A DNA stretch of 64,000 nucleotides from Thermodesulfobacteriota bacterium (GCA_049514515.1 JBEKUZ010000015.1:2606-66605), one strand, 5' to 3'; counted from the stretch's first letter, positions 1 through 64,000 are shown. Numbers and translations are program-made. The notes: generated by a model from the letters alone, not told the origin.

Positions 1-17
1 GGCCGTATTTTGCCGAC

Positions 18-704
18 GTGAAGATTGAGCGAATGCATTACCATGCCAAATCCGGTGTGCTCTCTCAGATCATCACAACGACCATGCACTGCACCACGCA
101 TGCCGATTCACCGGCCCATGTATTTGAGGGCGGCATGTTTACCGATGAGATTCCGCTGGAAAAGTACTATGGCACTGGGGTTGCGGTTTCGATTCCCAAG
201 AAAAAGTGGGAAAAGATTATGCCAGAAGACTTGGAGAAGGTTCGTCCTAAGATTGAAAAGGATGACATCGTGATGGTTAATACCGGCTGGCACCACAAAT
301 ACTCTGACAGCGTCGAGTATTTTTGCTACTCCCCCGGCCTCTACAGAGAGGCCGGAGAGTGGTTCGTTGCAAAGGGAGTGAAGTGTGTTGGGGTGGACCA
401 GCAGGCCCTGGACCACCCGCTGGCCACTGCCATCGGTCCTCACGGATCCGGCCCGCTGAGGCCGGACGTGTGCGCGGAGTACAAAAAAGTGACCGGCCGC
501 GATGTGCTGCAGGACTTTCCCGAATGGGAGCCGTGTCATAACCTTCTTCTGCGCAACGACATCATGGGCTACGAGAACGTGGGCGGTGACTTGGATAAGG
601 TCACTGGGAAGCGATGTACCTTTGCTGGCTTTCCGATCCGCTGGACGAAAGGCGACGGGTCCATCGTGAGGATCGTGGCTATCGTGGACAAGGGAGACCA
701 ATAG
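18..704 (+). CDS. Cyclase-family (kynurenine formamidase-like) metal hydrolase; candidate dihydrophloroglucinol cyclohydrolase; probably 5'-truncated by the window edge
   Basis: HCTTHADSPAH variant of the HxGTHxDxPxH motif; GVDQQALDHP; H...YENV; C-terminal GDGS. Confidence 0.85.
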   Translation: MKIERMHYHAKSGVLSQIITTTMHCTTHADSPAHVFEGGMFTDEIPLEKYYGTGVAVSIPKKKWEKIMPEDLEKVRPKIEKDDIVMVNTGWHHKYSDSVEYFCYSPGLYREAGEWFVAKGVKCVGVDQQALDHPLATAIGPHGSGPLRPDVCAEYKKVTGRDVLQDFPEWEPCHNLLLRNDIMGYENVGGDLDKVTGKRCTFAGFPIRWTKGDGSIVRIVAIVDKGDQ

Positions 705-790
705 AAACGTTTGGAAGAATTCGGTTCGGAGTTCGGAGAAAAGTGGTGAAGACAACAAAAAATATAAATAGCCGCCGGAGGGAATGAGAG

Positions 791-1129
791 ATGAAAAAAG
801 TAGAATTGAAGGATGTCAAGCCGTACCAGGCCCCGAAACATTTTAATATGACCGCTCTGCGACTCCATGGAAAAGAAGAGAGCGGATCGAAAAAGTTCTG
901 GATGGGACTTTCCCATTTCTTGCCAGGAGGTGGAGCCGAATTCGACTCCACTCCTACGGAGAAGGTTTATTTCGTCCTCGACGGGGAGGTGACCATCAAG
1001 ACCAAAAAAGAAGAAATCGTACTTCGGCCGTGGGACTCCATCTACATCGGCCCCGACGAGGGCAGAGAGATCATCAATCGAACCAATAAGCCCGCCAGTA
1101 TGCTGGTGGTGATCAATTATCCTGATTGA
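791..1129 (+). CDS. Cupin-domain protein
   Basis: 112 aa; EKVYFVLDGEV...LRPWDSIYI cupin barrel pattern; GGAGGG upstream. Confidence 0.8.
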   Translation: MKKVELKDVKPYQAPKHFNMTALRLHGKEESGSKKFWMGLSHFLPGGGAEFDSTPTEKVYFVLDGEVTIKTKKEEIVLRPWDSIYIGPDEGREIINRTNKPASMLVVINYPD

Positions 1130-1140
1130 GGGGGCGTTTC

Positions 1141-1920
1141 ATGAACAAACAAGATATGCAAGGTCTTTTTGACGTGAACGGAAGGGTTGCCCTGATCACT
1201 GGGGCAACCGGTGGTTTTGGCAAGGCGGCTGCAAGAGGGCTTGCCGCAGCCGGAGCAAAAGTGATGGCGACCGCACGAACATCGTCGGCACTTGAGCTCC
1301 TCGTCAAAGAAATTCGTGAATCGGGCGGGCAAGCGGCATTTTCAGCAGGAGATCCTATCAACCATGAAGACGTGAAACGTGTGGTCAAGAATACAGTGGA
1401 TACCTTCGGCGGCATAGACATCCTGGTGACTGCCGCAGGGATCAACAAGGTCAAACCGATCACTGACCAGCCTGTTCAGGATTGGGAAGAGGTCATGGGC
1501 GTTAATGTAAAGGGCACCTACCTCTTCTGCAAGGAGGTGGGTCGGGTCATGATCAACCAGGGGCGAGGGGGTAAAGTGATCCTCGTTGGTTCTGCCCGCG
1601 GACACCTTGGCTTGGCAAACTATACCGCCTACAGCACATCGAAGGGTGCAGTGCATCTGTTGGCAAAGACTCTGGGTTGCGAATGGGGGCCTTACAAGAT
1701 CAACGTGAATGCCATTGCCCCTACGGTATTCAGGACAGCTCTGACTCAATGGATGTTTGACGATAATGCGTTTTATATGAATTTTCTCAAGCGCATCCCT
1801 TTAGGAAGATTGGGTGAGCCCGAAGACTTTATTGGAACGGTCATTTTCCTTTCATCCAAGGCGTCGGACTTTATGACCGGTGCAATCATGGATGTGGATG
1901 GGGGCTATACGGCAGGATAG
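1141..1920 (+). CDS. Short-chain dehydrogenase/reductase, phloroglucinol reductase-like
   Basis: TGATGGFG and YSTSK motifs; PTVFRxxLTxWMFD and NFLKRIPLGRLGEPEDFIG resemble clostridial phloroglucinol reductase as I recall it; start placed at ATG 1141 after GAGGGGG. Confidence 0.85.
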   Translation: MNKQDMQGLFDVNGRVALITGATGGFGKAAARGLAAAGAKVMATARTSSALELLVKEIRESGGQAAFSAGDPINHEDVKRVVKNTVDTFGGIDILVTAAGINKVKPITDQPVQDWEEVMGVNVKGTYLFCKEVGRVMINQGRGGKVILVGSARGHLGLANYTAYSTSKGAVHLLAKTLGCEWGPYKINVNAIAPTVFRTALTQWMFDDNAFYMNFLKRIPLGRLGEPEDFIGTVIFLSSKASDFMTGAIMDVDGGYTAG

Positions 1921-1929
1921 AGGAGGCTC

Positions 1930-2871
1930 ATGCCAAATTCGGAACGTATTGCCGTTATCGGTGCCGGGATGATGGGCCATGGAATTGCACAAATTTTTGC
2001 AATCCATGGCCATCGGGTTTCTCTCCTTGATGTGAGCGATGAGATCCTGGCAAAAGCCATTGAGAACATTCGGATCAACCTGACCTTGATGGCCCAGAGC
2101 GGGCTCGGCAGCACGGCGGATATCGAACCTGCTATTAAGAGGATAAGAGTCACCCGGGACTTGGAAGAAGCTGTCCGGGATGCCCAGTTTGTCATCGAGG
2201 CGGTGCTCGAAAAGTTGGACCTGAAACAGGAACTTTTTCAGAAACTCGATGCCCTTTGTCCGTCAGAGACCATTCTGGCCACCAATACTTCAGTCATCAG
2301 CATCGCGGAAATCGGAGCCAGGGCCACGAGAAGAGACCGGATCGTGGGGACCCATTTCTGGAATCCACCCTACCTGGTGCCATTGGTTGAGGTGGTCAAG
2401 GGCAAAGAGACGTCTTCCAAGGTCGTAGGCCTTACGACAGACCTATTGAGATCTGTGAGGAAACATCCTGTTGAAGTCAAGAAGGACGTACCCGGTTTTG
2501 TTGGAAACAGACTCCAACATGCGCTCTGGCGCGAAGCCATCTCCATTGTGGAACAGGGTATTGCCGATCCTGTGACCGTCGATGAGGTCGTCAAGAAAGG
2601 CTTCGGTATTCGGTTGCCCGTGCTCGGACCTCTGGAGAATGCGGATATGGTGGGGTTGGACCTGACTCTGCAGATTCATGATTATATTCTCAAGCATATT
2701 GAAAGGTCCACGGAGCCCTCACCCGTCCTGAAACAGAAAGTGGAGAAAGGGGAACTTGGCTTTCAAACCGGTCGAGGCTTCTATGAATGGACTCAAGACA
2801 GCATGGAAGGATGTAAGAAGCGCTTCCTGAAACACCTGATACGCTGGGATGGAGAGCACTTAGAAGATTAG
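1930..2871 (+). CDS. 3-hydroxyacyl-CoA dehydrogenase family protein
   Basis: GAGMMGHGIA, EAVLE, TNTS, HFWNPP and PGFVGNRLQ motifs. Confidence 0.9.
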   Translation: MPNSERIAVIGAGMMGHGIAQIFAIHGHRVSLLDVSDEILAKAIENIRINLTLMAQSGLGSTADIEPAIKRIRVTRDLEEAVRDAQFVIEAVLEKLDLKQELFQKLDALCPSETILATNTSVISIAEIGARATRRDRIVGTHFWNPPYLVPLVEVVKGKETSSKVVGLTTDLLRSVRKHPVEVKKDVPGFVGNRLQHALWREAISIVEQGIADPVTVDEVVKKGFGIRLPVLGPLENADMVGLDLTLQIHDYILKHIERSTEPSPVLKQKVEKGELGFQTGRGFYEWTQDSMEGCKKRFLKHLIRWDGEHLED

Positions 2872-2929
2872 GAGATACTCAGCTCCAATCTCAAAACAAG
2901 AAAGTGTTACGTATGGGGAGAGATGACCA

Positions 2930-3940
2930 ATGCCAAAGAGTTGGAAATGGTGGTTTCTGATCAGCTTGGCGTGTTTGTTCCTTTTGAATGGCGGATGTGA
3001 GAAATCTGGCAAGACTGGAAACCCTTCTTCAGCTAACTCCAAAGCGGGGAGTCCAATAATTCATTTTCAAGATAAGTTCTATGATGTTTCGGTGACAGGC
3101 AGGGGAAGCGTGTGGGTGGTTGGCTATTACGGTGCTATTCTCCACTCCAACGATGGTGGTAAGCACTGGTCCCGACAGAGTGCGGGAACCTCGGATGCCC
3201 TTTTAGGGGTTTCCTTCGTGAACGACCTTGAGGGGTGGACAGTAGGCGAGTCGGGAACGATTCTGCATACGAAGGACGGAGGAGCACGTTGGGAAAAACA
3301 GCAGACGCCGGTCCCGGATGAAAGACTGCTAAAAGTCCAGTTTATTAACGAACGGGAGGGATGGGCCGTAGGAAGTAATGGCGTCATCTTGCGTACCTCA
3401 GACGGAGGAGTTCACTGGGAGAGGCTGTCCTTTAAGGAAGATGTGACCCTGAACGATCTGGTCTTCCTCAATGCGTCGGAGGGCTGGATTGCGGGCGAAT
3501 TTGAAACGATCCTTCACACCACGGACGGGGGCAATACCTGGAGAAGGCAGCGAGGAGGTAAAGAGGGGAAACTTTTCGGGATAGGATTCAGGGATGCTCT
3601 CCGTGGGGTGGCCGTGGGCACCTCGGGAAAGATGGTCTTTACGGACGATGGCGGAAGAAGTTGGAAGGAGATCAAGAGCCCTACAGAGGATACGCTTACA
3701 AAAGTTCGATTCTACGGGCCGTCAGAGGCGATCGCGATCGGGTTAAGGGGTGCGGTGATCCGTACGGAGGACGGTGGAAGAAATTGGTCTCTTCTTCCCC
3801 TACCGCATCATTATACCTGGCTTTCAGGGGTAGGTTTTACCAGGACCGGGATCGGATTTCTTGTGGGTGACGGAGGAAAAATTTTTGTAAGCAGCGAGAA
3901 CGGAAAGAATTGGGTTCCTTTTGGCTCGTATGGCGGATAA
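2930..3940 (+). CDS. YCF48-like BNR/Asp-box beta-propeller lipoprotein
   Basis: Lipobox-like LNGGC; repeated (S/T)xDGGxxW Asp-boxes. Confidence 0.85.
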   Translation: MPKSWKWWFLISLACLFLLNGGCEKSGKTGNPSSANSKAGSPIIHFQDKFYDVSVTGRGSVWVVGYYGAILHSNDGGKHWSRQSAGTSDALLGVSFVNDLEGWTVGESGTILHTKDGGARWEKQQTPVPDERLLKVQFINEREGWAVGSNGVILRTSDGGVHWERLSFKEDVTLNDLVFLNASEGWIAGEFETILHTTDGGNTWRRQRGGKEGKLFGIGFRDALRGVAVGTSGKMVFTDDGGRSWKEIKSPTEDTLTKVRFYGPSEAIAIGLRGAVIRTEDGGRNWSLLPLPHHYTWLSGVGFTRTGIGFLVGDGGKIFVSSENGKNWVPFGSYGG

Positions 3941-3994
3941 AGGTTCATTCTCGAATGAAGGTCATTTATTCCAATGATGGGGGAGTAAGAAGAG

Positions 3995-6331
3995 ATGTTT
4001 TTTGAAAAGCTGGTTGGGTTCTTCATCAGATTCAGAGTGGCGGTATTGGTCATCATGGCCATTGTGACCGCGTTTTTCTTAACCCAGATTTTTCGTATGG
4101 AAATGTTTACTCAGTTCCTGGATCTTTTTCCGACAACCCATCCCTACGTCCAGATCCATAAGCAATATGCCAAATATTTTGGCGGCGCCTATCAAGCGAC
4201 GCTCGTGGTCGAATTAAGAGAGGGCGGGAAATACAAAGATGTTTTTAACTTAGAGACGTTGAACAAGATGCACCGCATCCAATACGATGTCGACCTGATA
4301 CCCGGGGTTGACCATTTTGCAATCTATTCCATCGCAAGCCCGAAGGTCAGTTATACGAAGGAGACGCCCTATGGTTTTTCGACAAAGCAGATCATGCCGG
4401 AGGTGCCGAAAAACCAGCAGGAGCTTGAGGATCTGAAGAAAAAAGTATTTACGAGCCCGATTAACGGGACCCTCGTTTCAAGGGACCAGAAGGCCCTTCG
4501 TCTGGATGCAAACTTCATCGAGGGGAAAATTGATTTTAATAAACTTTTCGATGGATTCATGAAGATCAAGAAGAAGGAGGAGGATGCAAACCACAAGATC
4601 TATCTGACCGGAACGCCCCTCGTCTACGGGTGGATCTATCACTACTTGCCAAAGATGGGGCTGATTTTCTTGATCACCTCCTTCATTATCGTGGCGTTAC
4701 TGTATGGATATATGTACCAGGGTGGGTTGTGGTGGCGTCCCTTTCTCGACGGGATTGTCACTTCCATTTGGGGCCTTGGGTTCTCGGCCTTGATGGGATT
4801 CCATTTTGATCCACTGATTATCGTGATTCCCTTTTTGCTCAGCGCCCGGGCCATGAGTCACGGGGTGCAGTGGACGGAGCGGTTCGTGGAGGAGTACCGG
4901 AGACTCAACGGTGACATCCAGCAAGCGGCATTAATCACCGGGGTGGCGCTTTTTCCTCCAGGGCTCATCGGTATCGTTGCGGATACGTGGGCGCTTTTGA
5001 TCATCTCCATCACTCCGATTCCGATGTTGAGAAACCTGGCTTTTATCGGCACGTTCTGGGCATTGTCCGCTGTTTTTTCGAGCTTGGTTCTCAATCCCGC
5101 CCTGTTTGCATCATTTAAGAAGCTATGGATACCCATGGAGTATAAAGAGAACACCTTCGACCGGATCCTGAAGCAAATTCTTGTACGGATGTCGAGCTGG
5201 ACCTTTGGGAAAGGCAGATACATCACGGTCGGCTTAGCCGTTGCCGTCCTGATCGTCGCTGTGGTTTCATCCACTCGTCTCAAATACGGCGATGCAAATC
5301 CCGGGGACCCGATTCTCTGGCAAAACTCGGAATATAACTCAGATGTGAAGAAGACCAATGAGCGTTTTCCCGGGGTGGACCAGATGTGGGTGGTCATCGA
5401 GGGGAAAAAAGAGGGGACGGTATTGGCTCCGGACGTCGTCAGAGGAATGGAGGCATTAAAGTATCATATGATGGAGGACCCAAATGTCGGATTTGCCACG
5501 TCCGTTGCCGACGTGATTAAAAGTATAAACATGTTAGCCCGCGGGAATGACCCAAAGATGGAGTATATACCGCCGACTGGGAAGGAGATCGAGACGATGG
5601 TATGGCTCTTTAAGCTGGGATCAGCACCGGGTGAGTTGGACCCTTGGATGAATCCTGAATATTTTGGGAGCAACGTAAGACTCTATCTCAGAAACCACGA
5701 AGGATCTCTGCTGCAAGAGGTGATCGGCCGGATCAAAAATTTCATCAAGGATAATCCGAAGCTCATGGAGAATGCAGTAGCGAAACCGGCCGGGGGGCTG
5801 GGAGGGATCTTGGCGGCGGCCAATGAGGTCATTGCCTCCAGAAACGATCCGATCCTGATTTTTATTTTGGTGGTTATCTTTATTCACTGTTCCCTCACCT
5901 ACTGGTCCATACTGGCAGGCGTGATCTTTACCATTTCGCTGGTCCTGGCCAACTTTCTCGCCTTTACCTACATGGCCTTCAAAGGGATCGGGCTCAATAT
6001 CAATACGTTCCCGGTGGTCTCGCTGGGGATAGGGATGGGGGTGGACTACGGCCTCTACATTGTCAGCAGGATCATCGAGGTGTATCGGGTCGAAAGAGAT
6101 TTGGCAAAGTCGGTGAGAGGCGGGATGGTGACAGCAGGAAGGGCGGTTTTTTTCACGGCCACCATGATGACGGCCGGAGTGGTATTCTGGTACTTTTCGC
6201 CCCTTCGTTTTCAGGCGGAGATGGGCCTTTTGCTCGGGATCCTGATGATGGTGAACATGGTGGTAGGCGTTTTGGTTCTTCCCGCGGTGATTAACATCAT
6301 CAAGCCGAAGTTCGTTACGAAAGGTTTATGA
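3995..6331 (+). CDS. MMPL/RND-family transporter
   Basis: Two-repeat TM topology with large periplasmic loops; GMGVDYGLY motif. Confidence 0.9.
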   Translation: MFFEKLVGFFIRFRVAVLVIMAIVTAFFLTQIFRMEMFTQFLDLFPTTHPYVQIHKQYAKYFGGAYQATLVVELREGGKYKDVFNLETLNKMHRIQYDVDLIPGVDHFAIYSIASPKVSYTKETPYGFSTKQIMPEVPKNQQELEDLKKKVFTSPINGTLVSRDQKALRLDANFIEGKIDFNKLFDGFMKIKKKEEDANHKIYLTGTPLVYGWIYHYLPKMGLIFLITSFIIVALLYGYMYQGGLWWRPFLDGIVTSIWGLGFSALMGFHFDPLIIVIPFLLSARAMSHGVQWTERFVEEYRRLNGDIQQAALITGVALFPPGLIGIVADTWALLIISITPIPMLRNLAFIGTFWALSAVFSSLVLNPALFASFKKLWIPMEYKENTFDRILKQILVRMSSWTFGKGRYITVGLAVAVLIVAVVSSTRLKYGDANPGDPILWQNSEYNSDVKKTNERFPGVDQMWVVIEGKKEGTVLAPDVVRGMEALKYHMMEDPNVGFATSVADVIKSINMLARGNDPKMEYIPPTGKEIETMVWLFKLGSAPGELDPWMNPEYFGSNVRLYLRNHEGSLLQEVIGRIKNFIKDNPKLMENAVAKPAGGLGGILAAANEVIASRNDPILIFILVVIFIHCSLTYWSILAGVIFTISLVLANFLAFTYMAFKGIGLNINTFPVVSLGIGMGVDYGLYIVSRIIEVYRVERDLAKSVRGGMVTAGRAVFFTATMMTAGVVFWYFSPLRFQAEMGLLLGILMMVNMVVGVLVLPAVINIIKPKFVTKGL

Positions 6332-6389
6332 AACTAAAAACCGTTGATGGATTTAGGGAGGCAACCAAAAACATGAAAGGAGGGGATAT

Positions 6390-6812
6390 ATGATGAACAA
6401 GATTACAGTTTTATTAATCGCCATCGGGGTCGTTTTCATTTCGACTGTGGTTGTTTTTCTTGGAAATCCGGGGACCATCGGAGCGGCAGAGTCGTGTAAG
6501 ATTGTCACGATTCGCGGTCGAGATAACATCGAACCTAACATGCTAACAATTACAAAAGGGGATTGTGCCGTATGGATGAATTGGACACGGGACCAGGATG
6601 TCCTATTGTCCTTTAAGGAAGGCGAAAAGTGCATACGCGCGACGAAAACTCCGGTTGGTTTTAAAATGGATGTCCCGAAAGGGTGCTATATCGCCGGCTG
6701 GTTGAAATACGGAGAAACCGTCAGCTTAGTGTTCACACAACCAGGTACTTATAGTTACGATGTGGAATTCAAGGTGGGTGGAAAGAATAAGGGAACGATT
6801 GTAGTGAAATAA
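6390..6812 (+). CDS. Exported cupredoxin-fold protein lacking type-1 copper ligands
   Basis: N-terminal hydrophobic helix; EPNMLTITKGD...W.N and FTQPGTYSY...GTIVVK pattern; no C-x-x-H-x(n)-M. Confidence 0.55.
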   Translation: MMNKITVLLIAIGVVFISTVVVFLGNPGTIGAAESCKIVTIRGRDNIEPNMLTITKGDCAVWMNWTRDQDVLLSFKEGEKCIRATKTPVGFKMDVPKGCYIAGWLKYGETVSLVFTQPGTYSYDVEFKVGGKNKGTIVVK

Positions 6813-7015
6813 TAAGTCGTGCAAGTGAAAGGTTGAATATATACCTGAATAGGTCAAGGTTTTGGGAGGGGTTACAAATTTTAAGGAAAGGTGGTGAGGC
6901 GAAGTTATCAGGGGGTACACTCGTGTCGCTGGGGGGTGACATCTAGGGGATATACGGGTAACATAACGAGAAGGAATATAACTTTCTTTGACAACTCAAA
7001 GAGGACAAGGAGGGG

Positions 7016-8674
7016 ATGATGAAGAAGATTGCGCAAAGATCCTTTTTTACGGCTGTTTGCCTTGGATTGCTAAGTCTTTTGATGGTGTCGCCTAGCACGG
7101 CCTTCCCGACGCTGAACTTGGGGGAAGAAACCGAATTGACTTTTTATGGTTGGGTCCGTAACAACACTGGAATGTTTCTGGAAAACCCTCAGCCTTTTTC
7201 CAAGAGCAGCAACGACCTGGCAACGGAAAGAACCTGGCTGAGGGGTTATACAGATTTCAAAATCAATGATCAGCTGAGGTTCTGGTCAGCCATTCAGTTT
7301 GCATACGAGCCACCGTATCCGGTTGAGCATGATGCGTCTACAAGCCTGTCCAAGTTCCTTGCTGAGATGCCGATCAAGGGAGGCGGCAACGAGTATAGCG
7401 AATACAAAAACATTAACGATGTTTGGAGAGAAGTTTATTTTGCATGGAAGCCCACAAGCGCAGACAGTATCAAAATCGGAAGGCAGATCGCGATATGGGG
7501 AGAAGCTCTTACAACCCGAGTTGGTGATGTGGTCCATCCCGAGGATGACCGGTATTCGCTTGCTTTTGCCAACCTTGAGGATACCCGCATACCCTCTTGG
7601 ATGATCAGGGCGATCCACGACATTCCGAACATTAATTCCAGCTTAGAAGTGATCTTTAATCCAAATCTAGTAGGTGAGAGATATCGTGTCAATCAGTCCG
7701 CAACGTTTGCTGACCCTATAGGCGGTTTTACTGGAGAGAGGTTCGGTATCAATATTGAACGGCGGTTTGCGCCACCATATTCTGTTGGAAACGCTGCCTT
7801 GGGACCGCCATTCTCTACTTTTGGTGTGGTCGCTCCACCTCCTCTGTCGAGAGACTGGATTTTTAGTCCCTTCGCTCCAGGTAGTCATTGGGTTCCAACT
7901 GACATTCCGGTGTTTAAACAAAACCTTCCCAATGGCTTGGAAAGTATACGCGGTGGGTTTAGAACCAACACCACAATCGAGGGATACAATTTTGGCGTTT
8001 CTTACTTCCACACGCAAAACTATGATCCAGTCAGCAAAAGAGAGGGTCTTATACCCGGACAGATTAATCCTGAAACACATCTTCCGTACAGATATTACGC
8101 CCTCGATTATCCCAACATAGACATCATTGGTGCCTATTTGAACAAGCAACTAACTGGAGCCTCCCCGATCCCGGGTGTTTTGAGGGCCGACTTTATCTAT
8201 GTACCAAACAAGCCTTTCAACACCTTCGATCTACGAGTGCCCGATGCTGTCGTAGACCGGAGTTATATGAAATATATGGTAGCTTATGATCTCAACAGCT
8301 ATTTCTATTTTTCATGGCACAAAGATGCCTCCTTCGACATTACCTTTGAACACGTTGGCGAAGTGGTGCCGAACAACAAGCAGCTGCAGTATGCCATTTA
8401 CGACACAAAGTGGGTAAAATGGAACCCATCCTTTAACGTGGGTATAACGACAACCTGGCTCTATAACGAAATCTCCACCCAATTGATAGCCGGCTATTTT
8501 CCTTGGGGCAATAGCGGATTACTCATGCCGATCGTGAAATATACACCCCCATTATGGAACCAGAAGCTTTCATTCGAACTAAGATATATCGGTGTTTTCG
8601 GGAATAATTACAAAGGCTTGGGTATATTAAATTCGAAGGACATGGTCGTTTTTACAACCGAGTTTGATTGGTAA
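7016..8674 (+). CDS. DUF1302-like outer-membrane protein
   Basis: Signal peptide; KIGRQIAIWGE motif; C-terminal aromatic residue (EFDW); context with MMPL and YCF48. Confidence 0.75.
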   Translation: MMKKIAQRSFFTAVCLGLLSLLMVSPSTAFPTLNLGEETELTFYGWVRNNTGMFLENPQPFSKSSNDLATERTWLRGYTDFKINDQLRFWSAIQFAYEPPYPVEHDASTSLSKFLAEMPIKGGGNEYSEYKNINDVWREVYFAWKPTSADSIKIGRQIAIWGEALTTRVGDVVHPEDDRYSLAFANLEDTRIPSWMIRAIHDIPNINSSLEVIFNPNLVGERYRVNQSATFADPIGGFTGERFGINIERRFAPPYSVGNAALGPPFSTFGVVAPPPLSRDWIFSPFAPGSHWVPTDIPVFKQNLPNGLESIRGGFRTNTTIEGYNFGVSYFHTQNYDPVSKREGLIPGQINPETHLPYRYYALDYPNIDIIGAYLNKQLTGASPIPGVLRADFIYVPNKPFNTFDLRVPDAVVDRSYMKYMVAYDLNSYFYFSWHKDASFDITFEHVGEVVPNNKQLQYAIYDTKWVKWNPSFNVGITTTWLYNEISTQLIAGYFPWGNSGLLMPIVKYTPPLWNQKLSFELRYIGVFGNNYKGLGILNSKDMVVFTTEFDW

Positions 8675-8798
8675 TTCTTGACCCCCGGCAGCGGAAGGCT
8701 ACGGCCCTTGGCCGGGATGGTCGCCCCGGATGGGGATTTTTCAGGAACGACAGACTTTGCCCGTGGTACTACACCAAGAAAAAAGGAGGAATAATAAC

Positions 8799-10037
8799 AT
8801 GACAAAGAGTATGAAGACGATTTTAGCGTTGTTTACTGCATCTTTAATTTCTTGTTTTTTATTCAGTTCGCTTTCTTTTGGCCAGGAAATACCAAAACCA
8901 GGGGAGATCATTGATAAGAGCAACTATAAGAAATATGCACATCTTATCCCCGAGGAATTATACCCCGGGTTTGAAAACGGCTGGGGAGGATTCTGGAAGC
9001 CGATCTCATTGAAGATTGTCCCGACGAAGCCCGCTTCGCAGCCGAAGAGGTTTTTGGCTTTCTCAGAAAAGAACCGTGGCAAGTACGCCTTAGATAAGGA
9101 TGGATTTATCATAGGCGGATACGATTACGAGGGTCTTCCTTTCCCAGGGGTGAGGCCAGATGACAAGGATTTCGCGACCAAATTTATGTGGAATTTCACC
9201 TATAGGTATATGAGGGACGATTGGATTGGTCCAATGACAGCATTTTCAAAAAGGAAAGGAGAACCAATAACGTTCAATATTTCAGATGAGATCATTGTCG
9301 AGTTTGTCAATCGCATGTACGATGATCCCAAGCCGAACATGAAGGACCCTATCGGCTTACAATATGCTGAATGGATACGTTATTCGGTGCCGGTGAATGT
9401 TAGAAATTTTCAAATGTTAATATACAGGTACTTAGACCCAAGAAAGTCTGACGATACCTATTTGTATCTGCCCACTCTGAGAAGGGTTTTAAGGGGGGAA
9501 GCGGGGCAAAGATCTACTCCAATACAAGGCCAGAACCAAGCGCTCGACGATTTTCAAGGCTTCGATGGCAGGATCCAAGACTTCACTTATAAATATATCA
9601 GGGAACAAAAGTTGTTAGGTGTTGCAGACAGCAAATTGAACGTAGGACTTGTGCGCAAGCAGACGGCTCAGGCAGGGGGCGTATTGTTTTTTGACGACGA
9701 CAATTGGGAGGTGAGGGACGTCTATGTCATCGATATAATACCAAAAAACGCTACCTACCCTCAAAGCAGAAAACGAATTTATATCGACAAGGAAAATCCT
9801 ACGATTTACCATGCAGCCGTCTGGGATCGGGCAGGGAACCCCTGGAAGTTTTGGAGTTTTGAGTTCGCTAAACGACCGTGCGCCGACGGGGATACAGCCA
9901 GCAGCATTGAGCACAATTTTGGACTCGATGTTCAGTTCGGATATGGCCAAACGACGACTATGGACTATAAGTTAAACGGTCATGGTTTTAAGTACAACGA
10001 TATTATGCCATCTGCTATGAGTAAAAGGGGTGAGTAA
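8799..10037 (+). CDS. DUF1329-family periplasmic (LolA-like) protein
   Basis: GLPFP, YLYLPTLRRVLR, DDFQGFDG, WDRAG motifs; AGGAGG RBS before ATG 8799. Confidence 0.8.
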   Translation: MTKSMKTILALFTASLISCFLFSSLSFGQEIPKPGEIIDKSNYKKYAHLIPEELYPGFENGWGGFWKPISLKIVPTKPASQPKRFLAFSEKNRGKYALDKDGFIIGGYDYEGLPFPGVRPDDKDFATKFMWNFTYRYMRDDWIGPMTAFSKRKGEPITFNISDEIIVEFVNRMYDDPKPNMKDPIGLQYAEWIRYSVPVNVRNFQMLIYRYLDPRKSDDTYLYLPTLRRVLRGEAGQRSTPIQGQNQALDDFQGFDGRIQDFTYKYIREQKLLGVADSKLNVGLVRKQTAQAGGVLFFDDDNWEVRDVYVIDIIPKNATYPQSRKRIYIDKENPTIYHAAVWDRAGNPWKFWSFEFAKRPCADGDTASSIEHNFGLDVQFGYGQTTTMDYKLNGHGFKYNDIMPSAMSKRGE

Positions 10038-10331
10038 TTCGTCTTGTGACCTTCTGAAGGAGGGCCATGCCTGCACGAAGCGATTCGGTAAGAGCAGGCG
10101 GTTAAGGTTGTGGGCAAAGCATTAAGATTGTGGGTGTTCATCCTTCCCAGTAACTTTTGCTGCGGCTATGGGAGAATGGGAGCACAAGGTGATCTCGTAA
10201 AGGATCCGGTGCTTAGCCGTGAGTTTGCCGCCGAGGACAGTTCCGGTGTGCAATCATACGCAGCAGATGGTCCTTACTTCCTTATGAGGTGACTTGAACA
10301 ACAATCACGGGTTAAGGGGGATAAATCAAAC

Positions 10332-11900
10332 ATGCAAGGGTTTCAGACAATTAAGGAAATGTTCCTGTGGTTGGAGAAATGTTTCGGGAGCAAAGCGGCC
10401 ATAGTGGATTACCCAGGAGGGAAGCGGTGGACTTTCCGAGAGTTGAATGATTACTCCAGAAGAATCTGCGCCAGTTACAAGAACGATGGGTCGGTTGCGA
10501 GAGGAGATAGAATAACCTGGCTGTCGCTGACGCCGAGGACTGACGTCATTGCGCTGAGCTTCGGCGCCCGAAAGATGGGCGCCATACCAGTGATTATTAA
10601 TGCAAGAGCGAGTTTGGAGTCCGTCGCCTGGATGATCAATCATGTCGGGGCAAAGACCCTGGCCTACAGCGGTGATTGCGCGGATATCCTCAGGAAGGTG
10701 CGGGAAATAGGCATTCCCAGTGTTCGAGAATACATCGCACTTGAGGACCGAGTTGGATTCCCGGGTGAGATCGCGATCGATGAGATATATGACCAGTATA
10801 AGTCAGCGGAGGAGCCTAACGTAGAGATTGCAGAGGATGATGATTGTTTTATCTGCTACACTTCGGGAACGACGGGGAGGCCAAAACCGGTCTTGCACAA
10901 GGAAGGAGAGTGGTTGTGGACAAGTATGATCGTCGCATACCAATTTGGTTTGTACTATGACGATGTTTTTCTGAATGGCATGGGTCCTGGCTTCATGGGT
11001 TGGGCCCATTCAACGTGTGGTTCTCTGCGCGCCGGCGCCAAACAGTGTTGCATCAGATTTGTGCCGGCCACCTATCTGAAGGCCGTAACGGATGAGAGGC
11101 CAACGCACGGCATTCTTTCGCCGACCCTCGTCAGGATGTTATATCGCGATTACAGGGGGCAGAGCGACAAATTCAGACTCGATTCGTTGCGCAATGTGCT
11201 TGTTTCAGGAGAGCCGGTCACGGAGGATGTCATTGCGATGATCAAGGAAATGTTTCCTAAGCTGGTGCGGATGAGTTCCATCGGGGCGACGGAAGGCATC
11301 AGTATGACCACGGGGCCTCACAGCGCTTATTTGAAAGAGCATTGGGATACTGTCGGAAAACCCGTGCCGGGGATGTTAGCGGAGCTTCGTGATGTCGAAA
11401 CTGGCGAAATCCTCACCGAGCCTAACAAACCCGGAGAGCTATACGTGAAGGGTCCGGGTTTAACATGCGGTATTTGGAATGATCCGGAAACGACCGAGAA
11501 AAACTTCCCCGGGGGATGGTGGAAAACGGGCGACCTCGTATTCATGGACAAGGACGGATACTATTACTACTCGGGCAGATCCGATTACATGTTTAAAAGC
11601 GGAGGGATCAAAGTGTATTCCGTCGAGGTTGAGATGAACCTTAAGAAACACCCGACTGTACTGGATGCAGTCGTCGTTCCATTCCCGGACGAGACCTTCG
11701 GTTTCGTCCCATTCGCCCACATACGTAATAAGGAACCCTTAACGGCGAAGGAAATGGACAGTTGGTGGCTGCAACAAGGGTTCGCAAGGTTTAATCGGCC
11801 TAGGGAATGGAGATTCTGGGGAGAAGAAGAATTTCCCATGGTCACTCCGGTCAAGATAGATCGAAAGAAGCTGCAGCAAATGGCGACGGCCCGGAAATAA
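10332..11900 (+). CDS. Class I adenylate-forming enzyme (acyl/aryl-CoA ligase), copy 1
   Basis: YTSGTTGRPK, GATEG, GELYVKG, TGDL, KIDRKKL motifs. Confidence 0.9.
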   Translation: MQGFQTIKEMFLWLEKCFGSKAAIVDYPGGKRWTFRELNDYSRRICASYKNDGSVARGDRITWLSLTPRTDVIALSFGARKMGAIPVIINARASLESVAWMINHVGAKTLAYSGDCADILRKVREIGIPSVREYIALEDRVGFPGEIAIDEIYDQYKSAEEPNVEIAEDDDCFICYTSGTTGRPKPVLHKEGEWLWTSMIVAYQFGLYYDDVFLNGMGPGFMGWAHSTCGSLRAGAKQCCIRFVPATYLKAVTDERPTHGILSPTLVRMLYRDYRGQSDKFRLDSLRNVLVSGEPVTEDVIAMIKEMFPKLVRMSSIGATEGISMTTGPHSAYLKEHWDTVGKPVPGMLAELRDVETGEILTEPNKPGELYVKGPGLTCGIWNDPETTEKNFPGGWWKTGDLVFMDKDGYYYYSGRSDYMFKSGGIKVYSVEVEMNLKKHPTVLDAVVVPFPDETFGFVPFAHIRNKEPLTAKEMDSWWLQQGFARFNRPREWRFWGEEEFPMVTPVKIDRKKLQQMATARK

Positions 11901-11961
11901 TTCAAATTTTTACGGGTTCTATGCCCAACAAAATTGAGGCCTTCAAAGAAGGAGGCAGGTC

Positions 11962-12906
11962 ATGGTGATTGATTTTCATACCCACATTTTCACCGTGTCA
12001 ATCATGGGGGAAGGCTTTTTAAAAGGGAGTGAAGGCATCTTGGAGGGTTTAGACTTTGTTGGAGTCGGGCCGACGCGAGAGGCGTGGGATGGGATGTTAA
12101 AAGAGCTGGGCTCGGCGGATCTGGATCAAATGGGAGCCGTCTATCTTCAAACGAAAAGTGAAGCGGGAATTGACAAGTCGGTTGTTTTTCATGTCGATAT
12201 CGCTGGCCTTCAGGCTGACATGAATTATGTCGAAGCCAATCGATGGTTTGCAAAGTTTGCGCAAGACCACTCGGACAGGGTGATTGCCTTTGCCGGAATT
12301 GATCCCCACCGGGGCAAAGAGGGACTGAAAGTCTTCGAAAAGTCTGTAAAAGAATGGGGGATGAAAGGGCTCAAGCTGCATCCTTTGGCCTGTGAGTTCT
12401 TTCCTAATGACAAACAGTTTTATCCGTACTATGCGAAAGCGATGGGGTTAGGTGTTCCTGTGCTCTTCCATACCGGGCCCGTTGGCCATATGAAAATGAA
12501 CTACAGCAATCCTGTTTTTATTGATGAGGTGGCAGCTGATTTCCCAGAACTCAAAATTATCCTTGCCCATATCGCAGATCCGTGGATCAAAGAATCGATA
12601 TCGATCGTTACGAGGAGAGCGAATACGTATCTTGATATCTCCGGCGGGCAAATACTTTTTCGGACTGAGCCTGATCGGTTTTATCGTACCTTAAAACTGC
12701 TCCTCCGGTCTCCGGCGAGAAAAAGGGTGCTTTTTGCAACGGATACATTAGGTACTGCCAACAGCTTTTTTGTTTCCGATGCGGAATGGGTAAGAGTGGT
12801 CAAGGGCCTCGCTAGCAGTAGGTACTCTGCGGACATACCTGTTGATCAAAATGATGTTGACAATCTGATGGCTGGAAATGCCAAAAGGCTTTTAGGCCTT
12901 ATATAG
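11962..12906 (+). CDS. Amidohydrolase_2 family metal-dependent hydrolase/decarboxylase
   Basis: IDFHTH, GLKLHP, FHTG, ILAH, LFATD motifs. Confidence 0.85.
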   Translation: MVIDFHTHIFTVSIMGEGFLKGSEGILEGLDFVGVGPTREAWDGMLKELGSADLDQMGAVYLQTKSEAGIDKSVVFHVDIAGLQADMNYVEANRWFAKFAQDHSDRVIAFAGIDPHRGKEGLKVFEKSVKEWGMKGLKLHPLACEFFPNDKQFYPYYAKAMGLGVPVLFHTGPVGHMKMNYSNPVFIDEVAADFPELKIILAHIADPWIKESISIVTRRANTYLDISGGQILFRTEPDRFYRTLKLLLRSPARKRVLFATDTLGTANSFFVSDAEWVRVVKGLASSRYSADIPVDQNDVDNLMAGNAKRLLGLI

Positions 12907-13038
12907 GGTATCGGAAAGGAAGTGTTGATTTACAATTGTCGTTTGGAATGAAGGTGCTCACAACTGTGAGGTGTCCTTGCACAGAGCACGGAAAGGGACA
13001 AACAATCGTACGTAGAAAAAAGAAAATGGAGGTGGCCC

Positions 13039-13254
13039 ATGGAGAGGGTAAAGATTGACTTGGATGCTTGTAACAAATGTAAGATCTGCGTGGACGCATG
13101 TTTTGTTGACGTGATTCGCTGGGATGAGAAACAAGGGGTACCGGTGGCTGCTTATCCAGAAGATTGTGTCTGGTGTTATGCCTGCGAGATCGCTTGTCCT
13201 GTTCAGTGCATTGAGGTTGTGCCCGGTACACCGCGCTTTGTGGAACCCTATTAG
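13039..13254 (+). CDS. 2x[4Fe-4S] ferredoxin (short AprB-like)
   Basis: CNKCKICVDAC and CVWCYACEIACP. Confidence 0.9.
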   Translation: MERVKIDLDACNKCKICVDACFVDVIRWDEKQGVPVAAYPEDCVWCYACEIACPVQCIEVVPGTPRFVEPY

Positions 13255-13357
13255 CAATTCCGACGACGAAGGGGAAAGCGAGGCTTCTTGTTCCAAAGGC
13301 AAAGGTAGGTTCGTTATCGCAATGTAAAAAAGCGCGAGAAAAGAAAGGAGCTCCGAT

Positions 13358-15058
13358 ATGGCTAAAATAGAGGATTTGGGAGAGGTGATCTCCACAGATG
13401 TGCTTATCGTTGGGGGTGGTATTAGCGGCCTTGTGGCGGCGGTCAAAGCCAAGGAAGAATCATCGAAGGTGGAAGTCCTTTTGGTTGACAAGCAGACCAT
13501 TGGCTGGTCGGGAAAGGCACCCAAGGGAGGGGGCTTTACGTTGGTGCTGACGGAGGGGGAGGACGCGGATGATTTTGTTGAATATCATGTCAGAAACATT
13601 GGGTATTATCTGAACGACCAGGAACTATTATATTCGTGGGTGACCCAAATGTACGCAGCGGTTGAGCAGCTTTCGGCGTGGGGAGTAAGGGTACCAAAGA
13701 ATGCGGACGGAAAGTTGAATACCATGAAATGTCCCCTTTTTGATCCTCGGTTCAAGTATAAGTGGTCGATTGCTGGCATCGATCTGGATGTCCTTTTCCC
13801 GTTACGGGCGAGGGCCCGCAAAACGGGAGTGAAGACGCTGAACAAGATTCAGGTGGTTGAGCTTCTGAAGCAGGATGACCGGATTGTAGGAACAGTCGGC
13901 TTCAATCTGATCGATGGCCGCTTCTATATTATCAAGGCAAAGGCCACCATATTGGCGAATGGTAGTTGCAACTATAAGGCAAAGAGGATGTGGCACTCCG
14001 GTTGCGGTGATGGTATCGGTGCAGCTTATCGTGCCGGGGCGGAGATAAGGAACGCTGAATTCGGTAATTTCTTCGACGTTCACCGGAAGGATAATGACGG
14101 GCCGGCCTTCGACTATACTGCTCTCTATAATGCCTTGGGCGAGAACATCTCCCTGCGATACATCCCCGTGCCACGATCCGATATTCCTTCGGAGCTTGTC
14201 TTGGGGATGGAAAAAGAGGTCAAGGAGGGCAGGGGACCGATCTATTTCGACCCATCCGCGGTCCCCGATCTCTTTAAGCCTCTAAGTGATTGGCCCCGGC
14301 CAAATTTCCACAATTTTTTTGGACGAACGATTTCTAAGGAGCTTAAATACGGAGCACCTCCATCGGCAAGGGTAGAGGTTTCAGTGGCCCTCAATGCCGA
14401 GCTTTCGCCTATTCGAGTAGACCATGAGATGAAAACCAGCCTTGCCGGTCTGTGGGCCATCGGAGACACCAGCCAAATGGGTTCGGCTATTGTCGGAGCG
14501 GTGTATTCGCCCCCCGCTATGATCAGGGGCATTGGTCTGGGTTTGGCCACACGTTCCGGGATGTGGGGAGGTTCATCCGCCGCCCGTTTTGCCTCTCAGG
14601 CATCAGCGCCTAAGGTTAGCGAAGGGGAAGTAAAGCGGTTGAAAGAGGTGATATTTGCTCCGATGGGGCGCACCAAGGGATTTTCTGCTGAAGAAACCAT
14701 TTATGGCATACAGGATGTCATGTGTCGGGTTCAATATAACCTACGCAGGAGCAAAGAGCGGTTGGAGGAGGGTCTGTCCAAGATCGAGAAAGTGCAGCAG
14801 AGATTACCGGAGTTGTGGGCGAAGGACGGTCACGGTCTGGGTAAGTGTCATGAGGCGAGGAATATCGCCGTATGCGGTGAGATGACCTTAAGGGCGGCTT
14901 TGACGAGGACAGAAAGCAGGGGGACACATTTCCGGGAGGACTATCCGAATCGGGACGACAAGAATTGGCTCAAGTGGACGATCATCAGAGAGAAGTCGGG
15001 GAAGATGGTTGTTTCTACCGAGCCGGTACCTATAGAAAAATACAAGTTCAAACCGTAA
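13358..15058 (+). CDS. AprA/SdhA-superfamily FAD-dependent oxidoreductase, copy 1
   Basis: DVLIVGGGISG; C-terminal RTESRGTHFREDYP; lacks the SdhA covalent-FAD His motif. Confidence 0.85.
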   Translation: MAKIEDLGEVISTDVLIVGGGISGLVAAVKAKEESSKVEVLLVDKQTIGWSGKAPKGGGFTLVLTEGEDADDFVEYHVRNIGYYLNDQELLYSWVTQMYAAVEQLSAWGVRVPKNADGKLNTMKCPLFDPRFKYKWSIAGIDLDVLFPLRARARKTGVKTLNKIQVVELLKQDDRIVGTVGFNLIDGRFYIIKAKATILANGSCNYKAKRMWHSGCGDGIGAAYRAGAEIRNAEFGNFFDVHRKDNDGPAFDYTALYNALGENISLRYIPVPRSDIPSELVLGMEKEVKEGRGPIYFDPSAVPDLFKPLSDWPRPNFHNFFGRTISKELKYGAPPSARVEVSVALNAELSPIRVDHEMKTSLAGLWAIGDTSQMGSAIVGAVYSPPAMIRGIGLGLATRSGMWGGSSAARFASQASAPKVSEGEVKRLKEVIFAPMGRTKGFSAEETIYGIQDVMCRVQYNLRRSKERLEEGLSKIEKVQQRLPELWAKDGHGLGKCHEARNIAVCGEMTLRAALTRTESRGTHFREDYPNRDDKNWLKWTIIREKSGKMVVSTEPVPIEKYKFKP

Positions 15059-15223
15059 GAGGACGCCTGAGGAAATATACGGAGATAAGTAAGCGAAGGA
15101 TTCTTGGAAACACGTAAACGAAAGCCTGTGGTGATATCACCTTCCGGCACCACACATCGATCAGTACAATCGTGAGCGGATACAGGAAGGATCAGGTATG
15201 CCACATGACGTAGGTGATCGACG

Positions 15224-16477
15224 ATGATAAACGAATCGATTTCATACCCGCGTTTTAGATGGGTAGTACTGATTGCAGCATGCCTGGGTTTGGCCGCGAT
15301 GCAGATCGACATCATCGCCTACGCTCCATTGCTGGGCGACATTGCAAAAGACCTGAGAGTGGACATGGGGGTGGCGACAAATTTGATGGCTGTATTCCTG
15401 TTCACCACCTCCATTGCGTTTCTTGTGGGAGGATTCCTCTGCGACCGGTATGGCATCATGTTTGTAATCATTCTGGGTCTCCTGTGCGCGTCCATCCCGG
15501 CGACGTCCATGCCATGGATTGGGACTTCCTATAGGACCGTGCTCTGGGCCCGGATCATTCAAGGGTTTTCCGTTGGGTTCCTCCTGTGCACGATGGCGCC
15601 GATCGTCGCGGTATGGTTTCCGCTTCCGGAGAAAGGGCTGGCAAGCGGCCTGATGAGCGGCTCGGTTTCACTCGGTTCAGCCGTCGGTGTTTTGGCAGCC
15701 CCGGCAGTGTTTCTTGCCTCGAGGAACTGGCAACACACGGCGGCATGGCTGTCCCTGCTCGGCTGGCTCGGGTTGCCGTTAGCGCTCGGCTGCAGGCATA
15801 CGTCTCGCACTTTCGAGGCTCAATCGCAGTCCCGTGTGGCGTCAAGCACGGAGGGAACCGCCTTCAAGCAGGCCCTGTCTGTGCCAAGCACGTGGATCGG
15901 TGTTCTTGTAGCATTCTTCAGCACATGGTGCCTGCAAACCTTTTGGAACCTGACTCCCACCTATTTTGCGATTGATAAGCCAGTAGGGGTCGGTTTCGGG
16001 CCGATGATGTCCGGGAAGCTCATGCTGGCTGTCATGGTCGCTGGAATGGCTGGGCCGGTGATCGGAGGTGCAATTCAGGACAAGTTTTTTCGCGGAAATT
16101 CCAAGCCGATTCTGCTGATTGGTTTTATTCTGTCCGGCCTCTTCACTTATGCAATCCTCTCGCCCGTTGTATACACGAATAAGCTGGTTCTTGTGGTGTG
16201 CCTGATACTGGCAGGATCAGGAGTGGCGTTTCTATACCCTGCCCTCGTCGTCATCATCTCCGGGTTCTATCCAATCCATATTGTGGGTAAAATGGTTGGA
16301 CTCTGGATGGCCTTAGGAGCCTTTGGAGGCGCCCTGGGCTGCCTTGTGGGCGGCTTGGCCATTGCCAAATTTGGAAATTACAATGCAGCCATCACACAGA
16401 TCGCCTTAGCCGCCGCGATTGGATTTATCTTTGCTCTTTTCTTGGCAAGGCCAAAGCGCTGGGCGTTCAGTGGCTGA
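15224..16477 (+). CDS. MFS transporter
   Basis: About 12 hydrophobic segments; GGFLCDRYG motif A; WFPxxEKG. Confidence 0.9.
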   Translation: MINESISYPRFRWVVLIAACLGLAAMQIDIIAYAPLLGDIAKDLRVDMGVATNLMAVFLFTTSIAFLVGGFLCDRYGIMFVIILGLLCASIPATSMPWIGTSYRTVLWARIIQGFSVGFLLCTMAPIVAVWFPLPEKGLASGLMSGSVSLGSAVGVLAAPAVFLASRNWQHTAAWLSLLGWLGLPLALGCRHTSRTFEAQSQSRVASSTEGTAFKQALSVPSTWIGVLVAFFSTWCLQTFWNLTPTYFAIDKPVGVGFGPMMSGKLMLAVMVAGMAGPVIGGAIQDKFFRGNSKPILLIGFILSGLFTYAILSPVVYTNKLVLVVCLILAGSGVAFLYPALVVIISGFYPIHIVGKMVGLWMALGAFGGALGCLVGGLAIAKFGNYNAAITQIALAAAIGFIFALFLARPKRWAFSG

Positions 16478-16539
16478 GTTTAAAATGACTCCATTGAGAA
16501 CGGGCTGTAGAGTTTAGAAAAGAAACGGAGCGAACAAAG

Positions 16540-17475
16540 GTGGAAAAACTCATTATCACTGCTGCCTTGACGGGTAATATTACCCTACCGACGCAAACGC
16601 CTTATTTGCCTCTCACCCCTCAGCAGATCATCGATGACGCTGTGCGAGCGGCGAACGCGGGCGCTGCCTCCGTGCATATTCACGGGCGGGACCCGAAGAC
16701 TGCCAGACCGACGACGGACCCGGCAGTGTACAGGGAAATCGCGGCCGGGATTAAGGCCAGGAGCAACGTCATTGTGTGTATCACCACTGGCGGAACAGCA
16801 ACGATGACCCCCGAAGAGAGAGCCCAGGTGGTCCCTGCCCTCAAGCCGGAGCTGGCAACGTTTAACATGGGGTCGATCAATTTCTCAATCCACCCCATCG
16901 CCGACCGTTATCAGGATAAGGACTACAAATATTCGTGGGAAAAGGAATTTGCTGTGGGCACCAAGGACTTCATCTTTAGAAATACATTTGGCGATATCGA
17001 GAAACTGATGCAGATGATGAAGGATAATAGCACCAAGCCCGAGTTTGAGTTGTATGACGTTGGCCATCTCTACAACCTCCATTTCCTTGTCAGAGCGAAG
17101 ATCATCCACTTCCCGGTTTGGCTACAGTTCGTCACCGGGATTCTGGGCGGGATCGGGGCCAATGTCGATGAAGTAGTCCACATGAAGCAGACCGCGGATA
17201 GGCTATTAGGCTCGGACAACTACGTATGGTCAATCATTGGCGCGGGGTACCCGGCGGAATTTAATTTGGCGACCTTGGGCATTATGATGGGGGGACACGC
17301 CAGAGTAGGATTTGAGGACAATATATTTATTGAGAGAGGGGTTCTGGCGAAAAGCAATGCCGAGCTTGTAGACAAAGTGGTGAGAATCGCTCGGGAGTTG
17401 GGAAGAGAAATAGCAACTCCCGACGAAGCCAGAAAAATGCTCGGTTTGAAGGGGAGGGATAAAGTCAATTACTAG
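16540..17475 (+). CDS. Beta-keto acid cleavage enzyme (BKACE/Kce family); candidate triacetate acetoacetate-lyase
   Basis: IITAALTG, VHIHGRDP, RVGFEDN, SNAELV, ATPDEAR motifs. Confidence 0.9.
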   Translation: MEKLIITAALTGNITLPTQTPYLPLTPQQIIDDAVRAANAGAASVHIHGRDPKTARPTTDPAVYREIAAGIKARSNVIVCITTGGTATMTPEERAQVVPALKPELATFNMGSINFSIHPIADRYQDKDYKYSWEKEFAVGTKDFIFRNTFGDIEKLMQMMKDNSTKPEFELYDVGHLYNLHFLVRAKIIHFPVWLQFVTGILGGIGANVDEVVHMKQTADRLLGSDNYVWSIIGAGYPAEFNLATLGIMMGGHARVGFEDNIFIERGVLAKSNAELVDKVVRIARELGREIATPDEARKMLGLKGRDKVNY

Positions 17476-17637
17476 GTTAAAGATTACGTGGCCTAAGTGA
17501 CGACTTTACAGAGGGTAAGGACAGCATCGTTAACGGGATCAAAGGGATATCGGAATATCACCCGCCTTTGATCCGTGATGCTACCCGCTTATTCCAAAGG
17601 CACCGTGTGCCTTTCGACTGAAGGAGGTACGGTAGAA

Positions 17638-18840
17638 ATGGCTACTCGTGGCGTTTACTCAGAGGAAGAACTGAAGATGTTAGAACAGTGGAAGTTAGAC
17701 GAACAGAACGTGGGGTGGCTTGGAGATGACCCGATTCCCGAACAGATTACCTATCCCGTATTCCATCGGGTGGCCACGAGAGACCTCATTCTAAATATGG
17801 CAAATGGCATTCAGGACCCTAATCATTTATGGCGTGACGAGAATTACGCCAGAAGAACCAGATGGGGGGCGATCATCGCTCCCCCGTATTTTGAGCATTG
17901 TATTACCCATATGGGACGGATTCCGCCCAACGTCCCTCCGGCGGTTGGCACGGCCACGCATGTCGCTGCAGGAATCCACTGGGAGTTCTATAAGCCTATA
18001 CGTCTGGGCGATTCGTTCAGGGTTTGGTGTGGTCAATCCGCATGCGAAGATAAAACAAGGAGAGACGGGAAGGGACCACGTATGTTCCTGATCACCCATG
18101 AGCTCAAACATTTCAATCAGAAAGATGAAATTGTGTGCACCAGAAGTGATCGGATTTTGACGATGATCATCCCTCCGGCAGAGAAAGGGAAAGAGCCGGG
18201 TTTCATAGAGACGATGTTAAAAATGGAGGAGTATCGATACACTCAGCAAGAGTTGGATTTTATCGAGCGCGTCCATGACGAGGAGGTTATACGTGGCGAT
18301 CAGATACGCTGGTGGGAGGATGTCAACGTAGATGACGAACTCCAGCCGGTGGTTAATGGCCCGACCACCTTCTGGGATCAGTTGATTGAGATTGCAGGCC
18401 TCGGGATTAACGTTCTTGACATGAGACGAGTGCGTAAACTGACGCCGCAGGCAACGGTGTTGGATCCTGAGACGGGCGTTTGGCACAAGACGATTGAACG
18501 CCATCTGGTGGATAAGACGGCCCGGCTGTTAGGCGACCCGCAAGCGATTATGATCGGGACGATGATGGAGCACACCTTGGGTCGCTTGATAACGAATTGG
18601 ATGGGAGACGATGGTTTTTTGAAGATGACGGATTTTCAGAATCGAACCAGCGTTCCCATGGGAGATACTGTTTTTGGCAGGGGCAGGGTGATAAAGAAGT
18701 ACGTTCAGGAGGATGGTGAGCATGTGGTCGTTCTTGCTTGCTGGCTAGAGGGTATACGAGGGTTTATACACACGATGGGCACGGCGAAGGTAGGCCTCCT
18801 GTCAAGAGAAAGCGTTGATAAGGATTTGCAGCGCTATTAG
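17638..18840 (+). CDS. Double hot-dog (MaoC/FAS1-like) dehydratase family protein
   Basis: DPNHLWRDENYARRTRWGAIIAPP, WEFYKPIRLGD, WWEDVNVDDEL, NWMGDDG; AAGGAGG RBS before ATG 17638. Confidence 0.8.
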   Translation: MATRGVYSEEELKMLEQWKLDEQNVGWLGDDPIPEQITYPVFHRVATRDLILNMANGIQDPNHLWRDENYARRTRWGAIIAPPYFEHCITHMGRIPPNVPPAVGTATHVAAGIHWEFYKPIRLGDSFRVWCGQSACEDKTRRDGKGPRMFLITHELKHFNQKDEIVCTRSDRILTMIIPPAEKGKEPGFIETMLKMEEYRYTQQELDFIERVHDEEVIRGDQIRWWEDVNVDDELQPVVNGPTTFWDQLIEIAGLGINVLDMRRVRKLTPQATVLDPETGVWHKTIERHLVDKTARLLGDPQAIMIGTMMEHTLGRLITNWMGDDGFLKMTDFQNRTSVPMGDTVFGRGRVIKKYVQEDGEHVVVLACWLEGIRGFIHTMGTAKVGLLSRESVDKDLQRY

Positions 18841-18916
18841 AAGCAGTCAAAAGTCTGTGATCACCCGGTGCCAGAAATGTGTCGGGTAAACTTGCGACTC
18901 ATAGGGAGGAGATAAA

Positions 18917-19129
18917 ATGAGCGAGGTTAAAGTGGGGGATATCGTCAGGATAAAAAACCGATCGGACTGGCCTTCACCCCCGGGTTATAACTTGGCTGAC
19001 TCAGAAGGAAAGGTGACCTCGGTGAACGAGGAAGAGGGATTTGTAACAATTCACTTGGAAAAAACGGACAGCGGTATCGCAAAAGGAACGACTTTGGTGC
19101 TCAGATTAGAGAACGTGAAGAAAGCGTAA
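18917..19129 (+). CDS. Small hypothetical SH3-like beta-barrel protein
   Basis: 70 aa; GGGAGGAG RBS; VKVGDIVRI...EGKVT pattern. Confidence 0.6.
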   Translation: MSEVKVGDIVRIKNRSDWPSPPGYNLADSEGKVTSVNEEEGFVTIHLEKTDSGIAKGTTLVLRLENVKKA

Positions 19130-19252
19130 TTCTAAACGTTGATCGGCGTGCCAATTTCTGATGGTACGATACCTGAATGTATAGTCGCAGTGATGGATGA
19201 TCCTTGGAAGGCTGTTGAATAAGGTCGACTCGAAGAAAGGGAGGAAAATAGG

Positions 19253-21211
19253 ATGGATGCAATGTTTCCAAAGCTGTTCGAGCGTGGGAAGATCGGGCGA
19301 TTGGAGATTAAGAACCGGGTGGTCAAAGCTCCAACGTATGGCGCTTTGAGTAACATCGACGGCTCCGTTACCGACCGCATGATAAGGTATTATGAAGAGG
19401 TGGCGCGTGGCGGGACAGGTTTGGTAATTGTCGAGAGTGCCTCGATAGACAATAAGGCAAGTAAAGCGGCCCCTTGTCAGCTTGGTATCTCCAGCATCGA
19501 GCATATTCCTGGGCTTGCTGCCCTGGCGCAAGGAATCTGTGATCAGGGTGCCCGGGCGGCACTGCAACTCACGCATTTCGGCAGAGACAACTTCCTGGGT
19601 ATTACGCCCGCAAAGTCTGCTTCACGGATCCCGATGTCGATGGGCGGGTTGGGTCCGTTTGCGACGTTCGCAGACGAACCGGTGCCGCAAGAGCTTACCA
19701 TTGAAGAGATCCAGGACATCGTGAAAGCGTTTGGTGACGCGGCTCAGCGGGCACAAACTGCCGGTTTTGAAATGGTAGAAGTACACGGGGCTCACGGCGG
19801 CTTGGTAACGAACTTTCTCTCACCCGGGACGAATAGGCGGAACGACATGTACGGGGGTTCCTTGCAGAACCGGATGAGATTTTTGGTGGAAGTCGTTCGG
19901 TCCATCCGGAAAAAGGTGGGACCGGACTTCCCGATCGGAGTGAGATTGAGCGGGAACGATTATGAGCCAAACGGCGTCGTGATTGAGGACACCGTGGAAG
20001 TCGCAAAGGTGCTTGAAAGTATCGGTGTCGATATCATCCATGTATCCGGTGGCAGTCATATCCGAGGGAACCACCTCGCCAGCCCAATGAGTGTTCCGGC
20101 CGGTCACCATATTCGTGAAGTGGAGGCGGTCAAGAGGGTAGTCCACATTCCCGTGATTGCCTCAGGCTCGATCACGACGCCCCAGTTAGCGGAGGAAATC
20201 CTGGAAAGTGGTAAAGCCGATTTTATCGCTTTGGCGAGGCCTCTCTTTGCTGATCCATACTGGCCACAAAAGGCGAGAGAAGGAAGACCCGAGGATATAA
20301 CACCCTGCATCCGTTGTAATGACGGTTGTCAGGATAGATCAAATCTGAGGTATCGACCTACCCAATGTACAGTGAATGTGGCCTTGAATAAAGGGGATAC
20401 CCTTGCCATTACTCCGGCGGACCGACAGAGGAATGTGGCAGTGGTGGGCGGCGGGCCCGGCGGAATGGAGGCTGCCAGAGTCTGCGCACTGCGCGGCCAT
20501 AAGGTGACCCTCTATGAGAAGCGGAGCTTAGGTGGCGCATTGATCGATGCTTCAGCCCCCGAATTTAAGGCAGACCTCAAACGACTGATAGACTACTATG
20601 TGACGCAGTTGAAGAAACTTAAGGTTGAAGTGATCCAGAAAGAGGCAACGGTAGATACGTTCAAAAAAGGAAACGTTGACGCGGTCATCGTCGCTGTCGG
20701 GGGAACACCGCTCATCCCCGACGTTCCTGGTATTGACAGGCCGATAGTCGTCACCGCCATGGATGTACTCCGCAAGAAGTCCCCTGTCGGTCAGAAAGTA
20801 CTCGTTGTGGGCGGAAATATGGTGGGGACGGAAGTAGGGCTGTGGCTGGCTGAACAGGGCAAAGAGGTTATTTTCGTCGAGATGCTCGACGAGTTCATGG
20901 CAAATGTTGGGATCTTTGATCAACTTGAGTATCACGAGAGATTGGCCAAGCAGAAGGTTGCCATCCATACGGGTAAACGGCTGGAGAGTGTGATTGACAA
21001 AGGGGCAATCGTCGTTGACAAGTTCGGCAGAAGACAGGAAATGATGGCAGACAACATCGTGCTTGCCGTGGGTTTCATCCCCCTGACCAGTCTCAGAGAA
21101 AAACTCGAAAAGGAAAAAGGCTTTGAGGTTTATGCGATAGGAGATTGTGTGAGCCCACGCAGGATTTTCGATGCCATACACGAAGCGTACCTGACCGCTC
21201 GAAAGCTCTGA
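19253..21211 (+). CDS. Old-yellow-enzyme family NADH:flavin oxidoreductase (FMN, 4Fe-4S, FAD; BaiCD/enoate-reductase type)
   Basis: GGTGLVI, EVHGAHGG, NRRNDMYGGS, CIRCNDGC...C, VGGGPGGME motifs. Confidence 0.9.
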   Translation: MDAMFPKLFERGKIGRLEIKNRVVKAPTYGALSNIDGSVTDRMIRYYEEVARGGTGLVIVESASIDNKASKAAPCQLGISSIEHIPGLAALAQGICDQGARAALQLTHFGRDNFLGITPAKSASRIPMSMGGLGPFATFADEPVPQELTIEEIQDIVKAFGDAAQRAQTAGFEMVEVHGAHGGLVTNFLSPGTNRRNDMYGGSLQNRMRFLVEVVRSIRKKVGPDFPIGVRLSGNDYEPNGVVIEDTVEVAKVLESIGVDIIHVSGGSHIRGNHLASPMSVPAGHHIREVEAVKRVVHIPVIASGSITTPQLAEEILESGKADFIALARPLFADPYWPQKAREGRPEDITPCIRCNDGCQDRSNLRYRPTQCTVNVALNKGDTLAITPADRQRNVAVVGGGPGGMEAARVCALRGHKVTLYEKRSLGGALIDASAPEFKADLKRLIDYYVTQLKKLKVEVIQKEATVDTFKKGNVDAVIVAVGGTPLIPDVPGIDRPIVVTAMDVLRKKSPVGQKVLVVGGNMVGTEVGLWLAEQGKEVIFVEMLDEFMANVGIFDQLEYHERLAKQKVAIHTGKRLESVIDKGAIVVDKFGRRQEMMADNIVLAVGFIPLTSLREKLEKEKGFEVYAIGDCVSPRRIFDAIHEAYLTARKL

Positions 21212-21257
21212 TTTCTTGAGGTGCCACAGGATAGGGTTCATAAGGAGGCAGTCAAAC

Positions 21258-22826
21258 ATGCAAGGGTTTCAGACGATTAAAGAAATATTGCTGTGGCTGG
21301 AGAAATGTTTCGGGAACAAAATGGGCATCGTGGATTACCCTGGAGGGAAGCGGTGGACTTTCCGGGAGTTGAATGATTACTCCAGGAGAATCTGCGCCAG
21401 TTACAAGAACGATGGGTCGGTTGAAAAAGGAGATAGGATCAGCTGGTTATCGCTGACGCCGTCGACTGACGTGATTGCCTTAAGCTTCGGTGCCAGAAAG
21501 ATGGGGGCCGTACCCGTGCTCATAAACGCAAGAGCAAGTTTGGAGTTTATCGCCTGGATGATCAATCATGTCGGGGCAAAGAGCCTCGCCTACAGCAGTG
21601 AATGCGTGGATATCGTCAGGAGCGTGCGGGAAATGGGTATTCCCAGCGTCCGGGAATATATCGCGTTAAAGGAGCGAGGCGATTTTCCAGGAGAGCTCAC
21701 GATCGATGAGTTATACGACCAATATAAAGCCGCGGAGGAACCTGGCGTACAGATTACGGAGGATGATGATTGCTTAGTTTGCTATACTTCCGGAACGACG
21801 GGCAGGCCGAAACCAGTGTTGCACAAGGAAAGAGAGTGGTCGTGGACGAATATGATCGCAGCATACCAATTTGGTTTATACTTTGATGATATCGTTCTCA
21901 ATGCCACGGCTCCCGGCTTCATCGGTTGGGCTCATGCGACTTGTCGCTGTCTACGTACTGCCGCCAAACAGTGTTGTCTTCGATTTGTGCCTGCCACCTA
22001 TCTTCAGGCCGTCGACGATGAGAAACCAACCCATGGTTCTCTTTCACCGACCCTGGTCAGAATGCTATATCGCGATTATCAAGAGCATCACGGAAAATTA
22101 AGATTAGATTCGTTGCGTACCGCACTTGTTTCGGGAGAGCCAGTTACTGAGGACATCATTGCGAAGATTAAGGAAATGTTCCCCAATCTGGTATCCATGG
22201 GCTCCCTCGGGGCAACGGAAGCGATCAGCATGACGACGGGCCCCCAGAATGCTTATTTGAGGACGCATTTGGATACGGTCGGGAAGCCAGTGCCGGGGAT
22301 GATCGCAGAGCTTCGCGATACGGAAACCGGAGAGATGATCGCCGAGCCAGACAAGCCCGGGGAGCTATACGTGAGAGGTCCAGGCGTTGCGAGTGGTATT
22401 TGGAACGATCCAGAGGCAACTGAGAAAAGTTTTCCTGGCGGATGGTGGAAAACGGGTGACCTATTAAGCGCAGACAAGAACGGGTACTATTACTTCTCGG
22501 GCAGATCGGACTACATGTTCAAAAGCGGTGTGATAAAGGTATATTCCGTGGAAGTGGAGACGAACCTGAAGACACACCCTGCCGTGCTGGATGCAGTCGT
22601 TGTTCCAGTGCCTCACGAAACGTTTGGTTCTGTCCCTTTCGCCCACATACGCAACAAAGAACCGTTGACGGCGACGGACATGGAGAGCTGGTGGTTGCAA
22701 CGAGGATTCGCGAGGTATAATCGACCTCGAAAATGGAGTTTCTGGGGAGAAAAGGAATTCCCGATGATCACTTCGGTCAAGATAGACAGGAAGAAGCTGC
22801 AACAGATGGCGACGGAGAGCAATTAA
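21258..22826 (+). CDS. Acyl/aryl-CoA ligase, copy 2 (paralogue of 10332-11900)
   Basis: Same length from ATG 21258; near-identical N-terminus and ANL motifs. Confidence 0.9.
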   Translation: MQGFQTIKEILLWLEKCFGNKMGIVDYPGGKRWTFRELNDYSRRICASYKNDGSVEKGDRISWLSLTPSTDVIALSFGARKMGAVPVLINARASLEFIAWMINHVGAKSLAYSSECVDIVRSVREMGIPSVREYIALKERGDFPGELTIDELYDQYKAAEEPGVQITEDDDCLVCYTSGTTGRPKPVLHKEREWSWTNMIAAYQFGLYFDDIVLNATAPGFIGWAHATCRCLRTAAKQCCLRFVPATYLQAVDDEKPTHGSLSPTLVRMLYRDYQEHHGKLRLDSLRTALVSGEPVTEDIIAKIKEMFPNLVSMGSLGATEAISMTTGPQNAYLRTHLDTVGKPVPGMIAELRDTETGEMIAEPDKPGELYVRGPGVASGIWNDPEATEKSFPGGWWKTGDLLSADKNGYYYFSGRSDYMFKSGVIKVYSVEVETNLKTHPAVLDAVVVPVPHETFGSVPFAHIRNKEPLTATDMESWWLQRGFARYNRPRKWSFWGEKEFPMITSVKIDRKKLQQMATESN

Positions 22827-23170
22827 AATTTTGTGACACGGATGCGGCAAAGAGAAGTCATGGCACATGATATGGCACTTGTATTTGAAGAGGCAGTTGA
22901 AACAGTCAAAATGTATCCGGGCGTGAAGCGGAAAAAGACATAGAGCTGTTCATTAAGCTTTATTTGCGTACGCTGAAGAAACGTTGGTGAAAGAAAACTA
23001 CTTTTGAATCCCGTCGCATGTGGGCCGTCTAAGGTTCTGTCCGAGAAGATACAATATTAAGTGACACAGCCGATGCTTTTGATGAAGGGGACATACAATG
23101 GTGATTGATGTTCAAACGCATCGCTTTACCTTGTCGATAACGGGTTGTCCTGAAAGAAAGGAGTTGTAAG

Positions 23171-24871
23171 ATGGCTAAAATAGAGGATCTGGGAGAGGTA
23201 ATCTCCACGGATGTGCTTATCGTTGGGGGTGGTATTAGCGGTCTTGCGGGGGCGATCAAAGCCAAAGAAGAATCATCGAAGCTGGAAGTTCTTTTAGTGG
23301 ACAAGCAGACTGTTGGGTGGGCAGGAAAGGCGTCGAAGGGAGGGGGGTACTTCATCGCATTGGGGGAGAAAGACGACGTGGATGAGTTTGTTGAATATCA
23401 TGTCAGAAACCTTGGATGCTATCTGAACGATCAGGAGTTGTTATATTCGTATGCCCGCCGATTTAATGAGACCGTTGAACAGGTTGCGGCTTGGGGAGCA
23501 AAGGTGGCAATGAATGCAGAGGGAAGGTTAGACACCGTCAAATGTCCACTTTTTGACCCTCGGTTCACGCCGAAATGGTCGATCGTTGGTGTAGATCTGG
23601 ATATGATGATGCCTTTACGGACGAGGGCTCGTAAAGCGGGAGTAAAAATACTAAACAAAGTCCAGGTGGTTGAGCTTCTGAAGCAGGATGACCGGATTGA
23701 GGGGGTGGTCGGCTTCAATCTGATCGATGGCCGCTTCTATATCATCAAGGCGAAGGCCACCATATTGGCGAACGGTAGTTGCAACTACAAGGTAAAGAGA
23801 ATGTGGCACTCCGGTTGCGGTGATGGCATTGCCGCGGCTTATCGTGCCGGGGCTGAGATAAGAAACGCTGAGTTTGGTAATTTCTTCGACGTTCATCGGA
23901 GGGACAATGACGGGCCGGCCTTCGACTATACCGCTCTCTATAATGCCTTAGGAGAAAACATCTCCCAGCGATATCGGCCCGAGCCACGACCTGACATTAC
24001 CGTGGATCTGCTTTTAGGTATGGAAAAGGAGGTAAAGGAAGGGAGGGGGCCGATCTATTGGGACCTGTCAGGGGCAAAGAAGCTGAGGGAGCCTATTCGT
24101 CGCTGGAACCGGCCCCGTTTCATTAGGTTTCACGACTACACACTGTCGAAGGAGCTTAAATACGGGACACCTCTATCGGCAAGGGCCGAGGTTTCAGTGG
24201 CCCTCAATGCCGAGCTTTCGCCTATCCGAGTAGACCATGCGATGAAAACCAGCCTTGCCGGCCTGTGGGCCACCGGGGACACCAGCCTCATGGGCTCAGG
24301 TTGTGTAGGGGCGGTATTTGCGCCCCCTGCTTTGATCAGAGGCATTGGCCTGGGGAATTCCGTACAATCTGCGTTGAGAGCAGCTCCATCCGCCGCCCGT
24401 TTTGCCTCTCAGGCATCAGCGCCTAAGATTAGCTACGGGGAAGTAAAGCGGTTGAAGGAGGTGATATTTGCTCCGATGGGGCGCACCAAGGGATTTTCTG
24501 CTGAAGAAGCCATTTATGGCATACAGGATGTCATGTGTCGGGTTCAATATAACCTACGCAGGAGCAAAGAGCGGTTGGAGGAGGGTCTGTCCAAGATCGA
24601 GAAAGTGCAGCAGAGATTACCGGAGTTGTGGGCGAAGGACGGTCACAGTCTGGGTAAGTGTCATGAGGCGAGGAATATCGCCGTATGCGGTGAGATGACC
24701 TTAAGGGCGGCTTTGACGAGGACAGAAAGCAGGGGGACACATATCCGGGAGGACTATCCGAATCGGGACGACAAGAATTGGCTCAAGTGGACGATCATCA
24801 GAGAGAAGTCGGGGAAGATGGTTGTTTCTACCGAGCCGGTACCTATAGAAAAATACAAGTTCAAACCGTGA
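23171..24871 (+). CDS. AprA/SdhA-superfamily FAD oxidoreductase, copy 2
   Basis: 566 aa, colinear with 13358-15058; C-terminal ~160 codons almost identical at DNA level. Confidence 0.85.
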   Translation: MAKIEDLGEVISTDVLIVGGGISGLAGAIKAKEESSKLEVLLVDKQTVGWAGKASKGGGYFIALGEKDDVDEFVEYHVRNLGCYLNDQELLYSYARRFNETVEQVAAWGAKVAMNAEGRLDTVKCPLFDPRFTPKWSIVGVDLDMMMPLRTRARKAGVKILNKVQVVELLKQDDRIEGVVGFNLIDGRFYIIKAKATILANGSCNYKVKRMWHSGCGDGIAAAYRAGAEIRNAEFGNFFDVHRRDNDGPAFDYTALYNALGENISQRYRPEPRPDITVDLLLGMEKEVKEGRGPIYWDLSGAKKLREPIRRWNRPRFIRFHDYTLSKELKYGTPLSARAEVSVALNAELSPIRVDHAMKTSLAGLWATGDTSLMGSGCVGAVFAPPALIRGIGLGNSVQSALRAAPSAARFASQASAPKISYGEVKRLKEVIFAPMGRTKGFSAEEAIYGIQDVMCRVQYNLRRSKERLEEGLSKIEKVQQRLPELWAKDGHSLGKCHEARNIAVCGEMTLRAALTRTESRGTHIREDYPNRDDKNWLKWTIIREKSGKMVVSTEPVPIEKYKFKP

Positions 24872-25084
24872 AAGAGGCCGAAAGCCGAAGAGCTTCAGGA
24901 TATTCTCAGAGAAGACTTTATCCCTTTTGGAAGGAGAGGTAGCTTTCGCAATCGCCCACAATAGTGATTCCTTGGGAGCCGGGGAACGATAATGTCTATC
25001 GGGCGGGGTGAAGGATTTATTTTTTGTGGAATGAACTTGTGATTCTAATAGCGGATAGATTCGCAAGGGAAGGGATAAGACAAA

Positions 25085-25951
25085 ATGAAGAATTTTGAAT
25101 ATCTCGAACCTCGGACAGTTGCAGAAGCTGTCTTTTTACTCACGGAGTACGGTGATGAAGCAAAGGTACTCGCAGGCGGTACCGATCTCATCGTCCAGAT
25201 GAAGTTGAAGAAGCAGACTCCAAAATACTTGGTCAATATCAAGAAGATTTCTGATTTAGACTATATAAGGTATGACAATAAATTTTTGAGAATCGGGGCC
25301 TTAACCACCTTTTCCGCATTAGCTCAATCTACAATGATTCAGGAAAATTTTAGCATACTGATGGATTCTGTTCGTGCCGTGGGCCCGCTTCAGATTAGAA
25401 ATAGGGGAACCATCGCGGGCAACTTATGTCATGCATCCCCTTCCGCTGATACAGCTCCATCTTTGCTTGCATTGGATGCAAGAGTGAAGACGGTTAGCTT
25501 GGGAGAAGAAAGAATGATACCGATAAAGGAGTTTTTCAAAGGACCCTTTGCGACATGCCTTAAGGCAGGGGAGTTGCTTACAGAAATCCTGGTGCCGAGC
25601 ATACCCTCAAACACCGGGGGGACCTATCTTTGGCTCCCAAAGAAAACGGCGGTGGATGAGACCTTGGTGGGAGTGGCGACCTTAGTGACACTGGATGTCA
25701 ATGGTGTCTGCGACGATGTCAAAATAGGTTTGGGCTCCGTTGCCCCGACACCCATCAGGGCCGAGAAGGCAGAAAAACTGCTTCATAAAAAGAAAATAGA
25801 GGATGGACTCCTGAGTGAAGTAGGGGAGATGGCCGTTGACGAAGCCGCGCCCCGTTCAAGAGCAGAATATCGAGCGAAGATGGTTAGTGTCCTTGTAGTC
25901 AGAGCGTTAAAGGAATCGGTAAGGAAGGTAGTATCTCATATGCGTAATTAA
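25085..25951 (+). CDS. Xanthine dehydrogenase family FAD subunit (CoxM/HcrB-like, no Fe-S insert)
   Basis: AGGTDL, QIRNRGTIAGN, ASPSAD motifs. Confidence 0.92.
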   Translation: MKNFEYLEPRTVAEAVFLLTEYGDEAKVLAGGTDLIVQMKLKKQTPKYLVNIKKISDLDYIRYDNKFLRIGALTTFSALAQSTMIQENFSILMDSVRAVGPLQIRNRGTIAGNLCHASPSADTAPSLLALDARVKTVSLGEERMIPIKEFFKGPFATCLKAGELLTEILVPSIPSNTGGTYLWLPKKTAVDETLVGVATLVTLDVNGVCDDVKIGLGSVAPTPIRAEKAEKLLHKKKIEDGLLSEVGEMAVDEAAPRSRAEYRAKMVSVLVVRALKESVRKVVSHMRN

Positions 25952-26006
25952 TTTTATTTTGTTCTATCCATGATTTTGAACCGGACAGGATGAGGGGGGC
26001 ATAACT

Positions 26007-26507
26007 ATGAAATGCTTGATAAGGTTAAAGGTGAATGGAGAGACATATGAAATCGCAGTGGAACCTAGGAAAACGCTGTTGGATGTGATCAGAAACGAGA
26101 TTGGTCTAACGGGTACGAAGAAAGGTTGCAACATGGGTGAGTGTGGCGCCTGTACGGTTCTTCTTGACGGGAAGGCGGTTTGCTCCTGTTTGGTATTGGG
26201 AGTAGAGGCAGATAGAAGGGAAGTGATAACGATCGAAGGATTGGGAAACGGGGTTCACCCAGATCCATTGCAGGAGGCGTTCGTCAAGCATGGTGCCATC
26301 CAATGTGGATTTTGCACCCCCGGTATGATCATGACTGCCCGAAAGCTGTTGGATGAGAATCCAAGCCCAAGCGAAGAAGAGGTAAGAGAGGCCATCTGTG
26401 GCAATCTCTGCCGGTGCACAGGCTACGTAAAGATTGTTGAAGCGGTGTTGGATGTCGCAAGAAGTGAAAAAGGGGGTAGAGATGCAGGACTACTCAGTCA
26501 TAGGTAA
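26007..26507 (+). CDS. Xanthine dehydrogenase family 2x[2Fe-2S] subunit
   Basis: GCNMGECGACTV, QCGFCTPG, NLCRCTGY. Confidence 0.95.
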   Translation: MKCLIRLKVNGETYEIAVEPRKTLLDVIRNEIGLTGTKKGCNMGECGACTVLLDGKAVCSCLVLGVEADRREVITIEGLGNGVHPDPLQEAFVKHGAIQCGFCTPGMIMTARKLLDENPSPSEEEVREAICGNLCRCTGYVKIVEAVLDVARSEKGGRDAGLLSHR

Positions 26508-28791
26508 GCGGCTTCCCCGATTAGACGGAATGGAGATCGTTACCGGAAAAGCAAAATATACAGATGATATCGTACTGCCCGGGACGTTGGCCGGAAAAAT
26601 TTTAACAAGTGAATATCCTCATGCCAGGATCCTTCATATCGATACCAGCAAAGCTGAAAAATTATCCGGGGTCAGGGGAATCATCACTGGCAAGAACGTT
26701 CCGATGGTCCAATATGGCTTCGCCAATTTCGTAAGGGACGAGTACCCATTAGCTTTCGATAAGGTACGGTATATCGGGGATGAGATTGCAGCAGTCGCTG
26801 CCATAGATGAAGATATCGCTGAGGAGGCGCTGGATCTGATTGAGGTGGAATATGAGGAACTCCCTTCGGTTTTCGATCCAGAGGAAGCGATGAAACCGGG
26901 TGCGCCGCGAATTCATGAGCATGCAGAGCGCAATATCTGCAGCAACCATGTGAGTCATGTGATTGGCGATGTGGATAAGGGATTTAGAGAATCCGACTAC
27001 GTCCGGGAAGATAGGTTTGTGACGCAAAACGTAAGTCACTGCTTTTTAGAAACCCGAAATTGTCTGGCCGATTTCAATGCCAATGGGGAATTGACCTTTT
27101 GGACATCGACGAGTTCGATTTATCTGGATCGTTTCGTGCTATCTCACTTATTGAAGATACCGGTGAGCAAGATAAAGGGGAATAGACCTTTTGTTGGAGG
27201 GGGTTTCGGTGGTAAGGGGGAAACGGTATCCTGTCAGATTTGCGCTGCTCTTCTATCCATGAAAACAGGAAAACCGGTAAAGATTACCCTTTCGAGAGAA
27301 GAACAATTTATTGCTGATCGTGGCAGACATAGATGGATTTTCGAGTTAAGAACGGGTGCCAAAAAAGACGGGACCATCATCGCCAAACAGTGCCGAGCGA
27401 TTGCTGATGCAGGAGCGTATAACTCATTGAGTTTTCTCATTCTCATGCACAGCGTCGGTTATTTTGATATCGTCTACCGGGTACCTAACGTGAGGTACGA
27501 TGGCGATATGGTGTATACGAATAACCCACCCTGCGGAGCAATGCGTTCTTTTGATTGTGTCCAGCTTCGGCTCGCGGATGATTCTCATATGGATATGCTC
27601 GCCAGGGATTTGGGAATAGATACGATCGATCTTTACTTGAAAAATGTGAGTGGGCCGGGTGATCTAACGGCCAGCAGATACAAACTCGATAGCAACGGCC
27701 TGCGAGAGTGCATCGAGAGAGTCAGAGACGACAGTGGTTGGAGGGACAAACGAGGCAGGTTACCCGTTGGGCGAGGAATAGGCTTTGCCGTAGGTGCTTC
27801 CATTGCAGGTGCTAAGAGCAGTAATGACGATCCCGATGCCTCTTCTGCACTTGTGAAGATTAACGAAGATGGTTCGGTCAATCTCCTCATCGCCGCGCAT
27901 GACGCGGGACAAGGGTCGAGGACTGTTTTTTCTCAGACCGTTGCAGAAGAATTGGGGATCGCCATCGACGATGTCAAGGTGAATTTTGTCATCGATACAG
28001 ACATAATTCCACAGGATCAAGGATCTTACGCCAGCCGGACTACGATCGGACTGGGGAATGCTGTACTGGCCGCTTGTAGAGACGCCAAACGTCAGATATT
28101 CGAGGTCGTCGCTGATCAACTACACGCCTCTGCTGAAGACTTGGAAGCAAAGGATGGGGTGATCTACTTGAAAGGGTCACCCGATGGAAGAGTGTCTTTT
28201 AAAGATGAAGGTGGTGCTCTATCCCTTTGTCTGACTTCCAAGAAAGTGGTGTTTCCCATTATAGGTAGAGGCCACTTTGAGCCGGAGACCGAGCCTTTCG
28301 ACTGGAAAACAGGCGAGGGAAATATATCGATTGCTTATGGTTTTACCGCAAAGGTTGCAGAGGTCGAAGTCGATACTGAAACGGGTCGCGTAAAGGTACT
28401 CAACGTGACTTCCGCCAGTGATGTCGGTAAAGCGTTAAACCCTTTGTTTCTGGAGGGACAGGACGAAGGGGCGATTGCCATGGGTATTGGACAGGCGCTG
28501 TTTGAGAAGCTTGAGTTAGACAAAGGTCAAATACTTAATCCATCATTTTCGGAGTACAAGATCCCCACTGCGTTGGACATGCCGCGGACGATAAGATCCA
28601 CTTGGGTGGAGACCCTTGACCCTCATTCACCATTCGGAGCAAAAGGGATTGGGGAGGCGGTTATTGTTCCGATGCCTGCGGCCATAGCCAACGCCGTATA
28701 CGATGCCGTCGGGGTGAGGATCAACGAATTTCCCATAACTCCTGATAAGATTCTGGAAGAGGTGGAGAAAAAAGGAAAGTTAGGCGAATGA
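26482..28791 (+). CDS. Xanthine dehydrogenase family molybdopterin-binding subunit (HcrA/CoxL-like)
   Basis: VGGGFGGK, GQGSRT, SYASR, GAKGIGE; active-site loop reads AMRSFD. Confidence 0.92.
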   Translation: MQDYSVIGKRLPRLDGMEIVTGKAKYTDDIVLPGTLAGKILTSEYPHARILHIDTSKAEKLSGVRGIITGKNVPMVQYGFANFVRDEYPLAFDKVRYIGDEIAAVAAIDEDIAEEALDLIEVEYEELPSVFDPEEAMKPGAPRIHEHAERNICSNHVSHVIGDVDKGFRESDYVREDRFVTQNVSHCFLETRNCLADFNANGELTFWTSTSSIYLDRFVLSHLLKIPVSKIKGNRPFVGGGFGGKGETVSCQICAALLSMKTGKPVKITLSREEQFIADRGRHRWIFELRTGAKKDGTIIAKQCRAIADAGAYNSLSFLILMHSVGYFDIVYRVPNVRYDGDMVYTNNPPCGAMRSFDCVQLRLADDSHMDMLARDLGIDTIDLYLKNVSGPGDLTASRYKLDSNGLRECIERVRDDSGWRDKRGRLPVGRGIGFAVGASIAGAKSSNDDPDASSALVKINEDGSVNLLIAAHDAGQGSRTVFSQTVAEELGIAIDDVKVNFVIDTDIIPQDQGSYASRTTIGLGNAVLAACRDAKRQIFEVVADQLHASAEDLEAKDGVIYLKGSPDGRVSFKDEGGALSLCLTSKKVVFPIIGRGHFEPETEPFDWKTGEGNISIAYGFTAKVAEVEVDTETGRVKVLNVTSASDVGKALNPLFLEGQDEGAIAMGIGQALFEKLELDKGQILNPSFSEYKIPTALDMPRTIRSTWVETLDPHSPFGAKGIGEAVIVPMPAAIANAVYDAVGVRINEFPITPDKILEEVEKKGKLGE

Positions 28792-28924
28792 AAGCCATGA
28801 GGGCTGCTTGGCCAAAAAATATTTCAAACGGGATGAGATTCAATTTTAAGTAAAAAGGGGAATGAAGAGAAGGATTCGCCCCGTTCCGAGAAAAAGTATT
28901 CTTGGTCCCAAAAAGGAGCTGAAA

Positions 28925-31309
28925 ATGGCACTCGGCAATGCAAAAGGCGGCGACAGAGTGAGTAAGCTAAAAGAGAAAGTCCTCGTTTCACCTTCTCTGT
29001 GCATCGAGAGAGGTTACTGGATGACAGAGTCTTATAAAGAAACCGAGACCGAGTTGCCTATTATCAGGAGAGCAAAGGGTCTGGCCAAAGTCTTAGAAAA
29101 TATGACCATTGCTATCGAAGATGGAGAGTTGATCGTAGGCCGAACGACGAGTAAAGTTCGCGGAGGCGCTATTCTCCCTGAAGTGGACTGGCGGTGGTAT
29201 TTAGAAGAAGCGGACACGATCTCTACCAGAGAATGGAACAGGTTTGCACCCTTGTCAGAAGAGGAAAAGGCGAAAATGAGGGAATTCCTTCCCTATTGGA
29301 GAGGAAAATCCCTGTATGAAAAGTGGGATACCATGTTGCCAGAGGAGGCGCGAAAACGGTATCACGTGATCCATGAAGCAGGCGCCTTTTCTGCAGCTTG
29401 CATCCATCCGGGTCACACCATTCCCGACTATGGGAAGGTACTTGCCACGGGGCTAAGTGGGATAAAGAAACAAGTCGATGTAGAATTAGGAAAACTGAAT
29501 CTCGCCAAGATAGAGGATTTCAGGAAGTACCATTTTTACAAGGCGGTCAATATAACACTTGAGGGGGCGGTTCATTTCGCTAGAAGGTATGCAGCGCTTG
29601 CCCGGAATTTAGCTGCGGACGAGACCCATAGCCAAAGGAAGGCCGAATTGAAAAGGATAGCAGAAAGTTGCGAGCGGGTTCCGGCCAATCCGGCGCGTAG
29701 TTTCTGCGAGGCTATCCAATCGATATGGCTCACCTATGTTCCCCTGATCGTTGAAGGACTAAGTTATGGGATCGGTTTCGGAAGAGCTGACCAGTACCTG
29801 TATCCCTTCTATAAGAAAGACTTGGAAGAAGGAAGGATTACTAAGAGAGAAGCGCGTGAGTTGATTGCGTTGCTTTGCATTAAAATAAACGGGACAGTAA
29901 TCCCGCAGTGCGAGGCAGTCGTCACAACCTTTGGTGGGCATCCTCTTACATGCAATTTTACAGTGGGAGGGTTAACCAAAGACGGGAGGGATGCCGTCAA
30001 TGAGCTATCCTACCTTTTTCTGGATGCTCAGGAGGACACGGGGCTATCCGCGGACGACGTGGTCGTCAGAATTCATAAAAATACCCCCAATGCCTTTTTA
30101 ATCAGAGCATGCCAAGTTGCCAAATCGCTGAGGGGAAAATTTAAGTGGGTCAGCGATGAGACATGCATCCAGCAATTGCTTCATGACGGAAAACCGATTG
30201 AATATGCACGGGACTATTGCGTAGACGGCTGTTTCCAGCCGACCGTCGGCGGTTACTCTCAGGATATCCCCGGAGGGCCGTTTAATCTGCCGCTCATGTT
30301 GGAGTTAGCGCTCAATAACGGTATCTCCCGGATCACAGGCGAACAAATTGGCCCCCAAACAGGGGACCCCCGAAAATTCAAATCTTACGACGACGTATGG
30401 GATGCCTACAAGAAACAGGTAGAAGCGCTCATCCCTTATGCCATTCTCTACAAAAACTCGGATAGGCAACTCTATGCCGAGTTTTGTCCGTCCCCATACC
30501 AATCCGCCATTTTTAATGGTTGCATCGAAAAGGGAATCGATATTATGTCCGGAGGAACCGTTCCGTATGCGACCCATTGCACATCGCTCGCGGGGGCGCC
30601 GAATGTAGGAGACTCCCTGGCAGCAATCAAAAAAGTGGTGTTTGAGGATAAGAGACTTACGATGGATCGAATCATTGACGCACTTGATGAGAATTTCGAA
30701 GGCGGAGAGGATGTGCTATGCATACTGACGGCCGCTCCGAAGTTTGGAAACGATGATGATTACGTTGATTCGATAGTGAATGACGTGCTCATGCATGGCA
30801 GTGGCGAGGTGGCCAAGGTGGAGGGTATTGCCGGGTCCTTATCCACCGCTGCTGCCGCTGTCGTTACGGGGAACGTACCACTGGGATATCACGTTGGAGC
30901 CTTACCTGACGGAAGGAAAAGAGGTGAGCCACTCTCCGAAGGCGGCATCTCTCCATACCAGGGCAGAAACGTGAGCGGGCCAACCGCCACCCTGAGATCC
31001 GTAGCAAAATTAGACCATGTAAAACTGACCGGCGGCTCTGTCTTGAACATGAGGTTCAGCCCAGCCTTGTTGAAAGATGAGTCAAATGTCAGAAAATTTG
31101 TTTCCCTGATAAGGACTTATTGTGAGACCGGCGGGTATCATGTCCAATTCAACATTGTCGATAGCGCCATGTTAAGAGACGCCCAGAAACATCCTGCAAA
31201 GTACAGAGACCTCCTGGTCAGAGTGGCGACGTATAGTGCGTACTTTGTTGAGCTGAGCCAAGAACTTCAGGAGGATATCATAAAGAGAATTGAGTTCCGG
31301 GACATGTAA
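28925..31309 (+). CDS. Glycyl-radical-enzyme homologue with Thr at the radical site (aminoacyl/threonyl radical enzyme candidate)
   Basis: PFL-like fold motifs GRADQYLYPFY, PKFGNDD, PDGRKRGEPLS, HVQFN; Cys loop DGCFQP; radical loop RVATYSAYF (ACG at 31229-31231). Confidence 0.9.
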   Translation: MALGNAKGGDRVSKLKEKVLVSPSLCIERGYWMTESYKETETELPIIRRAKGLAKVLENMTIAIEDGELIVGRTTSKVRGGAILPEVDWRWYLEEADTISTREWNRFAPLSEEEKAKMREFLPYWRGKSLYEKWDTMLPEEARKRYHVIHEAGAFSAACIHPGHTIPDYGKVLATGLSGIKKQVDVELGKLNLAKIEDFRKYHFYKAVNITLEGAVHFARRYAALARNLAADETHSQRKAELKRIAESCERVPANPARSFCEAIQSIWLTYVPLIVEGLSYGIGFGRADQYLYPFYKKDLEEGRITKREARELIALLCIKINGTVIPQCEAVVTTFGGHPLTCNFTVGGLTKDGRDAVNELSYLFLDAQEDTGLSADDVVVRIHKNTPNAFLIRACQVAKSLRGKFKWVSDETCIQQLLHDGKPIEYARDYCVDGCFQPTVGGYSQDIPGGPFNLPLMLELALNNGISRITGEQIGPQTGDPRKFKSYDDVWDAYKKQVEALIPYAILYKNSDRQLYAEFCPSPYQSAIFNGCIEKGIDIMSGGTVPYATHCTSLAGAPNVGDSLAAIKKVVFEDKRLTMDRIIDALDENFEGGEDVLCILTAAPKFGNDDDYVDSIVNDVLMHGSGEVAKVEGIAGSLSTAAAAVVTGNVPLGYHVGALPDGRKRGEPLSEGGISPYQGRNVSGPTATLRSVAKLDHVKLTGGSVLNMRFSPALLKDESNVRKFVSLIRTYCETGGYHVQFNIVDSAMLRDAQKHPAKYRDLLVRVATYSAYFVELSQELQEDIIKRIEFRDM

Positions 31310-31314
31310 ATCAA

Positions 31315-32289
31315 ATGTTAGAATCAAGGAAATCGAGAAAGCGAATAGATGATGAAAGTATGAGTAGAATCAAGAACGAGCAGGGACTGGTATTCCATAT
31401 CATACATGGGTCTTTTGTCGATGGTTACGGGGTAAGAACGCCAGTATTTCTGAAAGGGTGTCCTCTGCGGTGCATCTGGTGCTGTAATCCGGAGGGGCAG
31501 AAAGGACACCCCGAAATCAAATTCACGGCTTCACACTGTAATGGATGTGGAGAATGCGTAGCCGCTTGCCCCGCTAATGCGATTGCTCTCAATTTAAAAC
31601 GAGAAGACGATAGACTTCGAATTGATAGAGAGCGATGCACGAATTGTGGGAAGTGTATGGAAGTCTGCGACAAGGGAGCTTTAGACTGCTTTGGAAAATA
31701 CTTCACCCTCGATGAACTGTTTGATGTGATTAAACGGGATGAACAGTATTATCATGAGTCCGGAGGCGGAGTGACGATAGGCGGCGGAGAACCAACCTTC
31801 CAGCCGCTTTTCACCCTGAAATTTCTGAGGAAGTGCAAGGAGAATGATATCCATGTGGCATTGGATACCTGTGGATACACAACGACCCGTGAGGGGTTTA
31901 AAGCTCTTGAAGAAGCGGACCTATTACTGTTTGACGTAAAAGGTATGGATCCCGACGAACACTTAAAAAATACCGGTGTATCAAACAAACCGATCCTTGA
32001 AAACCTCAAGAAGCTCAATGCAATGGGGAAGCCGATAATCATCAGGGTGCCTCTCATACCGGGATACACCGATTCAACAAAAAAAATCGAAGAGACCGCT
32101 GAATTTCTATCCAAGTTAAAATCTGTAGAAAGAGTGGATCTTTTGGCTTTTCATGAATATGGGAAAATAAAGTATGTGCAACTTGGGAAAGAATATAGAT
32201 TAAATGTTCAACCCATTTCCCAGGAGCGCTTAGATGATATCAAAGCGATCTTAGAGCGGTACGGGTTAAACACCCAGCTGGGTGGCTAG
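31315..32289 (+). CDS. Radical-SAM activating enzyme with ferredoxin-like insert
   Basis: GCPLRCIWCCNPE; CNGCGECVAAC and CTNCGKCMEVC; GGVTIGGGEP; true start may be ATG 31360. Confidence 0.93.
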   Translation: MLESRKSRKRIDDESMSRIKNEQGLVFHIIHGSFVDGYGVRTPVFLKGCPLRCIWCCNPEGQKGHPEIKFTASHCNGCGECVAACPANAIALNLKREDDRLRIDRERCTNCGKCMEVCDKGALDCFGKYFTLDELFDVIKRDEQYYHESGGGVTIGGGEPTFQPLFTLKFLRKCKENDIHVALDTCGYTTTREGFKALEEADLLLFDVKGMDPDEHLKNTGVSNKPILENLKKLNAMGKPIIIRVPLIPGYTDSTKKIEETAEFLSKLKSVERVDLLAFHEYGKIKYVQLGKEYRLNVQPISQERLDDIKAILERYGLNTQLGG

Positions 32290-32359
32290 TGTCTTTGTCC
32301 AGATCAAAAGTGAAGCTCGCAATCGAGAATTTGCATTAGGCTTTCGGAGGAGGTGCGCT

Positions 32360-33193
32360 ATGGGTTCGCGGAACCGAAATTTAATGGGCAAGGTGGCGAT
32401 TATTACGGGCGGGGGCACTGGTTTAGGCAAGGCAATCGCTCTGGTTTTAGCAAGGGCAGGGGGGGCGGACGTTGTCGTTGCCGGCCGCCGTGTGGAACCC
32501 TTAGAACAGACAGCAAAGGAAGCAAGAGCCATAGGGCAAAGGGCACTTGCTGTTCCAACGGATGTCACCGATTCCCAGCAGGTCAATCGGATGATTGAGC
32601 GAACCTTATCGGAGATGGGGAAAATTGATATTCTGATAAATAGCGCAGGCATTCCTTCTAGTCACTTGGAGCCAATCGAGGACATCACGGATGAGGAGTG
32701 GCATCGGAGTATAAGTGCTAACCTCACTGGCACCTTTTTCTGTTGCCGTGCGGTAGCAAGGCACTTCCTGGCTCAGAAAAGCGGGAAGGTGATCAATATC
32801 TCCGCCGGCGGCGGGCTCAGGGGTGGACGGGACAACTACGCGTATTGCGCTGCTAAGGCCGGGGTCATTAGCCTTACCTGCTCTCTGGCGTGGAGCTGGG
32901 CTCGGGACAATATCCAGGTGAACAACATTGCCCCCGGATGGTTTGATGTTTCAAGCCTACAGCCACAGACTGAGCCGCCAAAGATTCCAGCAAACGTAGT
33001 ACAGGAAAGAGGTGCGCGTATCCCTGTGGGGCGAGCCGGGATACCGCAGGAAATTGGTTTTCTGGCGCTCTTTTTGGCCTCGGATGCGTCGGATTATATC
33101 ACGGGTCAAACATTTATTATGGATGGGGGTTCGCTCGGAGCGGCACACGCCCCCGCTGGATATGTTCCTGCTATTACCTTAAAGGAGGATTAA
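32360..33193 (+). CDS. Classical SDR oxidoreductase
   Basis: TGGGTGLG, NSAG, YCAAK; GGAGGAGG RBS before ATG 32360. Confidence 0.9.
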   Translation: MGSRNRNLMGKVAIITGGGTGLGKAIALVLARAGGADVVVAGRRVEPLEQTAKEARAIGQRALAVPTDVTDSQQVNRMIERTLSEMGKIDILINSAGIPSSHLEPIEDITDEEWHRSISANLTGTFFCCRAVARHFLAQKSGKVINISAGGGLRGGRDNYAYCAAKAGVISLTCSLAWSWARDNIQVNNIAPGWFDVSSLQPQTEPPKIPANVVQERGARIPVGRAGIPQEIGFLALFLASDASDYITGQTFIMDGGSLGAAHAPAGYVPAITLKED

Positions 33194-33194
33194 C

Positions 33195-33950
33195 ATGGTC
33201 TCTGAAGAATTTACTCTTTGGGGCGAGACAGCTTTGGTCGCCGGGGATAGTCGGTTCTGGAGCAAGTATGTCGCCGCAGCCCTCGCCGAGGCGGGAGCTG
33301 ATGTCGCTGTTGCCGCCAGGAACTCCAAGAAGTTGGATGAAGCGGTGCGGCAGGTACTGCGTCTGGGGAGAAAGGCGATGGCCATACCTATAGATATGAC
33401 CAAATCTTCTCATATTGAAAAGATGGTGGAGCAGGTTCTTGCCGAGTTTGGCAAGATAGACATTCTGGTGAATGCCTCCGACCCGGAATTTGTCAAACCG
33501 TTCGTAGAAATAAAGGAAGACGAGTGGCATCGGATTGTGGAGACCAGCCTGTTTTCTGTTTTTCATTGTTGCCAAGCCGTGGGCAAGCATATGTTGGAGA
33601 GGAAGAAAGGGAGGCTCATCAATATCACCTCCTGTTTGGCGGAAAGGGGTCTCACCAACAGTAGTGCATACTGCGTAGCGATGGGGGGGATACTTCAACT
33701 CACCAGGGCGTTGGCTTTGGAATGGGCTCGAGATGGGATTACCGTAAATGCTATCGGGCCGGCGTGGTTCTCGGAGACGGGTAAAACCGGGATGGGCCAG
33801 GAAGACGTCCTTTTGCGCTACCTCCCGTCAAAGCGCTATGGTCATCCTGAGGAAATAGGCTCGCTGCTTGTCTATCTGGCCTCTGATGCGTCGGACTTCA
33901 TCACGGGTCAGCTCGTGTACGTCGATGGCGCCGTTATGGTGCATATTTAG
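33195..33950 (+). CDS. Atypical (degenerate) SDR
   Basis: SDR scaffold (IDILVN, VNAIGP, ITGQLVYVDG) but Gly motif reads AGDSRFWS and YxxxK reads YCVAM. Confidence 0.8.
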   Translation: MVSEEFTLWGETALVAGDSRFWSKYVAAALAEAGADVAVAARNSKKLDEAVRQVLRLGRKAMAIPIDMTKSSHIEKMVEQVLAEFGKIDILVNASDPEFVKPFVEIKEDEWHRIVETSLFSVFHCCQAVGKHMLERKKGRLINITSCLAERGLTNSSAYCVAMGGILQLTRALALEWARDGITVNAIGPAWFSETGKTGMGQEDVLLRYLPSKRYGHPEEIGSLLVYLASDASDFITGQLVYVDGAVMVHI

Positions 33951-34229
33951 AGCAGCCTCTTTATCCTCAAAGAACCCTTTCAATTGAAAGGGGAGGACAC
34001 ATTTACTTAGGTTGACCTGCCTTTTTTAATTGAATTCCGATCGCCGCTTTGTTGGGCTCGCCTGCTCCTCTCCGCCGCAGTATCTCCTGGGGAAAACGCT
34101 AATCCCTCGGTCGCTTCCGGCACAATCGGAGTGCACTGTGCATGCTTGGGCCTCAGTCCCCTCCTCCGCGCCCCGGTTCTTTACTCGCTCATAACGCCTT
34201 GGCCGTATCTCACGTTGCTCCGAGATGCT

Positions 34230-34685
34230 CTATCCGGGGATGTTTCTTATTGCCGTAACCTCCATGAGATTGTGCGCCACATGGATATACCCTTCAATGA
34301 CAATTGGCTTATCCGCAAGTTCCGGATTCTCCAACGCTGCGATAAGATTCTTCGGACCCATAACATTCAAAGTTGAAGGGAAAAGGTCACGAAGAACCGC
34401 CAAGCCGGGTGTTAACTCTGATATATCCCGTGCTGCTTTCACATCTAAAATCCATTGCTCTTTTCCGTTGAGATAGAGTCCAAAAGTGTACGACCCTGCC
34501 ACCGCTTTTTCTCCAGGTCGGTAAAGAGTTCCGGTAAGACTTAGAAGCGGACCACTAAGTCTATCCAACTCGCCTGCCTCAGCCTGAGCAATAGGCGCGA
34601 GAAGCCACAGGATAGCCATGAACAGAGTAGACGTTGCCACTTTGGACTTCGATGCTCCTTTCATAATTTTCTCACCTTCTTTCAA
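34230..34685 (-). CDS. Exported hypothetical protein
   Basis: Signal-peptide-like ILWLLAPIAQA. Confidence 0.55.
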   Translation of the reverse strand: MKEGEKIMKGASKSKVATSTLFMAILWLLAPIAQAEAGELDRLSGPLLSLTGTLYRPGEKAVAGSYTFGLYLNGKEQWILDVKAARDISELTPGLAVLRDLFPSTLNVMGPKNLIAALENPELADKPIVIEGYIHVAHNLMEVTAIRNIPG

Positions 34686-34851
34686 TCGCCTTGAGATTCA
34701 GGCAGCCAAAAACCGATCCATCAACCCTTGATATAATTATGTTTAGTGCTCTTCGAAAAAGCAAGAAACGCTCTCCCAGGAAATCAAGAAGAGACTTGCC
34801 GCGGTCAATCTTTCAAACTAGGGATAAAGGCATAAAGCCTTTGATCCATCC

Positions 34852-35691
34852 CTATTTCTTCTTAGGGGGTATGGGGCAATATTTCAGCCATAGGGGACAG
34901 TTCACAACCTCTCGAAGAAGTTCGGGCTTAAAGACATCGTCCGGAATCTCCACATTGTTGTCCACAGAGATTACATTGAGTTCAGTGCTAGACTGTCGCT
35001 GGATGTCTTTCATTAAAATCCGAACCGGCGTGGGGGCGCCGTCAATCACGGAGGCTTCAAAGAGTTCTGTCTTCCATAGTCTTCCCGCACGATCAAAATA
35101 GTCGCGCTGCAAGGGAAGCATGGAATCCGTGGCTATCCAAGTGATGATCCGGGAATAGTAAGATTGTTCTTGTGGAGCCTGTTCCTCAACCTTATACGCA
35201 TGTCTCCCTGTGAGTTCTTCCTCTCCTACAAGCCTGTATCGTTCGTGGAGAGCTATAAAACCGAGGTCAGCATAGGTAAACTCAGTGCCGAAGAAACCCT
35301 CGTATGTTTCAACCGTCCGAAGCTCAAGAACTCTGCGGAGAGCAGGCATGTAGACCCACAATACAGTGGGTTTTTTATCCGGCTCCCAGGCTAAAAGCGC
35401 AAAGCCCCTTGTCGCGTCGGGTTCCAGCATCACGGTAAGCATTCGCTTTCCGTCCGGAAACTTCTTCCGTGCCTGGACGGCAGTAAACTGGGCTCTCTCC
35501 CCTTTGTGTTCGGTAGTGATGACCAGTTTGCTCGTGCTTGGGCGTAAGGGTTCAAAGAGTTCCTTCATTTGATTCATAATGGTCATCACGTCAGGGGGCG
35601 CAGCCATCGCGGGGGTTACCGTAATGACAATTGAAATAAAAATCGCTAACAGTATGGCCATTGTAGGGCTCCTTTCCGGGAATAGGCTCAT
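34852..35691 (-). CDS. Outer-membrane lipoprotein-sorting (LolA-like) protein
   Basis: Signal peptide; WVYMPALRRV, FFGTEFTYADL, YFDRAGRLWK motifs. Confidence 0.8.
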   Translation of the reverse strand: MSLFPERSPTMAILLAIFISIVITVTPAMAAPPDVMTIMNQMKELFEPLRPSTSKLVITTEHKGERAQFTAVQARKKFPDGKRMLTVMLEPDATRGFALLAWEPDKKPTVLWVYMPALRRVLELRTVETYEGFFGTEFTYADLGFIALHERYRLVGEEELTGRHAYKVEEQAPQEQSYYSRIITWIATDSMLPLQRDYFDRAGRLWKTELFEASVIDGAPTPVRILMKDIQRQSSTELNVISVDNNVEIPDDVFKPELLREVVNCPLWLKYCPIPPKKK

Positions 35692-35795
35692 TCGTCTATT
35701 CCTTTGGTCTGGATTAAAGGAATACCCAAAATAGACGATAAAAAGAATCGGGTGAATACTGTATTTTATGAAGACAAGGACCGTATTTTGAAGCG

Positions 35796-36368
35796 ATGGT
35801 AGGAATCATGGACATGAAAACTGGTTTCATCCGGTTGCGGCCCGAGGATACCAAAACGGAGTATGGTCGATCCATTCCAATCCATCCTGAAGTGATGGAA
35901 ATTCTGAGGAAAGCATTGAAGGTTAGATCTTTGGACATGGAGAAAGTCTTCCACCGAAACGGGAAACCGATTACCAAAAGCACGGTGAGGGAGGCTCATG
36001 AGTCTGTCTGCAAAAAGGCAGAGATCGAGAATTTCACCTTCCATGACTTCCGTCATACCTGCATCAATAATTGGAGAAAAGACGGACATGATTATTTCAA
36101 AATCATGGCGGCATCAGGGCATCGGACGATTTCGGTTTTCAAGCGATACAATTTGGTGGACGAAGAAGAACTGAAGATGCTGGTCAATCCGGAAAGTATA
36201 GTCAAAAAATGGTCAAATTCCCCAAACAACCCTACCGAGGATCATTTCTTAAAAGAAGCTAATTTATTGAAAGAATGGTGCCGGAGGTCGGAATCGAACC
36301 GACATGGGGTGGAAGCCCCGCGGGATTTTGAGTCCCGTGCGTCTACCAGTTTCACCACTCCGGCATAA
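35796..36368 (+). pseudogene. C-terminal fragment of a tyrosine recombinase/integrase
   Basis: FHDFRHT, SGHRT and KRY present; N-terminal domain and first catalytic Arg absent; frame runs antisense into the tRNA. Confidence 0.8.
36276..36364 (-). tRNA. tRNA-Leu(CAA)
   Basis: Reverse complement GCCGGAG...GGGACT-CAA-AATCCC, long variable arm, GGTTCGATTCC, CTCCGGC-ACCA. Confidence 0.96.
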
Positions 36369-36373
36369 ATACC

Positions 36374-36402
36374 ACTATAAAAAAAATCGTCTTTTGTGTC
36401 AA
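36374..36402 (-). promoter_or_regulatory. Sigma70 promoter of tRNA-Leu
   Basis: TTGACA-N17-TATAGT on the minus strand, about 10 nt before the tRNA. Confidence 0.75.
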
Positions 36403-36534
36403 ATAAAAGGAGAGGCAGGCCGGTTTGTTTGCTTTTCCCTTTCTGCCCATGCTAAAATATTTAAACTTTTTCTTTGAGATTCTAACAGGATCCTGGAAAA
36501 ATATTCTTTCAGAGGCCGACCAAGGACTTAAGCC

Positions 36535-37776
36535 ATGGCAGACATCATTCCCTTCAGAGGACTGCTATATGATATTTCAAAGGTTTCCCTCGGCGAAGTT
36601 GTTGCTCCTCCGTACGACATCATCACGGACGAGGGACGGGAGTCATTGTACAGGCAGAGCCCGTATAATATTGTGAGGATCGATTTTGGTAAAGAAGAAC
36701 CGGGAGATAATGAGGCTGAAAATAAATACACCCGGGCCAGAGGATATCTCGACGCGTGGACAAAGGGTGGCATATTGACGCGCAGCGACAAGCCTTCGTT
36801 TTATGCTTATGAGATGATCTACACCGTCGAAGGCGTCAGAAAGCGACTCCCCGGATTTCTTTGCCTGGTGAGGCTTGAAGAACTGGGCAAAGGGAGTATT
36901 TACCCTCATGAATGCACGCACTCGAACCCAAAACAGGATAGGCTGAATCTTCTGAAGGCCTGCGAAGCGAACACCAGCCCTATCTTCTCCCTCTATACAA
37001 GCTCGGGGGATGGAATATCGGGTATCCTCTCAATGAGGACCCTTACCAAGCCTCACCTCCAAGCGACGGATAGCTCCGGTAATGTCCACCGGCTCTGGCC
37101 GATCGATCATGCCGGGGAAATAGAAATCATGAAACAGGAACTTGCAGGCCAGGCTATCTTTATTGCCGACGGGCACCACCGATACGAGACTTCGCTCGAA
37201 TACCAGAGGCAAATGTCGGCCAAGAAGGCATCTGCCTCGGGCGAGGAACCGTATGATTATACTCTCATGTTTCTGGCCAATTTGAAGGATGAGGGAATCA
37301 CCATCCTTCCGACACACCGGCTCGTTAAGGAAATTCCGAAAGATATCCATCGAATGATTTCCAGATATTTCTCCGTCGAGACGGTCACAAGCGATTTCGA
37401 CATCCGTAGGAACCTTTCCGGCAGGAAGAACGTTTTCGGGTTCTTCGTGAGACAAGAAAAGGCATGGTACATCCTTACGCATCGGGGAGGGAATCTCTCG
37501 GAAATCCACCCCGACCTGAGGGAAATCGATGTGATCATCCTGCATGAGTTGATATTCAAGAAGATCCTGCCGGACGCTGAAATCGGGTATGAGATGGATA
37601 TCACGAAGGCGCTCGACCGAGTGAATCGTGGAAAGTACGCCGCAGCTTTTTTCCTGAATCCGACACGGGTTGAGGATGTTGAAAAATCTGCCCTTTCCTC
37701 AATGAGAATGCCGCCGAAATCCACATACTTTTATCCGAAGCTTTTGACCGGGTTGGTATTGAACAAGTGGGTATGA
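36535..37776 (+). CDS. DUF1015 family protein
   Basis: PPYDII, PHECT, IADGHHRYET, PTHR, MPPKSTYFYPK. Confidence 0.9.
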   Translation: MADIIPFRGLLYDISKVSLGEVVAPPYDIITDEGRESLYRQSPYNIVRIDFGKEEPGDNEAENKYTRARGYLDAWTKGGILTRSDKPSFYAYEMIYTVEGVRKRLPGFLCLVRLEELGKGSIYPHECTHSNPKQDRLNLLKACEANTSPIFSLYTSSGDGISGILSMRTLTKPHLQATDSSGNVHRLWPIDHAGEIEIMKQELAGQAIFIADGHHRYETSLEYQRQMSAKKASASGEEPYDYTLMFLANLKDEGITILPTHRLVKEIPKDIHRMISRYFSVETVTSDFDIRRNLSGRKNVFGFFVRQEKAWYILTHRGGNLSEIHPDLREIDVIILHELIFKKILPDAEIGYEMDITKALDRVNRGKYAAAFFLNPTRVEDVEKSALSSMRMPPKSTYFYPKLLTGLVLNKWV

Positions 37777-38393
37777 GTCCGTTCCCGCTTTGGCAGGACA
37801 CGGCTAAGGCGAACGAGGATGTTTACGCGGCGCCTTCCCGAGCCAATTTGATAAAGTGGCTAAAAATACAGTACGTTCTTCCAAAAAATACAGTCTTTCC
37901 CGTATTTATTTTCCTCTTCCCATTCAGTAGTCTGAAATCAAGGAAGTTTCCGGGGTTTGCAGGGGTAGGACATTTGGGAGGAAGAGAATAAGGGACCGTC
38001 TCCTTTTTTCAGGAATATTGTGGAAGGGTAATTGGGATGTACATAGGAGCCGCCGAACTTGTGCTTATCAATTCTCTCATCGTTGTCTTGATCATGGTAG
38101 ATGGGATCATCAGGATCGGGTCTGAAAGATAGGATTGGCCTGGTCCAAACGAAACTTCGCTTCCGCTCCTGCTCTGTGGAGCGGACATCTTCTTTTCCCC
38201 ATCCTCTCATTCTTCAAACGGCTGGAATCCTCGATAAAACAGCGGGTGCCGCCGCTTGACCTGGAAAAGAGAGGAATTCTAATTCACATGTCTGACCCCT
38301 TAATTAATTTTTTGATTTCTGATACATTGAAAATGGCGCTAAGTTGTAAAGTATAATATTTGTATTTTCCCTCGTTTCAGGTGAAAATGAGCC

Positions 38394-39155
38394 ATGACAA
38401 AAAGCAAGGTCTTGCTCATCCCGGTCATCGTTTGTTTATTCCTTCAGCCTTGTTTTGGACTCACTGACGGAGAAATTCAAAGATTCCAAACGCTGTGGAA
38501 GGACAAACCCGTCGGCGAGCGAATTGCTCTCTGGGCGGAGAAATTTATTGGTGTGCCCTACGATAGCGACCCGTTAGGGGAGTACGTGTCCAAGGCGACC
38601 ATTGTAGTGGATGAAAGGATGGATTGTATGTACCTGACCTTCAGGGTGGTGGAGTTGGCCTTGAGCCATACTCCGGAGGAGGCCATTCAAATCGCCCTCG
38701 ATAAGAGATTTCATTCCAAAGGTGTTCTCAAGGAGGGCCGGGTGATAAATTACGATGACCGTTTCGAATACGGCGAAGATATGGTGGAGAGTGGAAAGTG
38801 GGGTAAGGAGGTGACCTCGGAGCTGGGGAGAGTGACGAAGATAGAAGGCTCAAGGGGGAAGGATTTTGTAGAGATCCTCTCCCCTGATGAACTGATGAGA
38901 GGGATGAACCGTCTGAAAAGTGGAGACATCCTTTTTTTCGCAACAAAGCCTGAAAAGAGGAAAGTTGGCGAGATCATCGGGCACATAGGAATCATAAAAG
39001 TTAAGAAGACGGACAGAAATCCCAAGGGTGGGGGAATTTTTCTGATTCATGCCAGTGGCATCAAAGAAAGGGGTGGGACAGTGAAGAAGGTCCTGCTCAA
39101 GGAATACCTTTCAAAAACGGGCTTCTTGGGAGTCAAGATCACCCGGTTTGAGTGA
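38394..39155 (+). CDS. DUF1460/AmiA-like NlpC/P60-superfamily amidase, exported
   Basis: Signal peptide; FIGVPY, DCMYL, GHIGII, IHAS. Confidence 0.7.
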   Translation: MTKSKVLLIPVIVCLFLQPCFGLTDGEIQRFQTLWKDKPVGERIALWAEKFIGVPYDSDPLGEYVSKATIVVDERMDCMYLTFRVVELALSHTPEEAIQIALDKRFHSKGVLKEGRVINYDDRFEYGEDMVESGKWGKEVTSELGRVTKIEGSRGKDFVEILSPDELMRGMNRLKSGDILFFATKPEKRKVGEIIGHIGIIKVKKTDRNPKGGGIFLIHASGIKERGGTVKKVLLKEYLSKTGFLGVKITRFE

Positions 39156-39249
39156 ACCCCGTTGGAAATTTTTTGTTGTTCGCGATTGAGAAGGAAAGTA
39201 TAATAATATAAGGTAGATTCAAAACGGAATAGGAGGCGAGAATCGTTTT

Positions 39250-39567
39250 ATGATCCGGGCGTTCAATAAACACTATCGTAAGGCTATCGATCTCATCGAG
39301 GACTCTTCGACGAGTGAGAAGATGGAAATAGCAGAGAGGGTCATCGAATGGTTCCGGGAACTGCCCGAGGAGTATGTCATCTCCCTGGCCATGTTTTTCA
39401 ATGAGGTCATCGATGATCTTGGAGATGATAGTTTGGAAAAGATCAATTTAAGAGTGAAAGGGAAGAAGAAAGAGGAAAAGGAAGAGGAAGAAGAGGAGGA
39501 AGAAGATCTGGAAGAAGACGAACTCGAAGAGGACGATTACGACGACGAGGATAAAGAAGACTACTGA
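39250..39567 (+). CDS. Hypothetical protein with highly acidic C-terminal tail
   Basis: AGGAGG upstream; E/D-rich tail of about 30 residues. Confidence 0.65.
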   Translation: MIRAFNKHYRKAIDLIEDSSTSEKMEIAERVIEWFRELPEEYVISLAMFFNEVIDDLGDDSLEKINLRVKGKKKEEKEEEEEEEEDLEEDELEEDDYDDEDKEDY

Positions 39568-39571
39568 CTTT

Positions 39572-41098
39572 TTACTTAGACGCTGGGATAGCTCGATTAT
39601 AGGCCCAGCGTTCCATCCTTCCCATCTCCTCCCTCATGGTTGTGGACAGAGGGACGATATTCCCAGCCGAGATCACCAGATCGTGTTCATCCATCGGCCG
39701 GCCTGAATTGAAGGCTTCGACCATCGCGCCATTGACCGCCTGCTCAATCTCCGCGCCGTTGAACCCTTCGGTCACTTTTACCAGCATATCCAGATTCACC
39801 TGCGATAGGTCGGCGCCGTTTTTCTTCAGGTGGATAAAGAAGATGGACTTTCTTTCTTGAGCGTTGGGTAAAGTGACAAAGAAGATTTGGTCGAAACGTC
39901 CCTTTCGCAAGACCTCCGGCGGCAGAAGTTCGATGACATTGGCTGTTGCGGCGATAAAGACAAAAACACTTTTTTCCTGCATCCAGGTGAGAAAGGAAGC
40001 AAAAACCCGGGATTGAGTTCCCCCTCCGGCTTTTTGGCTTTGAATGCTGATGCCCGCTTCGATCTCGTCGATCCAGAGTACACAGGGTGCCACCGATTCC
40101 GCAGTTCGAAGGGAGACTTGCAGGGCCTCTTCCGGCTCCCCAATCGTCCCGTCATAGAGCCTTGCCATGTCGAGGTGGAGCAGAGGGACCTGCCAGAAGG
40201 AGGCGAATGCCTTGGCGCAGAGACTTTTTCCGCATCCTGAGAGCCCTGTGATCAGGACCCCCTTTGGAAGTTGAAGACCAAAGGACTTTCCCTCGCTGCT
40301 CAAAACTTTGGCCCTTTTCTTCAACCAGTCCTTGAGGTTTTCCAGCCCACCGATGTCCTCCAGAGCGGGCCGATTGACGATTAAATTGAGGATTCCCGAT
40401 TTCTTGATGAGCTGCCCTTTTTCTTCGATTACGGCATCGATCAAAGAGGCATCCACCGCGGTCCTTCCAATGAGGGCGCTCCGAAAGGCCCGGGCCACCT
40501 GGTCGAGAGAAAGGCCGAGTGCTGCCTTCACCATTCGATCCTTGAGCTCCGGTGTCAGGGATTCCGCTAATTTGGACGTCTGAGGAGTTGCGGTGATGAT
40601 TCCCATCAGCGTTCGTTCTACTTCGGTCGCGTCCGGCATGGGAAGCTCATAGACCATCATGTCCCGCTTGAGCTCCTCCGGGACGACCAGGACCGGAGCC
40701 AGTATGAAAAGCGTCGTGTATCGGTTTCGAAGAGCGCGATGCAGATCCTTCAACTTCCTCGGAAGGGAAAGGTCTGTGTTTAGAAAGGGATGGAGCCCCT
40801 CGAAGAGATAAAAAGCTTGTTCATTGCTATGGATGACTCTATCCAGGGCCTCCAGAGGATTCTTCGAATTCTCAATCGTTTCATTCTCGCCGGTTAACCC
40901 TTGGAAAGGATTCCAGATGAAAACCTTGGGCCTTGGTTGAAAAGTGGCGCTCAGTTCTTTGAGAAGACCCTCCACGCGGTCTTCTTCGTCGGATTGGATA
41001 TAAACGATGGAAGTCTTCGACAGGATGAACTTCTTCAAATCTTGCAGAATCTGTTGTTTTTTGGAGATCTCTTCCATAAAACCGTCCAAATTATACAT
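39572..41098 (-). CDS. AAA ATPase, Ycf46-like
   Basis: [37 protein letters not shown]; start may be 41077. Confidence 0.88.
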
Positions 41099-41121
41099 AA
41101 ATTGACGGAGAACGTCAATTT
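41099..41121. promoter_or_regulatory. Inverted repeat in the divergent AAA/lgt promoter region (possible operator)
   Basis: AAATTGACG-N5-CGTCAATTT. Confidence 0.35.
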
Positions 41122-41192
41122 TATTCTGCAGTCCGAAAAGTACTTGAATGTTTGGTCATCGTCTAATAAAATTGGAAGATTAGGAGGAAATC

Positions 41193-41966
41193 ATGACCGT
41201 CAATTTTAATCCCATTTTGATCGACCTCGGACCCATTCGGGTGAGCTGGTACGGGTTGATGTATGTCCTCGGATTTTTCGCTTCCTATCTCCTGGTCCGG
41301 TATCAACTGAAGAAAAAAGATTTTGGGGTTTCGAAACTGGACGTAGAAAATCTCTATTTTTATCTCATTCTCGGCCTCATCATCGGAGCACGTTTGGGAT
41401 ATGTCCTATTCTATGACCTTAAGATGTACCTCAACGATCCCCTTGAGATCTTCGCCATCTGGCATGGCGGCATGTCCTTTCACGGAGGGCTGATCGGCGT
41501 CCTGATCGTTGGGATTCTTTTTTCCTGGAAAAATAAGAAATCTTTCTGGAAGATCGCTGACCTCTTCATTGTCACGGCACCCGTTGGATTGGGCTTGGGA
41601 AGAATCGGGAATTTCATCAACGGAGAGCTCTATGGCCGAGTGACTCACGTCCCCTGGGCGATGATCTTCGCGAACGACAAAGATCACCTTCCCCGGCACC
41701 CTTCGCAACTCTACGAAAGCGCGTTGGAGGGAGGCGTCCTGTTTCTGATCCTTTGGTTTCTCAAAGATAAGAAACTGCCCGACGGCGGGCTTTTGGCCGT
41801 CTTTCTTTCTCTTTACGGGTTATTTCGAATTTTCCTTGAATTTTTCAGGCAGCCGGATTCCCAGCTCGGATTCGTCCTCGGCCCCTTCACCATGGGGCAG
41901 ATACTCTCATCCTTTATGATCGTCGGGGGCATTGTTCTCTTCCTCATTTTGAAGAGGAAGAAGTAG
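41193..41966 (+). CDS. lgt: Prolipoprotein diacylglyceryl transferase
   Basis: WYGLMY, GARLGYVLFY, GGMSFHGG, GRIGNFINGELYGR, RHPSQLYE. Confidence 0.97.
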   Translation: MTVNFNPILIDLGPIRVSWYGLMYVLGFFASYLLVRYQLKKKDFGVSKLDVENLYFYLILGLIIGARLGYVLFYDLKMYLNDPLEIFAIWHGGMSFHGGLIGVLIVGILFSWKNKKSFWKIADLFIVTAPVGLGLGRIGNFINGELYGRVTHVPWAMIFANDKDHLPRHPSQLYESALEGGVLFLILWFLKDKKLPDGGLLAVFLSLYGLFRIFLEFFRQPDSQLGFVLGPFTMGQILSSFMIVGGIVLFLILKRKK

Positions 41967-43359
41967 GGGCAATCATCCGTCGAGGGTCGAGTAAACGATT
42001 TATTTCTTCTTTTGGAAGAAGTTTCTCCTCCTCTATCACCTCACGAATGGTCTTATTCTGAAGGTAAGCCTTTTTTGCGATCCGGGCCCCTTCCTCGTAT
42101 CCGATGACCGGCGTCAGGGCCGTGGCAAGGGCCAGACTTTTTTCGATCATCTCTTCGCAGCGCTTGCGGTCTGCCTTCAATCCCTTGACGCATTTTTTCG
42201 AAAAGTTGTCCACTCCGCTGGCGAGGAGAGACAGGGACTGCAGCAGATTGTAAGCGATCAATGGCATCATCACGTTGAGCTCGAAATTGCCGCTGAGCCC
42301 CGCCAGCGAGATGGCCGAGTCGTTTCCGATCACCTGAACGCATGTCTGGATCAGGGATTCCGGGATAACCGGATTGACCTTCCCGGGCATGATCGAAGAA
42401 CCGGGCTGGGTGTCCGGCAGATGGATTTCTCCGATTCCGCACCGGGGGCCTGAACCCAGCCACCGGACGTCGTTGGCGATTTTTATCAGACTGACGGCCA
42501 CCGTTTTTAAAGCCCCGCTCATCTCGACCGCGGCATCTCGAGCGCCCTGTGCCTCGAAATGGTCAATCGCCTCATGGAATGGATAACCGGTCGCCCGATT
42601 GATGATGGAGATCGATTTCTTTGCAAAGAGGGGATGCGTGTTGATCCCCGTGCCCACCGCTGTCCCTCCCAATGGAAGTTCAAACAGGGACCTCATGGCC
42701 TTGTGGATTCTATGGATGCCCAATTCCACCTGGCGGGCGTACCCCCCGAATTCCTGACCCAATCGGATCGGGGTGGCATCCTGGAGATGGGTCCTCCCGA
42801 TTTTAAGGATGGAATGAAATTCTCTTCCTTTATTCTTTAAAGCCGTATGGAGATCGCTTAGCGCCGGGAGAAGTTTTTGGAGGAGGGTGATCGAGGCGAT
42901 GTGGATGGCAGAAGGGAAGACATCGTTACTCGACTGGCCCAGATTCACATGGTCATTGGGATGAACGGGCCGGTAGATGCCTTTCTTGGTTCCCAAAACC
43001 TCGTTGGCGCGATTGGCAATCACCTCATTGGCATTCATGTTGGTGGACGTCCCGGAGCCGGTTTGAAAGATATCTACGACGAATTGGTCATCCCATCTTC
43101 CCTCCATCACCTCTTGAGCGGCCCTCTCGACCGCCCCGGCGATTCTTTTTTCGAGGAGGCCCAATTCGCGGTTCGTCCTGGCCGAACTAAATTTGACGAG
43201 GCCCAGGGCGTAGATAAACTCCCTTCCGAATCGCCAACCGCTCACAGGAAAGTTTTCAATCGCCCTTTGCGTTTGGGCCCCATAGTAGGCCTTTTTCGGA
43301 ACCCGGACAGGACCCATCGAATCTCTCTCTACTCGGTATTTTTGATCTGAGTTCGTCAT
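41944..43359 (-). CDS. fumC: Fumarate hydratase class II
   Basis: YGAQTQR, QTGSGTSTNMN, GRTHLQDA, GSSIMPGKVNP. Confidence 0.95.
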   Translation of the reverse strand: MTNSDQKYRVERDSMGPVRVPKKAYYGAQTQRAIENFPVSGWRFGREFIYALGLVKFSSARTNRELGLLEKRIAGAVERAAQEVMEGRWDDQFVVDIFQTGSGTSTNMNANEVIANRANEVLGTKKGIYRPVHPNDHVNLGQSSNDVFPSAIHIASITLLQKLLPALSDLHTALKNKGREFHSILKIGRTHLQDATPIRLGQEFGGYARQVELGIHRIHKAMRSLFELPLGGTAVGTGINTHPLFAKKSISIINRATGYPFHEAIDHFEAQGARDAAVEMSGALKTVAVSLIKIANDVRWLGSGPRCGIGEIHLPDTQPGSSIMPGKVNPVIPESLIQTCVQVIGNDSAISLAGLSGNFELNVMMPLIAYNLLQSLSLLASGVDNFSKKCVKGLKADRKRCEEMIEKSLALATALTPVIGYEEGARIAKKAYLQNKTIREVIEEEKLLPKEEINRLLDPRRMIAPTSSSSK

Positions 43360-43422
43360 CTTTGGCCTCCTTCTTGTGGTTCATTCTGATTAATCCATCT
43401 GACGGAGAAGAGGGGAATTCCT

Positions 43423-43884
43423 TTATTTTCGAAGCAGGCGTCTATCAAACATAAAACTTTCGGCAGTGGTAATAACCACTCTGTCCATGTCCGGATGCAT
43501 TGGATTGATCAGTATGTTGAATTCATCCAGTACAACCACCGAAGGGACACGAAGCAAAAGTGAACGCATGGCTATGGCCCATTCGGATTCCAAGTCAGCC
43601 AATTCTGGGGGGGCGGGGTAGTCCCGCCAGTTCTTTGGCAGAACAGCTATCGAGATTTGTTCAACAGCGATGTCATCCGGTATTTCAAGACAGGCAATAC
43701 TTAGATTGTTTGGTAGTAGGGATAAAGGGACGTGAACCAAAAACTCCAATGTGGCAAGCGATCTATTTTCTGAGGTATAAACGATAGGGATATCCTTTCG
43801 ATTCCATCTTCCCCCATACACCCTTGCTCCGGTTCCTGATAGATCGCGAATGGATCGAGTTTTAGCAATCCGAAAAACCTGCAC
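43423..43884 (-). CDS. RES-family toxin (NAD+ phosphorylase)
   Basis: FRI...GGRWN...YTS...LE...VPS...NILINP. Confidence 0.9.
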   Translation of the reverse strand: MQVFRIAKTRSIRDLSGTGARVYGGRWNRKDIPIVYTSENRSLATLEFLVHVPLSLLPNNLSIACLEIPDDIAVEQISIAVLPKNWRDYPAPPELADLESEWAIAMRSLLLRVPSVVVLDEFNILINPMHPDMDRVVITTAESFMFDRRLLRK

Positions 43885-44315
43885 TAAGAGAGCACCCCGT
43901 GCTCGATTCGCCCAAGTTCATCGAGGACCATTTGCGTCCCGAACCTTGAGCTCAGTAGGTTGAGAGGCGTTCTATTCCCGAGTGCAACATTAGGTTGTTT
44001 CATCCAGAGGAGAAAATGGTCTTTATCTTCGAAGACCTCAACGCCTTTTGCAACCACTTCGGCAATTTGTAAAATCTGTTCTGATACGGCGCGATTAAAA
44101 TGTTGGCGAGAGTTGTATCTTTGTATGGTCCGCCCGCTGATCGGTAGAAGTGCTGCCATTTGATCTATCGGAAAAGACAAATATCTCGCGAGATTCAACA
44201 GGGCACTTTTCGTCACCCCGTGATCACTCAACGTGATCAAGTCTTGCCGCTTCTGTATTCTCATATGGAGCACTCTTTGTCCGCCTAATATTTTTTCAAT
44301 GGCAGTTAATTGCAT
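43884..44315 (-). CDS. Xre/MbcA/ParS antitoxin
   Basis: HTH (ISGRTIQRY) plus VF...WM..PN.ALG..TP..LL...G; AGGAGG RBS before ATG 44315. Confidence 0.9.
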   Translation of the reverse strand: MQLTAIEKILGGQRVLHMRIQKRQDLITLSDHGVTKSALLNLARYLSFPIDQMAALLPISGRTIQRYNSRQHFNRAVSEQILQIAEVVAKGVEVFEDKDHFLLWMKQPNVALGNRTPLNLLSSRFGTQMVLDELGRIEHGVLS

Positions 44316-44334
44316 TTTGCCTCCTCTGTTCAAT

Positions 44335-44368
44335 ATGACATTTGTCATTATTATAATGACATATGTCG
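44335..44368. promoter_or_regulatory. Tandem palindromic operators upstream of the antitoxin
   Basis: ATGACATTTGTCAT and ATGACATATGTCG flank an AT-rich TTATAAT. Confidence 0.55.
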
Positions 44369-44510
44369 CAATTCTTTGTCAAGAAAATAATGACGGAGGT
44401 GTAATGTCTTAAGATTATAGGTAGTTCGAATAACGCTGTGGGAGATTTGATTGACAAATTGGAGAGGCATCGATTATCATTCCTGGGCTTGGTGCAAAGG
44501 AAGGGGATCG

Positions 44511-46454
44511 ATGGGTAAGAATCTCGTACAAAAAATTCTTGAGACGCATCTGGTCGGCGGGAGATTAACGCCCCATGAAGACATCGCCATTTCCGTTGAC
44601 CAGACCCTCACGCAGGATGCCACGGGCACGATGGCCTGCCTTCAGTTTGAGGCGTTGGGGATTCCGAGGGTCAGGACTAAGTTCTCGATCAGCTATGTGG
44701 ACCACAATATGCTTCAGACCGGATTTGAGAATGCCGACGACCACCGATTCCTGCAGACCTTTGCCGCGAGATGCGGCATCTTCTTTTCCAAACCCGGCAA
44801 CGGCATCTGCCATCAGGTCCACTTGGAACGATTTACAAAACCCGGGCAGGTCCTTCTGGGTTCGGATAGCCATACTCCCAATGCCGGTGCAATGGGGATG
44901 ATCGCCATTGGAGTGGGCGGACTGGACGTCGCCCTGGCCATGGCGGGCGAGCCTTACTACCTCGAGATGCCACAGGTCGTCTTAGTGAATCTGAAGGGGA
45001 AGCTTCCTCCCTGGGTCGCGTCAAAAGATATCATGTTGGAGCTGCTGAGACGGTTAAGCGTTAGAGGAGGGGTGGAAAAGATCTTTGAATTTGGAGGGCC
45101 GGGAATGAAGAGCCTCTCTATCCCGGAAAGAGCTACCATTGCCAATCTGGGAGCGGAACTGGGAGCCACCACCACGATCTTCCCAAGCGACGAAAGAACC
45201 CTCGAATTCCTTAAAGCGCAGGGCAGGAAGAAAGACTGGATTCCCCTCGAGCCGGATAAAAATGCGGAATACGATCAGATCGTTGAAATCGATGTCAGCA
45301 GGCTGGAGCCTCTCATTGCTCAACCTTCCAGCCCGGACAGGGTCTGTCCTGTCAGAGAGGTGGCTGGAAAACAGGTCAAGCAGGTTTGTATCGGGAGCTG
45401 TAACAATTCTTCCTACTTCGATTTAATGAGTGTCGCTAAAATCGTAAAGGGGAAAAAGATCCATCCGGACGTCAGCCTCACCATTACCCCCGGTTCAAAG
45501 CAGGTCTTTGAGATGATCGCCCGGGATGGGGCGTTGGCCGACCTGATCGGCGCCGGAGCACGCATTCTGGAGTCAGCGTGCGGCCCCTGCATCGGCATGG
45601 GACAGGCCCCTCCCTCTCGTGCCATTTCCGTCCGGACGATGAATCGGAACTTTCCGGGCCGGAGCGGAACACCGGAAGATCAGGTCTATCTGGCAAGTCC
45701 CTACGTGGCCGTCGCAAGCGCCCTGAAGGGATCCATCACCGATCCCAGAAAATTGGGTCCGAAACCACCTCGTGTCCCCATGCCTTCGAGATTCTTCATC
45801 GATGACAGCCCCATTCTTTCTCCCCGTTCAAGGCCGGAAAAAGTGGTGATCGAGCGAGGGCCCAATATCAAGCCTTTGCCCCTTCGCGGTCCCCTGGAGG
45901 ATTGCATGGAAGGATCGGTTATTCTGAAAGTGGGGGACAATATTAGCACCGACGATATTCTTCCTGCCGGGGCCAAGGTCCTTCCTCTCCGATCCAATAT
46001 CCCTGCCATTTCAGAACACCTGTTCGAAAGGATCGATGCCCACTTCGTCAAGAGGACAAAGCAATTGGAAGGCGGGTTTGTAGTAGGGGGTGAAAATTAT
46101 GGACAGGGTTCGAGCAGGGAGCATGCCGCTCTGGCTCCGATGTACCTCGGGATCAAAGCCATCCTGACAAAATCCTATGCCCGCATCCATCGTTCCAATC
46201 TGATCAATTTTGGAATTCTTCCTCTGGCCTTTAAAGATCCTGATGAATTTATAAGGATCCAGCAGGGAGATTATCTCCGGATCGCAGGTCTGCGGAAAGG
46301 ACTGAGGACAGGCGGTCTTCTCACGATTGAAAACGAGACCCAGAAGAGGTCCTTTGAAGTTTTGCACGGGCTCAACCAAAGAGAAATAGAGATCCTCCTG
46401 GCAGGAGGGTTGCTGAACCATACCGCTTCCTCTGCAACGAAACGTCAAGCCTAA
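44511..46454 (+). CDS. acn: Aconitate hydratase (short type)
   Basis: TQDATGT, GICHQ, DSHT, IGSC, CGPCIGMG, NRNFPGRSG, NYGQGSSREHA. Confidence 0.92.
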   Translation: MGKNLVQKILETHLVGGRLTPHEDIAISVDQTLTQDATGTMACLQFEALGIPRVRTKFSISYVDHNMLQTGFENADDHRFLQTFAARCGIFFSKPGNGICHQVHLERFTKPGQVLLGSDSHTPNAGAMGMIAIGVGGLDVALAMAGEPYYLEMPQVVLVNLKGKLPPWVASKDIMLELLRRLSVRGGVEKIFEFGGPGMKSLSIPERATIANLGAELGATTTIFPSDERTLEFLKAQGRKKDWIPLEPDKNAEYDQIVEIDVSRLEPLIAQPSSPDRVCPVREVAGKQVKQVCIGSCNNSSYFDLMSVAKIVKGKKIHPDVSLTITPGSKQVFEMIARDGALADLIGAGARILESACGPCIGMGQAPPSRAISVRTMNRNFPGRSGTPEDQVYLASPYVAVASALKGSITDPRKLGPKPPRVPMPSRFFIDDSPILSPRSRPEKVVIERGPNIKPLPLRGPLEDCMEGSVILKVGDNISTDDILPAGAKVLPLRSNIPAISEHLFERIDAHFVKRTKQLEGGFVVGGENYGQGSSREHAALAPMYLGIKAILTKSYARIHRSNLINFGILPLAFKDPDEFIRIQQGDYLRIAGLRKGLRTGGLLTIENETQKRSFEVLHGLNQREIEILLAGGLLNHTASSATKRQA

Positions 46455-46715
46455 AATCTGGAAGTATCTCCAATTCTACGATAGACCCTGTGAGCAGACA
46501 GGCGACCAGCTTCGAAAGCTTTAGAATTGCGGATTTTCGAGAGGGAGCGTCAATCATTCTTGTCACTGGAATTGAGGTTTTGATGAGGCAGACACGCATG
46601 AATTTACCCGATAAAAGGTTCCGCTCTAAAGCTTTCTCACCCAGCCGCCTGTTGGCTCACGGGCTTGGGTTCTCAAATTAGTGTCTTTCCATAAACTACG
46701 GTTTTCATAAGAGGG

Positions 46716-46833
46716 TGTCATTCCGGCCCCGATTTTCATCGGGATAAACTCCAGCCGGAATCCAGTGTTTTTTGACGGCTTCTGGATGCCCCCGTATCAA
46801 GTACGGGGCAGGCTTCTCAAGTCCGGCATGACA
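46716..46833. repeat. Palindromic REP-like element (GTCATTCCGG...CCGGCATGAC family)
   Basis: Terminal inverted repeat with internal hairpin CCCCGTATCAAGTACGGGG; inverted relative of 50193-50305. Confidence 0.75.
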
Positions 46834-46887
46834 GACTGACAGAGCTTACATATCATTGCGGCACAGTCTCCGGGGTGAGGATGTGTA

Positions 46888-46997
46888 ATCTAATACAAAA
46901 GCACTAAATATTTTGTAGGGCAACCCTTTAGGGTTGCTTTAAGCAAGGCTAAAGCCTTGCGCTACATGCAAAATGATTTAACGCGTTTGTATTAGAT
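46888..46997. mobile_element. MITE-like element enclosing a GTAG-type REP doublet
   Basis: TIR ATCTAATACAAA...TTTGTATTAGAT; internal TGTAGGGCAACCCTTTAGGGTTGC...GCAAGGCTAAAGCCTTGCGCTACA. Confidence 0.65.
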
Positions 46998-47168
46998 CGA
47001 ATAGATCCCACACAAAATAAGGTTCTTTTTAAAGCAATATACCGAATCGTCCTTATTTATTTCCTAATCCTTTCTTTATAATTTTATATTGGATTTGGGT
47101 GTTGATGTTTTTGCCGCGGCGATGTAGATTTACTTTAGAAGGTTCATGCGGGAGGATTCATAAAAAAG

Positions 47169-48353
47169 ATGGAGCAGATACAGGAAACGAAGAATATCGG
47201 CCTTCGGGGGGTGAAGGTCGCAGATACGCGCATCTCGGATGTCGACGGGGAGAGAGGGAACCTCATCTATCGAGGGTTAAATATCTGCGATCTTGTCGTT
47301 CATTCCACCTTTGAAGAGGTCTCCTACCTTCTGCTTTATGACCATCTCCCGCCAGCGGAGGAGCTGAAAAAGTTTCAGTCGGCGCTGATCTTCGAAAGGG
47401 AGATTCCGGAGGTCGTTTATCGATTTATGAAGACGATGCCGGTGACTTCTCATCCCATGGACATCATGCAGGCAGCCGTTCCTATTCTGGCGAGCCACGA
47501 TCCTCAGTTGCACGATGAGACGAGAGAAGCCAATTTCAAGAAAGCAATCCGGCTCATCGCAAAGCTGCCCGCCGTTGTGGCTGCGTGGGATCGTATTCGA
47601 AAGGGGAAAAAGCCAGTTCATCCCAATGCTGAACTGACCCATGCGGGAAATTTCTTATACATGTTGTCCGGATCTCTCCCTAACCAAGCCACGGGGCGGG
47701 ATTTCGATATCTGTCTGATTCTCCATGCCGAGCATTCTTTCAATGCTTCCACGTTTGCGGGTCGGGAGGTGGCCTCGACCCATGCCCATCTCTACGCTTC
47801 CATCGGAGCCGCTCTTGGAGCGCTTTCCGGAGAGCTTCACGGCGGAGCGAATAGCGAGGTGATGAAGATGCTTCTCGAGATTGGAGATGCGGCTCGCGTG
47901 AAATCCTGGGTTTCCGAAAGACTCCAAAAGGGAGGCAAGGTGATGGGCATGGGTCATGCGGTTTATCACACCGAGGACCCCCGGGCGACGATCCTCAGAG
48001 GGATATGCAGCCGGCTGGCAGATCGTCTGGGAGATCGAAAATGGCTTGAATTGACGAAGGCGGTTGAGGCGGCTACCAAGGAGGAGTTTAGAAAGTTGAA
48101 GGGGAGGGATATCTATCCCAATGTCGATTTCTACAGCGCTTCGGTCTATTACATGATGGGGATCCCGATCGACCTCTACACCCCTGTTTTCGCCATCTCG
48201 CGGATCTCAGGCTGGACAGCCCATATCATTGAAGAGAAGTTTGCCGAAGCCCAACCCAAGCCCGAGCTCTATCGTCCGGATGCAGATTATGTGGGGACCT
48301 ATTGCGGTCCCCAGGCCTGTCCGTATATTCCAATTGAAGAGCGATCGAAATGA
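47169..48353 (+). CDS. gltA: Citrate synthase (citrate/2-methylcitrate synthase family)
   Basis: [39 protein letters not shown]. Confidence 0.9.
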
Positions 48354-50074
48354 TCTTCCAGCATAACATCGTCATTGTGGGAGCCGGCCTGGCAGGACTT
48401 CGGGCAGCGGTGGAGTGTGTGGGGCAGGCCAACGTGGCTGTGGTCAGCAAGGTTCTTCCCACGCGATCTCACTCCGGAGCGGCCCAGGGAGGGATTACCG
48501 CCCCTCTCGGCAATGAGGAAGAGGACCATTGGGAATGGCATTTCTACGATACCGTCAAGGGCGGCGACTACTTAGGGGATCAGGATGCCATCGAGATCCT
48601 GGTCAAGGATTCGCCGAGGGCCATCTATGAGCTGGAGCACATGGGCGTTCCATTCAGTCGGACCGCCGAGGGAAAAATCGCCCAGCGGAACTTCGGTGGC
48701 CATACCCGGGATTATGGAAAGAAACCCGTAAAGAGAGCATGTTATGCCGCAGACCATACCGGAAGGGTCGTTCTCGACACCCTCTTCGACCAGTGCCTCC
48801 GCCATCAGGCAAAATTCTATCCTGAGCACTACCTGCTTTCGCTGGTCATGGATAAAAGAAGATGCGTGGGAGTGGTGATCTACGATCTGGCTACAGGAGA
48901 AATCCATCTTCTTCAGGCCAAGGCCGTTCTGTTGGCCACCGGAGGGTGCGGAAAGGTATACACGACAACCTCCAATGGCAATGCAACCACCGGGGAAACT
49001 TTCAGCTTGGCGTACAACCTGGGAATTCCGCTCGAAGATATGGAATTTGTCCAGTTTCATCCCACAGGGCTTTACCCTTTGGGCATTCTGGTCAGCGAAG
49101 CGGCAAGAGGCGAGGGCGGTTTTTTGCGCAACCGATTGGGCGAGCGGTTCATGGAGCGATATGCCCCGACCGTCAAGGATCTGGCGGCGAGAGATGTCGT
49201 CTCCAGAGCGATTCTCACGGAGATCCGAGAGGGAAGGGGGATTGGCGGAAAGGGCTATGTCCATCTTGACCTCACTCATCTCGGGGAAGAGAAGATTCAG
49301 GAGAAACTCTGGGAGATTGCTTCCTTTGCCAGAATCTACGCAGGAATTGATCCGGTCTACGACCCGGTTCCGGTGGCGCCCACCTGCCATTATATGATGG
49401 GAGGCATCCCCACGGACGTCGATGGAAGGGTCCTGGCCGATGAGAATGGTTCGATCGTACCGGGACTGTACGCCGCCGGAGAATGCGCGTGCGTGTCGGT
49501 TCATGGGGCAACCCGACTCGGCTGCAACTCGCTCCTCGATTTGCTTGTTTTCGGGAGAAGAAGCGGGTTGGTGATGAAAGACAAGATCAAGGATATTGAT
49601 CATCCGTCCGCCTCGAAGGACAGCCTGAAATCGGCGGAAGAAAAGATCGCCCGATTATCGAGCCGTCACGGCCGAGAGAAAATCGATCCCCTCAGAAAAG
49701 AGATGCGGTCTGTGATGATGGATTACGGGTCGGTCTTTCGAAATGAGGAAGGCTTGAAAAGGGGGATAGAGGAGATCCAAAACCTGAAAGGGCGCTACAA
49801 AGAGATTGGGGTGATGAACCAAGGAAAGACCTTCAATTATGAATTGATGGAGGCATTCGAGCTGGGCCATCAGCTTGACCTCTCGGAGGTGATCCTTTTC
49901 AGCGCCCTCCATCGAAGGGAGAGCCGGGGAGCCCACTATCGGGAGGACTTCCCGTCGAGAGCAGATCGATACTTTCTAAAGCATACCCTCGTTTTTCAAA
50001 CCCCAAAGGGACCTGAAGCGAGATATAAACCCGTGAAGATCACGCGATTCCAACCCGAGGCGAGGGTGTATTGA
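48350..50074 (+). CDS. sdhA: Succinate dehydrogenase/fumarate reductase flavoprotein subunit
   Basis: [10 protein letters not shown] covalent-FAD motif, [32 protein letters not shown]. Confidence 0.93.
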
Positions 50075-50159
50075 GAAAATGCAGATTTGGGATTGCAGAT
50101 TGCGGATTGAAGAGTAGCGAAACCTGAATTTGTTTATAATGAATGGGACAAATAACCAA

Positions 50160-50398
50160 TGCAGTCATTCAGAGGAATTTCTTTCCTTTATTTGTCATTC
50201 CGGGCTTGACTAAGCCTGCCCCGTGCTTGGCACGGGGGAATCCAGTGTTTCTAAGCTGGATTCCCGCCGGAGTTTAACCCGTACTTGATACGGGGAGGGA
50301 ATGACGGCCTCGGAAACAACGTAAAGAAGTGATGGATTCACTGCACTAGATATAACAGGTTGTCATTGCGAATCCCGCCTCGCGGGATGAAGCAATCT
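50160..50398. repeat. Cluster of nested REP/MITE-like elements between sdhA and sdhB
   Basis: TGCAGT...ACTGCA outer IR around GTCATTCC...GGAATGAC; followed by GTCATTGCG...GAAGCAATCT. Confidence 0.7.
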
Positions 50399-50414
50399 CG
50401 GTGCGGGGTTATAT

Positions 50415-51128
50415 ATGCTCATCAAATTGAAAATTTTTCGCTTTGATCCGGGCAAGGACGAGAAGCCTTACTACAAGACCTATGAGGTGGAGGCCGATTC
50501 GATGGATCGACTTCTTGATTGCCTCAACCGGATCCGATGGGAGCAAGACCCGACGCTCTCCTACCGATGGTCTTGCGGCCATGGCATCTGTGGATCGGAC
50601 GGGATGAGGATCAACGGCATCTGCGGCCTTCCCTGTCAGAAGCTGGCCCGGGACTATAAAGAGGAGGTTCTGATCGAGCCTCTTCCGGTATTTAAGGTGA
50701 TCAAAGATTTGATCGTGGATCTCGACCCCTTCTTTGAGAAGTACAATTCGATCAAGCCTTATCTGATCACAAAAGCTCCTCCACCCGACCAGGAAAGAAG
50801 TCAGTCGGCGGAGCAGCAGAACTTTCTTGGGAAAGCTATCCGTTGTATCCTCTGCGCCTGCTGCACGGCAGCCTGCCCCGTCAATCAGAATACGGAGACG
50901 GCAGGCTATGTCGGCCCTGCTGCCCTTGTCCGCTCTTTTCGGTATCTCTTTGATTCAAGAGATGAGGGTTCGGAGGAAAGGATTGCCCTCCTGGACCGCA
51001 AGGATGGCGCCTGGGGCTGCCAGACCCTGTGGAAGTGCACGGAGGTCTGTCCCAAAGAGATTCCCGTTACCAAGGAGATCGGCCAGATCAAGAAACGCAT
51101 TTACGAAACCAAAGATCCAAAAAAGTAG
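50415..51128 (+). CDS. sdhB: Succinate dehydrogenase/fumarate reductase iron-sulfur subunit
   Basis: SCGHGICGSDG, CILCACCTAACP, CQTLWKCTEVCP. Confidence 0.94.
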   Translation: MLIKLKIFRFDPGKDEKPYYKTYEVEADSMDRLLDCLNRIRWEQDPTLSYRWSCGHGICGSDGMRINGICGLPCQKLARDYKEEVLIEPLPVFKVIKDLIVDLDPFFEKYNSIKPYLITKAPPPDQERSQSAEQQNFLGKAIRCILCACCTAACPVNQNTETAGYVGPAALVRSFRYLFDSRDEGSEERIALLDRKDGAWGCQTLWKCTEVCPKEIPVTKEIGQIKKRIYETKDPKK

Positions 51129-51296
51129 GATGGAGGAAGTAACCGGTAAGGAGTTGAGCTCTCCCATTGTAAGCGAATATAAAGAGGCCTTCTTATATCC
51201 TGTTGCTGGAGCTTGGCGTGAGGAGGTTGATACGACGATGGTTTTCAACTCAAAGGCCATTGGGGATGGTATTTCATTTAGTGTGGATTGAGGATG

Positions 51297-51863
51297 CTAC
51301 ACCCCAATTATGTTAAACAGTACGACGCTTATGAAAGTCAACAGATAGACGGCGAAGAAAACACTCGGCAGAATCCAGGTGAGGTGGCGTGGTTTAGCAG
51401 CGCCTATGAATCCGTCCATCCGGCAGAGACCCTTCACAGGATACTGCAGGAGCTCCTTCTTATCAGGGCTCTCTATATTCCGTATTTTGGGATCAAAAAA
51501 GATATCCTCATCAGAACAAAAGCTCTCGCCTGATGAATCCATCTTTCGCTCAAGATATCTGGCTTGAAAATAACGAAGCTTCAACTTAAGTTGCAACCTC
51601 ATCGCGGAGGCAATCCATAATATGCAAACGAACATGCCGATAACGAACCAAAACAGGAAGCAATAGGTGCTTACGTAGAAATAGGATGAGCCGAATGGTT
51701 TCAGGGTATGAAGAGAGATACTCGAAGTAAAGAAGATAAAAATATTGACAATGAGATACACCAGTTCAGAACGGACGAGACGGTCCTCCGTGATACCAAT
51801 CATATTCATTAACAGCAGGTATTTCTGCACCGTTTGCTCTATTTTCTCATTCGTTTCATCCAT
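51297..51863 (-). CDS. Hypothetical membrane protein (about 3 TM)
   Basis: Three hydrophobic segments; AGAAGGGGG RBS. Confidence 0.6.
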   Translation of the reverse strand: MDETNEKIEQTVQKYLLLMNMIGITEDRLVRSELVYLIVNIFIFFTSSISLHTLKPFGSSYFYVSTYCFLFWFVIGMFVCILWIASAMRLQLKLKLRYFQARYLERKMDSSGESFCSDEDIFFDPKIRNIESPDKKELLQYPVKGLCRMDGFIGAAKPRHLTWILPSVFFAVYLLTFISVVLFNIIGV

Positions 51864-52052
51864 AATAACCCCCTTCTTTTGTTATCTGGTGGATCGTTTA
51901 CAAGAGCCCGGAAAATCAGCATACCATAACATCATTGAAGATAATAGAAAAAAATCTTTCTCCCTGGATGGTTTTTCCTCTAATATCTTTTGCCTTTTTT
52001 CTGGACCAAAAATTGTTTTGAAATCCGGGAAGATGTTCTGTAAGATAATAAA

Positions 52053-54617
52053 TTGAGGTTACTCGTGGCCGATCCTTCGAAGAAAAAAGACGCCTATATC
52101 GCCATCCACGGTCATTTCTATCAGCCTCCCCGGGAGAACCCGTGGCTTGAAATCATCGAAACAGAAGAGAGCGCCCATCCCTTTCACGATTGGAATGAAC
52201 GGATCGCCCTGGAGTGTTATCGGCCGAATGCCTATGCCCGGACCCTTGACGGGGAAGGGAAGATCTTGGATATCGTCAATAACTACTCCTCCATGAGTTT
52301 CAATTTTGGTCCGACGCTCCTCCCCTGGCTGGAGACGACATTTCCTTCTGTCTATCGGAAGATCCTTGAAGCAGACCAGCTCAGCCTGAAGCGGTTCGGC
52401 CACGGGAATGCCATTGCCCAGGTCTATGACCACATCATCCTGCCCCTGGCTAACGACAGGGATAAGGAAACCGAGGTTCTCTGGGGAATGGCCGACTTTG
52501 AGAAACGATTCCATCGAAAGCCTGATGCGATGTGGCTTCCCGAGACGGCCGTCAATTACGCAACCCTTCAGGTGTTGGTCAAACACGGAATAGGCTATCT
52601 CATCCTGAGCCCCTTTCAGGCGTCGAGGGTAAGGCCCTTCGGAGGAAAGCGATGGACGGATGTTTCGCAAGGTCGAATCGACCCTTCCCAACCTTACCGA
52701 TGTTTTATGCAGGATGCGTCCGGGAAAAAACTCTTAGACCAGTTCATCGACCTCTTTTTTTATAACGGGATCATCTCGAAGGAGATTGCGTTTGGGGATC
52801 TCTTAAATGACGGCAATACGTTCTGCAATCGGTTTCTGCAATTCTACCAGGAGTCGGCAGAAAGACCACAACTGATTCACATTGCAACGGACGGTGAAAC
52901 CTACGGACACCACAAGAAATTCGGCGATATGGCCCTCGCTTACGCACTCCATCAAGGCTTTCCTTCCCGTGGGGTGGAGATCGTCAATTATGGGGCTTTT
53001 CTGAAGCGATTTCCTCCTGTATATGAGGTGGAGATTGATGAGGGGCCGAAGGGAGAGGGAACCTCCTGGAGTTGCAACCATGGGGTGGGAAGATGGAAAG
53101 AAGATTGCGGGGACAGTACGGGAGGAAGGCCCGGATGGAATCAGAAATGGAGGGGACCTTTAAGGGAAGCCCTTAATCTTCTGAGGGATGAACTCAGCCT
53201 GGTCTTTGAGAAAGAAGGAGAAAAGATATTTCGGGATGTCTGGCAAGCCAGAAACGGCTATATTGAAATCGTCCTTAATCGTTCTCCCCAAAGAATCAAA
53301 AGCTTCTTTGAACGGCACGGGCTCAAAGGCCTTGACGAAAATGGTAGGATCAAGGGACTTAAGCTCCTGGAGATGCAGAGGCACGCCTTACAGATGTTTG
53401 CGAGCTGCGGCTGGTTCTTTGCAGACCTGTCAGGGCTGGAGACCATCATTATCCTTCAGCGGGCGGCAAGGGCGATCCAGTTGGCAGAAGAGCTGGCAAA
53501 GGGAGAGATTGAGAAGAAATTCCTTGAACATCTATCTGAAGCAGAAAGTAATCTTCCTGAAATGGGGAAGGGCGATCAAGTTTACCAGCGTTTGGTAAGA
53601 CCGAAACGGGTCACATCCGAAAAAGTCGTGAACCATTTTGCCATCACTTCTTTGCTCGATGGCGGGGAGGGAGAGAAAAAAATCTTCTCCTATCGGGTGG
53701 AAAAAATTCAGTATGAAAAGATTCAGAAAGAAGAGAATTTGTTGGTCATAGGCCAGGTAAGGGTGACCTCGGAGATCATCCCGGAGCCAAAAGAATTTCT
53801 CTTTGGACTGATTCCATCGACGAGCGAGGTTTTTCGCACCTGGGTATCGGAAAAGAAGGAGGGCCTTCATTTCGATGTCCTGAAGCAAAAAGGACACGAG
53901 GGATTTGGAAAAGGTAGGGAGGAGATCGCCAAGGTTCTTACTTCCTTGTTCGGAGATCAGGTCTTCACCATGCGCGATACTTTTAAGGACGAGAGACAGG
54001 CCATCTTCCAAAAGCTGATCCAGAAAGAATTCGAAGAACACTGCCAGATCTACGCTGACCTTTTTGACCGGACGAAACTGGCTGTTGAAGCCTTAGCCAG
54101 AGAGGGGCTGGAGATTCCGTATGAGATTCGTGTGGCGGCGGAAGTCACACTCAGCGATCGTTTGTTTCAAGAAATAAAGGAGCTGAGAAGAGATTTTAAA
54201 GGGACGGTCGAAAGAAGGAAGATTGATGGGATTATCGAAGAGGCAAAGGAGCGCGGGTATCAGCTGAGGAGGGAGAAATCCCTCTCAGCTTTGAATAAGA
54301 TATTAATGGAGAGGATGAATGCCCTTCAGAAAAGCAAGGGTTCTGAACTTTCCCGTCAGTCAGAGGTGGCTGAGGAGGCCATGACACTCCTCGACCTGGC
54401 AAAAAAGTGGGGGTTCGAGATTTCCCTGGCGGAGGCCCAGAATTCAATGGGCGAAATACTGGAAGAATGTGTCGGGGATCTTGAAAAGTGCTGGTGGGAG
54501 AACGGGACTCCGAAGCTATTCTCCCCCAATCTCATCACCCTGGCAGGGAAGTTGGGATTCAATGTGGAGAGATATTCGAAAATAACTGGTCCAAGTAATT
54601 TGGCAGGCCAATCGTGA
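52053..54617 (+). CDS. GH57-family glycoside hydrolase with DUF3536 domain
   Basis: HGHFYQPPRENPW, WLPETA, ATDGETYGHH, SWSCNHGVGRW, MFASCGWFF. Confidence 0.9.
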   Translation: MRLLVADPSKKKDAYIAIHGHFYQPPRENPWLEIIETEESAHPFHDWNERIALECYRPNAYARTLDGEGKILDIVNNYSSMSFNFGPTLLPWLETTFPSVYRKILEADQLSLKRFGHGNAIAQVYDHIILPLANDRDKETEVLWGMADFEKRFHRKPDAMWLPETAVNYATLQVLVKHGIGYLILSPFQASRVRPFGGKRWTDVSQGRIDPSQPYRCFMQDASGKKLLDQFIDLFFYNGIISKEIAFGDLLNDGNTFCNRFLQFYQESAERPQLIHIATDGETYGHHKKFGDMALAYALHQGFPSRGVEIVNYGAFLKRFPPVYEVEIDEGPKGEGTSWSCNHGVGRWKEDCGDSTGGRPGWNQKWRGPLREALNLLRDELSLVFEKEGEKIFRDVWQARNGYIEIVLNRSPQRIKSFFERHGLKGLDENGRIKGLKLLEMQRHALQMFASCGWFFADLSGLETIIILQRAARAIQLAEELAKGEIEKKFLEHLSEAESNLPEMGKGDQVYQRLVRPKRVTSEKVVNHFAITSLLDGGEGEKKIFSYRVEKIQYEKIQKEENLLVIGQVRVTSEIIPEPKEFLFGLIPSTSEVFRTWVSEKKEGLHFDVLKQKGHEGFGKGREEIAKVLTSLFGDQVFTMRDTFKDERQAIFQKLIQKEFEEHCQIYADLFDRTKLAVEALAREGLEIPYEIRVAAEVTLSDRLFQEIKELRRDFKGTVERRKIDGIIEEAKERGYQLRREKSLSALNKILMERMNALQKSKGSELSRQSEVAEEAMTLLDLAKKWGFEISLAEAQNSMGEILEECVGDLEKCWWENGTPKLFSPNLITLAGKLGFNVERYSKITGPSNLAGQS

Positions 54618-54700
54618 TAAACTGATTTTTTACACCCCTTGGCCTGCTGATTACGAAACCTGGAAAATGATGTTTATTGCATCTGGTGTATTTTACTTAC

Positions 54701-54862
54701 TTATGGCTTCTTAGGGTCTTTCTCTGTCTTGATTACTTCTTGTTCATAAGGTTCAGACATAAGCCGCTTCCAATCATCAAGTGGTCTCTCACCTTTGCCA
54801 CTCTCAGGATGCCATTCCTTAATCCGTCTTGGCTTAGATTTACTGTTTGTCTTAATTGCCAT
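54701..54862 (-). CDS. Small charged hypothetical protein (53 aa)
   Basis: AAAGGAGG RBS before ATG 54862. Confidence 0.4.
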   Translation of the reverse strand: MAIKTNSKSKPRRIKEWHPESGKGERPLDDWKRLMSEPYEQEVIKTEKDPKKP

Positions 54863-55037
54863 TTGTTTTTGCCTCCTTTTGAGGCTTAACATATTTCGTC
54901 AGTTTGTACCAGACCCTATTAGGCCCTACCCCTTTATCGGAGGCCTCCTTTAATCCGGAGAGGATCTTCTCATGGGTTTGCCGATGATTACCGATTGGAA
55001 TCCGGTATAGCGATATGTATTCTCAACTTGATGACTT

Positions 55038-55110
55038 CACGAAGAAGCAAGCGAAATATCCCTTTGCCAATTTTCAAAAAGGAGCCAATGGGGACAAATA
55101 ACGGGTACAC
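55038..55110 (+). repeat. ~73-bp dispersed repeat, copy 1
   Basis: ...GCGAAATATCCCTTTGCCAATTTT...GAGCC...GGGGA.AAATAACGGGTACAC, also at 60244 and 60986. Confidence 0.85.
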
Positions 55111-55301
55111 TTGCCTATCTGGAATTCGACCGGCGTATATTAACCTTCGCCCTTTGTAAATTCAGCTACAGGTATATAGAAGAGAGCATGTTCGCTTCTA
55201 TTATGTTATATTGGTTTTAATTTGGAAATCAAAGTGGGTGAACTTTCGATTAGGTTTTACACGGGGAATACAAAGCCTCTTTCCGAAAGGATTGGAAGTT
55301 T

Positions 55302-56498
55302 TTGAAGCGAAGAGAATTTCTAAAAGTGATGGCAGGAGTATCAGCGATGGTTGTTTATCCGTGGAAAGGTGTTGCAGGTGCATCCCAGACTCTTCAAGAG
55401 GGCAAGTCGCTTGCATCCGGCCGGCCAATCCGAGTCCTTCTGGCTGGGGTGGGCCGAGGGGCTTCTGAACAGGTTATGAAGTTGGCGGTTCGAGCCGCAG
55501 CCGGAGCAACCACCGATTTCTCCTGGCTGTCCAAAGGCGATTCTGTATTCATCAAGCCGGCCCTTAATTCAGGCAATCCCTATCCGGCCACGACGAACCC
55601 AATCGCCATCGGAGCTATGGTCGAGCTCCTCAAGCAAAAGGGAGCCCGTCGGGTGATTGTAGGAGACATGTCCGGTATCGAGCACGTGAAACTCTCGCCC
55701 AAGGGACTTACCGGCAGTTCCCGCCGTTTGATGGAGGCTTCTGGCATGGCCCGGGCCGTCCAGGCGGCTGGTGGGGAGATCCATTTTTTTGAAGAAGCCG
55801 GATGGGACGCCTTTTATGAAGATGCTCCAGCTGGCCGCCACTGGAAGCGTGGCCTGATGATGCCTAATATACTTAAAGAGGTAGAGCATATCATTCTCAT
55901 GCCCCGTTGCGGCCGTCATGTGCTGGCAGGTAGTACACTAGGCCTGAAGGCTGCGGTGGGTTATTGGCGCACCGACACACGCCTGGAATACCATCGGGAC
56001 GCATCCACCTTCCAGGAGAAGACGGCCGAGGGCAATACCGTCGAAACCTTACGCAAGAAGCAGCGGTTGGTGCTTTCCGCAGCAGATAAGATACTCACCA
56101 CTTTTGGTCCAGATGAAGGTCACGTCTTCCAGCCGGAGAACGGCCTGGTAATCGCTTCGGAGTCGGTGGTGGCCCACGACATGGTGTCGCTGGCCTGGCT
56201 GTTAGAAAACAGGCGCAACTTTCCCGCATCAGGAAAGGAATGGTTCAAAGATAACAGTCAGTGGGTAGCCAGGATCGCCAATCACTATGTAGTCGGCAAA
56301 TTGGGTGGATGGGGACCGACTCTCGCTTCCGAAAAGCTAACCAAGAACGACATCAATGCCATTTGGGATGATCGGGTTCTCAACCATGCTTACCAGGTCT
56401 TCGGTGTCATGCCTAAGGTGATCCTAGAAGCGGCCAACAACGCCATTCCTGAAGATTTAAAGAAGCGACTAACCGAAACGACCACTCGTTCTGCCTGA
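55302..56498 (+). CDS. Tat-exported DUF362 domain protein
   Basis: KRREFLK Tat motif; VFIKP, TTNP, H...TLGLK. Confidence 0.8.
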   Translation: MKRREFLKVMAGVSAMVVYPWKGVAGASQTLQEGKSLASGRPIRVLLAGVGRGASEQVMKLAVRAAAGATTDFSWLSKGDSVFIKPALNSGNPYPATTNPIAIGAMVELLKQKGARRVIVGDMSGIEHVKLSPKGLTGSSRRLMEASGMARAVQAAGGEIHFFEEAGWDAFYEDAPAGRHWKRGLMMPNILKEVEHIILMPRCGRHVLAGSTLGLKAAVGYWRTDTRLEYHRDASTFQEKTAEGNTVETLRKKQRLVLSAADKILTTFGPDEGHVFQPENGLVIASESVVAHDMVSLAWLLENRRNFPASGKEWFKDNSQWVARIANHYVVGKLGGWGPTLASEKLTKNDINAIWDDRVLNHAYQVFGVMPKVILEAANNAIPEDLKKRLTETTTRSA

Positions 56499-56709
56499 CG
56501 GCTCCGTATCCTCAAATAACTCCATTGCAGAGTAAGGCATATTCATCAAGTTCTTACGTCGGTAAGGCTTCCACCTATAAGTTTTCAACTTTGGATAGCG
56601 TTGGGAGTTGACAGTTACGATTTGAAATATGCGTAAAAGAGGTAGAGCCGTCTCTGAGTCTGCCTTCGGTCTTTGACAAGTGAATGTGGATCTTTTTTTA
56701 GAATCGAGG

Positions 56710-57156
56710 TTAGGAAAGCGATAGGTTATAGAAAAACCGTGGAGTGGAATTATGCATCGCGGACTTTTTTACACCAGAGGAAACTGCATATACCCTTATG
56801 TTGTCGCTTTTGGGATCTGCCGGAAAGATGAAAAAGCCTTGTCGCTTAGGATCGTAACCCAAGGTTGACCCGACCAACACTTCGCCATCCATAAAAGTGA
56901 CTTCCACTTTTTTACCAGAAGGCTTTTCTCCTTCAGTATACTTCTTCCGCTCATTATACAGGGAGTCCCCGATGAAATCCCGAACTATGAAGATAGCTTT
57001 CAGGCCTTTCGTAGATACTTCGATTGCCCCGCCAGAGGGGTTATCAGATGGAACAAGATGAAAACGTTCCGTATTCGGAAAAAAATCTTCAGTAACGCCT
57101 TTGATTAACTTACCATCGCTAAAATGCACAACGACTTTAATCTTTTCCATCTCCAC
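56710..57156 (-). CDS. DUF6982-like two-repeat beta protein
   Basis: KVVVHFSDGKLIKG...LKAIF...VEVTFMDGEVLVG...GFFIFPAD. Confidence 0.65.
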   Translation of the reverse strand: MEMEKIKVVVHFSDGKLIKGVTEDFFPNTERFHLVPSDNPSGGAIEVSTKGLKAIFIVRDFIGDSLYNERKKYTEGEKPSGKKVEVTFMDGEVLVGSTLGYDPKRQGFFIFPADPKSDNIRVYAVSSGVKKSAMHNSTPRFFYNLSLS

Positions 57157-57167
57157 CTAACTCCCTA

Positions 57168-57584
57168 TTAAGGCTGATAACTTTGACTTGGAGGATTCTT
57201 CTCAGATTCAAATCGGCCACTAATCAGGAGGTTCAGCTTCCAACGATCCTCACCAAATATCTGAATAAACTCTAATCCATACTGGTATCCTTTCCAGTAT
57301 TGGTTTCCTTTCAAATCTTCTTTCGAATAAGGTTCCTGCCACACAATCTCCGCCACCGCTTTGAAGTCAGTCAATCTATACCCCTTTGGAAACAGGACAG
57401 TGATACTTAATTCCGTACCAACCGGGATGTCTCTGGTGGATTCGATGAGAAAACCTCCCTCACTTGCATTCACAACAATCGCTCCACGTAAACAGGAGTC
57501 ATTCGCATCCCGATATGCTGCGGGCAAATCAATAAAAACCCGAGGATATCTTCTTCTCTCTCTGTTGTTCGATGATCCCTCCAT
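57168..57584 (-). CDS. Stand-alone PilZ-domain protein
   Basis: ERRRYPR (RxxxR) and NASEGG (D/NxSxxG). Confidence 0.9.
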   Translation of the reverse strand: MEGSSNNRERRRYPRVFIDLPAAYRDANDSCLRGAIVVNASEGGFLIESTRDIPVGTELSITVLFPKGYRLTDFKAVAEIVWQEPYSKEDLKGNQYWKGYQYGLEFIQIFGEDRWKLNLLISGRFESEKNPPSQSYQP

Positions 57585-57823
57585 CGTCTCCTTATACCTC
57601 CCGTTTTTCTATTACTAAATGGGTATCTCGTCTCAATCCATCTTCTGCACATAATTCGGACCCCTCAGCGGTAGGTGTCAGACTTGTCCTCTTTTCAAAA
57701 CTAACCATGTCTGCGGTCACAAATGCCGTGGCCTTGACCATTTCGAGGACCCTCTCCGTTCTGAGATAAGCCGTTTAGGTTCGCCGCAGCACCTCTGCCC
57801 TCCCTCTTGAGGAAGAAAGAAAC

Positions 57824-57852
57824 AAAAAAGGCAGAGCTATTTGACCCTGCCC
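57824..57852 (-). terminator. Rho-independent terminator
   Basis: GGCAGGGT-CAAATA-GCTCTGCC-TTTTTT. Confidence 0.7.
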
Positions 57853-57945
57853 TTTTTAATATAATTGGCGGGGGTTTTACCTAATCCACCCCCGAAGGTG
57901 TTTTGAAAGGAGGAGGGCGGTGGAATGAGCGAAATTAACCGCCTC
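57824..57945 (-). ncRNA. Candidate sigma54-dependent small RNA (~120 nt)
   Basis: Three hairpins from the predicted +1 to a U-tailed terminator; no ORF in the track. Confidence 0.45.
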
Positions 57946-57956
57946 CTCTCGGAGAG

Positions 57957-57971
57957 GCATAATATATGCCA
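57957..57971 (-). promoter_or_regulatory. Sigma54 -24/-12 promoter
   Basis: TGGCATATATTATGC, GG-N10-GC; two near-palindromes at about 58021-58057 could be activator sites. Confidence 0.55.
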
Positions 57972-58179
57972 AATTTAAGAGTCCGAAATTACAGAGATCT
58001 TATTTTAAGGTTATTGTCTAATGACAATTTTGTTACCGTTTAGGACAAATTTGGCCCGGCCTCGCTATCAACACAATTCAAAAGAGACATAGCCACAATT
58101 TGCGGGCGATGATACCTCAGAACGTGTAACGGTTCCTCTGCCTCACAGAGTGGCAACAGCCGCGCCGGCGAGAAGGGAG

Positions 58180-58575
58180 TCAACGGCCCGAAGCCACAGT
58201 GCCCTTCATGAGCGCCGGATCAGCCCATTTCGTGATATCGATCGAAAAATGGATGTAGAGGTCTTTTTCACCAGCAATCGGCAGCCAGTAGGTGTCGAGA
58301 AATCGCTCGGCATACGGACCGACATTCCGTTTGGCCTGGTTTTCTTGCAGAGCGGCATTCGCCAGGCAAACTTCGTGGACCTCTTTAGATCCCGTCAACT
58401 GATAGCACTTGCTGCCGACCCTCACACCCATTTCCAGGGCCTTGGCGTTGGCCGCCTGGATCGTCCGATCCTTCGTCAGCAGCAAGACAATATGAGGGAA
58501 CGGGTCCCACATCTTCCGAAACGCTGCAACGACTTCATCTCGTGTCCAAATCTTTTCCTGCTGTTTTTCTCCCAT
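58180..58575 (-). CDS. Small PAS-like hypothetical protein
   Basis: LLTKDRTIQAAN...GSKCY...C pattern; GAGAGGTG RBS. Confidence 0.55.
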   Translation of the reverse strand: MGEKQQEKIWTRDEVVAAFRKMWDPFPHIVLLLTKDRTIQAANAKALEMGVRVGSKCYQLTGSKEVHEVCLANAALQENQAKRNVGPYAERFLDTYWLPIAGEKDLYIHFSIDITKWADPALMKGTVASGR

Positions 58576-58811
58576 GATGATTCACCTCTCAAGAAAATAA
58601 TGCCGGTTTTCACGTCGCCGAAACCTGACAAGGCCGCTACTCCCCTCTCCCTGATCGACGGCAACGCCTGGGTTTTAGTGATAAGAATTTGCTCCGGGGC
58701 GAGTCGAATATACAAAAAAGAAGAGTAGTATGTCAATAAATAGGGGCCGAGAATTACCAATACAAGGAAAGCATGTATTACCAAGATGCCCAGTTGGGGA
58801 GTCAACTATCA

Positions 58812-60014
58812 TCAATTCATTCTTGGATCGAATAATGTTTGGTTTCTCAACATTGCAAAGATCACTCTAATTAGTTTATGGGCAGTTGCCAGCACAGCCA
58901 TTTTGTAAGGCAACCCATCCTTTATTCGCTTCAAGTAGTATTGTTTGAATCGTTCATTAAATTGGATGACCTTCGTTGTCATAATCCAGATCACCCGTCT
59001 GAGATGTCGATTGCCTCGCTTGGAGATCTTTCCCTTCCTATCGATCTTCCCTGATTGGTAAACGGCCGGATCGAGCCCTGCCATTGCAATCACCTTTTTA
59101 TGACTTTCAAACTGCTTAATATCTCCACCTATCTCGATCAGAAAATTCACTGCGCTCTTCTCCCCGATTCCCTTCATAGAGGTAAGGATATCCTTCTCTC
59201 CCTGTACCTTCCCTTCGCAGAGTTCGATGAGGATATCCGTAAGCTCTTGGAGATGTTCTTCCATCTGGATCAGTAAGGATGTTTTCTGTCTGAGAATGAT
59301 CTCCTTCGTAGCGCTTGACGTCCCTACAGATACCCGTGCAGCCTTTAGGATTCGGTCCACCGATACATCGGTTTGCTTCCCATACGATCCCGGTATCAGT
59401 ATCTTAGCTATCTTGGAACGCTTGGCCTGCTTTATTGAAGCAGCAGAAGGATAGTGGCACAGCAGACGGAGCATGGATTTGTTAAAAATACCCGAAATAT
59501 GTTCCAATTCAGGAAAGGTCATGGTCAGTAACCGCTTGATTTCACTCTTGGTCGAACTCATCTGGTCCACCAGACTCTCTCGTTGCCTGGACAGATCTCT
59601 GAGATCTGAGATGTCAGAAGAGAGGATGGTTTGAGAAAGGGAATCTCGGTTCAGAAGAAGAAACTGTGCAATCACAGTGGCATCTTTCCTGTCTGTCTTG
59701 GTCTTGCGTAGCTGAAGCTTCACGAAATGAGAAATAAGCAAGGGATTAATCACCATCACGGTATACCCTAGGGAGATAAGGAAAGAATAAAGGTTGACAT
59801 GATAGCAGGCGGTTGACTCCATGCCCACCAGGACAGACTCCATGGAAACAGACAGGCCACAGAGTTGCTTGATCAGCTCTTCAAACCCCTTCCTGTCCAT
59901 CGAGGTAGATAGACTAAAAAGTCTTTCCCCCTTCATGTTGATACAGCACCCATCGAATGTCTCCTTGGAAACATCGATACCCAGAAACCATCTGAACCGC
60001 TGTGTTTCGTCCAT
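58812..60014 (-). CDS. IS110-family DEDD recombinase/transposase
   Basis: GIDVSK, MESTACY, KTDRKDA; C-terminal GLDP...QSG, ISKRGN; AAAGGAGG RBS before ATG 60014. Confidence 0.95.
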   Translation of the reverse strand: MDETQRFRWFLGIDVSKETFDGCCINMKGERLFSLSTSMDRKGFEELIKQLCGLSVSMESVLVGMESTACYHVNLYSFLISLGYTVMVINPLLISHFVKLQLRKTKTDRKDATVIAQFLLLNRDSLSQTILSSDISDLRDLSRQRESLVDQMSSTKSEIKRLLTMTFPELEHISGIFNKSMLRLLCHYPSAASIKQAKRSKIAKILIPGSYGKQTDVSVDRILKAARVSVGTSSATKEIILRQKTSLLIQMEEHLQELTDILIELCEGKVQGEKDILTSMKGIGEKSAVNFLIEIGGDIKQFESHKKVIAMAGLDPAVYQSGKIDRKGKISKRGNRHLRRVIWIMTTKVIQFNERFKQYYLKRIKDGLPYKMAVLATAHKLIRVIFAMLRNQTLFDPRMN

Positions 60015-60057
60015 ATCCATTCCTCCTTTCCATCTTGGCATGGCCAAAGCAGGAATT

Positions 60058-60215
60058 GCCTCCCGACCAATCCTCCATCGTGACAAGGATTCTATGATCC
60101 AATCAACTTATTATGGCTTGGGAGGCAGGGGACAGACTGTACTAAGGATTCTCAGATCCAGGAAGAAATGAGCCCTCCTGCCTTTCCATGGCTAATCAAT
60201 AAACTTTCACCCACA
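60058..60215 (-). ncRNA. Putative IS110 bridge RNA
   Basis: Two stem-loops, each capped by GGAUC-N-GAAUCC, with internal-loop strands matching the element's flank and end; 5' end approximate. Confidence 0.75.
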
Positions 60216-60243
60216 TAGATTTATACTATGAATTGATGGTAGG

Positions 60244-60315
60244 AGGAAGAAACAAGCGAAATATCCCTTTGCCAATTTTTAGGAATGAGCCGGTGGGGAG
60301 AAATAACGGGTACAC
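60244..60315 (+). repeat. ~73-bp dispersed repeat, copy 2 (directly abuts the IS110 end)
   Basis: Visual alignment with copies 1 and 3. Confidence 0.85.
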
Positions 60316-60375
60316 CTGCAAAGGGTGATGATCGGCCAACAATAAGAGTTGATGATCTGTGTTAGCAACAGGGAA

Positions 60376-60822
60376 TTATCGGCATAGCTTCCGATACAGG
60401 GCTCCAATTGGCTGCTCTTCCATCACAGGAGCCCATTTATCCGATTGTTCCCTGTGGATGGCGCAGGGAGTATCGTCTCCTTCTCCCGGACAAAGCATAA
60501 AAAATTTTCTGCGCCACTCTTTTCTCGGACAGTTTATTTCAGTCACGTTTATCTGGTAGACTACCTTCTCATACTCACTCCCAGCGAATCCCCTGGACCT
60601 CAATACTTCTTTCGTCTTGAAGACTTCTTTCCACCAAACCCTTACGATCCTCTCTGGAGATCTTGAGACGGTACCAGGGTCGTAATAAAAATCGCACTCT
60701 GCATCGCTCAAGAAGAATTCCCAGTTCCCACTGTCTCCATATGCTCCGGTTTGAATCTCTACAAGACCGATCATCACAAGCACGATTCCCCATATCATCC
60801 ATAATCGTCTCTTTTTGCCCAT
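60376..60822 (-). CDS. Exported protein, surface-adhesin E-like
   Basis: Signal peptide; W...FYYD..TV...VRVWWK...EINC pattern. Confidence 0.6.
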   Translation of the reverse strand: MGKKRRLWMIWGIVLVMIGLVEIQTGAYGDSGNWEFFLSDAECDFYYDPGTVSRSPERIVRVWWKEVFKTKEVLRSRGFAGSEYEKVVYQINVTEINCPRKEWRRKFFMLCPGEGDDTPCAIHREQSDKWAPVMEEQPIGALYRKLCR

Positions 60823-60985
60823 AATCTTTCCCTTTTCTGTTTAGATCTCTTTGTTTGACGGATCCTCGGAACAACAGGGACGGCCTGCCAGATTGACGAT
60901 TACCGTCTCGAAATGGTGATTATCTACATTGTTCATTTGCGGTTGTAATATAAACCTTTTTTAGGGTTTTAGGAAATGAAAAGTA

Positions 60986-61058
60986 CACGAAGAGGCAAAC
61001 GAGATATCCCTTTGCCAATTTTCAAAAATGAGCCGATGGGGAGAAATAACGGGTACAC
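60986..61058 (+). repeat. ~73-bp dispersed repeat, copy 3
   Basis: Visual alignment with copies 1 and 2. Confidence 0.85.
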
Positions 61059-61098
61059 TCAGTCATCTGCAATTCAACGGGCTGTTGCCCAAATGCAG

Positions 61099-61665
61099 CC
61101 GGAGGCTCAGAATTCAATGGGCGAGATCACTCTTGTCCAAAATAGGATTCTCAACGCAGAGACGCAAAGGACGCAGAGAAACCAATTTTCTATTTGGCGG
61201 TGAGCCTCTCGACAAGCTCAAGGCCCTGAGCAAAGCCGAAGGGAGGCCGCAAAATAAAAAGGCTTCTGTTACTCTGGGATAGGGCCCTTAATAGTTTGTA
61301 TAGCCTTCAAAGATTCCCGGTTTTATGGTCGAAGGGGAGCGTTTCTGATCCAACCTGCCTTCGCCGAAGCGGCTTCGCGCAGGCAGGTCGCCGTCTCCCG
61401 ATTGGGTCAGAAGAAAGATCTTTCTCAGCGACCTCCGCGACTCTGCGGTAAACCTGATTTCACCACATTCAACCGTTCTTGCACAGCAGTAAGGCGAGAT
61501 ACTGGAAGAATGTGTCGGGAATCTTGAGCTTACTGGTGTGGAGTTTTTGACTTTAGATTCCGCAATCCGCAATCCGGAATGGTAATCACCCTGGCAGAGA
61601 AGTTGGGGTTCAATGTAGAGAGATATCCGAAAATAACTGGTCCAAATAATTCAGCAGGCCAATCA
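61099..61665 (+). pseudogene. Diverged duplicate of the 3' end of the GH57/DUF3536 gene, interrupted by insertions
   Basis: Segments 61100-61127, 61493-61527 and about 61584-61664 match 54430-54614. Confidence 0.8.
61128..61492. mobile_element. Non-autonomous insertion (MITE-like) with 8-bp target duplication, packed with REP-like palindromes
   Basis: GGCGAGAT at 61120-61127 and 61493-61500; weak TIR; internal ACGCAGAG/CTCTGCGG, CGACAAGCTCA/TGAGCAAAGCCG and CCTGC...GCAGG hairpins. Confidence 0.65.
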
Positions 61666-61821
61666 CGCTTTCTGCAAACGCATTAACACAAAATGTAACG
61701 ATTGAAGAATTGCCCGCCTTGCTCTGTGGTTTACATTTCTCCCTGTGAGTAAAGTGTATAATGTAGCTTTGACCCAGGTCCCCCCCTACAAAGGCACCCT
61801 TTCAAAGGAATCTGTCTCCCC

Positions 61822-61850
61822 TTGTAAAAAAGAAATTCTTATGCTACGTT
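61822..61850 (+). promoter_or_regulatory. Sigma70-type promoter for the retron transcript
   Basis: TTGTAA-N17-TACGTT with extended -10 TG; predicted +1 falls at the 5' inverted-repeat arm. Confidence 0.5.
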
Positions 61851-61857
61851 ACAACAT

Positions 61858-62008
61858 GAGGCACCTGTACCAATTGATTTTTGTCGCTGATCCAGCGGCG
61901 ATTGCTGCAAAGGTTAGCCTTATTTGCCCCTTCGCGATTTATTGCTTGCGCTATTGATCGCGACTGACATGCGCTTGGGATAAGCAGAATTGAAATTGCA
62001 GGTGCCTT
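61858..62008 (+). ncRNA. Retron msr-msd ncRNA
   Basis: a1/a2-type arms AGGCACCTGTA (61859-61869) and TGCAGGTGCCT (61997-62007) enclose four hairpins, directly upstream of the RT. Confidence 0.75.
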
Positions 62009-62054
62009 GCCTCCCTTGTCTGCTTTCACCATATCGTATTTTAATGGTACTCAG

Positions 62055-63581
62055 GTGAGTGTTACTTTATCAGATGATGGAGCTCAGCTAAAGAGTAAAT
62101 TTCTTTCTCTTAAGACTCCCCAAGATATCGCGACCCTACTGGATGTTCCTTATAATCGTCTGATTTACCACCTTTACAGAAAACCTCCTGCAGATCGATA
62201 CACAACCTTTACAATTGGAAAAAATAACGGCGAACTTCGGACCATATTAGCCCCAATTTCTTCTTTAAAGATCATCCAGAGGAAATTAAAGCAGGTATTA
62301 GAAAATGCTTACACACCTAAGCCCTCCGTTCACGGCTTTGTATTAACCAAGAGTATACTAAGCAATGCGAGAATGCACACGAAACAGAGATACGTATTTA
62401 ATGTTGATCTCAAAGACTTTTTCCCTACGATAAATTTTGGTCGAGTCAGGGGCATGTTTATGGGTTTCCCTTATAAACTCCCTAAGAATGTTGCCACTGT
62501 ACTGGCTCAAATTTGTTGCTTCAATAACCAACTTCCACAAGGGGCCCCCACATCACCAATTGTTTCGAATATGATCTGTGCCCATCTTGATAGTGACTTA
62601 CAGCGTCTTGCAAAAACTAACAAATCCATTTACACAAGATATGCAGACGACATCGCTTTCTCAACTTCAACAAGATCCTTCCCTCCATCGATAGCCACCA
62701 TTGATAAGCTTGGTCAAGTGCAAGTTGGCAGAAAGTTAAACACGATCATCGTGAACAATGGTTTCGAAATTAAGCCAAACAAAGTTTGGTTACGGCAGAA
62801 AGACCGAAGACAGTTAGTGACAGGCCTGGTGGTCAATCAATTTCCTAACGTCCGCAGAAAATACACCAATCAAATTCGGGCAATGCTATACGCTTACTCC
62901 AAATTCGGACTCAAAGCAGCAAATGAAGAGTTTTTAAAATCATATGACCAAAAACACAGAGGGCCAACCAAAAATGCTCCGCGCTTTCAACTTGTCCTCA
63001 AGGGAAAACTTGACTTTCTTTCCATGATCAGAGGCAAAGACGATCCGCTTTACCTCCGTCTCGTTAATCAATTAAAATCAATAGGCCTCCTAGAGCGATT
63101 TGATTCACTTATAAGGTCAACAGACCATCAAGCGCGTGGTTATGAAGTGCAGAGTTTACTCAAGGAGGTGTTCGAAGTCTATGCGATTCCTGTGACGGGA
63201 AGCTTTACTCGAAATAAAGGCGCAGAGCAGATCGACGGCGCCTTTGAATTTGATGGCTGGCACTATATAGTCGAATGTCGCTGGCGCCAAGAAATTGCTA
63301 ATGTTCGAGAACTTGACGGTTTACATGGTCAAGTCTGTCGCGCAGGCAAACAAACCATGGGGCTCTTTTTGTCCATCAATGGATGGTCAAAGAATGTCCC
63401 CGAATTACTTAAACAAAATCCAGAAAAAGCAATACTGTTAATGGACGGCGAAGACTTATATATAGTACTTTCCGCTATAGTAACGCTTCCCAATCTTCTA
63501 AGAGCTAAGCTTGCCAGACTAAATCTCTATGCAGAACCCTTCTACTCTGCCAAAGAACTCATCTTGAAGGAGGGGTCGTAG
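62055..63581 (+). CDS. Retron reverse transcriptase fused to a C-terminal PD-(D/E)xK (Mrr-like) endonuclease domain
   Basis: NARMH, DLKDFF, LPQGAPTSP, YADD, VTG; C-terminal RGY..E...QIDG...IVECRW...GLFLS; GTG 62055 preferred because 62007 overlaps the ncRNA arm. Confidence 0.88.
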   Translation: MSVTLSDDGAQLKSKFLSLKTPQDIATLLDVPYNRLIYHLYRKPPADRYTTFTIGKNNGELRTILAPISSLKIIQRKLKQVLENAYTPKPSVHGFVLTKSILSNARMHTKQRYVFNVDLKDFFPTINFGRVRGMFMGFPYKLPKNVATVLAQICCFNNQLPQGAPTSPIVSNMICAHLDSDLQRLAKTNKSIYTRYADDIAFSTSTRSFPPSIATIDKLGQVQVGRKLNTIIVNNGFEIKPNKVWLRQKDRRQLVTGLVVNQFPNVRRKYTNQIRAMLYAYSKFGLKAANEEFLKSYDQKHRGPTKNAPRFQLVLKGKLDFLSMIRGKDDPLYLRLVNQLKSIGLLERFDSLIRSTDHQARGYEVQSLLKEVFEVYAIPVTGSFTRNKGAEQIDGAFEFDGWHYIVECRWRQEIANVRELDGLHGQVCRAGKQTMGLFLSINGWSKNVPELLKQNPEKAILLMDGEDLYIVLSAIVTLPNLLRAKLARLNLYAEPFYSAKELILKEGS

Positions 63582-64000
63582 GTTCCAAAACAACTTCACA
63601 CTTGAGGGAGAGGCAATGGAAGAATCGGAGTTGCGGTCGGGCATACAGAAGAAAAAAATGGAGACAGATTCGCCACTTCTTGAGTATTAGAGGGCTGGCT
63701 GTGGTGATCATTAGGAATGCTACAACATAATTTGTGAAAGACAGGATTTGACCTTACAGGCACTGTCAAGTTTTGCGTTGACTTCTTCCTGAACTCATCT
63801 TTTTTGGATTTCCCACCACGATCCAACACTTCAAATAGAAATCAACAAAATTCCATCGGCTTTTTGGCCACCAAAATTTTTACACGATTTGACACTTGCT
63901 TGTACAAAGCGCAGTACGATAAAAAATTCTTTTCACAACGTCAGGTAACGTCAAGTGTTTTGTGTCAGCAAGAGAAATGGGGTATTTGTTCCCTGTTTCA

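What the first reader, a model, noticed from the sequence alone, without database searches (positions are those of the whole stretch)
28925..32289. Radical enzyme with threonine in place of the invariant glycine, plus a co-varied activase
Seen: the radical loop reads RVATYSAYF instead of RVAGYSAYF. The codon is ACG (31229-31231), two base changes from any Gly codon, so a single sequencing error is unlikely. The gene is intact, the catalytic Cys is present in GCFQP (no CxE glutamate), and the adjacent activase is intact with IHGSFVDGYGVRT in place of the usual QRxSxHDGPGIRT region. Established: GRE homologues with Ala, Ser or Thr radicals (aminoacyl radical enzymes) have recently been described, with substrates to my knowledge unknown. 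Inference: this is a threonyl-radical enzyme whose neighbourhood points to an aromatic or polyphenol-derived substrate.
Basis: partly seen in the sequence, partly recalled or inferred. Interest (0 to 1): 0.85.

Follow-up and report, generated by a model that had tools for sequence, protein, structure and literature searches.

The report
Threonyl-radical enzyme in a polyphenol-degradation island
This is an intact member of the recently discovered enzymes that store their radical on a threonine instead of glycine, it has its own matching activating enzyme, and it sits in a peat bacterium's gene island for breaking down plant phenolics, which gives a testable lead to the family's unknown function.

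Summary
ORF 28925-31309 is a PFL-like enzyme reading RVATYSAYF, with Thr codon ACG at 31229-31231 and Cys loop GCFQP. Next to it is an intact radical-SAM activase reading GSFVDGYGVRT.

It is not an error. Of the 120 nearest database proteins, 118 carry Thr. The sister-species orthologue uses ACC. dN/dS is 0.11. Four run-level assemblies show no differences.

In a 167-row tree the 41 Thr enzymes form one branch (support 99), and this protein lies inside it. So it is a new member of the threonyl-radical enzyme (TRE) class of Fu et al. 2024, whose function is still unknown.

Added here:
- **Activase signature.** All 20 readable activases beside Thr enzymes carry FVDG, and 18 have an aromatic residue in DG-x-G. 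None of 87 beside Gly enzymes do.
- **Lost base.** TREs lack the eliminase Glu at Cys+2 (3 of 130, against 80 of 122 Gly enzymes).
- **Neighbours.** The adjacent Mo enzyme is not a conserved neighbour.
- **Pathway context.** The island holds the four enzyme families of the anaerobic phloroglucinol pathway. Two other TRE lineages (L083, L097) also lie beside such genes.

The substrate remains inferred.

The parts
28925..31309 (+). Threonyl-radical enzyme (TRE), 794 aa, with PFL-like and Gly_radical domains
   Evidence: Pfam PF02901 624.5 bits and PF01228 112.2 bits. RBS AAGGAG before ATG 28925. Lies inside the Thr clade. dN/dS 0.11.
31229..31231 (+). ACG codon for the radical-site Thr (residue 769 of the 794-aa protein) in RVATYSAYF
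   Evidence: The orthologue in G010 uses ACC. All four Thr codons are used across 48 TRE genes.
30230..30232 (+). Codon of the catalytic Cys (residue 436) in loop DGCFQPTVGG; Gln stands at Cys+2
   Evidence: Aligns with Cys433 of glycerol dehydratase 1r8w; Glu435 is replaced by Gln. Glu at Cys+2 in 3 of 130 Thr enzymes against 80 of 122 Gly enzymes.
31315..32289 (+). TRE-type activating enzyme (radical SAM plus two ferredoxin-like clusters); an alternative start at 31360 matches the 309-aa orthologue
   Evidence: TIGR02494 329.2 bits against cut-off 174.35. Motifs CPLRCIWC and GSFVDGYGVRT. FVDG signature in 20 of 20 activases beside Thr enzymes and 0 of 87 beside Gly enzymes.
32282..33193 (+). 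SDR oxidoreductase 1, overlapping the activase stop codon (same operon)
   Evidence: 94% orthologue in the same position in G010. dN/dS 0.15.
33195..33950 (+). SDR oxidoreductase 2, starting 1 nt after SDR1
   Evidence: 94% orthologue in G010.
23171..24871 (+). Stand-alone FrdA/AprA-like FAD flavoprotein (paralogue at 13358-15058), a recurrent neighbour of this TRE subclade
   Evidence: Pfam FAD_binding_2 and Succ_DH_flav_C. Present upstream of the TRE in G010 (92%). Two copies flank the TRE in L083.
25085..28791 (+). Three-subunit xanthine-dehydrogenase-family Mo enzyme (FAD, 2Fe-2S, Mo subunits): a variable cassette, not a conserved TRE partner
   Evidence: All three subunits fall below the 4-hydroxybenzoyl-CoA reductase cut-offs. 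Replaced by two SDR genes in G010. Found in 0 of 39 other TRE loci.
1..704 (+). Cyclase-family (PF04199) hydrolase; the ORF begins 58 nt before the window and follows an HTH-cupin regulator
   Evidence: 81% identical cyclase and 78% identical regulator lie about 7 kb from the 76%-identical TRE in L083.
1126..2871 (+). SDR (1126-1920) and 3-hydroxyacyl-CoA-dehydrogenase-family protein (1930-2871): candidates for phloroglucinol reductase and the triacetate-forming dehydrogenase
   Evidence: The SDR's best PDB match is 5g4k at 239 bits, with the next at 183. Contiguous with cyclase and BKACE genes in G017 and G032.
16540..17475 (+). BKACE-family enzyme, near-equivalog of 3,5-dioxohexanoate (triacetate) cleaving transferase
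   Evidence: NF053538 406.9 bits against cut-off 430. Pfam BKACE 343.8 bits.
19253..21211 (+). Two-domain OYE/FMN plus FAD/NAD ene-reductase (BaiCD / dienoyl-CoA reductase type)
   Evidence: This family occurs in 10 of 39 TRE loci against 1 of 100 Gly-enzyme loci.
35796..36368 (.). Right boundary of the island: integrase fragment (+) running into tRNA-Leu(CAA) at 36276-36364 (-)
   Evidence: Synteny with G010 ends at window position 35809.

Best explanation
[quoted passage not shown] The downstream gene (31315-32289) is its dedicated TRE-type radical-SAM activase.

Inferred mechanism, by homology to the characterised F. plautii TRE system. The activase reductively cleaves SAM and abstracts the C-alpha hydrogen of Thr769. 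The stored threonyl radical oxidises Cys436 to a thiyl radical. The thiyl radical abstracts a hydrogen atom from a small-molecule substrate.

This enzyme, like nearly all TREs sampled, lacks the Cys-x-Glu general base of the 1,2-eliminases (Gln here). It keeps the conserved His of the eliminase pocket. So it is probably not a textbook diol- or amine-type eliminase.

The TRE, activase, SDR1 and SDR2 form one operon at the right end of a same-strand catabolic island of about 36 kb in a peat/wetland bacterium. The left part of the island holds the four enzyme families of the anaerobic phloroglucinol pathway. My best guess (about 0.3, inference only) is that the TRE is an accessory 'funnel' enzyme. 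It would act on a polyphenol-derived ring compound, perhaps after reduction by an SDR, and feed that pathway.
For: Shown here:
- Domains and motifs are intact.
- 118 of the 120 closest proteins carry Thr.
- Among 50%-identity cluster representatives, every full-length hit at 45% identity or more carries Thr; from 44% down, Ala (P0135) and Gly (P0137) representatives appear among further Thr ones down to 42%.
- The 41 Thr rows form one branch with support 99, and this protein lies inside a 100-supported GCFQ subclade.
- dN/dS is 0.11 for the TRE and 0.21 for the activase against the G010 orthologues, with a synonymous ACG/ACC difference at the Thr codon.
- Activases within 3 kb of Thr enzymes: 20 of 20 readable have FVDG, and 18 of 20 have Tyr, Trp or Phe in DG-x-G. 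Beside Gly enzymes, 0 of 87 have FVDG or an aromatic residue there. The same genome also holds a canonical Gly enzyme with a DGPG activase.
- Glu at Cys+2 occurs in 3 of 130 Thr enzymes against 80 of 122 Gly enzymes. The His equivalent to GDH His164 is kept in 129 of 130 Thr enzymes.

From the literature: TREs form Thr C-alpha radicals and show signs of a thiyl radical (PMC11528403, sections read). No AARE function was known as of June 2026 (PMC13450708, passages).

Context:
- Cyclase, SDR, HADH-type and BKACE genes lie in the island. These are the same four families as PGR, DPGC, TfD and TAL (PMC10470551, passages).
- Their orthologues form a compact four-gene cluster in G032, and three of them (SDR, HADH-type, BKACE) lie side by side in G017, with the cyclase about 5 kb away.
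- L083 (TRE 76% identical) carries the same cyclase (81%) and regulator (78%) about 7 kb from its TRE.
- L097 (TRE 52% identical) reads SDR-cyclase-BKACE-HADH-LysR-activase-TRE-MFS. Its SDR scores 496 bits against PDB 5g4k.
- 20 peat or wetland runs hold the stretch.
Against: - No radical, activity or expression was measured. No RNA run holding the stretch was listed.
The nearest proxy is the Lawsonibacter TREs (L018) at 48-50% identity.
- The activase signature may record a single ancestral event. Two activases beside Thr enzymes keep Pro (L094, L101).
- The phloroglucinol link is weak in several ways. The module lies 12-28 kb from the TRE in this window.
- G017 and G032 have the module without a TRE, so the TRE is not needed for it.
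- L014 and L022 share the LysR-activase-TRE unit with L097 but have no phloroglucinol genes within 10 kb.
- Only 2 of 39 other TRE loci carry a cyclase.
- The BKACE scores just below its equivalog cut-off (406.9 against 430).
- That PDB 5g4k is a phloroglucinol reductase is my recollection; no tool output names it.
Confidence: 0.88

Rival explanations
1. The TRE is functional but its substrate has nothing to do with polyphenols or phloroglucinol. It acts on some other small molecule, such as an aliphatic hydroxy acid, a sugar or polyol derivative, or an amine, and its place in the island is an accident of island assembly.
For: - The immediately conserved partners are only generic SDRs and a FrdA-like flavoprotein.
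- The island is a mosaic with swapped cassettes between sister species.
- G017 and G032 hold the phloroglucinol-type module without a TRE.
- L014 and L022 hold the L097-type TRE unit without that module.
- Across TRE loci the enriched neighbour is an OYE-type ene-reductase (10 of 39 against 1 of 100), not the cyclase (2 of 39).
- Fu et al. report varied contexts that make reaction prediction difficult.
Against: - Three separate TRE lineages (this window with G010, L083, L097; 52-76% identity to each other's TREs) lie beside cyclase, SDR, HADH or BKACE genes. A cyclase or BKACE was found in 0 of 100 Gly-enzyme loci.
- In L083 the regulator, the cyclase and the TRE lie within about 7 kb.
- The habitat is peat or wetland.
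Confidence: 0.45
2. The Thr is a sequencing or assembly error, or the gene is a decaying glycyl radical enzyme that no longer works.
For: The window comes from a metagenome-assembled genome (157 contigs, 4% contamination). The laid runs may be the assembly's own source.
Against: - Reaching any Gly codon needs two base changes.
- The orthologue in a different species has Thr encoded by ACC.
- 118 of the 120 nearest proteins, from many sources, have Thr.
- dN/dS is 0.11 over 794 codons.
- The frame is intact and the activase signature matches.
Confidence: 0.01
3. The protein is a classical 1,2-eliminase (dehydratase or lyase) that merely swapped Gly for Thr. It would work like glycerol or propanediol dehydratase, HypD or CutC on a vicinal diol or amino alcohol, and the SDRs would reduce the aldehyde or ketone product.
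For: - The best PDB and NCBIfam matches are eliminases: CutC 562 bits, glycerol dehydratase 522 bits, and TIGR01774 at 662.4 bits.
- Fu et al. propose eliminase-like chemistry.
- The His equivalent to GDH His164 is kept.
- Downstream SDRs fit reduction of a carbonyl product.
Against: - The general-base Glu at Cys+2 is Gln here and is Glu in only 3 of 130 Thr enzymes.
- GDH His281/Ser282 align with Ser/Tyr, and GDH Asp447 aligns with a gap. The roles of those GDH residues are recalled, not taken from a tool.
- TIGR01774 falls below its cut-off (662.4 against 678.2), and all equivalog models fall far below theirs.
Confidence: 0.15

Closest known systems
Threonyl radical enzymes FpTRE1/FpTRE2 and FpTRE-AE of Flavonifractor plautii (Fu et al., J Am Chem Soc 2024, PMC11528403)
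   Same: Thr replaces Gly in the RVxG[FWY] fingerprint. The Cys loop cysteine is conserved. An adjacent radical-SAM activase has CX3CX2C and auxiliary clusters. The Thr clade is monophyletic.
   Different: - One TRE per activase here; the paper says two TREs generally sit beside one activase. In my loci, 31 of 39 have one TRE.
- The host appears to be a peat or wetland bacterium. The one named relative of its fumarase is labelled 'Deltaproteobacteria bacterium' (80% identity). It is not a gut Eubacteriales organism.
- It belongs to a distinct GCFQP Cys-loop subclade.
TREs of Lawsonibacter (L018) are 48-50% identical.
B12-independent glycerol dehydratase (PDB 1r8w) and choline TMA-lyase CutC (PDB 9f3w, 5fau): GRE 1,2-eliminases
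   Same: The alignment runs the full length (522 and 562 bits). The catalytic Cys and the His equivalent to GDH His164 are conserved.
   Different: The radical residue is Thr, not Gly. Glu435 is replaced by Gln, His281/Ser282 by Ser/Tyr, and Asp447 by a gap. The protein falls below the TIGR01774 subfamily cut-off.
Anaerobic phloroglucinol degradation cluster of Clostridium scatologenes: PGR, DPGC, TfD, TAL (Zhou et al., mBio 2023, PMC10470551)
   Same: The island holds one member of each of the four families: SDR, 'cyclase', 3-hydroxyacyl-CoA-dehydrogenase type, and BKACE. Relatives G032 and L097 have them as a contiguous four-gene cluster, and G017 has three of them contiguous with the cyclase about 5 kb away.
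   Different: That paper's main text has no occurrence of 'glycyl radical'. Here the module is spread over about 17 kb and expanded with CoA ligases, OYE, FAD, Amidohydro_2 and Mo enzymes plus the TRE operon.
4-Hydroxybenzoyl-CoA reductase HcrABC (for the adjacent Mo enzyme)
   Same: The alpha subunit's best NCBIfam match is TIGR03194 at 725 bits.
   Different: All three subunits fall below their cut-offs: alpha 725 against 994.55, beta 106.9 against 404.55 with only positions 3-116 of the 321-position profile matched, and gamma 179.8 against 257.8. The cassette is not conserved with the TRE.

Membership tests
Threonyl radical enzymes (AARE class of the GRE superfamily) | PFL-like barrel domain plus C-terminal radical domain | tested here: met
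   PF02901 624.5 bits (residues 31-675) and PF01228 112.2 bits. Full-length alignments to solved GREs.
Threonyl radical enzymes (AARE class of the GRE superfamily) | Thr at the Gly position of the RVxG[FWY] fingerprint | tested here: met
   RVATY, codon ACG at 31229-31231. It aligns with RVAGY of 1r8w.
Threonyl radical enzymes (AARE class of the GRE superfamily) | Conserved catalytic Cys in the Cys loop | tested here: met
   GCFQP aligns with GCVEP (Cys433) of 1r8w.
Threonyl radical enzymes (AARE class of the GRE superfamily) | Cognate radical-SAM activase encoded nearby, with CX3CX2C | tested here: met
   The gene starts 5 nt downstream. TIGR02494 scores 329.2 against cut-off 174.35. Motif CPLRCIWC.
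Threonyl radical enzymes (AARE class of the GRE superfamily) | Placement inside the monophyletic TRE clade | tested here: met
   41 of 41 Thr rows lie on one side of a branch, SH-like support 99 (FastTree, 167 rows). The characterised FpTREs were not in the tree.
Threonyl radical enzymes (AARE class of the GRE superfamily) | Stable C-alpha radical on Thr installed by the activase (EPR) | not testable with these tools
   This needs anaerobic biochemistry.
Threonyl radical enzymes (AARE class of the GRE superfamily) | Two TRE genes beside one activase (called 'generally' the case by Fu et al.; typical, not defining) | tested here: not met
   One TRE in the window and one in the genome. 31 of 39 TRE loci examined also show one.
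GRE 1,2-eliminases (PFL2/glycerol dehydratase subfamily, TIGR01774) | Cys-x-Glu general base in the Cys loop | tested here: not met
   C-F-Q here. Glu occurs in 3 of 130 Thr enzymes against 80 of 122 Gly enzymes.
GRE 1,2-eliminases (PFL2/glycerol dehydratase subfamily, TIGR01774) | Score above the curated subfamily cut-off | tested here: not met
   662.4 bits against cut-off 678.2. All equivalog models (HypD, CutC, HpsG and others) fall far below their cut-offs.
4-Hydroxybenzoyl-CoA reductase (neighbouring Mo enzyme, 25085-28791) | All three subunits above the equivalog cut-offs, including the HcrB-type FAD subunit | tested here: not met
   Alpha 725.2 against 994.55. Beta 106.9 against 404.55, with only N-terminal profile positions matched. 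Gamma 179.8 against 257.8.
Anaerobic phloroglucinol pathway gene set (PGR, DPGC, TfD, TAL) | One member of each of the four families in one locus | tested here: met
   Cyclase PF04199 at window ..704, SDR at 1126-1920, HADH-type at 1930-2871, BKACE at 16540-17475. The family list comes from PMC10470551.
Anaerobic phloroglucinol pathway gene set (PGR, DPGC, TfD, TAL) | Equivalog-level match to the characterised enzymes | tested here: inconclusive
   BKACE against NF053538: 406.9 bits, cut-off 430. The SDR's best PDB hit is 5g4k at 239 bits; that 5g4k is a PGR is recalled only. No match to a curated model or solved structure named as DPGC or TfD came up.

The most novel reading that the evidence does not exclude
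This TRE is the radical 'funnel' enzyme of an anaerobic polyphenol pathway in peat bacteria. An SDR-type dearomatising reductase would first reduce a polyhydroxybenzene-type compound. The threonyl/thiyl radical pair would then carry out a C-O or C-C cleavage on the reduced ring that no two-electron enzyme can do. This would deliver a cyclic 1,3-dione, such as a dihydrophloroglucinol-type compound, to the cyclase / HADH-type / BKACE module. If so, this would be the first physiological role for any aminoacyl radical enzyme. It would also link the class to carbon turnover in peat (the 'enzyme latch'). The family-wide loss of the Cys-x-Glu base and the activase's Pro-to-aromatic change would then mark a new reaction type, not just a variant eliminase.
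Probability: 0.2. Interest if true: 0.85.

Novelty: new member of a known kind. Interest (0 to 1): 0.6.

Why it matters
Aminoacyl radical enzymes were described only in 2024, and a June 2026 review still states that none has a known function. This locus does not change what the class is. It offers four things that the main texts I could read do not state.

- **A sequence signature for TRE activases.** GSFVDG-[Y/W/F]-G stands in place of HDGPG.
- **Loss of the eliminase Glu.** Nearly all sampled TREs have lost it, and the earliest-branching ones keep it. This argues against simple eliminase chemistry.
- **TREs are common outside the gut.** All 118 closest relatives with a readable radical motif (of 120 listed) carry Thr. 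Hosts include Chloroflexota, Desulfobacteraceae, Acidobacteriota and Bathyarchaeia MAGs.
- **A concrete, testable substrate space.** Three TRE lineages sit beside phloroglucinol-pathway genes, in a habitat (peat) where anaerobic phenolic degradation bears on carbon storage.

They hold the TRE lists, activase alignments and pocket figures, so some of these points may already be shown there.

Tried and rejected
- **Promoter and terminator scan** of 24800-34400 found no more sites than shuffles (8 against 9.9, and 10 against 9.8). Operon limits therefore rest on gene spacing and synteny only.
- **Expression.** No RNA holder was listed for the stretch. This says nothing about expression.
- **Taxonomy.** A fumarase search returned one organism name among the 120 hits listed ('Deltaproteobacteria bacterium', 80% identity). 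The host's lineage is only loosely known.
- **Identity of PDB 5g4k.** I tried three ways to confirm by tool that 5g4k/5g4l is phloroglucinol reductase. A paper search for the codes gave 0 papers. The mBio paper's main text holds no PDB code. A homologue search with the L097 SDR returned only generic names. The search 'phloroglucinol reductase' plus 'PDB' listed one unrelated-looking paper that I did not open. The identity stays a recollection.
- **Structure model of the window SDR** (5-row alignment) came out at mean pLDDT 53. It was not used and no fold search was run. I did not model the TRE, because the tool returns no coordinates and so pocket residues could not be listed.
- **Neighbour families without enrichment** in TRE loci compared with Gly-enzyme loci: FAD flavoprotein 3 of 39 against 3 of 100, CoA ligase 1 of 39 against 1 of 100, Xdh 0 of 39 against 1 of 100. 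SDR was only weakly enriched, 10 of 39 against 13 of 100. All these counts treat related loci as independent, which overstates them.
- **Rejected: the Mo enzyme as a guide to the substrate**.
- **Rejected: error or pseudogene**.
- **Not examined.** Two of the 120 hits (P0029, P0088) did not match my radical-motif pattern. Rows dropped before the tree: I used P0001, P0003-P0012, every sixth of P0013-P0122, and only representatives of 740-900 aa, plus the genome's own Gly enzyme.
- **Paper searches on TRE function:**, plus the review passages. Nothing was found.

Full report
**1. The observation.**
- The stretch 31220-31246 reads aga gtg gcg acg tat agt gcg tac ttt, which is RVATYSAYF. The Thr codon ACG lies at 31229-31231.
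- The ORF is uninterrupted and carries the Cys loop DGCFQPTVGG.
- The list of ORFs gives 28862-31309. An AAGGAG box lies 6 nt before the ATG at 28925, and relatives are 794 aa and align from there.
- The next gene (31315-32289) is intact. It reads IIHGSFVDGYGVRT and has CPLRCIWC (CX3CX2C), two CX2CX2CX3C motifs and GGGEP.
- Pfam finds PFL-like (624.5 bits) and Gly_radical (112.2 bits) in the first protein. Radical_SAM and Fer4 families are found in the second.
- NCBIfam places the activase in TIGR02494 (329.2 bits, cut-off 174.35). The enzyme scores just under TIGR01774 (662.4 against 678.2) and far under every equivalog model.

**2. Not an error, not decay.**
- Of the 120 best hits in a database of 5.8 billion proteins (59-94% identity), 118 carry RV[A/S]T[Y/W/F]. 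Two did not match my pattern and were not examined.
- The same genome holds a canonical pair as an internal control: RVAGFSAYF with an activase reading FSVHDGPGIRT (L002).
- Of 14 other species of the genus searched, only G010 has an orthologue (93-94% identity). Its Thr codon is ACC.
- dN/dS against G010: TRE 0.11 (794 codons), activase 0.21, SDR1 0.15, SDR2 0.15.
- Across 48 distinct TRE genes in the fetched loci, all four Thr codons occur (ACC 19, ACA 13, ACG 8, ACT 8).
- Contigs of 4 of 4 laid peat or wetland runs reproduce 28925-32289 with no difference, at depths of about 9-17. They may be the assembly's own source.

**3. What it is.**
- Fu et al. 2024 described GRE homologues with Ala, Ser or Thr at the radical site and showed C-alpha radicals by experiment. 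They reported 71 TREs, mostly from gut MAGs. Two TREs generally sat beside one activase, and function was unknown (PMC11528403; sections 5, 6, 8 and 9 read).
- A June 2026 review says no AARE function has been elucidated (PMC13450708, passages). My searches for later work found none.
- In a profile-free scan of 1.84 billion cluster representatives, every full-length representative at 45% identity or more carries Thr. The first Ala representative (P0135) and the first Gly representative (P0137) appear at 44%, with further Thr representatives interleaved down to 42%.
- In a FastTree of 167 rows, the 41 Thr rows sit on one side of a branch with support 99, so the Thr group can be separated from all other rows by a single change of state. 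The window protein lies in a 100-supported subclade of 10 rows that all share GCFQ.
- So this is a new member of the TRE class. I could not compare it with FpTRE1/2 directly. TREs of Lawsonibacter hominis (L018) are 48-50% identical.

**4. The activase.**
- I took the 159 loci fetched from genome and metagenome collections and paired each activase with the nearest full-length enzyme, giving 129 pairs. Four pairs more than 3 kb apart were set aside, and 11 had an enzyme whose radical residue I could not read.
- Beside Thr enzymes there were 22 pairs, 20 with a readable motif. All 20 have FVDG. Thirteen have Tyr, 4 Trp, 1 Phe and 2 Pro at DG-x-G.
- Beside Gly enzymes there were 89 pairs, 87 readable. 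None has FVDG. Sixty-six have Pro, 21 have other non-aromatic residues and none has an aromatic residue.
- Beside Ala enzymes, 3 of 3 read DGPG.
Because the Thr clade is monophyletic, this may be one event, not many. That the DGxGxR loop contacts the substrate peptide in PFL-AE is my recollection of the 3CB8 structure, not a result here.

**5. Active site.**
- Aligned with glycerol dehydratase 1r8w, Cys433 matches the Cys of GCFQP and Glu435 is Gln. His164 is kept (GH). His281/Ser282 are Ser/Tyr, and Asp447 falls in a gap. The roles of these GDH residues are recalled.
- In an alignment of 259 proteins of 700-900 aa, Glu at Cys+2 occurs in 3 of 130 Thr enzymes (Thr 50, Ser 36, Gln 13). It occurs in 80 of 122 Gly enzymes. 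The His is kept in 129 of 130 Thr enzymes.
- In the tree, drawn with its root placed on a single arbitrarily chosen Gly row, the earliest Thr branch holds GCHE, GCHE and GCMQ. The sister pair (one Ala enzyme, one Gly enzyme) has Glu. One activase that keeps Pro sits beside a Glu-keeping TRE (L101).
- This fits an order of events: Thr first, then loss of Glu, then the Pro-to-aromatic change. It rests on one FastTree and is an inference.
- It argues that most TREs are not textbook Cys-x-Glu eliminases.

**6. Neighbourhood.**
- All genes from the window's start to 33950 lie on the + strand.
- The TRE, activase, SDR1 and SDR2 are packed together (a 5-nt gap, an 8-nt overlap, a 1-nt gap). The order is conserved in G010.
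- Upstream lies a three-subunit xanthine-dehydrogenase-family Mo enzyme. Its alpha subunit is closest to 4-hydroxybenzoyl-CoA reductase, but all three subunits fall below cut-off.
- In G010 these three genes are replaced by two SDR genes, CoA ligase B has no counterpart there and an Amidohydro_2 protein lies between the OYE and FADb genes, and two further genes are inserted elsewhere. No other TRE locus has Xdh-family genes (0 of 39). The Mo enzyme is a swappable cassette and a poor guide to the substrate.
- A FrdA/AprA-like FAD flavoprotein recurs with this subclade (window twice, G010 twice, L083 twice). Its nearest structure is only a PAPS-reductase alpha subunit at E 2e-30.
- Across all loci, the OYE-type two-domain ene-reductase is the enriched neighbour: 10 of 39 TRE loci against 1 of 100 Gly-enzyme loci. 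SDR is 10 of 39 against 13 of 100. These counts are not corrected for relatedness.

**7. The phloroglucinol lead.**
- The island's left end is an HTH-cupin regulator, a cyclase-family protein (PF04199, ending at window 704), an SDR (1126-1920) and a 3-hydroxyacyl-CoA-dehydrogenase-type protein (1930-2871).
- At 16540-17475 lies a BKACE enzyme scoring 406.9 bits against the model for the 3,5-dioxohexanoate-cleaving transferase (cut-off 430).
- These are the four families of the anaerobic phloroglucinol pathway: PGR, DPGC, TfD and TAL (PMC10470551, passages).
- In G032 the orthologues form a contiguous four-gene cluster. In G017 the SDR, HADH-type and BKACE genes are contiguous and the cyclase lies about 5 kb away. 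Neither has a TRE in these stretches, and none was found in those genomes with my query. So the TRE is not part of the core pathway.
- L083, whose TRE is 76% identical and shares GCFQP, has the same cyclase (81%) and regulator (78%) about 7 kb from its TRE. Two FAD flavoproteins and an S15 hydrolase lie between them.
- L097, with a TRE of another subclade (52% identity), reads SDR-cyclase-BKACE-HADH-LysR-activase-TRE-MFS. Its SDR scores 496 bits against PDB 5g4k. The window SDR's best PDB match is also 5g4k (239 bits, next 183). I recall 5g4k as a phloroglucinol reductase but could not confirm it by tool.
- Against this, L014 and L022 share L097's LysR-activase-TRE unit without the phloroglucinol genes. 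Only 2 of 39 other TRE loci have a cyclase.
- The stretch is held by 20 peat or wetland runs.

**8. Verdict.**
- The reading as a TRE with a matched activase is well supported.
- The polyphenol reading is plausible, but for other reasons than the adjacent Mo enzyme.
- The class is known, so this is a new member of a known kind.
- Its value is as a lead: an environmental TRE with a defined operon, a recognisable activase signature, a missing eliminase base and a short list of candidate substrates.
I cannot say whether this protein's 94% relative is already listed, or whether these signatures are already shown there.

Noticed in passing
window 35796-36368 and 36276-36364: An integrase C-terminal fragment (+) runs into a tRNA-Leu(CAA) gene (-). 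Synteny with the sister species G010 covers 1-35809, apart from the swapped cassettes, and stops at window 35809. The catabolic island seems to end at an old integration site.
   Followed up: partly
window 10332-15058 and 21216-24871: A CoA ligase plus FrdA-like flavoprotein pair occurs twice in the island, and each copy cross-matches the other's G010 counterpart at 76-82% nucleotide identity. This looks like a segmental duplication inside the island.
   Followed up: partly
window 25085-28791 against L176 8212-9843 (G010): Between FADb and the TRE, this genome has three xanthine-dehydrogenase-family genes where the sister species has two SDR genes. It is a clean cassette swap inside an otherwise 88-93% identical island.
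   Followed up: yes
L020 and L021 (Bathyarchaeia MAG), L029 (Acidobacteriota MAG), L004, L005, L009 (Chloroflexota MAGs), L006 (Desulfobacteraceae MAG): Thr-type enzymes with FVDG-type activases occur in archaeal and in several non-Firmicutes MAGs. In L029 the TRE is split into 620-aa and 198-aa ORFs, which may be a frameshift.
   Followed up: no
L083 3901-5733 and L006 2548-4398: An S15 (X-Pro dipeptidyl-peptidase / CocE-type) hydrolase, 76% identical between the two loci, lies beside the TRE in both. These are two different TRE subclades.
   Followed up: no
L097 14072-15547, L014 12856-14202, L022 12809-14155: A protein of about 450-490 aa with no NCBIfam match, 73% identical across the loci, follows the LysR-activase-TRE unit in three gut-type loci.
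   Followed up: no
L003 (G000 contig C133, 64-1386, - strand): The genome holds a third PFL-like gene of only 440 aa that ends early. It is a truncated fragment, about 33-35% identical to the TRE.
   Followed up: no
window 2930-10037: A Ycf48-like protein, an HAE3/RND transporter, a 552-aa protein of no known family and a DUF1329/LolA-like protein sit between the phloroglucinol-type genes and the first CoA ligase. This may be an uptake or export system for hydrophobic compounds.
   Followed up: no
L175 3132-4077 (G010): The HADH-type gene of the sister species appears as two overlapping ORFs (181 and 191 aa), so it may be frameshifted there.
   Followed up: no
tree: P0135 (Ala) and P0142 (Gly): In my FastTree an Ala-type representative groups as sister to the Thr clade, and the three Ala rows need two changes. 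Fu et al. place the Ala enzymes apart from the Thr and Ser enzymes. This rests on one quick tree only.
   Followed up: no
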